64,000 nucleotides of DNA, taken from the NCBI GenBank assembly GCA_964016885.1, contig OZ024743.1, positions 6,572,001 to 6,636,000 of the forward strand, read 5' to 3'. Below, piece by piece: positions 1 to 64,000 of this stretch (position 1 is its first letter; each line of letters starts with the position of its first letter). The DNA comes from Eledone cirrhosa (lineage: Eukaryota). Below the pieces are notes generated by a model. The model was not told the origin of the DNA, ran no database searches, and was given only the letters and a program-made list of their open reading frames with translations. The position numbers and the translations under genes are program-made.

Positions 1-3000
1 TGTGATGAGTGCTTTTAGCCATGACTCCTACATGACCACATTTACAGTGTGTGATGAGTGCTTTTAACCATGACTCCTACATGACCACATTTACAATGTG
101 TGATGAGTGCTTTTAGCCATGACTCCTACATGACCACATTTACAATGTGTGATGAGTGCTTTTAGCCATGACTCCTACATGACCACATTTACAGTTTGTG
201 ATCAGTGTTTTTAACCATGACTCCTACATGACCACATTTACAATGTGTGATGAGTGCTTTTAGCCATGACTCCTACATGACCACATTTACAGTGTGTGAT
301 GAGTGCATATAGCCATGACTCCTACATGACCACTTTTACAATGTGTGATGAGTGCTTTTAGCCATGACTCCTACATGACCACATTTACAGTGTGTGATGA
401 GTACTTTTAGCCATGACTCCTACATGACCACTTTTACAATGTGTGATGAGTGCTTTTAGCCATGACTCCTACATGACCACTTTTACAATGTGTGATGAGT
501 GCTTTTAGCCATGACTCCTACATGACCACTTTTACAATGTGTGATGAGTGCTTTTAGCCATGACTCCTACATGACCACATTAACAATGTGTGATGAGTGC
601 TTTTAGCCATGACTCCTACATGACCACTTTACAGTGTGTGATGAGTGCTTTTAGCCATGACTCCTACATGACTACATTAACAATGTGTGATGAGTGCTTT
701 TAGCCATGACTCCTACATGACCACTTTACAGTGTGTGATGAGTGTTTTTAGCCATGACTCCTACATGACCACATTAACAATGTGTGATGAGTGCTTTTAT
801 CCATGACTCCTACATGACCACTTTACAGTGTGTGATGAGTGCTTTTAGCCATGACTCCTACATGACCACATTAACAATGTGTGATGTGTGCTTTTAGCCA
901 TGACTCCTACATGACCACATTTACAGTGTGTGATGAGTGTTTTTAACCATGACTCCTACATGACCACATTTACAATGTGTGATGAGTGCTTTTAGCCATG
1001 ACTCCTACATGACCACATTTACAGTGTGTGATGAGTGCATATAGCCATGACTCCTACATGACCACTTTTACAATGTGTGATGAGTGCTTTTAGCCATGAC
1101 TCCTACATGACCACATTTAAAGTGTGTGATGAGTGCTTTTAACCATGACTCCTACAGGACCACTTTACAGTGTGTGATGAGTGCTTTTAGCCATGACTCC
1201 TACATGACCACATTTACAGTGTGTTATGGGAGCTTTTAACCATGACTCCTACATGACCACATTTACAGTGTGTTATGGGTGCTTTTAGCCATGACTCCTA
1301 CATGACCACATTTACAATGTGTGATGAGTGCTTTTAGCCATGACTCCTACATGACCACATTTACAGTGTGTTATTGGTGCTTTTAGCCATGACTCCTACA
1401 TGACCACATTTACAGTGTGTGATGAGTGCTTTTAGCCATGACTCCTATATGACCACTTTACAGTGTGTGATGAGTGCTTTTAGCCATGACTCCTACAGTA
1501 CCACTTTACAGTGTGCGATGAGTGCTTTTAGCCATGACTCCTACATGACCACATTTACAATGTGTGATGAGTGCTTTTAACCATGACTCCTACATGACCA
1601 CATTTACAGTGTGTTATGGGTGCTTTTAGCCATGACTCCTACATGACCACTTTACAGTGTGTGATGAGTGCTTTTAGCCATGACTCCTACATGACCACAT
1701 TTACAATGTGTGATGGGTGCTTTTAGCCATGACTCCTACATGACCACATTTACAGTGTGTGATGGGTGCTTTTAGCCATGACTCCTACATGACCACATTC
1801 ACAATGTGTGATGAGTGCTTTTAGCCATGACTCCTACATGACCACATTTACAGTGTGTGATGGTTGCTTTTAGCCATGACTCCTACATGACCACATTCAC
1901 AATGTGTGATGAGTGCTTTTAGCCATGACTCCTACATGACCACTTTACAATGTGTGATGAGTGCTTTTAGCCATGACTCCTACATGACCACTTTACAATG
2001 TGTGATGAGTGCTTTTAGCCATGACTCCTACACAACCACATTTACAGTGTGTGATGAGTGCTTTTAACCATGACTCCTACATGACCACATTACAGTGTGT
2101 GATGAGTGTTTTTAGCCATGACTCCTACATGACCACTTTACAGTGTGTGATGAGTGCTTTTAGCCATGACTCCTACATGACCACATTTACAGTGTGTGAT
2201 GAGTGCTTTTAACCATGACTCCTACATGACCACATTTACAATGTGTGATGAGTGCTTTTAGCCATGACTCCTACATGACCACATTTACAATGTGTGATGA
2301 GTGCTTTTAGCCATGACTCCTACATGACCACATTTACAGTTTGTGATCAGTGTTTTTAACCATGACTCCTACATGACCACATTTACAATGTGTGATGAGT
2401 GCTTTTAGCCATGACTCCTACATGACCACATTTACAGTGTGTGATGAGTGGATATAGCCATGACTCCTACATGACCACTTTTACAATGTGTGATGAGTGC
2501 TTTTAGCCATGACTCCTACATGACCACATTTACAGTGTGTGATGAGTACTTTTAGCCATGACTCCTACATGACCACTTTTACAATGTGTGATGAGTGCTT
2601 TTAGCCATGACTCCTACATGACCACTTTTACAATGTGTGATGAGTGCTTTTAGCCATGACTCCTACATGACCACTTTTACAATGTGTGATGAGTGCTTTT
2701 AGCCATGACTCCTACATGACCACATTAACAATGTGTGATGAGTGCTTTTAGCCATGACTCCTACATGACCACTTTACAGTGTGTGATGAGTGCTTTTAGC
2801 CATGACTCCTACATGACTACATTAACAATGTGTGATGAGTGCTTTTAGCCATGACTCCTACATGACCACTTTACAGTGTGTGATGAGTGTTTTTAGCCAT
2901 GACTCCTACATGACCACATTAACAATGTGTGATGAGTGCTTTTAGCCATGACTCCTACATGACCACTTTACAGTGTGTGATGAGTGCTTTTAGCCATGAC

Positions 3001-6000
3001 TCCTACATGACCACATTAACAATGTGTGATGTGTGCTTTTAGCCATGACTCCTACATGACCACATTTACAGTGTGTGATGAGTGTTTTTAACCATGACTC
3101 CTACATGACCACATTTACAATGTGTGATGAGTGCTTTTAGCCATGACTCCTACATGACCACATTTACAGTGTGTGATGAGTGCATATAGCCATGACTCCT
3201 ACATGACCACTTTTACAATGTGTGATGAGTGCTTTTAGCCATGACTCCTACATGACCACATTTAAAGTGTTTGATGAGTACTTTTAGCCATGACTCCTAC
3301 ATGACCACTTTTACTATGTGTGATGAGTGCTTTTAGCCATGACTGCTACATGACCACTTTTACAATGTGTGATGAGTGCTTTTAGCCATGACTCCTACAT
3401 GACCACTTTTACAATGTGTGATGAGTGCTTTTAGCCATGACTCCTACATGACCACATTTACAGTGTGTGATGAGTGCTTTTAGCCATGACTCCTACATGA
3501 CCACATTTACAGTGTGTGATGAGTGCTTTTAGCCATGACTCCTACATGACCACTTTTACAATGTGTGATGAGTGCTTTTAGCCATGACTCCTACATGACC
3601 ACATTTACAGTGTGTGATGAGTGCTTTTAGCCATGACTCCTACATGACCACTTTACAGTGTGTGATGAGTGCTTTTAGCCATGACTCCTACATGACCACT
3701 TTACAGTGTGTGATGAGTGCTTTTAGCCATGACTCCTACATACCACATTTACAGTGTGTGTCGAGTGCTTTTAGCCATGACTCCTACATGACCACTTTAC
3801 AGTGTGTGATGAGTGCTTTTAGCCATGACTCCTACATGACCACTTTACAGTGTGTGATGAGTGCTTTTAGCCATGACTCCTACATGACCACATTAACAAT
3901 GTGTGATGAGTGCTTTTAGCCATGACTCCTACATGACCACTTTACAGTGTGTGATGAGTGCTTTTAGCCATGACTCCTACATGACCACATTAACAATGTG
4001 TGATGAGTGCTTTTAGCCATGACTCCTACATGACCACATTAACAATGTGTGATGAGTGCTTTTAGCCATGACTCCTACATGACCACTTTACAGTGTGTGA
4101 TGTGTGCTTTTAGCCATGACTCCTACATGACCACTTTACAGTGTGTGATGAGTGCTTTTAGCCATGACTCCTACATGACCACTTTACAGTGTGTGATGAG
4201 TGCTTTTAGCCATGACTCCTACATGACCACATTAACAATGTGTGATGAGTGCTTTTAGCCATGACTCCTACATCACCACTTTACAGTGTGTGACGAGTGC
4301 TTTTAGCCATGACTCCTACATGACCACATTAACAATGTGTGATGAGTGCTTTTAGCCATGACTCCTACATGACCACATTAACAATGTGTGATGAGTGCTT
4401 TTAGCCATGACTCCTACATGACCACTTTACAGTGTGTGATGAGTGCTTTTAGCCATGACTCCTACATGACTACATTAACAATGTGTGATGAGTGCTTTTA
4501 GCCATGACTCCTACATGACCACTTTACAGTGTGTGATGAGTGCTTTTAGCCATGACTCCTACATGACCACATTAACAATGTGTGATGGGTGCTTTTAGCC
4601 ATGACTCCTACATAACCACTTTACAGTGTGTGATGAGTGCTTTTAGCCATGACTCCTACATGACCACATTAACAATGTGTGATGAGTGCTTTTAGCCATG
4701 ACTCCTACATGACCACATTTACAGTGTGTGATGAGTGCTTTTAGCCGTGACTCCTACATGACCACTTTTACAGTGTGTGATGAGTGCTTTTAACCATGAC
4801 TCCTACATGACCACATTACAGTGTGTGATGAGTGTTTTTAGCCATGACTCCTACATGACCACTTTACAGTGTGTGATGAGTGCTTTTAGCCATGACTCCT
4901 ACATGACCACATTTACAGTGTGTGATGAGTGCTTTTAACCATGACTCCTACATGACCACATTTACAATGTGTGATGAGTGCTTTTAGCCATGACTCCTAC
5001 ATGACCACATTTACAATGTGTGATGAGTGCTTTTAGCCATGACTCCTACATGACCACATTTACAGTTTGTGATCAGTGTTTTTAACCATGACTCCTACAT
5101 GACCACATTTACAATGTGTGATGAGTGCTTTTAGCCATGACTCCTACATGACCACATTTACAGTGTGTGATGAGTGCATATAGCCATGACTCCTACATGA
5201 CCACTTTTACAATGTGTGATGAGTGCTTTTAGCCATGACTCCTACATGACCACATTTACAGTGTGTGATGAGTACTTTTAGCCATGACTCCTACATGACC
5301 ACTTTTACAATGTGTGATGAGTGCTTTTAGCCATGACTCCTACATGACCACTTTTACAATGTGTGATGAGTGCTTTTAGCCATGACTCCTACATGACCAC
5401 TTTTACAATGTGTGATGAGTGCTTTTAGCCATGACTCCTACATGACCACATTAACAATGTGTGATGAGTGCTTTTAGCCATGACTCCTACATGACCACTT
5501 TACAGTGTGTGATGAGTGCTTTTAGCCATGACTCCTACATGACTACATTAACAATGTGTGATGAGTGCTTTTAGCCATGACTCCTACATGACCACTTTAC
5601 AGTGTGTGATGAGTGTTTTTAGCCATGACTCCTACATGACCACATTAACAATGTGTGATGAGTGCTTTTATCCATGACTCCTACATGACCACTTTACAGT
5701 GTGTGATGAGTGCTTTTAGCCATGACTCCTACATGACCACATTAACAATGTGTGATGTGTGCTTTTAGCCATGACTCCTACATGACCACATTTACAGTGT
5801 GTGATGAGTGTTTTTAACCATGACTCCTACATGACCACATTTACAATGTGTGATGAGTGCTTTTAGCCATGACTCCTACATGACCACATTTACAGTGTGT
5901 GATGAGTGCATATAGCCATGACTCCTACATGACCACTTTTACAATGTGTGATGAGTGCTTTTAGCCATGACTCCTACATGACCACATTTAAAGTGTGTGA

Positions 6001-9000
6001 TGAGTGCTTTTAACCATGACTCCTACAGGACCACTTTACAGTGTGTGATGAGTGCTTTTAGCCATGACTCCTACATGACCACATTTACAGTGTGTTATGG
6101 GTGCTTTTAACCATGACTCCTACATGACCACATTTACAGTGTGTTATGGGTGCTTTTAGCCATGACTCCTACATGACCACATTTACAATGTGTGATGAGT
6201 GCTTTTAGCCATGACTCCTACATGACCACATTTACAGTGTGTTATTGGTGCTTTTAGCCATGACTCCTACATGACCACATTTACAGTGTGTGATGAGTGC
6301 TTTTAGCCATGACTCCTATATGACCACTTTACAGTGTGTGATGAGTGCTTTTAGCCATGACTCCTACAGTACCACTTTACAGTGTGCGATGAGTGCTTTT
6401 AGCCATGACTCCTACATGACCACATTTACAATGTGTGATGAGTGCTTTTAACCATGACTCCTACATGACCACATTTACAGTGTGTTATGGGTGCTTTTAG
6501 CCATGACTCCTACATGACCACTTTACAGTGTGTGATGAGTGCTTTTAGCCATGACTCCTACATGACCACATTTACAATGTGTGATGGGTGCTTTTAGCCA
6601 TGACTCCTACATGACCACATTTACAGTGTGTGATGGGTGCTTTTAGCCATGACTCCTACATGACCACATTCACAATGTGTGATGAGTGCTTTTAGCCATG
6701 ACTCCTACATGACCACATTTACAGTGTGTGATGGGTGCTTTTAGCCATGACTCCTACATGACCACATTCACAATGTGTGATGAGTGCTTTTAGCCATGAC
6801 TCCTACATGACCACTTTACAATGTGTGATGAGTGCTTTTAGCCATGACTCCTACATGACCACTTTACAATGTGTGATGAGTGCTTTTAGCCATGACTCCT
6901 ACACAACCACATTTACAGTGTGTGATGAGTGCTTTTAACCATGACTCCTACATGACCACATTACAGTGTGTGATGAGTGTTTTTAGCCATGACTCCTACA
7001 TGACCACTTTACAGTGTGTGATGAGTGCTTTTAGCCATGACTCCTACATGACCACATTTACAGTGTGTGATGAGTGCTTTTAACCATGACTCCTACATGA
7101 CCACATTTACAATGTGTGATGAGTGCTTTTAGCCATGACTCCTACATGACCACATTTACAATGTGTGATGAGTGCTTTTAGCCATGACTCCTACATGACC
7201 ACATTTACAGTTTGTGATCAGTGTTTTTAACCATGACTCCTACATGACCACATTTACAATGTGTGATGAGTGCTTTTAGCCATGACTCCTACATGACCAC
7301 ATTTACAGTGTGTGATGAGTGGATATAGCCATGACTCCTACATGACCACTTTTACAATGTGTGATGAGTGCTTTTAGCCATGACTCCTACATGACCACAT
7401 TTACAGTGTGTGATGAGTACTTTTAGCCATGACTCCTACATGACCACTTTTACAATGTGTGATGAGTGCTTTTAGCCATGACTCCTACATGACCACTTTT
7501 ACAATGTGTGATGAGTGCTTTTAGCCATGACTCCTACATGACCACTTTTACAATGTGTGATGAGTGCTTTTAGCCATGACTCCTACATGACCACATTAAC
7601 AATGTGTGATGAGTGCTTTTAGCCATGACTCCTACATGACCACTTTACAGTGTGTGATGAGTGCTTTTAGCCATGACTCCTACATGACTACATTAACAAT
7701 GTGTGATGAGTGCTTTTAGCCATGACTCCTACATGACCACTTTACAGTGTGTGATGAGTGTTTTTAGCCATGACTCCTACATGACCACATTAACAATGTG
7801 TGATGAGTGCTTTTAGCCATGACTCCTACATGACCACTTTACAGTGTGTGATGAGTGCTTTTAGCCATGACTCCTACATGACCACATTAACAATGTGTGA
7901 TGTGTGCTTTTAGCCATGACTCCTACATGACCACATTTACAGTGTGTGATGAGTGTTTTTAACCATGACTCCTACATGACCACATTTACAATGTGTGATG
8001 AGTGCTTTTAGCCATGACTCCTACATGACCACATTTACAGTGTGTGATGAGTGCATATAGCCATGACTCCTACATGACCACTTTTACAATGTGTGATGAG
8101 TGCTTTTAGCCATGACTCCTACATGACCACATTTAAAGTGTTTGATGAGTACTTTTAGCCATGACTCCTACATGACCACTTTTACTATGTGTGATGAGTG
8201 CTTTTAGCCATGACTGCTACATGACCACTTTTACAATGTGTGATGAGTGCTTTTAGCCATGACTCCTACATGACCACTTTTACAATGTGTGATGAGTGCT
8301 TTTAGCCATGACTCCTACATGACCACATTTACAGTGTGTGATGAGTGCTTTTAGCCATGACTCCTACATGACCACATTTACAGTGTGTGATGAGTGCTTT
8401 TAGCCATGACTCCTACATGACCACTTTTACAATGTGTGATGAGTGCTTTTAGCCATGACTCCTACATGACCACATTTACAGTGTGTGATGAGTGCTTTTA
8501 GCCATGACTCCTACATGACCACTTTACAGTGTGTGATGAGTGCTTTTAGCCATGACTCCTACATGACCACTTTACAGTGTGTGATGAGTGCTTTTAGCCA
8601 TGACTCCTACATACCACATTTACAGTGTGTGTCGAGTGCTTTTAGCCATGACTCCTACATGACCACTTTACAGTGTGTGATGAGTGCTTTTAGCCATGAC
8701 TCCTACATGACCACTTTACAGTGTGTGATGAGTGCTTTTAGCCATGACTCCTACATGACCACATTAACAATGTGTGATGAGTGCTTTTAGCCATGACTCC
8801 TACATGACCACTTTACAGTGTGTGATGAGTGCTTTTAGCCATGACTCCTACATGACCACATTAACAATGTGTGATGAGTGCTTTTAGCCATGACTCCTAC
8901 ATGACCACATTAACAATGTGTGATGAGTGCTTTTAGCCATGACTCCTACATGACCACTTTACAGTGTGTGATGTGTGCTTTTAGCCATGACTCCTACATG

Positions 9001-9650
9001 ACCACTTTACAGTGTGTGATGAGTGCTTTTAGCCATGACTCCTACATGACCACTTTACAGTGTGTGATGAGTGCTTTTAGCCATGACTCCTACATGACCA
9101 CATTAACAATGTGTGATGAGTGCTTTTAGCCATGACTCCTACATCACCACTTTACAGTGTGTGACGAGTGCTTTTAGCCATGACTCCTACATGACCACAT
9201 TAACAATGTGTGATGAGTGCTTTTAGCCATGACTCCTACATGACCACATTAACAATGTGTGATGAGTGCTTTTAGCCATGACTCCTACATGACCACTTTA
9301 CAGTGTGTGATGAGTGCTTTTAGCCATGACTCCTACATGACTACATTAACAATGTGTGATGAGTGCTTTTAGCCATGACTCCTACATGACCACTTTACAG
9401 TGTGTGATGAGTGCTTTTAGCCATGACTCCTACATGACCACATTAACAATGTGTGATGGGTGCTTTTAGCCATGACTCCTACATAACCACTTTACAGTGT
9501 GTGATGAGTGCTTTTAGCCATGACTCCTACATGACCACATTAACAATGTGTGATGAGTGCTTTTAGCCATGACTCCTACATGACCACATTTACAGTGTGT
9601 GATGAGTGCTTTTAGCCGTGACTCCTACATGACCACTTTTACAGTGTGTG
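1..9650. repeat. Higher-order repeat, period 4871 bp (~100 monomers), about two copies
   Basis: Rare variant TTTGTGATCAG at 195/5066 and 2340/7211. Identical ORF-track peptides at 2009/6880, 3614/8485 and 4049/8920 (all offset 4871). Boundaries approximate. Confidence 0.92.
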
Positions 9651-12600
9651 ATGAGTGCTTTTAGCCATGACTCCTACATGACCACATTTACAGTGTGTGA
9701 TGAGTGCTTTTAGCCATGACTCCTACATGACCACATTTACAGTGTGTGATGAGTGCTTTTAGCCATGACTCCTACATGACCACTTTTACAATGTGTGATG
9801 AGTGCTTTTAGCCATGACTCCTACATGACCACATTTACAGTGTGTGATGAGTGCTTTTAACCATGACTCCTACATGACCACATTTACAGTGTGTGATGAG
9901 TGCTTTTAGCCATGACTCCTACATGACCACTTTACAATGTGTGATGAGTGCTTTTAGCCATGACTCCTACATGACCACTTTACAGTGTGTGATGAGTGCT
10001 TTTAGCCATGACTCCTACATGACCACATTTACAGTGTGTGTCGAGTGCTTTTAGCCATGACTCCTACATGACCACTTTACAGTGTGTGATGAGTGCTTTT
10101 AGCCATGACTCCTACATGACCACTTTACAGTGTGTGATGAGTGCTTTTAGCCATGACTCCTACATGACCACATTAACAATGTGTGATGAGTGCTTTTAGC
10201 CATGACTCCTACATGACCACATTTACAGTGTGTGATGAGTGCTTTTAGCCGTGACTCCTACATGACCACATTTACAGTGTGTGATGAGTGCTTTTAGCCA
10301 TGACTCCTACATGACCACTTTACAGTGTGTGATGAGTGCTTTTAGCCATGACTCCTACATGACCACATTTACAATGTGTGTCGAGTGCTTTTAGCCATGA
10401 CTCCTACATGAACACTTTTACAGTGTGTGATGAGTGCTTTTAGCCATGACTCCTACATGACCACATTTACAGTGTGTGTCGAGTGCTTTTAGCCATGACT
10501 CCTACATGACCACTTTACAGTGTGTGATGAGTGCTTTTAGCCATGACTCCTACATGACCACATTAACAATGTGTGATGAGTGCTTTTAGCCATGACTCCT
10601 ACATGACCACATTTACAGTGTGTGATGAGTGCTTTTAGCCATGACTCCTACATGACCACTTTACAGTGTGTGATGAGTGCTTTTAGCCATGACTCCTACA
10701 TGACCACTTTACAGTGTGTGATGAGTGCTTTTAGCCATGACTCCTACATACCACATTTACAGTGTGTGTCGAGTGCTTTTAGCCATGACTCCTACATGAC
10801 CACTTTACAGTGTGTGATGAGTGCTTTTAGCCATGACTCCTACATGACCACTTTACAGTGTGTGATGAGTGCTTTTAGCCATGACTCCTACATGACCACA
10901 TTAACAATGTGTGATGAGTGCTTTTAGCCATGACTCCTACATGACCACGTTTACAGTGTGTGATGAGTGCTTTTAGCCATGACTCCTACATGACCACATT
11001 AACAATGTGTGATGAGTGCTTTTAGCCATGACTCCTACATGACCACATTAACAATGTGTGATGAGTGCTTTTAGCCATGACTCCTACATGACCACTTTAC
11101 AGTGTGTGATGTGTGCTTTTAGCCATGACTCCTACATGACCACTTTACAGTGTGTGATGAGTGCTTTTAGCCATGACTCCTATATGACCACTTTACAGTG
11201 TGTGATGAGTGCTTTTAGCCATGACTCCTACATGACCACATTAACAATGTGTGATGAGTGCTTTTAGCCATGACTCCTACATGACCACTTTACAGTGTGT
11301 GACGAGTGCTTTTAGCCATGACTCCTACATGACCACATTAACAATGTGTGATGAGTGCTTTTAGCCATGACTCCTACATGACCACATTAACAATGTGTGA
11401 TGAGTGCTTTTAGCCATGACTCCTACATGACCACTTTACAGTGTGTGATGAGTGCTTTTAGCCATGACTCCTACATGACTACATTAACAATGTGTGATGA
11501 GTGCTTTTAGCCATGACTCCTACATGACCACTTTACAGTGTGTGATGAGTGCTTTTAGCCATGACTCCTACATGACCACATTAACAATGTGTGATGGGTG
11601 CTTTTAGCCATGACTCCTACATGACCACTTTACAGTGTGTGATGAGTGCTTTTAGCCATGACTCCTACATGACCACATTAACAATGTGTGATGAGTGCTT
11701 TTAGCCATGACTCCTACATGACCACATTTACAGTGTGTGATGAGTGCTTTTAGCCGTGACTCCTACATGACCACTTTTACAGTGTGTGATGAGTGCTTTT
11801 AGCCATGACTCCTACATGACCACATTTACAGTGTGTGATGAGTGCTTTTAGCCATGACTCCTACATGACCACATTTACAGTGTGTGATGAGTGCTTTTAG
11901 CCATGACTCCTACATGACCACTTTTACAATGTGTGATGAGTGCTTTTAGCCATGACTCCTACATGACCACATTTACAGTGTGTGATGAGTGCTTTTAACC
12001 ATGACTCCTACATGACCACATTTACAGTGTGTGATGAGTGCTTTTAGCCATGACTCCTACATGACCACTTTACAATGTGTGATGAGTGCTTTTAGCCATG
12101 ACTCCTACATGACCACTTTACAGTGTGTGATGAGTGCTTTTAGCCATGACTCCTACATGACCACATTTACAGTGTGTGTCGAGTGCTTTTAGCCATGACT
12201 CCTACATGACCACTTTACAGTGTGTGATGAGTGCTTTTAGCCATGACTCCTACATGACCACTTTACAGTGTGTGATGAGTGCTTTTAGCCATGACTCCTA
12301 CATGACCACATTAACAATGTGTGATGAGTGCTTTTAGCCATGACTCCTACATGACCACATTTACAGTGTGTGATGAGTGCTTTTAGCCGTGACTCCTACA
12401 TGACCACATTTACAGTGTGTGATGAGTGCTTTTAGCCATGACTCCTACATGACCACTTTACAGTGTGTGATGAGTGCTTTTAGCCATGACTCCTACATGA
12501 CCACATTTACAATGTGTGTCGAGTGCTTTTAGCCATGACTCCTACATGAACACTTTTACAGTGTGTGATGAGTGCTTTTAGCCATGACTCCTACATGACC

Positions 12601-15600
12601 ACATTTACAGTGTGTGTCGAGTGCTTTTAGCCATGACTCCTACATGACCACTTTACAGTGTGTGATGAGTGCTTTTAGCAATGACTCCTACATGACCACT
12701 TTACAGTGTGTGATGAGTGCTTTTAGCCATGACTCCTACATGACCACATTAACAATGTGTGATGAGTGCTTTTAGCCATGACTCCTACATGACCACATTT
12801 ACAGTGTGTGATGAGTGCTTTTAGCCGTGACTCCTACATGACCACTTTACAGTGTGTGATGAGTGCTTTTAGCCATGACTCCTACATGACCACATTACAG
12901 TGTGTGATGAGTGCTTTTAGCCATGACTCCTACATGACCACTTTACAGTGTGTGATGAGTGCTTTTAGCCATGACTCCAACGTGACCACATTTACAGTGT
13001 GTGATGAGTGCTTTTAGCCGTGACTCCTACATGACCACTTTTACAGTGTGTGATGAGTGCTTTTAGCCATGACTCCTACATGACCACATTTACAATGTGT
13101 GTCGAGTGCTTTTAGCCATGACTCCTACATGACCACATTTACAGTGTGTGATGAGTGCTTTTAGCCATGACTCCTACATGACCACATTTACAATGTGTGA
13201 TGAGTGCTTTTAGCCATGACTCCTACATGACCACATTTACAATGTGTGATGAGTGCTTTTAGCCATGACTCCTACATGACCACTTTACAGTGTGTGATGA
13301 GTGCTTTTAGCCATGACTCCTACATGACCACATTAACAATGTGTGATGAGTGCTTTTAGCCATGACTCCTACATGACCACATTACAGTGTGTGATGAGTG
13401 CTTTTAGCCATGACTCCTACATGACCACTTTACAGTGTGCGATGAGTGCTTTTAGCCATGACTCCTACATGACCACATTTACAATGTGTGATGAGTGCTT
13501 TTAGCCATGACTCCTACATGACCACTTTACAGTGTGTGATGAGTGCTTTTAGCCATGACTCCTACATGACCACTTTACAGTGTGTGATGAGTGCTTTTAG
13601 CCGTGACTCCTACATGACCACTTTTACAGTGTGTGATGAGTGCTTTTAGCCATGACTCCTACATGACCACATTTACAATGTGTGTCGAGTGCTTTTAGCC
13701 ATGACTCCTACATGACCACATTTACAGTGTGTGATGAGTGCTTTTAGCCATGACTCCTACATGACCACATTTACAATGTGTGATGAGTGCTTTTAGCCAT
13801 GACTCCTACATGACCACTTTACAGTGTGTGATGAGTGCTTTTAGCCATGACTCCTACATGACCACATTTACAATGTGTGTCGAGTGCTTTTAGCCATGAC
13901 TCCTACATGACCACTTTACAGTGTGTGATGAGTGCTTTTAGCCATGACTCCTACATGACCACTTTACAGTGTGTGATGAGTGCTTTTAGCCATGACTCCT
14001 ACATAACCACATTAACAATGTGTGATGAGTGCTTTTAGCCATGACTCCTACATGACCACATTTACAGTGTGTGATGAGTGCTTTTAGCCGTGACTCCTAC
14101 ATGACCACTTTTACAGTGTGTGATGAGTGCTTTAGCCATGACTCCTACATGACTACATTTACAATGTGTGATGAGTGCTTTTAGCCATGACTCCTACATG
14201 ACCACTTTTACAGTGTGTGATGAGTGCTTTTAGCCATGACTCCTACATGACCACTTTACAGTGTGTGATGAGTGCTTTTAACCATGACTCCTACATGACC
14301 ACATTAACAATGTGTGATGGGTGCTTTTAGCCATGACTCCTACATGACCACATTAACAATGTGTGATGAGTGCTTTTAGCCATGACTCCTACATGACCAC
14401 TTTACAGTGTGTGATGAGTGCTTTTAGCCATGACTCCTACATGACTACATTAACAATGTGTGATGAGTGCTTTTAGCCATGACTCCTACATGACCACTTT
14501 ACAGTGTGTGATGAGTGCTTTTAGCCATGACTCCTACATGACCACATTAACAATGTGTGATGGGTGCTTTTAGCCATGACTCCTACATAACCACTTTACA
14601 GTGTGTGATGAGTGCTTTTAGCCATGACTCCTACATGACCACATTAACAATGTGTGATGAGTGCTTTTAGCCATGACTCCTACATGACCACATTTACAGT
14701 GTGTGATGAGTGCTTTTAGCCGTGACTCCTACATGACCACTTTTACAGTGTGTGATGAGTGCTTTTAGCCATGACTCCTACATGACCACATTTACAGTGT
14801 GTGATGAGTGCTTTTAGCCATGACTCCTACATGACCACATTTACAGTGTGTGATGAGTGCTTTTAGCCATGACTCCTACATGACCACTTTTACAATGTGT
14901 GATGAGTGCTTTTAGCCATGACTCCTACATGACCACATTTACAGTGTGTGATGAGTGCTTTTAACCATGACTCCTACATGACCACATTTACAGTGTGTGA
15001 TGAGTGCTTTTAGCCATGACTCCTACATGACCACTTTACAATGTGTGATGAGTGCTTTTAGCCATGACTCCTACATGACCACTTTACAGTGTGTGATGAG
15101 TGCTTTTAGCCATGACTCCTACATGACCACATTTACAGTGTGTGTCGAGTGCTTTTAGCCATGACTCCTACATGACCACTTTACAGTGTGTGATGAGTGC
15201 TTTTAGCCATGACTCCTACATGACCACTTTACAGTGTGTGATGAGTGCTTTTAGCCATGACTCCTACATGACCACATTAACAATGTGTGATGAGTGCTTT
15301 TAGCCATGACTCCTACATGACCACATTTACAGTGTGTGATGAGTGCTTTTAGCCGTGACTCCTACATGACCACATTTACAGTGTGTGATGAGTGCTTTTA
15401 GCCATGACTCCTACATGACCACTTTACAGTGTGTGATGAGTGCTTTTAGCCATGACTCCTACATGACCACATTTACAATGTGTGTCGAGTGCTTTTAGCC
15501 ATGACTCCTACATGAACACTTTTACAGTGTGTGATGAGTGCTTTTAGCCATGACTCCTACATGACCACATTTACAGTGTGTGTCGAGTGCTTTTAGCCAT

Positions 15601-18600
15601 GACTCCTACATGACCACTTTACAGTGTGTGATGAGTGCTTTTAGCCATGACTCCTACATGACCACATTAACAATGTGTGATGAGTGCTTTTAGCCATGAC
15701 TCCTACATGACCACATTTACAGTGTGTGATGAGTGCTTTTAGCCATGACTCCTACATGACCACTTTACAGTGTGTGATGAGTGCTTTTAGCCATGACTCC
15801 TACATGACCACTTTACAGTGTGTGATGAGTGCTTTTAGCCATGACTCCTACATACCACATTTACAGTGTGTGTCGAGTGCTTTTAGCCATGACTCCTACA
15901 TGACCACTTTACAGTGTGTGATGAGTGCTTTTAGCCATGACTCCTACATGACCACTTTACAGTGTGTGATGAGTGCTTTTAGCCATGACTCCTACATGAC
16001 CACATTAACAATGTGTGATGAGTGCTTTTAGCCATGACTCCTACATGACCACGTTTACAGTGTGTGATGAGTGCTTTTAGCCATGACTCCTACATGACCA
16101 CATTAACAATGTGTGATGAGTGCTTTTAGCCATGACTCCTACATGACCACATTAACAATGTGTGATGAGTGCTTTTAGCCATGACTCCTACATGACCACT
16201 TTACAGTGTGTGATGTGTGCTTTTAGCCATGACTCCTACATGACCACTTTACAGTGTGTGATGAGTGCTTTTAGCCATGACTCCTATATGACCACTTTAC
16301 AGTGTGTGATGAGTGCTTTTAGCCATGACTCCTACATGACCACATTAACAATGTGTGATGAGTGCTTTTAGCCATGACTCCTACATGACCACTTTACAGT
16401 GTGTGACGAGTGCTTTTAGCCATGACTCCTACATGACCACATTAACAATGTGTGATGAGTGCTTTTAGCCATGACTCCTACATGACCACATTAACAATGT
16501 GTGATGAGTGCTTTTAGCCATGACTCCTACATGACCACTTTACAGTGTGTGATGAGTGCTTTTAGCCATGACTCCTACATGACTACATTAACAATGTGTG
16601 ATGAGTGCTTTTAGCCATGACTCCTACATGACCACTTTACAGTGTGTGATGAGTGCTTTTAGCCATGACTCCTACATGACCACATTAACAATGTGTGATG
16701 GGTGCTTTTAGCCATGACTCCTACATGACCACTTTACAGTGTGTGATGAGTGCTTTTAGCCATGACTCCTACATGACCACATTAACAATGTGTGATGAGT
16801 GCTTTTAGCCATGACTCCTACATGACCACATTTACAGTGTGTGATGAGTGCTTTTAGCCGTGACTCCTACATGACCACTTTTACAGTGTGTGATGAGTGC
16901 TTTTAGCCATGACTCCTACATGACCACATTTACAGTGTGTGATGAGTGCTTTTAGCCATGACTCCTACATGACCACATTTACAGTGTGTGATGAGTGCTT
17001 TTAGCCATGACTCCTACATGACCACTTTTACAATGTGTGATGAGTGCTTTTAGCCATGACTCCTACATGACCACATTTACAGTGTGTGATGAGTGCTTTT
17101 AACCATGACTCCTACATGACCACATTTACAGTGTGTGATGAGTGCTTTTAGCCATGACTCCTACATGACCACTTTACAATGTGTGATGAGTGCTTTTAGC
17201 CATGACTCCTACATGACCACTTTACAGTGTGTGATGAGTGCTTTTAGCCATGACTCCTACATGACCACATTTACAGTGTGTGTCGAGTGCTTTTAGCCAT
17301 GACTCCTACATGACCACTTTACAGTGTGTGATGAGTGCTTTTAGCCATGACTCCTACATGACCACTTTACAGTGTGTGATGAGTGCTTTTAGCCATGACT
17401 CCTACATGACCACATTAACAATGTGTGATGAGTGCTTTTAGCCATGACTCCTACATGACCACATTTACAGTGTGTGATGAGTGCTTTTAGCCGTGACTCC
17501 TACATGACCACATTTACAGTGTGTGATGAGTGCTTTTAGCCATGACTCCTACATGACCACTTTACAGTGTGTGATGAGTGCTTTTAGCCATGACTCCTAC
17601 ATGACCACATTTACAATGTGTGTCGAGTGCTTTTAGCCATGACTCCTACATGAACACTTTTACAGTGTGTGATGAGTGCTTTTAGCCATGACTCCTACAT
17701 GACCACATTTACAGTGTGTGTCGAGTGCTTTTAGCCATGACTCCTACATGACCACTTTACAGTGTGTGATGAGTGCTTTTAGCAATGACTCCTACATGAC
17801 CACTTTACAGTGTGTGATGAGTGCTTTTAGCCATGACTCCTACATGACCACATTAACAATGTGTGATGAGTGCTTTTAGCCATGACTCCTACATGACCAC
17901 ATTTACAGTGTGTGATGAGTGCTTTTAGCCGTGACTCCTACATGACCACTTTACAGTGTGTGATGAGTGCTTTTAGCCATGACTCCTACATGACCACATT
18001 ACAGTGTGTGATGAGTGCTTTTAGCCATGACTCCTACATGACCACTTTACAGTGTGTGATGAGTGCTTTTAGCCATGACTCCAACGTGACCACATTTACA
18101 GTGTGTGATGAGTGCTTTTAGCCGTGACTCCTACATGACCACTTTTACAGTGTGTGATGAGTGCTTTTAGCCATGACTCCTACATGACCACATTTACAAT
18201 GTGTGTCGAGTGCTTTTAGCCATGACTCCTACATGACCACATTTACAGTGTGTGATGAGTGCTTTTAGCCATGACTCCTACATGACCACATTTACAATGT
18301 GTGATGAGTGCTTTTAGCCATGACTCCTACATGACCACATTTACAATGTGTGATGAGTGCTTTTAGCCATGACTCCTACATGACCACTTTACAGTGTGTG
18401 ATGAGTGCTTTTAGCCATGACTCCTACATGACCACATTAACAATGTGTGATGAGTGCTTTTAGCCATGACTCCTACATGACCACATTACAGTGTGTGATG
18501 AGTGCTTTTAGCCATGACTCCTACATGACCACTTTACAGTGTGCGATGAGTGCTTTTAGCCATGACTCCTACATGACCACATTTACAATGTGTGATGAGT

Positions 18601-19400
18601 GCTTTTAGCCATGACTCCTACATGACCACTTTACAGTGTGTGATGAGTGCTTTTAGCCATGACTCCTACATGACCACTTTACAGTGTGTGATGAGTGCTT
18701 TTAGCCGTGACTCCTACATGACCACTTTTACAGTGTGTGATGAGTGCTTTTAGCCATGACTCCTACATGACCACATTTACAATGTGTGTCGAGTGCTTTT
18801 AGCCATGACTCCTACATGACCACATTTACAGTGTGTGATGAGTGCTTTTAGCCATGACTCCTACATGACCACATTTACAATGTGTGATGAGTGCTTTTAG
18901 CCATGACTCCTACATGACCACTTTACAGTGTGTGATGAGTGCTTTTAGCCATGACTCCTACATGACCACATTTACAATGTGTGTCGAGTGCTTTTAGCCA
19001 TGACTCCTACATGACCACTTTACAGTGTGTGATGAGTGCTTTTAGCCATGACTCCTACATGACCACTTTACAGTGTGTGATGAGTGCTTTTAGCCATGAC
19101 TCCTACATGACCACATTAACAATGTGTGATGAGTGCTTTTAGCCATGACTCCTACATGACCACATTTACAGTGTGTGATGAGTGCTTTTAGCCGTGACTC
19201 CTACATGACCACTTTTACAGTGTGTGATGAGTGCTTTAGCCATGACTCCTACATGACTACATTTACAATGTGTGATGAGTGCTTTTAGCCATGACTCCTA
19301 CATGACCACTTTTACAGTGTGTGATGAGTGCTTTTAGCCATGACTCCTACATGACCACTTTACAGTGTGTGATGAGTGCTTTTAACCATGACTCCTACAT
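9230..19400. repeat. Higher-order repeat, period 5104 bp (~105 monomers), two copies
   Basis: ACATAACC at 9481/14585, a one-T deletion at 14131/19235, and ORFs 10622/15726, 11058/16162, 12808/17912 are all offset 5104. Boundaries approximate. Confidence 0.92.
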
Positions 19401-22400
19401 GACCACATTTACAATGTGTGATGAGTGCTTTTAGCCATGACTCCTACATGACCACATTTACAATGTGTGATGAGTGCTTTTAGCCATGACTCCTACATGA
19501 CCACTTTTACAATGTGTGATGAGTGCTTTTAACCATGACTCCTACATGACCACATTTACAATGTGTGATGAGTGCTTTTAGCCATGACTCCTACATGACC
19601 ACATTTACAGTGTGTGATGAGTGCTTTTAGCCATGACTCCTACATGACCACATTTACAGTGTATGATGAGTGCTTTTAGCCATGACTCCTACATGACCAC
19701 ATTTACAGTGTGTGATGAGTGGTTTTAGCCATGACTCCTACATGACCACATTTACAATGTGTGATGAGTGCTTTTAGCCATGACTCCTACATGACCACAT
19801 TTACAGTGTGTGATGAGTGCTTTTAGCCATGACTCCTACATGACCACTTTACAATGTGTGATGAGTGCTTTTAGCCATGACTCCTACATGACCACTTTAC
19901 AATGTGTGATGAGTGCTTTTAGCCATGACTCCTACATGACCACTTTACAATGTGTGATGAGTGCTTTTAGCCATGACTCCTACATGACCACATTTACAGT
20001 GTGTGATGAGTGGTTTTAGCCATGACTCCTCCATGACCACATTTACAGTGTGTGATGAGTGGTTTTAGCCATGACTCCTACATGACCACTTTACAGTGTG
20101 TGATGAGTGCTTTTAGCCATGACTCCTACATGACCACATTTACAGTGTGTGATGAGTGCTTTTAGCCATGACTCCTACATGACCACATTTACAATGTGTG
20201 ATGAGTGCTTTTAGCCATGACTCCTACATGACCACATTTACAGTGTGTGATGAGTGCTTTTAGCCATGACTCCTACATGACCACATTTACAATGTGTGAT
20301 GAGTGCTTTTAGCCATGACTCCTCCATGACCACATTTACAGTGTGTGATGAGTGCTTTTAGCCATGACTCCTACATGACCACATTTACAATGTGTGATGA
20401 GTGCTTTTAGCCATGACTCCTACATGACCACATTTACAGTGTGTGATGAGTGCTTTTAGCCATGACTCCTACATGACCACATTTACAATGTGTGATGAGT
20501 GCTTTTAGCCATGACTCCTCCATGACCACATTTACAGTGTGTGATGAGTGCTTTTAGCCATGACTCCTACATGACCACATTTACAATGTTTGATGAGTGC
20601 TTTTAGCCATGACTCCTACATGACCACATTTACAGTGTGTGATGAGTGCTTTTAGCCATGACTCCTACATGACCACATTTACAATGTGTGATGAGTGCTT
20701 TTAGCCATGACTCCTACATGACCACATTTACAGTGTGTGATGAGTGCTTTTAGCCATGACTCCTACATGACCACATTTACAATGTGTGATGAGTGCTTTT
20801 AGCCATGACTCCTACATGACCACATTTACAGTGTGTGATTAGTGCTTTTAGCCATGACTCCTACATGACCACATTTACAATGTGTGATGAGTGCTTTTAG
20901 CCATGACTCCTCCATGACCACATTTACAGTGTGTGATGAGTGCTTTTAGCCATGACTCCTACATGACCACATTTACAGTGTGTGATGAGTGCTTTTAGCC
21001 ATGACTCCTACATGACCACTTTACAGTGTGTGATGAGTGCTTTTAGCCATGACTCCTACATGATCACATTTACAGTGTGTGATGAGTGCTTTTAGCCATG
21101 ACTCCTACATGACCACTTTACAATGTGTGATGAGTGCTTTTAGCCATGACTCCTACATGACCACTTTACAGTGTGTGATGAGTGCTTTTAACCATGACTC
21201 CTACATGACCACTTTACAGTGTGTGATGAGTGCTTTTAGCCATGACTCCTACATGACCACTTTACAGTGTGTGATGAGTGCTTTTAGCCATGACTCCTAC
21301 ATGACCACATTTACAGTGTGTGATGAGTGCTTTTAACCATGACTCCTACATGACCACTTTACAGTGTGTGATGAGTGCTTTTAATCATGACTCCTACATG
21401 ACCACTTTACAGTGTGTGATGAGTGCTTTTAGCCATGACTCCTACATGACCACTTTACAGTGTGTGATGAGTGCTTTTAGCCATGACTCCTACATGACCA
21501 CATTTACAGTGTGTGATGAGTGCTTTTAACCATGACTCCTACATGACCACTTTACAGTGTGTGATGAGTGCTTTTAGCCATGACTCCTACATGACCACTT
21601 TACAGTGTGTGATGAGTGCTTTTAGCCATGACTCCTACATGACCACATTTACAGTGTGTGATGAGTGCTTTTAGCCATGACTCCTACATGACCACATTTA
21701 CAGTGTGTGATGAGTGCTTTTAGCCATGACTCCTACATGACCACATTTACAGTGTATGATGAGTGCTTTTAGCCATGACTCCTACATGACCACATTTACA
21801 GTGTGTGATGAGTGGTTTTAGCCATGACTCCTACATGACCACATTTACAATGTGTGATGAGTGCTTTTAGCCATGACTCCTACATGACCACATTTACAGT
21901 GTGTGATGAGTGCTTTTAGCCATGACTCCTACATGACCACTTTACAATGTGTGATGAGTGCTTTTAGCCATGACTCCTACATGACCACTTTACAATGTGT
22001 GATGAGTGCTTTTAGCCATGACTCCTACATGACCACTTTACAATGTGTGATGAGTGGTTTTAGCCATGACTCCTCCATGACCACATTTACAGTGTGTGAT
22101 GAGTGGTTTTAGCCATGACTCCTACATGACCACTTTACAGTGTGTGATGAGTGCTTTTAGCCATGACTCCTACATGACCACATTTACAGTGTGTGATGAG
22201 TGCTTTTAGCCATGACTCCTACATGACCACATTTACAATGTGTGATGAGTGCTTTTAGCCATGACTCCTACATGACCACATTTACAGTGTGTGATGAGTG
22301 CTTTTAGCCATGACTCCTACATGACCACATTTACAATGTGTGATGAGTGCTTTTAGCCATGACTCCTCCATGACCACATTTACAGTGTGTGATGAGTGCT

Positions 22401-25400
22401 TTTAGCCATGACTCCTACATGACCACATTTACAATGTGTGATGAGTGCTTTTAGCCATGACTCCTACATGACCACATTTACAGTGTGTGATGAGTGCTTT
22501 TAGCCATGACTCCTACATGACCACATTTACAATGTGTGATGAGTGCTTTTAGCCATGACTCCTCCATGACCACATTTACAGTGTGTGATGAGTGCTTTTA
22601 GCCATGACTCCTACATGACCACATTTACAATGTGTGATGAGTGCTTTTAGCCATGACTCCTACATGACCACATTTACAGTGTGTGATGAGTGCTTTTAGC
22701 CATGACTCCTACATGACCACATTTACAATGTGTGATGAGTGCTTTTAGCCATGACTCCTCCATGACCACATTTACAGTGTGTGATGAGTGCTTTTAGCCA
22801 TGACTCCTACATGACCACATTTACAATGTGTGATGAGTGCTTTTAGCCATGACTCCTACATGACCACATTTACAGTGTGTGATGAGTGCTTTTAGCCATG
22901 ACTCCTACATGACCACATTTACAATGTGTGATGAGTGCTTTTAGCCATGACTCCTCCATGACCACATTTACAGTGTGTGATGAGTGCTTTTAGCCATGAC
23001 TCCTACATGACCACATTTACAGTGTGTGATGAGTGCTTTTAGCCATGACTCCTACATGACCACTTTACAGTGTGTGATGAGTGCTTTTAGCCATGACTCC
23101 TACATGACCACTTTACAATGTGTGATGAGTGCTTTTAGCCATGACTCCTACATGACCACTTTACAATGTGTGATGAGTGCTTTTAGCCATGACTCCTACA
23201 TGACCACATTTACAATGTGTGATGAGTGCTTTTAGCCATGACTCCTACATGACCACATTTACAGTGTGTGATGAGTGCTTTTAGCCATGACTCCTACATG
23301 ACCACATTTACAGTGTGTGATGAGTGTTTTTAGCCATGACTCCTACATGACCACTTTACAGTGTGTGATGAGTGCTTTTAGCCATGACTCCTACATGACC
23401 ACTTTACAGTGTGTGATGAGTGCTTTTAGCCATGACTCCTACATGACCACTTTACAGTGTGTGATGAGTGCTTTTAGCCATGACTCCTACATGACCACAT
23501 TTACAGTGTGTGATGAGTGCTTTTAACCATGACTCCTACATGACCACTTTACAGTGTGTGATGAGTGCTTTTAACCATGACTCCTACATGACCACTTTAC
23601 AGTGTGTGATGAGTGCTTTTAGCCATGACTCCTACATGACCACTTTACAGTGTGTGATGAGTGCTTTTAGCCTTGACTCCTACATGACCACATTTACAGT
23701 GTGTGATGAGTGCTTTTAACCATGACTCCTACATGACCACTTTACAGTGTGTGATGAGTGCTTTTAACCATGACTCCTACATGACCACTTTACAGTGTGT
23801 GATGAGTGCTTTTAGCCATGACTCATACATAACCACTTTACAGTGTGTGATGAGTGCTTTTAGCCATGACTCCTACATGACCACATTTACAGTGTGTGAT
23901 GAGTGCTTTTAACCATGACTCCTACATGACCACTTTACAGTGTGTGATGAGTGCTTTTAGCCATGACTCCTACATGACCACTTTACAGTGTGTGATGAGT
24001 GCTTTTAGCCATGACTCCTCCATGACCACATTTACAGTGTGTGATGAGTGCTTTTAGCCATGACTCCTACATGACCACATTTACAATGTGTGATGAGTGC
24101 TTTTAGCCATGACTCCTACATGACCACATTTACAGTGTGTGATGAGTGCTTTTAGCCATGACTCCTACATGACCACATTTACAATGTGTGATGAGTGCTT
24201 TTAGCCATGACTCCTCCATGACCACATTTACAGTGTGTGATGAGTGCTTTTAGCCATGACTCCTACATGACCACATTTACAATGTGTGATGAGTGCTTTT
24301 AGCCATGACTCCTACATGACCACATTTACAGTGTGTGATGAGTGCTTTTAGCCATGACTCCTACATGACCACATTTACAATGTGTGATGAGTGCTTTTAG
24401 CCATGACTCCTCCATGACCACATTTACAGTGTGTGATGAGTGCTTTTAGCCATGACTCCTACATGACCACATTTACAGTGTGTGATGAGTGCTTTTAGCC
24501 ATGACTCCTACATGACCACTTTACAGTGTGTGATGAGTGCTTTTAGCCATGACTCCTACATGACCACTTTACAATGTGTGATGAGTGCTTTTAGCCATGA
24601 CTCCTACATGACCACTTTACAATGTGTGATGAGTGCTTTTAGCCATGACTCCTACATGACCACATTTACAATGTGTGATGAGTGCTTTTAGCCATGACTC
24701 CTACATGACCACATTTACAGTGTGTGATGAGTGCTTTTAGCCATGACTCCTACATGACCACATTTACAGTGTGTGATGAGTGTTTTTAGCCATGACTCCT
24801 ACATGACCACTTTACAGTGTGTGATGAGTGCTTTTAGCCATGACTCCTACATGACCACTTTACAGTGTGTGATGAGTGCTTTTAGCCATGACTCCTACAT
24901 GACCACTTTACAGTGTGTGATGAGTGCTTTTAGCCATGACTCCTACATGACCACATTTACAGTGTGTGATGAGTGCTTTTAACCATGACTCCTACATGAC
25001 CACTTTACAGTGTGTGATGAGTGCTTTTAACCATGACTCCTACATGACCACTTTACAGTGTGTGATGAGTGCTTTTAGCCATGACTCCTACATGACCACT
25101 TTACAGTGAGTGATGAGTGCTTTTAGCCATGACTCCTACATGACCACATTTACAGTGTGTGATGAGTGCTTTTAATCATGACTCCTACATGACCACTTTA
25201 CAGTGTGTGATGAGTGCTTTTAACCATGACTCCTACATGACCACTTTACAGTGTGTGATGAGTGCTTTTAGCCATGACTCATACATAACCACTTTACAGT
25301 GTGTGATGAGTGCTTTTAGCCATGACTCCTACATGACCACATTTACAGTGTGTGATGAGTGCTTTTAACCATGACTCCTACATGACCACTTTACAGTGTG

Positions 25401-28400
25401 TGATGAGTGCTTTTAGCCATGACTCCTACATGACCACTTTACAGTGTGTGATGAGTGCTTTTAGCCATGACTCCTACATGACCACATTTACAGTGTGTGA
25501 TGAGTGCTTTTAACCATGACTCCTACATGACCACTTTACAGTGTGTGATGAGTGCTTTTAGCCATGACTCCTACATGACCACTTTACAGTGTGTGATGAG
25601 TGCTTTTAGCCATGACTCCTACATGACCACATTTACAATGTGTGATGAGTGCTTTTAACCATGACTCCTACATGACCACTTTACAGTGTGTGATGAGTGC
25701 TTTTAACCATGACTCCTACATGACCACATTTACAGTGTGTGTCGAGTGCTTTTAGCCATGACTCCTACATGACCACTTTACAGTGTGTGATGAGTGCTTT
25801 TAGCCATGACTCCTACATGACCACTTTACAGTGTGTGATGAGTGCTTTTAGCCATGACTCCTACATGACCACATTAACAATGTGTGATGAGTGCTTTTAG
25901 CCATGACTCCTACATGACCACATTTACAGTGTGTGATGAGTGCTTTTAGCCGTGACTCCTACATGACCACTTTACAGTGTGTGATGAGTGCTTTTAGCCA
26001 TGACTCCTACATGACCACATTTACAATGTGTGATGAGTGCTTTTAGCCATGACTCCTACATGACCACTTTACAGTGTGTGATGAGTGCTTTTAGCCATGA
26101 CTCCTACATGACCACATTTACAATGTGTGATGAGTGCTTTTAGCCATGACTCCTACATGACCACTTTACAGTGTGTGATGAGTGCTTTTAGCCATGACTC
26201 CTACATGACCACATTAACAATGTGTGATGAGTGCTTTTAGCCATGACTCCTACATGACCACATTACAGTGTGTGATGAGTGCTTTTAGCCATGACTCCTA
26301 CATGACCACTTTACAGTGTGTGATGAGTGCTTTTAGCCATGACTCCTACATGACCACATTTACAGTGTGTGATGAGTGCTTTTAGCCGTGACTCCTACAT
26401 GACCACTTATACAGTGTGTGATGAGTGCTTTTAGCCATGACTCCTACATGACCACATTTACAATGTGTGTCGAGTGCTTTTAGCCATGACTCCTACATGA
26501 CCACATTTACAGTGTGTGATGAGTGCTTTTAGCCATGACTCCTACATGACCACATTTACAATGTGTGATGAGTGCTTTTAGCCATGACTCCTACATGACC
26601 ACATTTACAATGTGTGATGAGTGCTTTTAGCCATGACTCCTACATGACCACTTTACAGTGTGTGATGAGTGCTTTTAGCCATGACTCCTACATGACCACA
26701 TTTACAATGTGTGATGAGTGCTTTTAGCCATGACTCCTACATGACCACTTTACAGTGTGTGATGAGTGCTTTTAGCCATGACTCCTACATGACCACATTT
26801 ACAATGTGTGATGAGTGCTTTTAGCCATGACTCCTACATGACCACATTACAGTGTGTGATGAGTGCTTTTAGCCATGACTCCTACATGATCACTTTACAG
26901 TGTGTGATGAGTGCTTTTAGCCATGACTCCTACATGACCACATTTACAATGTGTGATGAGTGCTTTTAGCCATGACTCCTACATGACCACTTTACAGTGT
27001 GTGATGAGTGCTTTTAGCCATGACTCCTACATGACCACTTTACAGAGTGTGATGAGTGCTTTTAGCCGTGACTCCTACATGACCACTTTTACAGTGTGTG
27101 ATGAGTGCTTTTAGCCATGACTCCTACATGACCACATTTACAATGTGTGTCGAGTGATTTTAGCCATGACTCCTACATGACCACATTTACAGTGTGTGAT
27201 GAGTGCTTTTAGCCATGACTCCTACATGACCACATTTACAATGTGTGATGAGTGCTTTTAGCCATGACTCCTACATGACCACTTTACAGTGTGTGATGAG
27301 TGCTTTTAGCCATGACTCCTACATGAGCACATTTACAATGTGTGTCGAGTGCTTTTAGCCATGACTCCTACATGACCACTTTACAGTGTGTGATGAGTGC
27401 TTTTAGCCATGACTCCTACATGACCACTTTACAGTGTGTGATGAGTGCTTTTAGCCATGACTCCTACATGACCACATTAACAATGTGTGATGAGTGCTTT
27501 TAGCCATGACTCCTACATGACCACATTTACAGTGTGTGATGAGTGCTTTTAGCCGTGACTCCTACATGACCACTTTTACAGTGTGTGATGAGTGCTTTTA
27601 GCCATGACTTCTCCATGACCACATTTACAGTGTGTGATGAGTGCTTTTAGCCATGACTCCTACATGACCACATTTAAACTGTATGATGAGTGCTTTTAGC
27701 CATGACTCCTACATGACCACTTTACAGTGTGTGATGAGTGCTTTTAGCCATGACTCCTACATGATCACATTTACAGTGTGTGATGAGTGCTTTTAGCCAT
27801 GACTCCTACATGACCACTTTACAATGTGTGATGAGTGCTTTTAGCCATGACTCCTACATGACCACATTTACAATGTGTGATGAGTGCTTTTAGCCATGAC
27901 TCCTACATGACCACTTTACAATGTGTGATGAGTGCTTTTAGCCATGACTCCTACATGACCACATTTACAATGTGTGATGAGTGCTTTTAGCCATGACTCC
28001 TACATGACCACTTTACAGTGTGTGATGAGTGCTTTTAGCCATGACTCCTCCATGACCACTTTACAGTGTGTGATGAGTGCTTTTAACCATGACTCCTACA
28101 TGACCACTTTACAGTGTGTGATGAGTGCTTTTAACCATGACTCCTACATGACCACTTTACAGTGTGTGATGAGTGCTTTTAGCCATGACTCCTACATGAC
28201 CACTTTACAGTGTGTGATGAGTGCTTTTAGCCATGACTCCTACATGACCACATTTACAGTGTGTGATGAGTGCTTTTAACCATGACTCCTACATGACCAC
28301 TTTACAGTGTGTGATGAGTGCTTTTAGCCATGACTCCTACATGACCACTTTACAGTGTGTGATGAGTGCTTTTAGCCATGACTCCTACATGACCACATTT

Positions 28401-31400
28401 ACAGTGTGTGATGAGTGCTTTTAACCATGACTCCTACATGACCACTTGACAGTGTGTGATGAGTGCTTTTAGCCATGACTCCTACATGACCACTTTACAG
28501 TGTGTGATGAGTGCTTTTAGCCATGACTCCTACATGACCACATTTACAGTGTGTGATGAGTGCTTTTAGCCATGACTCCTACATGACCACATTTACAGTG
28601 TGTGATGAGTGCTTTTAGCCATGACTCCTACATGACCACTTTACAGTGTGTGATGAGTGCTTTTAGCCATGACTCCTACATGACCACATTTACAATGTGT
28701 GATGAGTGCTTTTAACCATGACTCCTACATGACCACATTTACAGTGTGTGATGAGTGCTTTTAGCCATGACTCCTACATGACCACATTTACAATGTGTGA
28801 TGAGTGCTTTTAGCCATGACTCCTACATGACCACATTCACAGTGTGTGATGAGTGCTTTTAGCCATGACTCCTACATCACCACATTTACAATGTGTGATG
28901 AGTGCTTTTAGTCATGACTCCTACATGACCACATTTACAGTGTGTGATGAGTGCTTTTAGCCATGACTCCTACATGACCACATTTACAATGTGTGATGAG
29001 TGCTTTTAGCCATGACTCCTACATGACCACATTTACAATGTGTGATGAGTGCTTTTAGCCATGACTCCTACATGACCACATTTACAATGTGTGATGAGTG
29101 CTTTTAGCCATGACTCCTACATGACCACATTTACAGTGTGTGATGAGTGCTTTTAGCCATGACTCCTACATGACCACATTTACAGTGTGTGATGAGTGCT
29201 TTTAGCCATGACTCCTACATGACCACATTTACAGTGTGTGATGAGTGCTTTTAGCCATGACTCCTACATGACCACTTTACAATGTGTGATGAGTGCTTTT
29301 AGCCATGACTCCTACATGACCACATTTACAGTGTGTGATGAGTGGTTTTAGCCATGACTCCTACATGACCACTTTACAGTGTGTGATGAGTGCTTTTAGC
29401 CATGACTCCTACATGACCACATTTACAGTGTGTGATGAGTGCTTTTAGCCATGACTCCTACATGACAACATTTACAGTGTGTGATGAGTGTTTTTAGCCA
29501 TGACTCCTACATGACCACATTTACAATGTGTGATGAGTGCTTTTAGCCATGACTCCTACATGACCACATTTACAATGTGTGATGAGTGCTTTTAGCCATG
29601 ACTCCTACATGACCACTTTACAATGTGTGATGAGTGCTTTTAGCCATGACTCCTACATGACCACTTTACAATGTGTGATGAGTGCTTTTAGCCATGACTC
29701 CTACATGATCACTTTACAGTGTGTGATGAGTGCTTTTAGCCAAGACTCCTACATGATCACATTTACAGTGTGTGATGAGTGCTTTTAGCCATGACTCCTA
29801 CATGACCACTTTACAATGTGTGATGAGTGCTTTTAGCCATGACTCCTACATGACCACTTTACAATGTGTGATGAGTGCTTTTAGCCATGACTCCTACATG
29901 ACCACATTTACAATGTGTGATGAGTGCTTTTAGCCATGACTCCTACATGACCACTTTACAATGTGTGATGAGTGCTTTTAGCCATGACTCCTACATGACC
30001 ACATTTACAATGTGTGATGAGTGCTTTTAGCCATGACTCCTACATGACCACATTTACGATGTGTGATGAGTGCTTTTAGCCATGACTCCTACATGACCAC
30101 TTTACAGTGTGTGATGAGTGCTTTTAGCCATGACTCCTACATGACCACTTTACAGTGTGTGATGAGTGCTTTTAGCCATGACTCCTACATGACCACATTT
30201 ACAGTGTGTGATGAGTGCTTTTAACCATGACTCCTACATGACCACTTTACAGTGTGTGATGAGTGCTTTTAGCCATGACTCCTACATGACCACTTTACAG
30301 TGTGTGATGAGTGCTTTTAGCCATGACTCCTACATGACCACATTTACAGTGTGTGATGAGTGCTTTTAACCATGACTCCTACATGACCACTTTACAGTGT
30401 GTGATGAGTGCTTTTAGCCATGACTCCTACATGACCACTTTACAGTGTGTGATGAGTGCTTTTAGCCATGACTCCTACATGACCACATTTACAATGTGTG
30501 ATGAGTGCTTTTAACCATGACTCCTACATGACCACTTTACAGTGTGTGATGAGTGCTTTTAACCATGACTCCTACATGACCACATTTACAGTGTGTGATG
30601 AGTGCTTTTAGCCATGACTCCTACATGACCACATTTACAATGTGTGATGAGTGCTTTTAGCCATGACTCCTACATGACCACATTTACAGTGTGTGATGAG
30701 TGCTTTTAGCCATGACTCCTACATGACCACTTTTACAATGTGTGATGAGTGCTTTTAACCATGACTCCTACATGCCCACATTTACAGTGTGTGATGAGTG
30801 CTTTTAGCCATGACTCCTACATGACCACATTTACAGTGTGCGATGAGTGCTTTTAGCCATGACTCCTACATGACCACATTTACAATGTGTGATGAGTGCT
30901 TTTAGCCATGACTCCTACATGACCACTTTACAGTGTGTGATGAGTGCTTTTAGCCATGACTCCTACATGACCACATTTACAATGTGTGATGAGTGCTTTT
31001 AGCCATGACTCCTACATGACCACTTTACAGTGTGTGATGAGTGCTTTTAGCCATGACTCCTACATGACCACATTTACAGTGTGTGATGAGTGCTTTTAGC
31101 CATGACTCCTACATGACCACATTTACAATGTGTGATGAGTGCTTTTAACCATGACTCCTACATGACCACTTTACAGTGTGTGATGAGTGCTTTTAACCAT
31201 GACTCCTACATGACCACATTTACAGTGTGTGATGAGTGCTTTTAGCCATGACTCCTACATGACCACTTTACAGTGTGTGATGAGTGCTTTTAACCATGAC
31301 TCCTACATGACCACATTTACAGTGTGTGATGAGTGCTTTTAGCCATGACTCCTACATGACCACTTTACAGTGTGTGATGAGTGCTTTTAGCCATGACTCC

Positions 31401-34400
31401 TACATGACCACATTTACAATGTGTGATGAGTGCTTTTAACCATGACTCCTACATGACCACATTTACAGTGTGTGATGAGTGCTTTTAGCCATGACTCCTA
31501 CATGACCACATTTACAATGTGTGATGAGTGCTTTTAGCCATGACTCCTACATGACCACATTTACAATGTGTGATGAGTGCTTTTAACCATGACTCCTACA
31601 TGACCACATTTACAGTGTGTGATGAGTGCTTTTTGCCATGACTCCTACATGACCACATTTACAGTGTGTGATGAGTGCTTTTAGCCATGACTCCTACATG
31701 ACCACATTTACAGTGTGTGATGAGTGCTTTTAGCCATGACTCCTACATGACCACATTTACAATGTGTGATGAGTGCTTTTAGCCATGACTCCTACATGAC
31801 CACATTTACAGTGTGTGATGAGTGCTTTTAGCCATGACTCCTACATGACCACATTTACAATGTGTGATGAGTGCTTTTAGCCATGACTCCTACATGACCA
31901 CATTTACAATGTGTGATGAGTGCTTTTAGCCATGACTCCTACATGACCACATTTACAATGTGTGATGAGTGCTTTTAGCCATGACTCCTACATGACCACA
32001 TTTACAGTGTATGATGAGTGCTTTTAGCCATGACTCCTACATGACCACATTTACAGTGTGTGATGAGTGCTTTTAGCCATGACTCCTACATGACCACATT
32101 TACAGTGTGTGATGAGTGCTTTTAACCATGACTCCTACATGACCACATTTACAGTGTGTGATGAGTGCTTTTAGCCATGACTCCTACATGACCACATTTA
32201 CAGTGTGTGATGAGTGCTTTTAGCCATGACTCCTACATGACCACATTTACAGTGTGTGATGAGTGCTTTTAACCATGACTCCTACATGACCACATTTACA
32301 GTGTGTGATGAGTGCTTTTAGCCATGACTCCTACATGACCACATTTACAGTGTGTGATGAGTGATTTTAACCATGACTCCTACATGACCACATTTACAAT
32401 GTGTGATGAGTGCTTTTAGCCATGACTCCTACATGACCTCGTTTACAATGTGTGATGAGTGCTTTTAGCCATGACTCCTACATGACCACATTTACAGTGT
32501 GTGATGAGTGCTTTTAGCCGTGACTCCTACATGACCACGTTTACAGTGTGTGATGAGTGCTTTTAGCCATGACTCCTACATGACCACATTTACAATGTGT
32601 GATGAGTGCTTTTAGCCATGACTCCTCCATGACCACATTTACAGTGTGTGATGAATGCTTTTAGCCATGACTCCTACATGACCACATTTACAGTGTGTGA
32701 TGAGTGCTTTTAGCCATGACTCCTACATGACCACATTTATAATGTGGGATGAGTGCTTTTAGCCATGACTCCTACATGACCACATTTACAATGTGTGATG
32801 AGTGCTTTTAGCCATGACTCCTACATGACCACTTTACAGTGTGTGATGAGTGCTTTTAGCCATGACTCCTACATGACCACATTTACAGTGTGTGATGAGT
32901 GCTTTTAGCCATGACTCCTACATGACCACATTTACAGTGTGTGATGAGTGCTTTTAACCATGACTCCTACATGACCACATTTACAATGTGTGATGAGTGC
33001 TTTTAGCCATGACTCCTACATGACCACGTTTACAATGTGTGATGAGTGCTTTTAGCCATGATTCCTACATGACCACATTTACAGTGTCTGATGAGTGCTT
33101 TTAGCCGTGACTCCTACATGACCACGTTTACAGTGTGTGATGAGTGCTTTTAGCCATGACTCCTACATGACCACATTTACAATGTGTGATGAGTGCTTTT
33201 AGCCATGACTCCTCCATGACCACATTTACAGTGTGTGATGAGTGCTTTTAGCCATGACTCCTACATGACCACATTTATAATGTGGGATGAGTGCTTTTAG
33301 CCATGACTCCTACATGACCACATTTACAATGTGTGATGAGTGCTTTTAGCCATGACTCCTACATGACCACTTTACAGTGTGTGATGAGTGATTTTAGCCA
33401 TGACTCCTACATGACCATATTTACAATGTGGGATGAGTGCTTTTAGCCATGACTCCTACATGACCACATTTACAGTGTGTGATGAGTGCTTTTAGCCGTG
33501 ACTCATACATGACCACATTTACAGTGTGTGATGAGTGCTTTTAGCCATGACTCCTACATGACCACATTTACAATGTGTGATGAGTGCATTTAGCCATGAC
33601 TCCTACATGACCACATTTACAATGTGGGATGAGTGCCTTTAGCCATGACTCCTACATGACCACATTTACAATGTGTGTCGAGTGCTTTTAGCCATGACAC
33701 CTACATGACCACTTTACAGTGTGTGATGAGTGCTTTTAGCCATGACTCCTACATGACCACATTTACAATGTGGGATGAGGGCATTTAGCCATGACTCCTA
33801 CATGACCACATTTACAATGTGTGTCGAGTGCATTTAGCCATGACTCCTACATGACCACTTTTACAGTGTGTGATGAGTGCTTTTAGCCGTGACTCCTACA
33901 TGACCACGTTTACAGTGTGCGATGAGTGCTTTTGGCCATGACTCCTACATGACCACATTTACAATGTGTGATGAGTGCTTTTAGCCATGACTCCTCCATG
34001 ACCACATTTACAGTGTGTGATGAGTGCTTTTAGCCATGACTCCTACATGACCACATTTATAATGTGGGATGAGTGCTTTTAGCCATGACTCCTACATGAC
34101 CACATTTACAATGTGTGATGAGTGCTTTTAGCCATGACTCCTACATGACCACTTTACAGTGTGTGATGAGTGCTTTAGCCATGACTCCTACATGACCACA
34201 TTTACAATGTGGGATGAGTGCATTTAGCCATGACTCCTACATGAACACATTTACAATGTGTGTCGAGTGCATTTAGCCATGACTCCTACATGACCACTTT
34301 ACAGTGTGTGATGAGTGCTTTTAGCCATGACTCCTACATGACCACATTTACAATGTGTGATGAGTGCTTTTAGCCATGACTCCTACATGACCACTTTACA

Positions 34401-37400
34401 GTGTGTGATGAGTGCTTTTAGCCATGACTCCTACATGACCACATTTACAATGTGTGATGAGTGCTTTTAGCCATGACTCCTACATGACCACTTTACAGTG
34501 TGTGATGAGTGCTTTTAGCCATGACTCCTACATGACCACTTTACAGTGTGTGATGAGTGCTTTTAGCCATGACTCCTACATGACCACTTTACAGTGTGTG
34601 ATGGGTGCTTTTAACCATGACTCCTACATGACCACATTTACAGTGTGTGATGAGTGCTTTTAGCCATAACTCCTACATGACCACTTTACAGTGTGTGATG
34701 AGTGCTTTTAGCCATGACTCCTACATGACCACTTTACAGTGTGTGATGAGTGCTTTTAGCCATGACTCCTACATGACCACATTTACAATGTGTGATGAGT
34801 GCTTTTAGCCATGACTCCTACATGACCACTTTACAGTGTGTGATGAGTGCTTTTAGCCATGACTCCTACATGATCACTTTACAATGTGTGATGAGTTCTT
34901 TTAGCCATGACTCCTACATGACCACTTTACAATGTGTGATGAGTGCTTTTAGCCATGACTCCTACATGACCACTTTACAATGTGTGATGAGTGCTTTTAG
35001 CCATGACTCCTACATGACCACTTTACAGTGTGTGATGAGTGCTTTTAGCCATGACTCCTACATGACCACTTTACAATGTGTGATGAGTGCTTTTAGCCAT
35101 GACTCCTACATGACCACTTTACAGTGTGTGATGAGTGCTTTTAGCCATGACTCCTACATGACCACATTTACAATGTGTGATGAGTGCTTTTAGCCATGAC
35201 TCCTACATGACCACTTTACAGTGTGTGATGAGTGCTTTTAGCCATGACTCCTACATGACCACTTTACAATGTGTGATGAGTGCTTTTAGCCATGACTCCT
35301 ACATGACCACTTTACAGTGTGTGATGAGTGCTTTTAGCCATGACTCCTACATGACCACATTTACAATGTGTGATGAGTGCTTTTTGCCATGACTCCTACA
35401 TGACCACTTTACAGTGTGTGATGAGTGCTTTTAGCCATGACTCCTACATGACCACTTTACAGTGTGTGATGAGTGCTTTTAGCCATGACTCCTACATGAC
35501 CACTTTACAGTGTGTGATGAGTGCTTTTAGCCATAACTCCTACATGACCACTTTACAGTGTGTGATGAGTGCTTTTAGCCATGACTCCTACATGACCACT
35601 TTACAGTGTGTGATGAGTGCTTTTAGCCATGACTCCTACATGACCACTTTACAGTGTGTGATGAGTGCTTTTAGCCATGACTCCTACATGACCACATTTA
35701 CAGTGTGTGATGAGTGCTTTTAGCCGTGACTCCTACATGACCACATTTACAACGTGTGATGAGTGCTTTTAGCCATGACTCCTACATGACCACATTTACA
35801 ATGTGTGATGAGTGCTTTTAGCCATGACTCCTACATGACCACATTTACAATGTGTGATGAGTGTTTTTAGCCATGACTCCTACATGACCACTTTACAGTG
35901 TGTGATGAGTGCTTTTAGCCATGACTCCTACATGACCACATTTACAATGTGTGATGAGTGCTTTTAGCCATGACTCCTACATGACCACATTTACAGTGTG
36001 TGATGAGTGCTTTTAGCCGTGACTCCTACATGACCACATTTACAATGTGTGATGAGTGCTTTTAGCCATGACTCCTACATGACCACTTTTACAGTGTGTG
36101 ATGAGTGCTTTTAGCCATGACTCCTACATGACCACTTTTACAGTGTGTGATGAGTGCTTTTAGCCATGACTCCTACATGACCACTTTTACAGTGTGTGAT
36201 GAGTGCTTTTAGCCATGACTCCTACATGACCACTTTACAATGTGTGATGAGTGCTTTTAGCCATGACTCCTACATGACCACTTTACAATGTGTGATGAGT
36301 GCTTTTAGCCATGACTCCTACATGACCACTTTACAGTGTGTGATGAGTGCTTTTAGCCATGACTCCTACATGACCACTTTACAATGTGTGATGAGTGCTT
36401 TTAGCCATGACTCCTACATGACCACTTTACAGTGTGTAATAGTGCTTTTAGCCATGACTCCTACATGACCACATTTACAATGTGTGATGAGTGCTTTTTG
36501 CCATGACTCCTACATGACCACTTTACAGTGTGTGATGAGTTCTTTTAGCCATGACTCCTACATGACCACTTTACAGTGTGTGATGAGTGCTTTTAGCCAT
36601 GACTCCTACATGACCACTTTACAGTGTGTGATGAGTGCTTTTATCCATAACTCCTATATGACCACTTTACAGTGTGTGATGAGTGCTTTTAGCCATGACT
36701 CCTACATGACCACTTTACAGTGTGTGATGAGTGCTTTTAGCCATGACTCCTACATGACCACATTTACAGTGTGTGATGAGTGCTTTTAGCCGTGACTCCT
36801 ACATGACCACATTTACAATGTGTGATGAGTGCTTTTAGCCATGACTCCTACATGACCACTTTACAGTGTGTGATGAGTGCTTTTAGCCATGACTCCTACA
36901 TGACCACTTTACAGTGTGTGATGACTGCTTTTAGCCATAACTCCTACATGACCACTTTACAGTGTGTGATGAGTGCTTTTAGCCATGACTCCTACATGAC
37001 CACTTTACAGTGTGTGATGAGTGCTTTTAGCCATGACTCCTACATGACCACTTTACAGTGTGTGATGAGTGCTTTTAGCCATGACTCCTACATGACCACA
37101 TTTACAGTGTGTGATGAGTGCTTTTAGCCGTGACTCCTACATGACCACATTTACAATGTGGGATGAGTGCTTTTAGCCATGACTCCTACATGACCACTTT
37201 ACAGTGTGTGATGAGTGCTTTTAGCCATGACTCCTACATGACCACTTTACAATGTGTGATGAGTGCTTTTAGCCATGACTCCTACATGACCACTTTACAA
37301 TGTGTGATGAGTGCTTTTAGCCATGACTCCTACATGACCACTTTACAATGTGTGATGAGTGCTTTTAGCCATGACTCCTACATGACCACTTTACAGTGTG

Positions 37401-40400
37401 TGATGAGTGCTTTTAGCCATGACTCCTACATGACCACTTTACAATGTGTGATGAGTGCTTTTAGCCATGACTCCTACATGACCACTTTACAGTATGTGAT
37501 GAGTGCTTTTAGCCATGACTCCTACATGACCACATTTACAATGTGTGATGAGTGCTTTTTGCCATGACTCCTACATGACCACTTTACAGTGTGTGATGAG
37601 TGCTTTTAGCCATGACCACTTTACAGTGTGTGATGAGTGCTTTTAGCCATGACTCCTACATGACCACTTTACAGTGTGTGATGAGTGCTTTTAGCCATAA
37701 CTCCTACATGACCACTTTACAGTGTGTGATGAGTGCTTTTAGCCATGACTCCTACATGACCACTTTACAGTGTGTGATGAGTGCTTTTAGTCATGACTCC
37801 TACATGACCACTTTACAGTGTGTGATGAGTGCTTTTAGCCATGACTCCTACATGACCACATTTACAATGTGTGATGAGTGTTTTTAGCCATGACTCCTAC
37901 ATGACCACTTTACAGTGTGTGATGAGTGCTTTTAGCCATGACTCCTACATGACCACATTTACAATGTGTGATGAGTGCTTTTAGCCATGACTCCTACATG
38001 ACCACATTTACAGTGTGTGATGAGTGCTTTTAGCCGTGACTCCTACATGACCACATTTACAATGTGTGATGAGTGCTTTTAGCCATGACTCCTACATGAC
38101 CACTTTTACAGTGTGTGATGAGTGCTTTTAGCCATGACTCCTACATGACCACTTTTACAGTGTGTGATGAGTGCTTTTAGCCATGACTCCTACATGACCA
38201 CATTTACAATGTGTGATGAGTGTTTTTAGCCATGACTCCTACATGACCACATTTACAATGTGTGATGAGTGCTTTTAGCCATGACTCCTACATGACCACA
38301 TTTACAATGTGTGATGAGTGCTTTTAGCCATGACTCCTACATGACCACATTTACAATGTGTGATGAGTGTTTTTAGCCATGACTCCTACATGACCACATT
38401 TACAATGTGTGATGAGTGCTTTTAGCCATGACTCCTACATGACCACTTTACAGTGTGTGATGAGTGCTTTTAGCCATGACTCCTACATGACCACTTTACA
38501 ATGTGTGATGAGTGCTTTTAGCCATGACTCCTACATGACCACTTTTACAATGTGTGATGAGTGCTTTTAGCCATGACTCCTAAATGACCACTTTTACAGT
38601 GTGTGATGAGTGCTTTTAGCCATGACTCCTACATGATCACATTTACAGTGTGTGATGAGTGTTTTTAGCCATGACTCCTACATGACCACATTTACAGTGT
38701 GTGATGAGTGCTTTTAGCCATGACTCCTACATGACCACATTTACAGTGTGTGATGAGTGCTTTTAGCCATGACTCCTACATGACCACATTTACAATGTGT
38801 GATGAGTGCTTTTAGCCATGACTCCTACATGACCACTTTACAATGTGTGATGAGTGCTTTTAGCCATGACTCCTACATGACCACATTTACAGTGTGTGAT
38901 GAGTGCTTTTAGCCATGACTCCTACATGACCACATTTACAATGTGTGATGAGTGCTTTTAGCCATGACTCCTACATGACCACTTTACAATGTGTGATGAG
39001 TGCTTTTAGCCATGACTCCTACATGACCACATTTACAATGTGTGATGAGTGCTTTTAGCCATGACTCCTACATGACCACATTTACAATGTGTGATGAGTG
39101 CTTTTAGCCATGACTCCTACATGACCACATTTACAATGTGTGATGAGTGTTTTTAGCCATGACTCCTACAGGACCACATTTACAGTGTGTGATGAGTGCT
39201 TTTAGCCATGACTCCTACATGACCACATTTACAATGTGTGATGAGTGCTTTTAGCCATGACTCCTACATGACCACATTTACAATGTGTGATGAGTGTTTT
39301 TAGCCATGACTCCTACATGACCACATTTACAATGTGTGATGAGTGCTTTTAGCCATGACTCCTACATGACCACATTTACAATGTGTGATGAGTGCTTTTA
39401 GCCATGACTCCTACATGACCACATTTACAATGTGTGATGAGTGCTTTTAGCCATGACTCCTACATGACCACTTTACAATGTGTGATGAGTGCTTTTAGCC
39501 ATGACTCCTACATGACCACATTTACAATGTGTGATGAGTGCTTTTAGCCATGACTCCTACATGACCACATTTACAATGTGTGATGAGTGCTTTTAGCCAT
39601 GACTCCTACATGACCACATTTACAATGTGTGATGAGTGCTTTTAGCCATAACTCCTACATGACCACATTTACAATGTGTGATGAGTGCTTTTAGCCATGA
39701 CTCCTACATGACCACATTTACAGTGTGTGATGAGTGCTTTTAGCCATGACTCCTACATGACCACTTTACAATGTGTGATGAGTGCTTTTAGCCATGACTC
39801 CTACATGACCACTTTACAGTGTGTGATGAGTGCTTTTAGCCATGACTCCTACATGACCACTTTACAATGTGTGATGAGTGCTTTTAGCCATGACTCCTAC
39901 ATGACCACTTTACAATGTGTGATGAGTGCTTTTAGCCATGACTCCTACATGACCACTTTACAGTGTGTGATGAGTGGTTTTAGCCATGACTCATACATGA
40001 CCACATTTACAGTGTGTGATGAGTGTTTTTAGCCATGACTCCTACATGACCACATTTACAGTGTGTGATGAGTGTTTTTAGCCATGACTCATACATGACC
40101 ACATTTACAATGTGTGATGAGTGCTTTTAGCCATGACTCCTACATGACCACATTTACAGTGTGTGATGAGTGCTTTTAGCCATGACTCATACATGACCAC
40201 ATTTACAATGTGTGATGAGTGGTTTTAGCCATGATTCCTACATGACCACATTTACAGTGTATGATGAGTGGTTTTAGCCATGATTCCTACATGACCACAT
40301 TTACAGTGTGTGATGAGTGCTTTTAGCCATGACTCCTACATGACCACATTTACAGTGTGTGATGAGTGCTTTTAGCCATGACTCCTACATGACCACATTT

Positions 40401-40698
40401 ACAGTGTGTGATGAGTGCTTTTAGCCATGACTCCTACATGACCACATTTACAGTGTGTGATGAGTGGTTTTAGCCATGACTCCTACATGACCACTTTACA
40501 ATGTGTGATGAGTGCTTTTAGCCATGACTCCTACATGACCACATTTACAGTGTGTGATGAGTGGTTTTAGCCATGACTCCTACATGACCACTTTACAATG
40601 TGTGATGAGTGCTTTTAGCCATGACTCCTACATGACCACTTTACAATGTGTGATGAGTGCTTTTAGCCATGACTCCTACATGACCACTTTACAGTGTG

Positions 40699-41490
40699 AG
40701 CTGGATATATTTTGTTCACGGTGTAAGGGTGGTGTGGACAGGAGTGGGCATAGTGGTTAAGAGGTGCCTACTAGATGTGTATTTATGTCTGTGCTCATGT
40801 GAAGGCATGTCTTCTGTATTACTGTGTATCACCAATAATCTCATTCCTGTGTCATTGTCTTTGAGAGGTTCTGTTTCCATAGTTGGAACTTTATTTTCTA
40901 GCTCTTTAATGGATTTGGCTATAATCTGCATAGAGAAGTTCCTATTGACAGCTGGTCTTAAACTCATCTGTTATAGCCTTGAGGACTATAATTAATAGTA
41001 GTGGGTTAAGAACTGAACTCTGATAGACTCCTACCTGTGCCTTGAATTCCTCACTAAACTCACTTCCTACCCTCTGGCATGCACTGCTTTCACCAGCTAT
41101 TCTTCTACACCTAATTTAAGGACCACCAGATAATAGATCGAAGAACTCTGTCAAAGACATTTTCTAGATCAACGAAAGCTATACATAGCAGCTTATTTTT
41201 GGCTAGTAACTTCAATTGTAGTTGCCTCACTAAAAAGAGGGCATCTGTAGTACTTTTCCCAGGCATGAAACCAAACCACATCTCATTTAATTTTACTCTT
41301 CCTCTAATTAGCTGTGCTATAACTCTTTCCATCACTTTCATAACTTGGTCCATTAGTTGCTCCTTCTAGAGCATCACCTTTGCCCTTGTAGCAATTTATG
41401 ATTGTGCTGCTGTGCCAATCATTGGGTATGACACCATCCTTTATTACCTGAGACTATGCAGATTATTAGTTTGACTCCTACTTCTCCCAA
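40699..41490 (-). mobile_element. Decayed, internally deleted RTE-clade LINE whose 3' UTR runs into the satellite
   Basis: ORF 41111-41353 (DQVMKV..QLIR..FGFMPGKSTTDALFLVRQLQ..AFVDLE..FDRV) matches the RT of the other RTE copies. 40808-40868 aligns with 58627-58687, the ORF C-terminus of RTE copy B. Confidence 0.9.
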
Positions 41491-41544
41491 TGCACAGCCA
41501 TACACAGGTTGAAAATCTGTTAGGTGAAATGCGCATTCTCTCTC

Positions 41545-41700
41545 TCCCTTACATTTCTTCTCTCTCACTTTCTATCCTTCTCTGGAAGAAATTTGCTGTA
41601 CTCAGGCCTGGAGAAGGATGGGCTCCTCTGGATTTAAAATGTGCCAGAAACACTGTATAACAATACAGCACCCCAATGATTCCATCAGGAGTAATGGTAC
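41545..41700 (+). repeat. Dispersed repeat of unknown class; reverse-complement copy at ~53430-53567
   Basis: CTTTCTATCCTTCTCTGGAAGAAATTTGCTGTACTCAGGCCTGGAGAAGGATGGGCTC resembles the reverse complement of GAGCTCATCCCTCTCCAGGTCTGAGTACAGCAGATTTTTCTAGAAAAGATAGAAAG. Confidence 0.75.
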
Positions 41701-42131
41701 TATACCATAATGTTATTTTTTCACAGAGAGTAAACACTCCATTTTAAATATAGTATCTTTGGACATTCTTTTGTCAAGATAAAATTACAAATTAGAACAA
41801 GACATTGGATTTTAAATATACACACCTTAAATATTCTCATCATTAAACATGGAGAGGCAGCTTACTAAAAGAATACTGCATTGAAAAAACTAAACAGCAT
41901 ATTATTGATACTAATTGAAGAATATTGATTCTAATAAAGCATAAAGACTTTCAATATTTTTTAGTTTATTCCACATATAGAGGATTTTGACTAAATTCAA
42001 TTGGCTGAAACTATTTATGATGTTCTGTTCAAATCCATAGTTTATATTAAGTAGATAGAACATGCATTTTGGAGTTACAAACGTTTTCAAATGTTCAAAA
42101 TTACCTAATATTTTCCAAATTATATTTACAG

Positions 42132-42216
42132 ATCAATTTAACAAAGAGAAAAACATTCGTTCATTTATAATATTGAATCCTTCAGCTAATTGTCGACTGA
42201 AACATGGCGATCTCGT
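42132..42216 (+). CDS. KCNT: Internal (penultimate) coding exon of a Slo2/KCNT-like potassium channel
   Basis: Acceptor ttatatttacAG and donor GTAAGT flank 85 bp that read xQFNKEKNIRSFIILNPSANCRLKHGDL(V). This resembles, from recall, the Slo2/KCNT C-terminal motif SYV(I/L)INP...L..xD(I/L)(I/V)YL(I/V)R. Confidence 0.75.
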
Positions 42217-42719
42217 GTAAGTATGACAAATTTGCCTTGAATTAAGCAAAATGGTTACTTAAATTATATACAATAATTGGATGAGAAAACTGATCATTTA
42301 ACACAACTTTAGAATGAATTAGCTTATTCAACTTTATCAATATTTCTTATTTTCTGATAATCAATTTAGCTATTCTAGAATAACAAAATATTTTTCAAAT
42401 ATTTATGTCTGAGAAAGCAATATATGAATAAGGAAGAAAAGAGATAGCTCAAGATAAACTTATAAAGCAGCAATCTGTTTCTGTGTTAACATATATCCTT
42501 CCTTCTTGGATATGAAATACTAAATTAAGATTTAGTATTTCACATTACTGACTTGAAATCTTATTGAATTATTTTTCAGATTTTCTATGATAAACAAAAT
42601 GTTGCGATGAAGTAAAAATGATAAATTAGTGTATGCTATGTGAATGGAATTTAAGTGAGGAAAAGTATGCAGAAGCTTATTTGTCTATATACATGCTTAT
42701 GCGAATCACAATTATCATC

Positions 42720-42850
42720 CATTCTTTCATGTTTGCTTGTGTTGGACAGATTATCACAGTGAATTCTTATTCAGATAAGTGGGATGACCATATCTCACTA
42801 ATGTCTGACATGGCTTCTACAGCTGGATGCCCTTCTGAACTCCAGCCAAA
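42720..42850 (-). mobile_element. Degenerate RTE-type 3' tail fragment
   Basis: TTCTACAGCTGGATGCCCTTC motif shared with 58432-58452 and 43533-43553. Confidence 0.6.
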
Positions 42851-42972
42851 GTGTATTGAGTGCATTTTGCCATGGCACCATTACTAGAGAAACTGTTACA
42901 GTATGCTTGACATTCATACATACATACATACATTCATACACACATATATACATTCATACATATATACATATA

Positions 42973-43050
42973 AGCACCAGGCTTGCAATCATGAAGTTGT
43001 GAGTTCAAATCCTGGACCAAGCTATTTGTTGTGTTCTTGAGCAAGACACA
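42973..43050 (+). mobile_element. Truncated tRNA-derived SINE head/CORE-like fragment after an (ATAC)n microsatellite
   Basis: AGCACCAGGCTTGCAATC..GAGTTCAAATCC (B box)..TTCTTGAGCAAGACAC matches 47544-47620. Confidence 0.75.
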
Positions 43051-43406
43051 TATGTGTATGCATCACAAAGTTCCCAAACCAGACCTTAAAGAAACTAGAC
43101 CAGTACTCCAGTAAATAATGCATTTCCTATATTATTTATATTCAAGCACCATTTCTTTTACAGTAGTCCCTTGAGAACATATGCAGCAATCCCAGTGTAA
43201 AGCATTTTTCAGTACTATTTATTTTAAAATTGAAATGTTAATTCAGTTATAATTCTTTTAAAGAGAATTTTACTTTCTTTTTTTATTCCATCCTATATTT
43301 TCTCATAAGTGTTAATAATCATGTAAGATAATTTGGTTTTCTTGTAAGTTATCTATTGAGATATTGTTTGTACTTACCTTCAAGTAGTAGTCTATATCTT
43401 TCTTGT

Positions 43407-43751
43407 TACATCATCATCTTTGTTTAATGTACATGTTTCCATGCTGGCATGGGTTAGACAAGTTATCCTATTATGAACAGTGCCAGGTCAGGTGACCATG
43501 TCTCGCTCGTACAGAATCGATTTTGGCTTGGTTTCTACAGCTGGATGCCTTTCCTAGTGCCAGCCTCATTTACTGTAAGTACTGGGGGACTCCTACACAA
43601 CCACTTTACAGTGAGTACTAGGTGCTTTTTGTCGTGACGCTTACACAATCACTTTTAATGTGGACTGGGTGCTTTTTGTCGTGAACCCTACACGACCACT
43701 TTAAAGTGAGTACTGGGTGCTTTTTGCCGTGTCACCATCACAACCACTTTA
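43407..43751 (-). mobile_element. 5'-truncated RTE-type tail insertion carrying 3-4 satellite-like 48-bp units, flanked by a ~105-bp direct repeat
   Basis: (CAT)n tail at 43409 and TTTCTACAGCTGGATGCC motif. (C/T)CACTTT recurs at 43601, 43649, 43696 and 43744. Flanks 43302-43406 and 43752-43857 are near-identical. Confidence 0.85.
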
Positions 43752-44030
43752 CTCATAAGTATTAATCATCATGTAAGATATTTTTGGTTTTCTTGTAAGT
43801 TATCTATTGAGATATTGATTGCACTTACCTTCAAGTAGTAGACTCTGTCTTTCTTGTAATGTGTTTCCACTACTACACTGATCCAATGACATAAATAACC
43901 AGCAAAGTATTATTTCATCAAACATTACAAAACTATTTTTATTGAAGTATCTATAACACTTCAATTTAAAAGTTACAGGAGGTTTACTAGATTTGAAAAC
44001 AATATCACTTTAATATTAATACACACATAT

Positions 44031-44392
44031 GGAGGCACATGGCTTAGTGGTTAGAGCATTGGCCTGGCAATCGAAAGGTTGTGAGTTCAATTCTCAGACC
44101 GGGAGATGTGTTGTTTCCTTGAGCAAGACACTTTATTTCACATTGTTCCAGTTTACTCAGCTGTAGAAATGAGATGGTAGGGACTGGGGTCCCTATCATT
44201 CCACGGCAAAAAAGCACCCAGCCCACACTGTAAAGTAGACGTGTAGGTACCACAGCAAAAAAAGCACCCAGCACTCACTGTAAATGAGGTTGGTGTTAGG
44301 AAGGGCATCCAGCTGTAGAAATCAAGCCTGAATCAGTTCCTGTCCCACCCTTGCAAGCAGGGAAAAAGCGGACGTAAAATGATGATGATGAT
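44031..44392 (+). mobile_element. Full-length tRNA-derived SINE with CORE-like body and RTE-type tail ending in (GAT)n
   Basis: A box TGGCTTAGTGG, B box GAGTTCAATTC, and CCTTGAGCAAGACACTT..CAGCTGTAGAAATGAG. The last ~50 nt match the 3' end of RTE copy A. Confidence 0.88.
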
Positions 44393-44454
44393 AAATGTAT
44401 TTATTTCAAAATATAGTCATAAATACTGACATGGATTCAGAATTTTCCTCTTAA

Positions 44455-44625
44455 CCATCTTCTTCTTCCTTGCTGACGTATTCCTGAGAGGGTCAGGGGG
44501 GCACAGTTCTCAAACACTCCTTCCAGCGGATTCTGTCAGAAGCAACTGTCTCCAAATGATCCAGCTGGATCCCCAAGCATGACCAGCGAAGCTCATGAAT
44601 ATTATCCAACCATCTTTCAGATGAA
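44455..44625 (-). mobile_element. Short 3' remnant of another non-LTR retrotransposon with a (GAA)n tail
   Basis: Reverse frame reads RWLDNIHELRWSCLGIQLDHLETVASDRIRWKECL, like RTE-group C-termini (W.D.......A.DR..W), followed by GAAGAAGAAGA. Confidence 0.55.
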
Positions 44626-45733
44626 TGACCAATATAATTTCTATCCAAAATACTTCCTATCTTTTTGAACTTTTAATCTTGTTAATCTTGTCATTGGTGA
44701 CAACTGAAAGGGAGCTTTGGCGAGATCCTGTTGAGACTTGTACAGTTGTTGTGTTGCAGTTGCAGAATTATCAGAAACCTAAGAAGAAACATATAATTCC
44801 AATGCTTGTATACTTGTCCATGAATAAGTGATTACTCATGTATGATCATAGACTTAAAACTTGCTTTATATACCAACATTTGTGATAAAAGATTGTTGTA
44901 CATCCAAAGATTTACCAATATTTTTGACATAGCTACAGTTTAGTGCTCCAAACCCCAAATTTGTTTTTTGATACTTTCTTAATAATACATATTTTGTAAT
45001 GCAATTTTTCAGATATACGTTTTCCATGATGAAGATTCCTCCAATTAAGGACTTCTATATAGTATATAGAGTCAATATAATAATAGATATTAATGATGAC
45101 CTTATTGGCTTTTTTCTTAAAAATAAGATTTTTCTAATATGTCCTGACAAAGGAAATTTATTCACTACTAAACTAAAGCATAGGAAATACTTCTCACACC
45201 TATTTCCTGATTATTTGACCTTTCCATGCCCTACCAAATAGGCAGCCTATCCCTCACCTTTCTTCCTACTACACTTTGATAAATGTATCACCTACTCTTC
45301 AATCATGCTATATATATATGTAGTGAAAGTTTCATCTCATTTTCATTGTTTTGATTAGCTACTAATGTTTGTAAATCTTCGAAGTAATTGTTACAAACAC
45401 CCCCCCCCCCCCCCCACACACACACACACACACAGTCGACAGATATTGAGAACTGCTCCCTCAGTTTTAAGGTTTGATTTTATTTTTTCAATATTACAGA
45501 ATCATGAATGAAACTATTCTTCTTAATTTGGTAATAAATATAATGTAATCTATTTTGTATACACAGCTAGTAATATATATGATATGGCTTCTTGTATATG
45601 TGCATTTAGTAATACATGTATAATCCATTTTAATTGTGCATTTGGTAATACATACATGATCCATTTTGTATGTGCATAAAAATATGTATTTACAAAAATA
45701 TTTTTTCCCAAACTATGCTACATGTACATAGTG

Positions 45734-46005
45734 CAGCGGCGTGCAGAGCTCTGGTGATGCCCGGAGCAAATCTTGATTGTATGCCCCAAAGACTCAAGTA
45801 TAAGGCCTAATACACTGAGAAATATTATGAGAAAGGAAAACATTTTGAATATATAAACACAGATGAGACATAAAATAAACACTTTATTCGATTTTAATAT
45901 AAGTCAATCAAATTTATAAAGTTCTTTTCCCCAAATGATGCCCACATTCAAAAGATGCTCGAGGCCAACGCGCCATCGCCCCCCCCCCCCCCCTGCATGC
46001 TACTG
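45734..46005. mobile_element. Non-autonomous hAT-type DNA transposon (MITE)
   Basis: 8-bp TSD ACATAGTG at 45726-45733 and 46006-46013; imperfect TIRs CAGCGGCGTGCAG / CTGCATGCTACTG. Confidence 0.85.
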
Positions 46006-46239
46006 ACATAGTGGCAATTTTACGTAGCATGAGAATTTTCAAACTACCACAGCGCACTTTGTATTGTTTGTAGTATGTGTTATATTTAAGGAATTATGAA
46101 ATTTGTCTGGCTTATTGCTTTAATTGCATGTTTAATGGATGCAGAGGATATGTGAAGGCTGGAGACAAATGAATCAGGCATGTTCCATTGTATGTGTAAT
46201 GTTAGTGTGCATGAAGAATCATAGATGAATTGAGAGAAA

Positions 46240-46860
46240 ACTAGGCCTAAGAATTGTGCTTGAGAGAAGATTGCACTGATGAACCAATTGAACCCATACA
46301 TGGAAAATGAATGTAAATACTGTTGTGGAGCCATGGTCAATGATTTTGAAGTAAACCCGCTATCTTTCTGCTTTAGTGCAGATCAAACCCCTTGATACAT
46401 TGCCTTGAATGACACCATCAGAAGGAGTTTTAACACAGCCAGTTTTCCATCCCAGCTAGAGCCTGCTAGCCTCATTCGTGGTGAGGGTAAGGACCCAGAG
46501 GAGATAATCCTCTTCCCATTTGAGAAAGGTGCATTTCTAATCTTGGACACCATGTACTGTGACACATTCCCCATTGTTGCTTTGACCACAAAACCAGGCA
46601 CCACAGCCCATAATGTGGAGGAGAGAAATATAGCTAAATACTGAGTCTTGATTGACTTCTTTCTTTTCGTGCCGGTCATCATCAATACCTCAAGTTTCCT
46701 AGGTTTCCAAACTACCATTTCCTCCACAAAATCAGAATGAGGGCATCTCACTTGAGGAAGGGGCCCTGTGAGGTAAAGTGGCTGGTGCAGCAAATGTTGC
46801 TGGCTGTTCTCTGTAGCAATGCCATCACCATTTTGTCTACATGGTACAACTAAAATATAT
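46240..46860 (+). mobile_element. Decayed 3' part of a restriction-like-endonuclease (CRE-like) non-LTR retrotransposon
   Basis: Frame reads ECKYCCGAMV..LSFCFSA..*YIALNDTIRRSF..FPSQLEPASLIRGEGKDPEEI.LFPF..LILDT..DTF..EERNIAKY. This is a degenerate zinc knuckle plus the LND..LEP..DGKRPDG..D..K..KY pattern of RLE domains; it contains stops. Confidence 0.7.
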
Positions 46861-47309
46861 CACTCAGACTGGGGAGTTGAGTCTGTCGCTACCTCCCACC
46901 CTTTTCCTTACTTTTGCTATTTAAAATGTTTTCTCTTTTTTTTTCCATTTCTTTTCTTCTTTTTCTTTTTTCTAAATATGTAATCGTAGATGCGAGGACA
47001 TATATTGTTGATGACATGTTTGTTACTTAGTAAAAATTAATTTAATTAAATGCACAAATTATGATCAGTTTGTAAGAAGTCATATAGGGTTTGTCTTCAT
47101 TAATTCTTCTATGCAGTAATTGATTGCATGCTTTCATTTTTTAATTATCATTGTAATAAAACACAGGATCACATGACAAGCAATTTGTGATACGTTTGTT
47201 TTGGGAAGTGGTAATTTGAGCATGTATGGTCTTTGAGATCTTCCTCCCTACCTTTCTCTTTCACAGTGTTGACAAGACATACCCACATTCTAGATGGTCA
47301 GTAGTTTAA

Positions 47310-47484
47310 CATCAGCTATCTATAGATATCTACCTATGTATCTATCTATTTTCAGACAATAAAAAAAGCATCTATCAATCTATCTACCTATCTATCTGTT
47401 TGTCTTTCTATCTACCAGCCTACCTGTCTATCTATCTTTTTATCTATCTACCTACCTACCTACCTACATACCAACTTATACATC

Positions 47485-47520
<36 letters not shown>
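47310..47520. repeat. Compound microsatellite (TATC)n/(CTAC)n/(TG)n
   Basis: Direct reading. Confidence 0.9.
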
Positions 47521-47522
<2 letters not shown>

Positions 47523-47877
47523 GGCACATGGCTTAGTGGTTAGAGCACCAGGCTTACAATCGTGAGGTTGTGAGTTCAATTGCTGGATTGGGATGTGTGT
47601 TGTGTTCTTGAGCAAGACACTTTATTTCATGTTGCTCCAGTTCACTCAGCTGTAAAAATGAGTTGTGACATCACTAGGGCCAAGCTGTATCGACCTTTGC
47701 CTTTCCTTTGGACAACATGGGTTGCATGGAGAGGGGAGACTGGTATGAATGGAGAGGGGAGGCTGGTATGAATGGGTGACTGTTGGCCTTCCACAAACAA
47801 CTTTGCCCGGACTTGTGCCATGGAGGGGAACTTTCTAGGTACAAATCCTATGATCACTCATGACCAAAGGGGGTCTT

Positions 47878-47882
<5 letters not shown>
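47521..47882 (+). mobile_element. tRNA-derived CORE-like SINE with a different 3' tail from the 44031 copy; internal 22-bp tandem duplication
   Basis: Same A/B boxes and CORE-like block as 44031-44175. ATGGAGAGGGGAGRCTGGTATG occurs twice at ~47726-47770. A tail homolog lies at ~51560-51745. Confidence 0.85.
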
Positions 47883-47909
<27 letters not shown>

Positions 47910-47913
<4 letters not shown>

Positions 47914-48415
47914 ATGAAATTATTGTGTACAGTGCTCAGGTACACTACAACTCGTCAAAGGTGCATGTATAATACATAGAATAATATACAAATATCAGGG
48001 AAGTGAATAGTGTATGAGTCATGATATACATGTGTGTATGTGTATGGAGGGGGAACATTAGGTGTAGTGTTGGCGAATCTAGGGAAGCATTGAGGTTTTA
48101 AAGGATGCAGTGTCTTGACAGCTAACAACTGATGCAGGTAGTTTGTTCCATGAGCTGCCATCAGTGATCCAGGTGATGTCTTCAAGAAACTCGATAACTT
48201 GATCACAGCAGCTGGAGTTAAATCCAAATTGCGAGGGCCGGATAAGGCTGTGAGAGTTCCAGAAGTTCCAAAGTGTTTCTCTGACACAGGATTCCATCAG
48301 TTTGGCAATGCAACTTGTAAGACTGACTGGACGATAGTTCACAGGTGATGTGCGGTCACCCTTTTTGAACAGAGGAATGACACTGGCAGTTTTCCACTGT
48401 TCTGGAGTAGCACCA
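47910..48415 (-). mobile_element. CR1/L2-group LINE fragment with the RT core deleted, bounded by (TA)n on both sides
   Basis: IPLFKKGDR..NYRPVSLTSCIAKLME..QFGF is fused in frame to the C-terminal WNKLP.SVV....ASFK motif, followed by a 3' UTR ending in a TA tract. Confidence 0.8.
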
Positions 48416-49123
48416 TTGTTATATATATATATATATATTTATTTAGGTTTGTTGGTTTACCACTGGATAGAACTGGATAGAACTGGTCATTCCGTATGGT
48501 CAACCTCGATGTAGTTTTATGGAGAGCACTGAACGTAATGCAACTCACCCGTCTTCGTTTGTGTAGTTGGTGGTGAGAGTACAGAGTTAATTATTATAAA
48601 TATATATATATATATCCACACATATATATATCTATATATATATATATATCCACTTATCTATATCTATCTACATATCTATTTATGTATATTGAAAATGTCT
48701 CTATCTTCAGATAATAACAATAACACAGTAGAAACCCTATTACCAGAAGATACATAAATAGATAGATAGAACAAAGTCATTGTAATTTAGTGAATATATG
48801 TTTGATGATTAGAGAAAATATAGAAGAAAATTATTTTAATTGATTGAAATGAATGTAAAATGAAATACAGCAATGGCCAGAATGACAAGAGCGAGAAGGT
48901 CAAGGATAATCAGGGATTCATGCGTCAAAGAATGTTGTAATCAAGGAATTATTGAATTTATTGTTTTTTTAATATAAACTCTGACATTTTTGACAAATGC
49001 TATTCTAAATTAAAATGTTTTCTGAAATATATCTATAAAATTGAACTGAAAGTAAAAGGTTTTCTACCAAATTTATTACACTTTCATGGTAATGATAAGA
49101 ATATTTATGAACAGAATTGTAAC

Positions 49124-49419
49124 CAGGGCCGGATTTAATAGGAGGGGGGGGACAAAAGGAGCAATTGTCCCGAGCCCCCTGCAGTGGGGGGCACCAGCGA
49201 CGGCTGTATCAATTTATTTGTGCCCTCAGCTGGGCTTTTTAGTTTTAGGATGGTTAGAATTTTGAATTTAATGTATGTATAACTTTTCAATTCCAAATAC
49301 TTGTGCCAAGCTAACTTTGATGTGTAAAATTGGGGGGTTGCTATGTCTTCTAATTTTTTGTGTATGAGAAGCCCCCAAAAGAAGTGCCCCTGGCCCCACA
49401 AGGTCTAAATCCAACCCTG
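49124..49419. mobile_element. Non-autonomous hAT-type DNA transposon (MITE)
   Basis: 8-bp TSD ATTGTAAC at 49116-49123 and 49420-49427; TIRs CAGGGCCGGATTTA / TAAATCCAACCCTG; GC-rich subterminal motifs. Confidence 0.88.
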
Positions 49420-49614
49420 ATTGTAACAACATAAAATTAGAAAAATAAACATTGGTATACTCTATACTATATTAGGTTGTCATTTATAAACACAAACAAT
49501 AACATAAATATAGTCAGTGATGAAATTGTTACTTGTTTATTACATCTGTACTTCAAATTTTTAACAAATTTAGATCCCAAGATGAAATATTTTTCATTGA
49601 CTTTCTTTCTTTAG

Positions 49615-49812
49615 ATCATCATCATCGTCATTTTATGTCCATTTTCTATGGTTAGCATGGGTTGAACAGGTTGTCACCACTCAATATAAGTTGGGTAACT
49701 TATATTGTTCATATGTTTCATATTATGGCATAGTTTTTACAGCTGCATGCCCTTCCTAATACCAACCACTTTACAGAGTGTACTGAGAGCATTTTATCAT
49801 GGTACTATCACT
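49615..49812 (-). mobile_element. RTE-type tail fragment with a single satellite-like unit
   Basis: (CAT)n, TTTTACAGCTGCATGCCCTTCCTAATACCAACCACTTTACAGAGTGTACTGAGAGCATTTTATCATGG. Confidence 0.75.
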
Positions 49813-50035
49813 ATCACTTAACAAAGGGAATTGGGTGAATTTTATAGTGGCATCAATGCAACCATTTTACAGATATATTTCATTTAATTTATATAGTCTA
49901 AAAAATTGATTAGCTAGGATATTATCCCTAAAATACAATAATAAAAACGAAAATAATATACAATAGAAGTATTTTTAAATATGTTTGAAAACAAATTGGA
50001 TATTAAATGGAACCTATATTTCTTTTTAATTTCAG

Positions 50036-50132
50036 CTATGTTATCCAACCTGCAGAAAGACAAGCTACACCAGTGGGTATGAAAAAAAGGAATATCTTAC
50101 CTGGTAGAGGAATTGATTCCATTAGATTATAA
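50036..50132 (+). CDS. KCNT: Terminal coding exon of the Slo2/KCNT-like channel
   Basis: Acceptor tttctttttaatttcAG, phase-compatible with the 42216 donor (GT|C = Val). Reads (V)YVIQPAERQATPVGMKKRNILPGRGIDSIRL*, completing GDLVYVIQP. An AT-rich 3' UTR follows. Confidence 0.72.
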
Positions 50133-50585
50133 GATTAATAATACAATACTGTTATAACAGATGCAATTTCATCTCATTTATTTTATTTTTTAAATATTAT
50201 TACTTGAGATTTATCATTTTATTAATAATTTTAAAAAATAGCAATCTTCATTTTTTAAAAATATAAGTTGAAGAAATTAAAATATAAACAATAATCCACA
50301 TTCATCAATACTACTGTTGAAATTTTCCCAAATATAAATTTGAAATACACAGTTAAATTACACAGCATATGCAGACATGAATTAAATTGTGCATGCATGC
50401 ATGTATGTACAGGTTTTTTTATTGTTTGTTGCAGCAATACGGAAATAATGCAAATAATTCTTTTCTTTTTTCTGTATTAACTCAGAAGCAACTTTTTTTG
50501 AATTCTAATTAATGTTCAGAAAAACAGAATAATTATTTTCATGAATTATAACAAAAATTGTTTCTGAAGGATATGATAAGAAATC

Positions 50586-50591
50586 AATAAA
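50586..50591 (+). terminator. Candidate polyadenylation signal AATAAA for the channel transcript
   Basis: AATAAA about 450 bp after the stop; weak evidence in AT-rich DNA. Confidence 0.25.
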
Positions 50592-51165
50592 ATATCAATA
50601 TAGTATTATTAAAAATACTTCGACAAAATATTGCATTTTTCAGTTTATAGAAACCAACAAAGAACAGTACCTTTATTTTTATATACATGAAGATATGTTG
50701 CTCTATTCTGTGTAGCTGAAAATTGACACTACTTCCACTTTAAAATTAGCAGTATGAAGTACATCTATTTGTAAAAATACTTTTCTATTAACATATATAA
50801 CAATATCTAGAATTTTCAAAAGTCATACTAGCCATGAAAATAGATTAAAAGCATTTCTTTTTTGTAAGTGACACTGTCCACTACACTATTCACAACATAA
50901 TTAGATAGTTGTGGAGTTGAAAGTACATTTATCACAAATAAATAGATTAAAATATGAGGTAACAGAAAATATCATCTATCATTGATAAGTGTGGGATATA
51001 ACTCCGAGTAACAGGACTTGCAAAAGTATTATTTACCAAATTGCTAAGTAAACGTAATAAAATTGTACCTATATTGGTGTAAATAAATTATGACAAATTT
51101 GATGAGTATGGAGTTGTCTCCCATACATTTTGATAGTCATCAACTAGTATTAATTTCCTTTTATT

Positions 51166-51348
51166 GCGGTGGATTGGCAGTATCAGTGGAGGGTCGGACG
51201 CCATGCTTTCCAGCATAGTTACGTCCCTTTACGATCTGAGTTCAAATCCCGCCGAATTTGACTTTGCCTTTCATCCTTACGGGGTCGATAAAATAAAGTA
51301 CCAGTAATGCACTGGGTAATTGCTGGCCTTGTGCCTAAAGTAGAGACA
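51166..51348 (+). mobile_element. tRNA-derived SINE with a Deu/Nin-like central domain and a 17-bp TSD
   Basis: TSD ATTAATTTCCTTTTATT at 51149-51165 and 51349-51365; B box GAGTTCAAATCCC; GCCTTTCATCCTTACGGGGTCGATAAAATAAAGTACCAG. The domain name is from recall. Confidence 0.85.
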
Positions 51349-51559
51349 ATTAATTTCCTTTTATTGGAATATACTTTTAACTTTTTAAAGTTGTAATAAT
51401 TCAATATGTTTTCACATACGTAACTACCTTTTGTAATTGTTTTATTTGTGATATTTTAAAACTAAAATATGAAGTATTTTTACTGGAATATAATTGGGAT
51501 TGATAGTCCCATACTTTAATATGCTGCTCCAGCCAATTCTACGTAATGAGTTCTGATAT

Positions 51560-51745
51560 TACTGCTGTCAAACTGTATTGGCATTTGTCTTTCTCTTGGA
51601 AAACATTAGTAGTGTAGAGAGGAAAGGTTGATGTACATGGGTGACTCCTTGTCTTCTACAAAAACACCTTGCCTAGGCTTGTGCCTTAGAGAAGAACTTT
51701 CTATGTGCAAACCGATGAGCAGTAATGAGCAATAGTTGGCCTTCA
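51560..51745 (+). mobile_element. Degenerate 3' half of the 47521-type SINE
   Basis: CAAACTGTATTGGCATTTG..CTTGCCTAGGCTTGTGCCTTAGAGAAGAACTTTCTATGTGCAA aligns with 47680-47845. Confidence 0.65.
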
Positions 51746-52099
51746 AATTACTTTAAAAGACCAGCAAACATGAAATATATAATTCAGATTGTTATTAATA
51801 AGGAGAAATGAGTTTTAACAGCTGCCAAATTGTTGGATTTTCCGTTCCAAATTATTTTGTTTTTTCATACTAATAATTTATAGTCTAATATTTTTTTCTT
51901 TTCCAAACATTCTATCCAAGAAAATATCAAGCAATAAAATTATATGAATCTTACCTTATGTGTTTATGATTACAAACTTTTAAAATATTTTATACTTGAA
52001 AGTATTGAAACATGTCAATTAATAGTATGATAATACTAGTTGTTTATTATATTATATTATATTCCTATTCTTTTAATGTGGTAGATTGGTTGCAGAACA

Positions 52100-52250
52100 G
52101 TAAAACCAGCTATAACTGGCCACTTATACTGGTGTTAAGGTATTGTTCTCAAAATAAATAATCTTGTAGATTCGATATTATATGAAATAATTATGAGATA
52201 AAGCCTTTACCATGAAAATATAATAGCATATATCGAGTAATAAAAATGCT
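52100..52250 (+). mobile_element. Partial copy of the piggyBac-type MITE at 56789
   Basis: GGTATTGTTCTCAAAATAAATA..ATAATTATGAGATAAA..TTTACCATGAAA..GAGTAATA shared with 56875-56995. Confidence 0.75.
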
Positions 52251-52420
52251 TGTAGTATTTCTTCTGGCATTTTACTTTCTGAGTTCAAATCCCATTGAGG
52301 CTAGTTTTGTCTTTCATCCTTCTGTATTTGATAAAATAATGTACCCATAAAGTATTAGGGTCAATATAGATGACTGTTCCCTTCCACCAAGTTTAAAGCC
52401 TTGTATTTTAAAGTGGTAGA
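52245..52420 (+). mobile_element. Degenerate Deu/Nin-like SINE
   Basis: CTGAGTTCAAATCCC..TTTTGTCTTTCATCCTT..GATAAAATAATGTACC..GCCTTGT, as in 51166-51348. Confidence 0.7.
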
Positions 52421-52879
52421 TTTATTAGAAAAACAAAAGATGCTTTATGGTTCGAGTTGACTACCACACTGTTTTACATATTTAAAGTCAACAATAATTT
52501 TATGCAACAATACTTTCTTACAAAATTGCCACTGTACTAAAAAAATCCACAGTATTTAATTTCATTTGCCATAGGATAAAGAAAGTAAAGTACAAAACAT
52601 GGTTTCAGATTGTAGTCATGTAGAAAATTTCTATTCAACCAAAGATATATATATCCACAGGGAAAATGAAAATTCTAAAAATAATAAGATTAGATCAGAA
52701 AAGGGTTCACTAGAAAAACCTTATAAATGAAGAGTAATATAGTTTATATGAAATATTGTGAGATCTATATTTGAACTTGTTTTAGAAAAGCCAATACAAA
52801 GCAAGTTAAAAATAGGAGGGTGGCATTTTAGCTCCAAATTATCAAAGAAATATAAAGTACTAGATTACCCATGACTTGT

Positions 52880-53410
52880 TGGGTCATGTTCACTTAAAAA
52901 TAATTTTTAAATAATTAAAATATACACAGACATGTATATAATGTAAAATGAAATTAGAAAATCATTCTCACTTAAGAATATTCTTTAAATATGCCAAAAC
53001 ATATTCTTTTAATCATATTCACTTGAAAATAACTTTTTAAAAAATTAAAATATTCTTTGTGTAAAGAAAGCCTAAATATAGATTCTTACTGTATGACAAC
53101 TTGTATTTTCGAAATCACATTCACTTTAAAATATTTCTAAATAATTAAAATATTCTGTTTAACAATAGCAAAAATATAAACATTTACTGTAAAAACAACT
53201 CATATTTTTCAGTCATATTCACTTTGAAATATTTTTTTTTTAATAACTAAAATATCGTCTGTTTAATCGTCTGTTTAAAGAAAGCTGAAATATAGATAGT
53301 TAAAGTTCAAACAACTTGTATTTTTGAAATCATATTCACTGACAAATCACTGAAAAAAAATTTTTTAATGAATTTTTAAAATTCTATTCACTTAAAAATA
53401 TTTTTTGATG
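52880..53410. repeat. Degenerate AT-rich ~100-bp tandem repeat
   Basis: CAYATTCACT..AAATA..TAAAATA..ACAACTYRTATTTT recurs at ~53014, 53116, 53214 and 53331, with partial units at either side. Confidence 0.7.
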
Positions 53411-53567
53411 GTCCCGTATGTATGGTCCCGTAACTCCTGATAGAATTATAGGGGTGCCATATTGACATACAGCATTTCTTGGGCATTTAAGCCTGGCAGA
53501 GCTCATCCCTCTCCAGGTCTGAGTACAGCAGATTTTTCTAGAAAAGATAGAAAGTGAGAAAGAGGAA

Positions 53568-56463
53568 ATCATCATCATCATCATCATTTTACGTCCGCTT
53601 TTCCCTGCTTGCAAGGGTGGGACGGGTCTTATTCAGCACAGCATCTCTCCACTCGTCACGGTCCCTCGTCATCTCCACCGTGAGCTTCAATGATCTGAGG
53701 TCTGTTCTCACCACCTCCGCCCATGTTTTTCGTGGTCTACCTCTACCACGTCTTCCTTCAACTGGCATTTCCTGGCACTTCTTCACCCATCGGTCATCCT
53801 CCATGCGCATCACATGTCCATACCACCTCAGTCTCCTCTCCCGTACACTACATTCTATCCCTCTCAGACACAGTCTCTCTCTCAACACATTTATGCTGGG
53901 TCGTTCACGCACATTTACACTGCACATCCAACGGAGCATGCTTGCCTCATTTCTCTCCAGCCGTCGCATATCCTCTGCGGTTGCTGCCCATGTCTCACTA
54001 CCATGCAGCATCGCGCTCCTCACACAGGCATCATACAACCGGCCTTTCGTACGCAGGGAGAAACCCTTCTTCGTCAACAGAGGAAGCAGCTCCCTAAACT
54101 TCTTCCAACCCGTCCTTATTCTAGATACTATGACCTCGGAACACCCTCCTCCCATGCTAATCTGATCTCCTAGGTACCGGAAGCTATCCACCACTTCTAT
54201 AGCGCCCTCTCGCATTTGAAAAATGTGTCTATCAGTGCGACTACTACTGTCTAATTTCCCTGTACATCTACTGCATACATATTTCTCCCTACCTGTTAGT
54301 TTGCCTGCTATCCCGCTACATCTCTTGTGTACCCAGGACCTGCATTGTGTACATTTTATAGAATTTATGCCAGTTCCTTTTCTGCATATCGAACATGGCC
54401 ATTTCCCTGACGGAATCAGGGTTTTGTCCTCTTTTCTACTCATCAACACTTTTGTCTTAGCTAGATTTACTCTCAGTCCTCTTGCTTCCAACTGCTGTTT
54501 CCATAGCCGGAATTTATTCTCTAGCTCCTCTACTGATTCTGCCATAAGAGCCAGATCGTCAGCATAGAGAAGTTCCCATGGACAGCCAGTCTTAAACTCC
54601 TCTGTTATGGCTTGGAGGACTATAATGAACAAGAGCGGGCTGAGGACCGAACCTTGATGTACTCCTACTTGTATCTGGAATTCCTCACTAAACTCCATTC
54701 CTACCCTGACTTTACTGAGAGTACCTCTGTACAAAGTTTGCACTGTCCTCACAAGCCATTCCTCAACACCCAGCTTCCTTAGGGACCACCAGATGACAGA
54801 TCGGGGTACCCTATCAAAGGCCTTCTCTAGGTCAACAAAGGCTAAGTATAGTGGCTTATTCTTCTCTAAGAACCTCTCTTGCATTTGTCTCACCAAGAAG
54901 AGGGCATCTGTTGTACTCTTCCCAGGCACAAAACCAAACTGCATCTCATCTAGTTTGACCCTTTCTCTAATTAGTTGTGCTAAAATCCTTTCTGCCACTT
55001 TCATAACCTGATCTATCAGTTTTATACCCCTATAATTGCTCCTCTCCAAAGCATCCCCTTTACCTTTGTAGCAATTTATGAGAATACTGCTGCACCAGTC
55101 TTTGGGTATGACACCACCATATATAGCCTGATTGATGATGCGTGCAACCAGTTTAGTGCCTACGTCCCCTGATGCCTTCAGCATCTCAGCAACTATTCCC
55201 GATGGTCCGGCCGCCTTACCATTTTTCATTTCCCTAATCGCCTCTTGGACCCTATATTCGTCAATCTCAATAGCTGGTCCCTCTGTCGGATCTACCAAGG
55301 GTAATTTCTCTCTCTCCCATTCGTTCTCCACATTCATCAGTCTCTCATAATGACATTTCCAGGCCTCCTTTTTCTGGTCATTCGTGACACTAAGTACACC
55401 GGCATCATCCCGGACACATTTATCACCAACAACATCCTGATTTGCATTGACACACTGCCTTGCAATGTGGAACACTGCACGCCTCTGATCTTCCCGTCGC
55501 AGAACATTGGCAAACCTCCTACTCTCTGCCTCCCTGCATGCTAAGTACACCTGACGTCTAGCTTCTCTCTTAGTGGCTGTATATTCTTCTCTACTCCCAC
55601 CCTTTTTCCAAGCCTTCCATGCTCGTCTTTTGTCTCTAATAGCCTTATCTACTGTGCTGTTCCACTACCAGGTCACTCTCTGTCTGGTTGGAGCTCTGCT
55701 CCAGCCACAGGTTTCATCAGTAGCCTGCAGCAAGTTGTCACGTAAGAACTTCCAGTTATTATCTATGTCATACGTCTCTAAATCGTCTTCTTTTTCGTCA
55801 TATACATCTTGAAGGGCTTTCCTAAATTTGAATTTTAGTGAAAGGTCTTTTAGCTTCCAAACCTTTCTTCTCCACACCTTCCCATATGTTTCATTCCATC
55901 TCTTGCTTACTGAGATATCACTAACAACTAACCTATGCTGTGGGGTACATTCTTCCCCAGGGTATGCCTTGGTATTAGACACTATCTGCCTGTCCTGCTG
56001 CCTAACTAGCAGGAAGTCAATCTGGCTTATGTGCTCACCAGATTTGTAGGTTATTAGGTGATTGGCAGGTTTCTGGAAGTTTGTGTTGCAAATAGTCAAT
56101 GTACTTGCATCACAAAATTCAAGAAGTCTCACTCCTTCTTCATTTCTTGAACCGTAACCGTGCCCACCATGTACCCCAATGTAGCCATCCTGGAGCTGTC
56201 CAACATGACCATTGAAGTCTCCTGCTAGCATAACGATGTCGCCGTCCTCTGTCATTGTGGTTGTTTGCAAAAGTTGCTCATAAAAGCAGTCTTTCTCATC
56301 TTTGCCTAGGCCTGCTTGGGGAGCATAGACCGAGATGATTGTCAGTAGTCTCCTACCTACAACTAATCTAAGCTTAATTATTCGATTACTAACTCAAACT
56401 ACCTCTATTGTCTTATTGATCCATTTCTCAGCCAGGATGTCTTATTGATCCATTTCTCAGCCA
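53568..56463 (-). mobile_element. RTE-clade LINE copy A, 5'-truncated, (GAT)n tail
   Basis: APE motifs (GDFNGHVG, QIDFLL, QHRLVV) and RT motifs (QGSVLSPLLF, YADD, RYLG); tail ATCATCATC at 53568. Confidence 0.96.
53589..56400 (-). pseudogene. APE-RT(+PHD finger) polyprotein of RTE copy A, with one in-frame TAG at 55665-55667
   Basis: ORFs 55665-56270 and 53589-55550 are in the same frame. The gap reads VTW*WNSTVDKAIRDKRRAWKAWKKGGSREEY, versus VTWWWN in copy C. Confidence 0.9.
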
Positions 56464-56489
56464 TTTCAATGAGAATGAAATATAGAAAA

Positions 56490-56652
56490 AGAATCAACCC
56501 CAGTACTAAACTGGTTCTTTTTTTATCGGCCTCAAAAGATGAAAGGCAAAGTTGAACTGGGGGGGGGGGGGGGGGTTAACCTCAGAGAGCTGGAACGAAT
56601 ACTGCAAAGCATTCTATCCAATGTTCTAATGACTCTGCCAATTCACCACCCA
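56490..56652 (-). mobile_element. Deu/Nin-like SINE, reverse orientation, with an internal poly-G tract
   Basis: CCCAGTACTAAACTGGTTCTTTTTTTATCGGCCTCAAAAGATGAAAGGCAAAGTTGA is the reverse complement of the 51255-51320 block. Confidence 0.78.
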
Positions 56653-56788
56653 TATAAATACACATACAATGATCCAAATTACAACATATCAAATATGTTC
56701 CAAGTGTTCCATGACTGACTTCAGTATTTTCTCAATAAAACACTGAAACTAATTCTATTTTTCCTGTTGATCAGAAATGTTGATTTAA

Positions 56789-57002
56789 CCCTTTTGCATT
56801 TAAACTGGCCATATCCAGCCAGAATGCTCTCACCTCCTTCTGTTCAAACCTGCCATAACTAGCTGTTCATGTTATGGTATTGTTCTCAAAATAAATACTA
56901 TCAAAATCTAGTAGATTCAATATCATGTGAGATAATTATGAGATAAAATGTTTTACCATGAAAATACAATAGTATATATTGAGTAATAGAAATGCTAAAC
57001 GG
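56789..57002. mobile_element. piggyBac-type MITE
   Basis: TTAA|CCCTTTTGCATT ... AATGCTAAACGG|TTCA: imperfect TIRs, TTAA on the left and one mismatch on the right. A second partial copy lies at 52100. Confidence 0.7.
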
Positions 57003-57223
57003 TTCAGTCATTTTATAATAATTTTTCTTTAATGAAATAATTTACGAAGATGCCTTGATACAAATTTTAGAATAATATTTCTAGTGTAATTTCTGTATTT
57101 TCATACACCTCCAAATATCTTGTTAATCATTAAAATCATTATGATTGTTGCTCTTATATTTCAGAAAATAATTTTTTAAACGAAATAAATAAATAGATAA
57201 AACTTTATTTTCTTTTGGTTAAA

Positions 57224-57892
57224 TCTCTCTCTATATAAAATTCTTTGTCTCTCTGCCTCTCTGTCTTTTCCTTATACATTCTCAAATGGCTTGACCAAAT
57301 CAAATCAAATTTTACAAGGTAATAGTATTAGACCCTGGGATTAACAACATGTAATTTTTATTTTCATGTGAAACTCTGTGTTTGTATGAATGTATGTCTG
57401 TGTGTTTTTTTATAAGTGTATGTTTGTGTGAGTGTATGTGTGCCTGTCCGTTTATATTTATATTCTCATACCATTAAATTAGCAGTTAATACATTTGCTT
57501 ATATTTGGTTAACTTACACTATATACAAAAATAATAATTAATATATATTTCTTTTGGATGGTGATACTTATTTGTTTACAATATTGAAAAGAAATGTTTT
57601 TATTCAAGCTACATGTTTCTCTCACAGTTAACTCTATGTTGGCTGCTCACAAGTTGGAAGCAGCAACAATTTATTCATTTGATCACCAACAAAAAATTAC
57701 ACAATGAATATTGTTTACCCTGAGGTGCTTCAAGATTGACAGACTTTCATTTCTAAATTCTATTATCATTACAATTTTGATATTTTTTTATTTTGAAATA
57801 ATTATGAGAAAAAATATATCTCTTCATATTTATTGTTTACTAATCTGAATAAGAACAGCAGTAACCCGGGCACCGCCGGGTCATTTAGCTAG
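57224..57892 (+). mobile_element. Non-autonomous Helitron
   Basis: A|TCTCTCTCTATATAAAA 5' end; GC-rich hairpin ACCCGGGCACCGCCGGGT shortly before a CTAG|T 3' end; no TSD. The 5' boundary is less certain. Confidence 0.72.
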
Positions 57893-58159
57893 TATTGTAT
57901 AAATGTTCTCTGTTTCTATGTACTGTTACATTTCATAGCTTTTAAATTTTGGAGGAAGGGTTGAATGTTTTGTTCTCATATCCATATATGAAGGTTATAT
58001 AGACAGATCAATAATTGAGTTGGGTCCATAACTTATATGGATGATCTTGTGTCAACCTTCTGCAAAACGCAAGTAACAGGTAGATACACAATAAAAAACT
58101 AAATACATGTAAACGAAACTTCGTTTTTCTCAATATATATATATGTATTTTTTTTTTCA

Positions 58160-58292
58160 ACTAAAGAAATTTTAGCCTGATAGTGGGGTTTAGAACTCAC
58201 TAAAAAAATGGAAAAAGATGAGTGTCAATGCTCATCTTTTTCCATTTCTTAGAGGGTTCTAAATTCCACTATCAGGCTAAAATTTCTTTAGT
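58160..58292. repeat. Fold-back inverted repeat with ~65-bp arms and almost no loop
   Basis: ACTAAAGAAATTTTAGCCTGATAGTGG...GGAAAAAGATGAG pairs with CTCATCTTTTTCC...CCACTATCAGGCTAAAATTTCTTTAGT. Confidence 0.93.
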
Positions 58293-58312
58293 CAAAAAAT
58301 CCAGTGAAAGCT

Positions 58313-60600
58313 TCATCATCATCATCATCACCGTTTTACGTCTGTTCTTCCATGCTAGCATGGGTTAGACGGGTTGTCCTGTTGTGGGCTGACCATGCCT
58401 TGCTCATACAGGAACTGATTTTGGCTTGATTTCTACAGCTGGATGCCCTTCCTAACACCAACCTCATTTACAGTGAGTGCTGGGTGCTTTTTCCGTGGCG
58501 CCTACACGTCCACTTTACAGTGTGGGCTGGGTGCTTTTTTGCCGTGGTACCTCCATGACCACCTTGCAGTGGGAGGGTGTGGGGGCATTATTGTCTATAT
58601 GCTTCAGCTTGTACTCATGGGAGTCGGGTCTTCTGTATTACTGCGTGACACCAGAAGTCCAGTTGTGTGTCATTGCCTTTGAGAGGTGTAATTGAGTAAG
58701 GTCGGCTTTTATCACCTCATCCCAGGTCTTCTTGGGTCTCCCCACTCCGCGGTTTCCATTGACTTCTACTGCTCTGCACCTTTTTATGCAGCTGTCATCC
58801 TTCATACACATCACATGTCAACGCCTCTTCTGCACACAGCATTTGATTCCTCTTATGCTCAGTCTCTCTCTCAATTCATTTATGCTTTGTCGTTCGCGTA
58901 TATTACTATTACACATCCATTGGAGCACGCAGGCTTCATTTCTTTCTAATCAGCGCCCAGGTCTCACTACCATGTAACATTGCTGTTCGTATACACGCAT
59001 CATACAGTCTGCCTTTCATTTTGAGGGAGAAGCCTTTTGCAGCTAGCCGTGGCAGTAGTTCCCTGAACTTCTTCCATCCCGTTCTTACCCTAGTTATTGT
59101 ACTTTCTGAACACCCACCTCCACTGCTAATTCGGTCACCTAGGTATCAGAAGCTGTCTACTGTTTCTACAGAGCCCTCCCAGAGATTGGTGGTACTTGTT
59201 TCCTGTGGCTGTTTGCTGCTTGCTGTCCCAGCACAGCTGCTGCATGTGAAGCCTACATTCTTAATTAAGCTTCCTGAGATCCCGCTACATCTCTTGTGTA
59301 CCCATTGTTTACATTTGGGGCAGAGAATGGAGTTCCTACCTACACCTTTCCTACATACTGAGCAAGGCCATTTCCCTGAGGGGATCTGGGTTCTGTTTTT
59401 TCGTCTACTTACAAGGACCTTAGTCTTTGTCATGTTGACTTTGAGACCCTTTCTTTCTAGTCCCTGCTTCCAAGTTTGGAATTTCTTCTCTAGTTCTACC
59501 GTAGATTCAGCTATAAGTGTGAGGTCATCAGCATACAGGAGTTCCCATGGGCATCTGGTCTTATACTCCTCCGTTATTGCCTGCAGGACTATGATGAACA
59601 GGAGAGGGCTAAGAACAGAGCCTTGGTGAACACCAACCTGTACGCTAAATTCCTCATTATACTCATTGCTAATCCTAACTTTGCTGACTGCTCCCCTATA
59701 CATGGCTTGTACAGCTACCACAAACCATTCATCTACTCCTAGTTTTCTAAGAGCCCACCAGATTATAGCACGTGGAACTCTGTCAAAGGCTTTCTCGAGA
59801 TTGACGAATGCCAGGTAGAGAGGCTTACTTTTAGCTAGGTACTTTTCCTGTAACTGCCTCACAAGGAAGAGGGCATCAGTGGTGCCTCTTCCTGGTACAA
59901 ACCCAAATTGCATCTCATCTAGTTTCACCCGGTCCCTAATCAACTGTGCTATAACTCTTTCTGTTACTTTCATGACCTGGTCCATCAGCTTTATACCTCT
60001 ATAGTTTCCTCTATCTAGTGCATCACCTTTACCTTTGTAGCTGTTGACAATGATGCTACTGCACCAATCTTTTGGTATGACACCTTCTAGTATTACCTGG
60101 TTAACAATACGTGTGGTTATAGTGTGACCTACAGACCCAGATGCTTTCAGCATCTCGGCAGCTATACCCGATGGACCGGTTGCCTTCCCCATCTTCATAT
60201 TTTTGATTGCCTTACTTACTACGCTGCTGCTGACTTGTACTGCTGGGCCCTCTATAAGGTCTACTTGGGGTAGGGTCTCTTCTTCCCATGCATTTTCCTC
60301 GTTTAGTAATCTATCATAATGGCTCTTCCATGCATCTTTCTTCTCAGCACTTGTGAGGGCAAGCTCACCTTTATCATTCCGGATACACTTCTCTCCAATG
60401 ACATCACAATTCTCTCTGACACTCTGCTTCGCAATCTTGAACACCTCCTGTTTCTGGTCCACACGTTGCAAAACATGTTTGAATTTTCTATCCTCTGCTT
60501 CCCTCCTAGCTAAGTATACTTGTCGCCTAGCTTCCTTCTTGGTCTCTATGTAATGTACCCTGCTCCCCCCGTTCTTCCATTCTTTCCATGCCTGTCTCTA
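58313..60600 (-). mobile_element. RTE-clade LINE copy B, 5'-truncated, with stops and deletions and a long 3' UTR holding 2-3 satellite-like units
   Basis: ORF 59146-60471 with QGSVLSPLLF/YADD and a PHD finger; (CAT)n at 58313; UTR units at 58462, 58510 and 58559. Confidence 0.95.
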
Positions 60601-60694
60601 TTTCTAATTTCAAACTCGCTCGCTGTTTCAAAATATACTTACTCATATATATATATATATAAAAGAAAATGTTCGCTCTACATGGCTAAATACA

Positions 60695-60967
60695 ATAAAT
60701 GTAATCTGAGTTTTTTATAGACTCAATTTTATAGCCATGTCAGTAGAATGAACCCTTCATTCTTGCTCTTGTGTTGGCATGTGAACTCTGACAGTTTGGC
60801 AGGTGAACAGTGAGCTGTACTGATGAAGGGTGATAACCAGAAACATTAGTGTCAACACAAGAGCAAGAATGAAGGGTTCATTCTACTGACATGGCTATAA
60901 AATTGAGGTTTGTTTGCATAATTGCAAACGAATCGAATGTTATTAATATTCGAAAAACTCAGATTAC

Positions 60968-60973
<6 letters not shown>
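60695..60973. repeat. Nested inverted-repeat element (21-bp outer and 58-bp inner arms) between (TA)n tracts
   Basis: Outer arms ATAAATGTAATCTGAGTTTTT at 60695-60715 / 60953-60973. Inner arms 60722-60779 / 60850-60907 differ at one position. Confidence 0.92.
60815..60858 (+). ncRNA. Minimal type I hammerhead ribozyme-like motif (Penelope-like-element style), possibly degenerate
   Basis: CTGATGA (60820-60826), AGGGTGATAACCA, GAAA (60840-60843), short stem III ACA-TTAG-TGT and a GTC cleavage triplet at 60851-60853. Stem I is weak (TGT/ACA). Confidence 0.55.
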
Positions 60974-61002
<29 letters not shown>

Positions 61003-61005
<3 letters not shown>

Positions 61006-63608
61006 CAAAGCATATTACTTGATGCTTTCGACAGTAAGGAAGAACATTTAGAGTCGGACAATATAGAGGGAGAGTGGGAATTTCTGAAAGCAAACCTGCT
61101 GTTGGCGACAGACGAAGTCTGTGGCTGGAGCAGGCCTGTAGGCAGGAGGAGAGTAACATGGTGGTGGAACAGTAAGGTGGAGGGGTCAATTAAGGCCAAA
61201 AAGCAGGCTTGGAAAGTATGGCGGGATGGGGGAAGTAGAGAAGACTATCAAGTGGCCAGGAGGGAAGCTAGGAGACAAGTGTACTTAGCAAGAAGGGAAG
61301 CTGAGGAAAGAAAGTTCAAGCATGTTCTACAACGCGATGACCAAAAACGTGAGGTGTTCAGGATTGCTAGGCAATGCGTCAAGGAAAACCGTGATATTGT
61401 CGGGGAGAAGTGTGTACTAAACGACGATGGCACACTTGCCATCACCGACGCTGATAAGAAGGTAGCTTGGAAGTGTCACTATGAAAGGCTACTAAATGAG
61501 GAGAATAAATGGGAGAAAGACAGTCTCCCCCATATCGACCCAATAGAGGGACCAGCAGTGTTAGTCGAGGGGAGTATAATAAGTAAGGCAATCAAGGATA
61601 TGAAGACGGGTAAGGCGGCTGGGCCTTCGGAAATAGTTGCTGAGATGCTGAAGGCATCTGGCACGGTGGGACACACCATGGTCACCTGCATAGTTAACCA
61701 AGTCGTACAGAATGGGGTTGTTCCGAAGGACTGGCATAGCAGCATCATCGTTAACTGTTATAAGGGTAAAGGAGACGCCCTAGATAGGAGTAACTATAGA
61801 GGCATTAAATTAATCGACCAGGTCATGAAGGTCACGGAAAAAGTAATAGCGCAACTAATCAGAGAGAGAATTGACCTAGATGAAATGCAGTTCGGGTTTG
61901 TGTCAGGCAAAAGTACCACAGACACTTTTCATAGTACGACAACTACAGGAGAAGTACCTAGCTAAAGGTAAACCCCTCTACTTAGCTTTTGTCGACTTGG
62001 AGAAAGCCTTTGACAGAGTCCCCCGCTCCATTATCTGGTGGGCTCTTAGAAAACTAGGCGTTGACGAATGGCTTGTGAGGGCTATACAAGCCATGTATAA
62101 AGAAACAGTCAGCAAGGTTAGAATTAACAACGAATATAGTGAAGAGTTTAGCGTAAAAGTTGGCGTCCATCAGGGCTCTGTTCTCAGCCCACTACTATTT
62201 ATTATTGCCCTTCAGGCTATAACAGAGGAGTTCAAGACAGGCTGCCCATGGGAACTCCTATACGCAGACGACCTGACACTCATAGCAGAATCAATGGCCG
62301 AGCTAGAGAAGAAATTCCAAACATGGAAGCACGGCCTAGAGTCAAAAGGACTTAAAATTAACCTGGCTAAGACCAAAGTACTAGTTTGTAGGAAAGAAAA
62401 CAAGGCGGCGGTCCCTTCTGGGAAATGGTCGTGCTCGGTGTGTAGGAAAGGCGTAGGTAGAAACTCCATTTTATGTCCTAAATGCAAAGTATGGGTGCAT
62501 AAAAGATGTAGTGGGATCACAGGTAAGCTAACTAAGAACATAGATTTTACATGTGGCCGGTGCTCTGGTGCAATAAGTAGCAGCAAGTGCCCACAAAATA
62601 CTAGCTCTTTCAATTGCGCAGAGGGTTCTATAGAAATAGTGGACAGCTTCTGTTACCTGGGCGATAAAATCAGCAGTGGGGGATGGTGCTCTGAAAGTAC
62701 TGTAGCTAGAGTCAGAACTGGTTGGAAAAAGTTCAGAGAGCTTATACCACTATTAGCTGCTAAAGGGTTCTCCCTAAAAATGAAAGGCAGGTTGTACGAT
62801 GCCTGCATACGAACAGCAATGCTGCATGGCAGTGAGACCTGGGCATTATGTGCAGAGGATATACGCAGACTAGAGAGGAACGAAGCTTGCATGCTCCGCT
62901 GGATGTGTAACAGTAATATACGTGAACGGCAAAGCATAAACGAACTAAGGAAAAAATTAGAGATAAGAGGGATCAGATGTTGTTTACTCGAGAGAAGGCT
63001 ACGTTGTTATGGACACGTGATGCGCATGAAAGTCGATAGCTGTATAACAAAGTGCAGGGCAATAAAGATAGACGGTAGTCACGGAATAGGCAGACCTAGA
63101 AAAACCTGGGACGAGCTGATAAACTCCGACATCACACACTTACACCTCTCCAAGACAATGTCACTGGACCGAGACCTTTGGCGGTACTCAGTAACAGAGA
63201 AGACCCGCCTTACCTAAATATATAGTAAAACCTACTCCAGCCAGTAGGCATCTCTAACAAAATACACCCCGTCCCACCACCACCACCACCACCACCCCGT
63301 TCTATGTAAAGTTATGTTGGTGCCGCGCCATCGAGGCCGAAACAAATGAGATCGTGTAGGTGTCACGACAAAAAAACACACAGTCCACGCTGTAATGTGG
63401 CCGTGTAGGCAACACGGTAAAAACCTCCCAGACCCACACTGTAAATGTGGTTGGTGTTAGGAAGGGCATCCAACTGTAGAAAACCTGCCAGACAGTCCTA
63501 TGCGAGCAAGACAATCACTCTTGCCTCAAGTGGGACTACCCTCGTCCAAACCCATGCAAGCGTGGAACACGGACGTTAAACGTTGATGATGATGATGATG
63601 ATGATGAT
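61003..63608 (+). mobile_element. RTE-clade LINE copy C, 5'-truncated, one frameshift near 61925, long 3' UTR and (GAT)n tail
   Basis: ORFs 60922-61965 and 61880-63217 join at KSTTDT/LFIVRQLQEKY. RT motifs and a PHD finger are present; satellite-like units at ~63355-63450 are in reverse orientation. Confidence 0.96.
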
Positions 63609-63703
63609 ATTACCTAAACACTGCCATCTTACTCATAAATTAACTAATGTGTACACTCTGATAGCTTACACTTTCTCAGTTGCAAGCTTATTATCTCATT
63701 GGG

Positions 63704-63735
63704 TGAGTGGGTAGTGGCCGAAGATCGCTATGTTT

Positions 63736-63766
<31 letters not shown>

Positions 63767-63804
63767 CTGTGTGTACATAGCGATCTTCAACCACTACCCA
63801 CTCA
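63704..63804. repeat. 30-bp inverted repeat enclosing a (TA)n(TG)n microsatellite
   Basis: TGAGTGGGTAGTGGCCGAAGATCGCTATGT (63704-63733) versus ACATAGCGATCTTCAACCACTACCCACTCA (63775-63804), 28/30 complementary. Confidence 0.9.
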
Positions 63805-64000
63805 TAGGTCCACCGAGATTATGCCTAAGGAGGGAACAAAACCTTATTTTTTTCTCTCTAGTCCTTTACCCCACCTGGATTAAATGCACCACCTTTTTTT
63901 CCCCTGGCTAATGCATTCACCACACCCATCACCCTTCCATTCACGTACCCACGAACTACTCCAATTACACACAAACTCCTCCACCTGAACATTCGCTCAC

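What the first reader, a model, noticed from the sequence alone, without database searches (positions are those of the whole stretch)
43560..63450. Copy-number ladder of the satellite seed: mobile elements distributing an expandable 48-bp unit
Seen: the same unit occurs once (49760-49810), twice (SINE 44200-44290; RTE C 63355-63450), 2-3 times (RTE B 58462-58570), 3-4 times with a 47-48-bp period (43590-43751) and more than 800 times (array). In the five short cases it lies directly next to the GGATGCCYTTCC motif or a close variant. Inference: this LINE/SINE family carries an unstable minisatellite and seeds potential satellite arrays at each insertion.
Basis: partly seen in the sequence, partly recalled or inferred. 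Interest (0 to 1): 0.72.

Follow-up and report, generated by a model that had tools for sequence, protein, structure and literature searches.

The report
Retrotransposon tail seeds giant satellite arrays
A jumping-gene (LINE) family carries a short 48-letter repeat near its end, and at three separate places in this genome that repeat forms 57-188 kb satellite arrays that still end in the element's own tail, so each array most likely grew in place from an old inserted copy.

Summary
Confirmed and extended. The 48/49-bp unit is part of the 3' UTR of an RTE-like LINE lineage and of a SINE that borrowed it. The window's array is 56.9 kb (about 1,170 units). It lies inside one old insertion: the element's (TGA)n tail and motif are at its upstream end, and a decayed RT remnant is at 40.7-41.5 kb. 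Two further giant arrays (131 kb and about 188 kb, other chromosomes) also end in the element's tail, and each has its own consensus; 853 of 853 genome-wide hits of a window-array 21-mer lie in this array. In 107 evenly spaced 10-kb samples, 55 of 62 unit loci had under 4 units and 3 had 48-66, suggesting about 8,400 (1,700-24,500) arrays of 10 or more units. Caveats: young subfamilies keep a modal number; 0 of 34 SINEs reached 4 units; RTE A has no unit; so the short rungs in the window mostly reflect subfamily and truncation, not growth. Growth is seen in older copies and fits unequal exchange plus kb-scale block duplication. Transposon-borne satellites are a known kind; I found no report of this one.

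The parts
1..40698 (-). 48/49-bp satellite array, the right 40.7 kb of a 56,890-bp array (about 1,170 units) occupying the 3' UTR of one old RTE-like insertion; the element's motif and (TGA)n tail lie 16.2 kb upstream of the window (L012:3689-3810)
40699..40869 (-). host element: 5' part of the 3' UTR and end of the ORF, abutting the array; 76-80% like the flanks of shorter arrays L024 and L042
40871..41451 (-). host element: frameshifted, internally deleted, 5'-truncated reverse-transcriptase remnant
   Evidence: tblastn 8e-54 over three frames; blastn 67-72% to RTE A, B, C with about 50-60 gap positions
42715..42880 (-). decayed old copy: motif at 42825-42836, unit below threshold (outer limits approximate)
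43298..43406 (+). left copy of a 110-bp direct repeat, likely a long target-site duplication
   Evidence: 93% over 75 nt, 86% over 43 nt; 96 of 104
43410..43751 (-). 5'-truncated old-type copy: tail, motif 43543-43554, 4 units (terminal unit internally deleted)
43748..43857 (+). right copy of the 110-bp direct repeat
44031..44392 (+). chimeric SINE: tRNA-like head (44040-44097), central domain, 2 units (44201-44290), motif, and a 3' end nearly identical to that of RTE A
   Evidence: (tRNA 27.6 bits, below the gathering score of 29)
49630..49872 (-). old copy: motif 49745-49756, one clear unit plus a decayed second (tail-side limit approximate)
53569..56393 (-). RTE A: endonuclease + RT + PHD in one frame with one stop; the ORF runs to the tail; no unit and no motif; likely partner LINE of the SINE
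58314..60597 (-). RTE B, 5'-truncated; 2.7 units at 58452-58581
61006..63608 (+). RTE C, 5'-truncated; 2 diverged units at 63355-63450, motif, (TGA)n tail

Best explanation
The 48-bp unit is a tandem module in the 3' UTR of an RTE-like LINE lineage, present beside the same motif at over 100,000 sites, and the 57-kb array sits between one old copy's tail and its reverse-transcriptase remnant, so it most likely grew in place after insertion. Inferred steps: (1) Source elements carried about 1.5-6 units, set per subfamily, and retrotransposition with 5' truncation spread them. (2) After insertion, misaligned exchange or slippage between neighbouring similar units adds whole units and spreads private mutations through the array. 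(3) Longer arrays then grow by duplicating 0.5-5 kb blocks, a runaway that gives a heavy-tailed size distribution up to about 190 kb. The process looks neutral; no function is shown.
For: Shown. Anatomy of the window array. Two more giant arrays end in the same tail: C28:101382536-101513632 (131 kb, read contiguously, one 3.7-kb inversion) and C1:2295292-2483159 (about 188 kb; array in 14 of 14 pieces, 132 kb seen). Of 27 arrays with 9 or more units, 23 end in a tail signature; one of the other 4 is the C1 array, whose tail appears. Private consensus: 853 of 853 hits; C1 19-mer 2,785 genome-wide, 1,697 in the pieces read, 0 in other fetched loci; giant-array consensus distances 8-19%. Across 24 arrays, unit distance is 0.078 within against 0.172 between; the nearest neighbour is in the same locus for 194 of 272 units, plus 42 ties. 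L050: 8 full units are chimeras of the two B-type units (by-eye comparison) and share one change not seen in the other B copies listed. Tandem block duplications of 5.1 and 4.9 kb differ at only 4 and 5 positions while the host tail is 13% diverged. Age effect: 0 of 21 against 12 of 39.
Against: At a threshold of 9 units the age effect is not significant (0 of 21 against 6 of 39, p=0.08). Over all subfamilies, unit number does not correlate with tail divergence (Spearman -0.11, p=0.24). 'Age' is divergence from catch-all consensus tails and is confounded with subfamily and source unit number. 36 of 272 units have their nearest neighbour at another locus. Three arrays (12, 25 and 66 units) have no tail beside them. 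No target-site duplication was found for any giant array. No allelic length polymorphism was tested, and array lengths rest on one assembly.
Confidence: 0.85

Rival explanations
1. The ladder is produced without post-insertion growth: source elements had fixed multi-unit arrays and 5' truncation gives the range.
For: Young subfamilies are modal. Many arrays lack any 5' element body. The 4-unit window copy is truncated, and its units differ more from each other (79% match) than its flanking direct repeats do (86-93%). L077 and L050 share a similar first-unit variant.
Against: Copies with an intact 5' boundary range from 2.8 to about 1,170 units. Private consensus per array. Arrays of 57-188 kb are far beyond a LINE transcript (established knowledge). 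The rival explains the short rungs only.
Confidence: 0.07
2. A pre-existing satellite donated the unit to the LINE (satellite first), and the giant arrays are satellite blocks beside which elements later inserted.
For: RTE A lacks the unit, so the unit-bearing 3' UTR was gained (or lost) at some point. The ultimate origin cannot be polarised without outgroup genomes.
Against: All three giant arrays are co-oriented with and fused in register to the tail motif, each has a different consensus, and decayed low-copy versions of the module occur in older elements.
Confidence: 0.05
3. Extra units arise during reverse transcription (template slippage or jumping), not afterwards.
For: SINE copies differ by whole-unit steps (1.5, 2.6, 3.6) at low divergence. 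A 112-bp duplication junction occurs 10,129 times, mostly singly among the 100 places listed, so duplications do enter source elements. PMC2887409 (abstract) invokes slippage during retrotransposition for RTE microsatellites.
Against: 0 of 21 young RTE copies and 0 of 34 SINEs have 4 or more units, and kb-scale block duplications occur inside arrays. It may explain +1 steps but not satellites.
Confidence: 0.1
4. The giant arrays are inflated by assembly artefacts.
For: Near-identical 5-kb duplicates could be falsely duplicated haplotypes. The read check was uninformative.
Against: No Ns; 160 distinct units with gradients of variants along the array; three independent arrays with distinct consensus. 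An artefact could change length, not existence.
Confidence: 0.05

Closest known systems
Ogre/Tat LTR-retrotransposon-derived satellites of Lathyrus sativus (PMC7004042, abstract read; Macas 2009 3' UTR title seen in a reference list)
   Same: Short tandem arrays inside dispersed retrotransposons that occasionally expand into satellite arrays.
   Different: Here the carrier is a non-LTR LINE plus a SINE; the array lies between the ORF and the 3' tail; individual giant arrays keep the element's tail and have private consensus; a link to centromeres is untested.
Cg_HINE Helentrons of Crassostrea gigas (PMC7492417, abstract read) and Tetris of Drosophila virilis (PMC4079207, search listing only)
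   Same: Mobile elements disperse satellite-like central repeats genome-wide; the oyster is a mollusc, as this organism probably is (recalled impression, untested).
   Different: Those are DNA transposons; here spread is by target-primed reverse transcription and growth appears to come after insertion.
RTE-clade LINEs as sources of microsatellite families (PMC2887409, abstract) and octopus RTE-2_OV (PMC9115989, passages)
   Same: Single ORF with endonuclease and RT, frequent 3' partial copies, simple-repeat tail.
   Different: Those repeats are the terminal microsatellite; here a 48-bp internal 3' UTR module expands. No mention of such a unit was found in the passages returned or in 8 of 12 supplement files searched.
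CHRS SINEs with a variable 20-nt tandem motif (PMC3531059, passage); SVA VNTR (recalled)
   Same: A non-autonomous retroposon with a variable internal tandem repeat.
   Different: Those reach tens of units as far as I know; here arrays reach thousands of units, and the SINE itself is the poorest seed.

Membership tests
RTE-clade non-LTR retrotransposon | single ORF with AP endonuclease followed by RT | tested here: met
   RTE A: Exo_endo_phos_2 then RVT_1 (and PHD) in one frame interrupted by one stop; best homologues are about 1,050-aa proteins with the same domains
RTE-clade non-LTR retrotransposon | 3' end in a short tandem repeat, no LTR; many 5'-truncated copies | tested here: met
   (TGA)n tails; truncated copies
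RTE-clade non-LTR retrotransposon | RT phylogeny inside the RTE clade | not tested
   no named RTE reference sequences came back; the label rests on architecture and recall
tRNA-derived SINE with LINE-derived tail | tRNA-like head | tested here: inconclusive
   Rfam tRNA 27.6 bits, E 0.059, below gathering 29; ARAGORN found no tRNA
tRNA-derived SINE with LINE-derived tail | 3' end shared with a partner LINE | tested here: met
   the last about 45 nt match RTE A almost exactly
octopus OK/OR1/OR2 or CORE-SINE | CORE domain and family consensus match | not testable with these tools
   original paper not held; no consensus text found in supplements; resemblance is recalled only
satellite DNA | long head-to-tail array with concerted evolution | tested here: met
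   57, 131 and about 188 kb arrays; within-array distance 0.04-0.14 against between-array 0.19-0.25
satellite DNA | heterochromatic or centromeric location | not testable with these tools
   no chromatin or cytological data
TE-derived satellite expanded in situ | array embedded in register between the element's own flanking parts | tested here: met
   both sides for the window array; tail side only for C28 and C1, whose other ends show no element body
ribozyme-bearing tandem retrozyme | hammerhead or other Rfam ribozyme in the unit | tested here: not met
   no ribozyme among 12 Rfam matches at E<=1 in 39000-64000

The most novel reading that the evidence does not exclude
This LINE lineage is a genome-wide satellite factory: about ten thousand independent arrays from one seed span every size from 2 to about 4,000 units, a second 112-bp module has repeated the process, source-element unit number and similarity set each subfamily's odds of runaway growth, and some giant arrays have become functional heterochromatin or centromeric DNA.
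Probability: 0.15. Interest if true: 0.8.

Novelty: new variant of a known kind. Interest (0 to 1): 0.55.

Why it matters
How satellite arrays are born is hard to study because the seed and the start of growth are usually erased. Here thousands of natural replicates begin from a known seed, keep a datable non-repeated tail beside the array, and span three orders of magnitude in length. That makes array birth rate, size thresholds and homogenisation directly measurable in one genome. The unit makes up roughly 0.7-1.2% of a 3-Gb genome, and the mid-sized arrays are candidate VNTR markers. The principle (transposon-borne repeats becoming satellites) is already known.

Tried and rejected
Hairpin-driven instability: unit trimers fold no better than shuffles (DNA z from -1.59 to +1.33 in 6 of 6; 3' UTR RNA z -1.51); rejected as unsupported. 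Ribozyme in the unit: none. 'Only one old subfamily expands': not significant (Fisher p 0.05-1.0), and B-type copies reach 9.8 and 49. C-type rows of 18.8, 11 and 4.8 'units' proved to be a different 112-bp repeat; 4 such rows of 145 were dropped from the final counts. A shared 44-unit higher-order period in all three giant arrays dissolved into assorted block duplications of 0.5-5.1 kb. L198 seemed to interrupt the C1 array; this was a filter miss and it is array. Target-site duplications: only the 43.3-43.9 kb copy gave a clear one; the other hits were mostly microsatellite or neighbouring-repeat matches. Sequencing runs: no RNA holder listed; reads laid on 40700-41700 were dominated by other repeat copies and could not test the junction or polymorphism. 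The genome-wide histogram could not be computed directly, so it rests on samples. Nine literature searches found no description of this repeat; Repbase, Dfam and subscription papers, including the 1994 octopus SINE paper, could not be seen, nor SINEBase's supplements, 1 MetaSINE file or 4 of 12 RTE-2_OV files.
Full report
Observation. The first 40.7 kb of the window is an array of 837 copies of a 48/49-bp unit at 95% match. The same unit lies beside the GGATGCCYTTCC motif in five short copies: 4.0 units at 43560-43752, 2.1 at 44201-44299, 2.2 at 49765-49872 (one clear, one decayed), 2.7 at 58452-58581 and 2.4 at 63344-63460. The BLAST measure adds a partial flank of about 0.3-0.5 unit. Shuffled loci gave 0 hits.

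What the carriers are. The three long elements encode RT plus a PHD finger, and RTE A also has the endonuclease in the same frame; all end in (TGA)n. I call them RTE-like on architecture; the clade was not tested by tree. Read in element sense, the units lie in the 3' UTR just 5' of the motif and about 130-150 nt before the tail. RTE A has neither unit nor motif, and its ORF runs to the tail. The SINE at 44031-44392 is a chimera: a weakly tRNA-like head, the unit and motif of the B-type UTR, and a 3' end almost identical to RTE A's. The organism looks like an octopod to me, but that is recall and was not tested.

The decisive local test. If the array grew inside an element, its unseen upstream end should carry the motif and tail. 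It does: at L012:3689-3810, 16.2 kb before the window, come (CAT)n, the element's 3' end, a one-mismatch motif and then the first unit in register. At the other end, 40699-40869 is 3' UTR and ORF end, and 40871-41451 is a frameshifted, truncated RT remnant. The array is 56,890 bp with about 1,170 units.

Genome-wide picture. The exact 17-mer motif occurs 106,094 times and a unit 20-mer 118,580 times; reversed controls gave 0. In 107 evenly spaced 10-kb samples from 14 contigs (1.07 Mb) there were 62 unit loci: 16 under 1.25 units, 17 at 1.25-2, 19 at 2-3, 3 at 3-4, 4 at 4-10, and 3 at 48-66. That extrapolates to about 8,400 arrays of 10 or more units (Poisson 95% 1,700-24,500) and 0.7-1.2% of the genome. 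Two other giant arrays were found: 131 kb on C28, read contiguously, with one 3.7-kb inversion, and about 188 kb on C1, array in all 14 pieces read. Both end in the element's tail and show no element body at the other end. Both were found through ranked or truncated listings, so more probably exist and their positions say nothing about chromosomal preference. Of 27 arrays with 9 or more units, 23 end in a tail signature, a 24th is the C1 array whose tail was read later, and 3 have none.

Subfamilies. Among 145 untargeted loci (4 dropped as a 112-bp type), SINEs sit at about 1.5 units (34 copies, maximum 3.6), B at 2.6 (27 copies, but also 9.8 and 49), C at 2.4 (24 copies, maximum 3.3), and the old catch-all class spreads from 0.5 to 48 (46 copies); 10 were unclassified. 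So the short rungs in the window mostly reflect subfamily, and the 4-unit copy is a truncated insertion between 110-bp direct repeats. Among RTE-type copies with at least 2 units, 0 of 21 young (tail divergence up to 4%) and 12 of 39 older copies have 4 or more (p=0.005); at 9 or more the split is 0 of 21 against 6 of 39 (p=0.08). Unit number does not correlate with divergence overall. Old-type copies with the 5' boundary intact still range from 2.8 to about 1,170 units, which truncation cannot explain.

Growth in place. All 853 genome-wide hits of a 21-mer from the window array lie in that array. A C1 19-mer has 2,785 hits, 1,697 in the 132 kb read and none in other fetched loci. Over 24 arrays, units differ by 0.078 within and 0.172 between loci; 194 of 272 units have their nearest neighbour only in their own locus, 42 tie and 36 do not. 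The B-type copy L050 has 8 full units that join the front of one source unit to the back of the other and share one change, as unequal exchange predicts (by-eye reading). The giant arrays contain tandem block duplications of 0.5-5.1 kb; the two largest in the window differ at 4 and 5 positions, against 13% divergence of the host tail. These could be partly assembly duplicates; reads did not resolve it.

Mechanism. Shown: anatomy, distribution, private consensus, block duplications. Inferred: retrotransposition spreads a seed of 1.5-6 units; misaligned exchange or slippage adds units after insertion; block duplication takes over in long arrays. Similar, multiple starting units probably raise the odds, which would explain why the 1.5-unit SINE and the C type, whose two units have diverged, rarely grow as 48-mers. 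Instead, C-type copies have produced a 112-bp repeat that includes the motif: about 8 copies at L048 and fewer at L047, and its junction occurs 10,129 times. No special secondary structure or ribozyme was found. No function is shown.

Comparison and novelty. Satellites expanding from arrays inside LTR retrotransposons (PMC7004042, abstract) and Helentrons (PMC7492417, abstract) are established. A 2025 review lists LINE untranslated regions and short internal arrays as sources (PMC12628747, passages). RTE elements are known sources of microsatellite families (PMC2887409, abstract). Nine searches found no report of this unit, but repeat databases and subscription papers were out of reach. It is a new variant of a known kind, notable for scale and for keeping a datable tail beside each array. 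Interest 0.55.

Noticed in passing
L048:47-947; L047:2247-3147: A second expandable module of 112 bp in C-type elements, including the motif itself; its junction occurs 10,129 times with a strand excess of about 2,500, hinting at a giant array of its own.
   Followed up: partly
window 44031-44392 and 53569-53640: The SINE takes its unit and motif from the B-type UTR but its extreme 3' end from RTE A, which lacks the unit: a chimeric SINE likely mobilised by RTE A.
   Followed up: partly
window 43298-43857: A 110-bp direct repeat flanks the truncated copy: an unusually long target-site duplication that could date the insertion.
   Followed up: partly
L039:3880-7617 (C28): A 3.7-kb inverted block near the tail end of the 131-kb array.
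   Followed up: partly
window 1-40698: About two thirds of units are the 49-bp type that in most other arrays occurs only as the terminal unit (773 of 1,168); variants form gradients along the array.
   Followed up: partly
L198 (C1 array): Because 48 is a multiple of 3 and one frame often lacks stops, the C1 array yields open frames of up to 397 codons of a 16-residue repeat; likely spurious but could mislead gene callers.
   Followed up: no
L160:3932-4236; L163:3784-4026; window 49765-49872: An older variant of the unit also occurs in 2-6 copies, so the multi-unit state predates the present subfamilies.
   Followed up: no
window 41540-41650 and 53420-53569: Another high-copy dispersed repeat (very high read depth at 41550-41617), unrelated to the unit.
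   Followed up: no
window 58152-58301 and 60770-60900: Long inverted repeats (fold-back; the first gives spurious miRNA hits), possibly MITE-like or local inversions.
   Followed up: no
L027:7260-10000: An unrelated 66-bp tandem array (at least 41 copies, 96% match) 1.2 kb from a 43-unit array.
   Followed up: no
window 50014-50110: A short stretch after a pyrimidine tract and AG that may be an exon of a host gene (by eye only), so the elements right of the array may be intronic.
   Followed up: no
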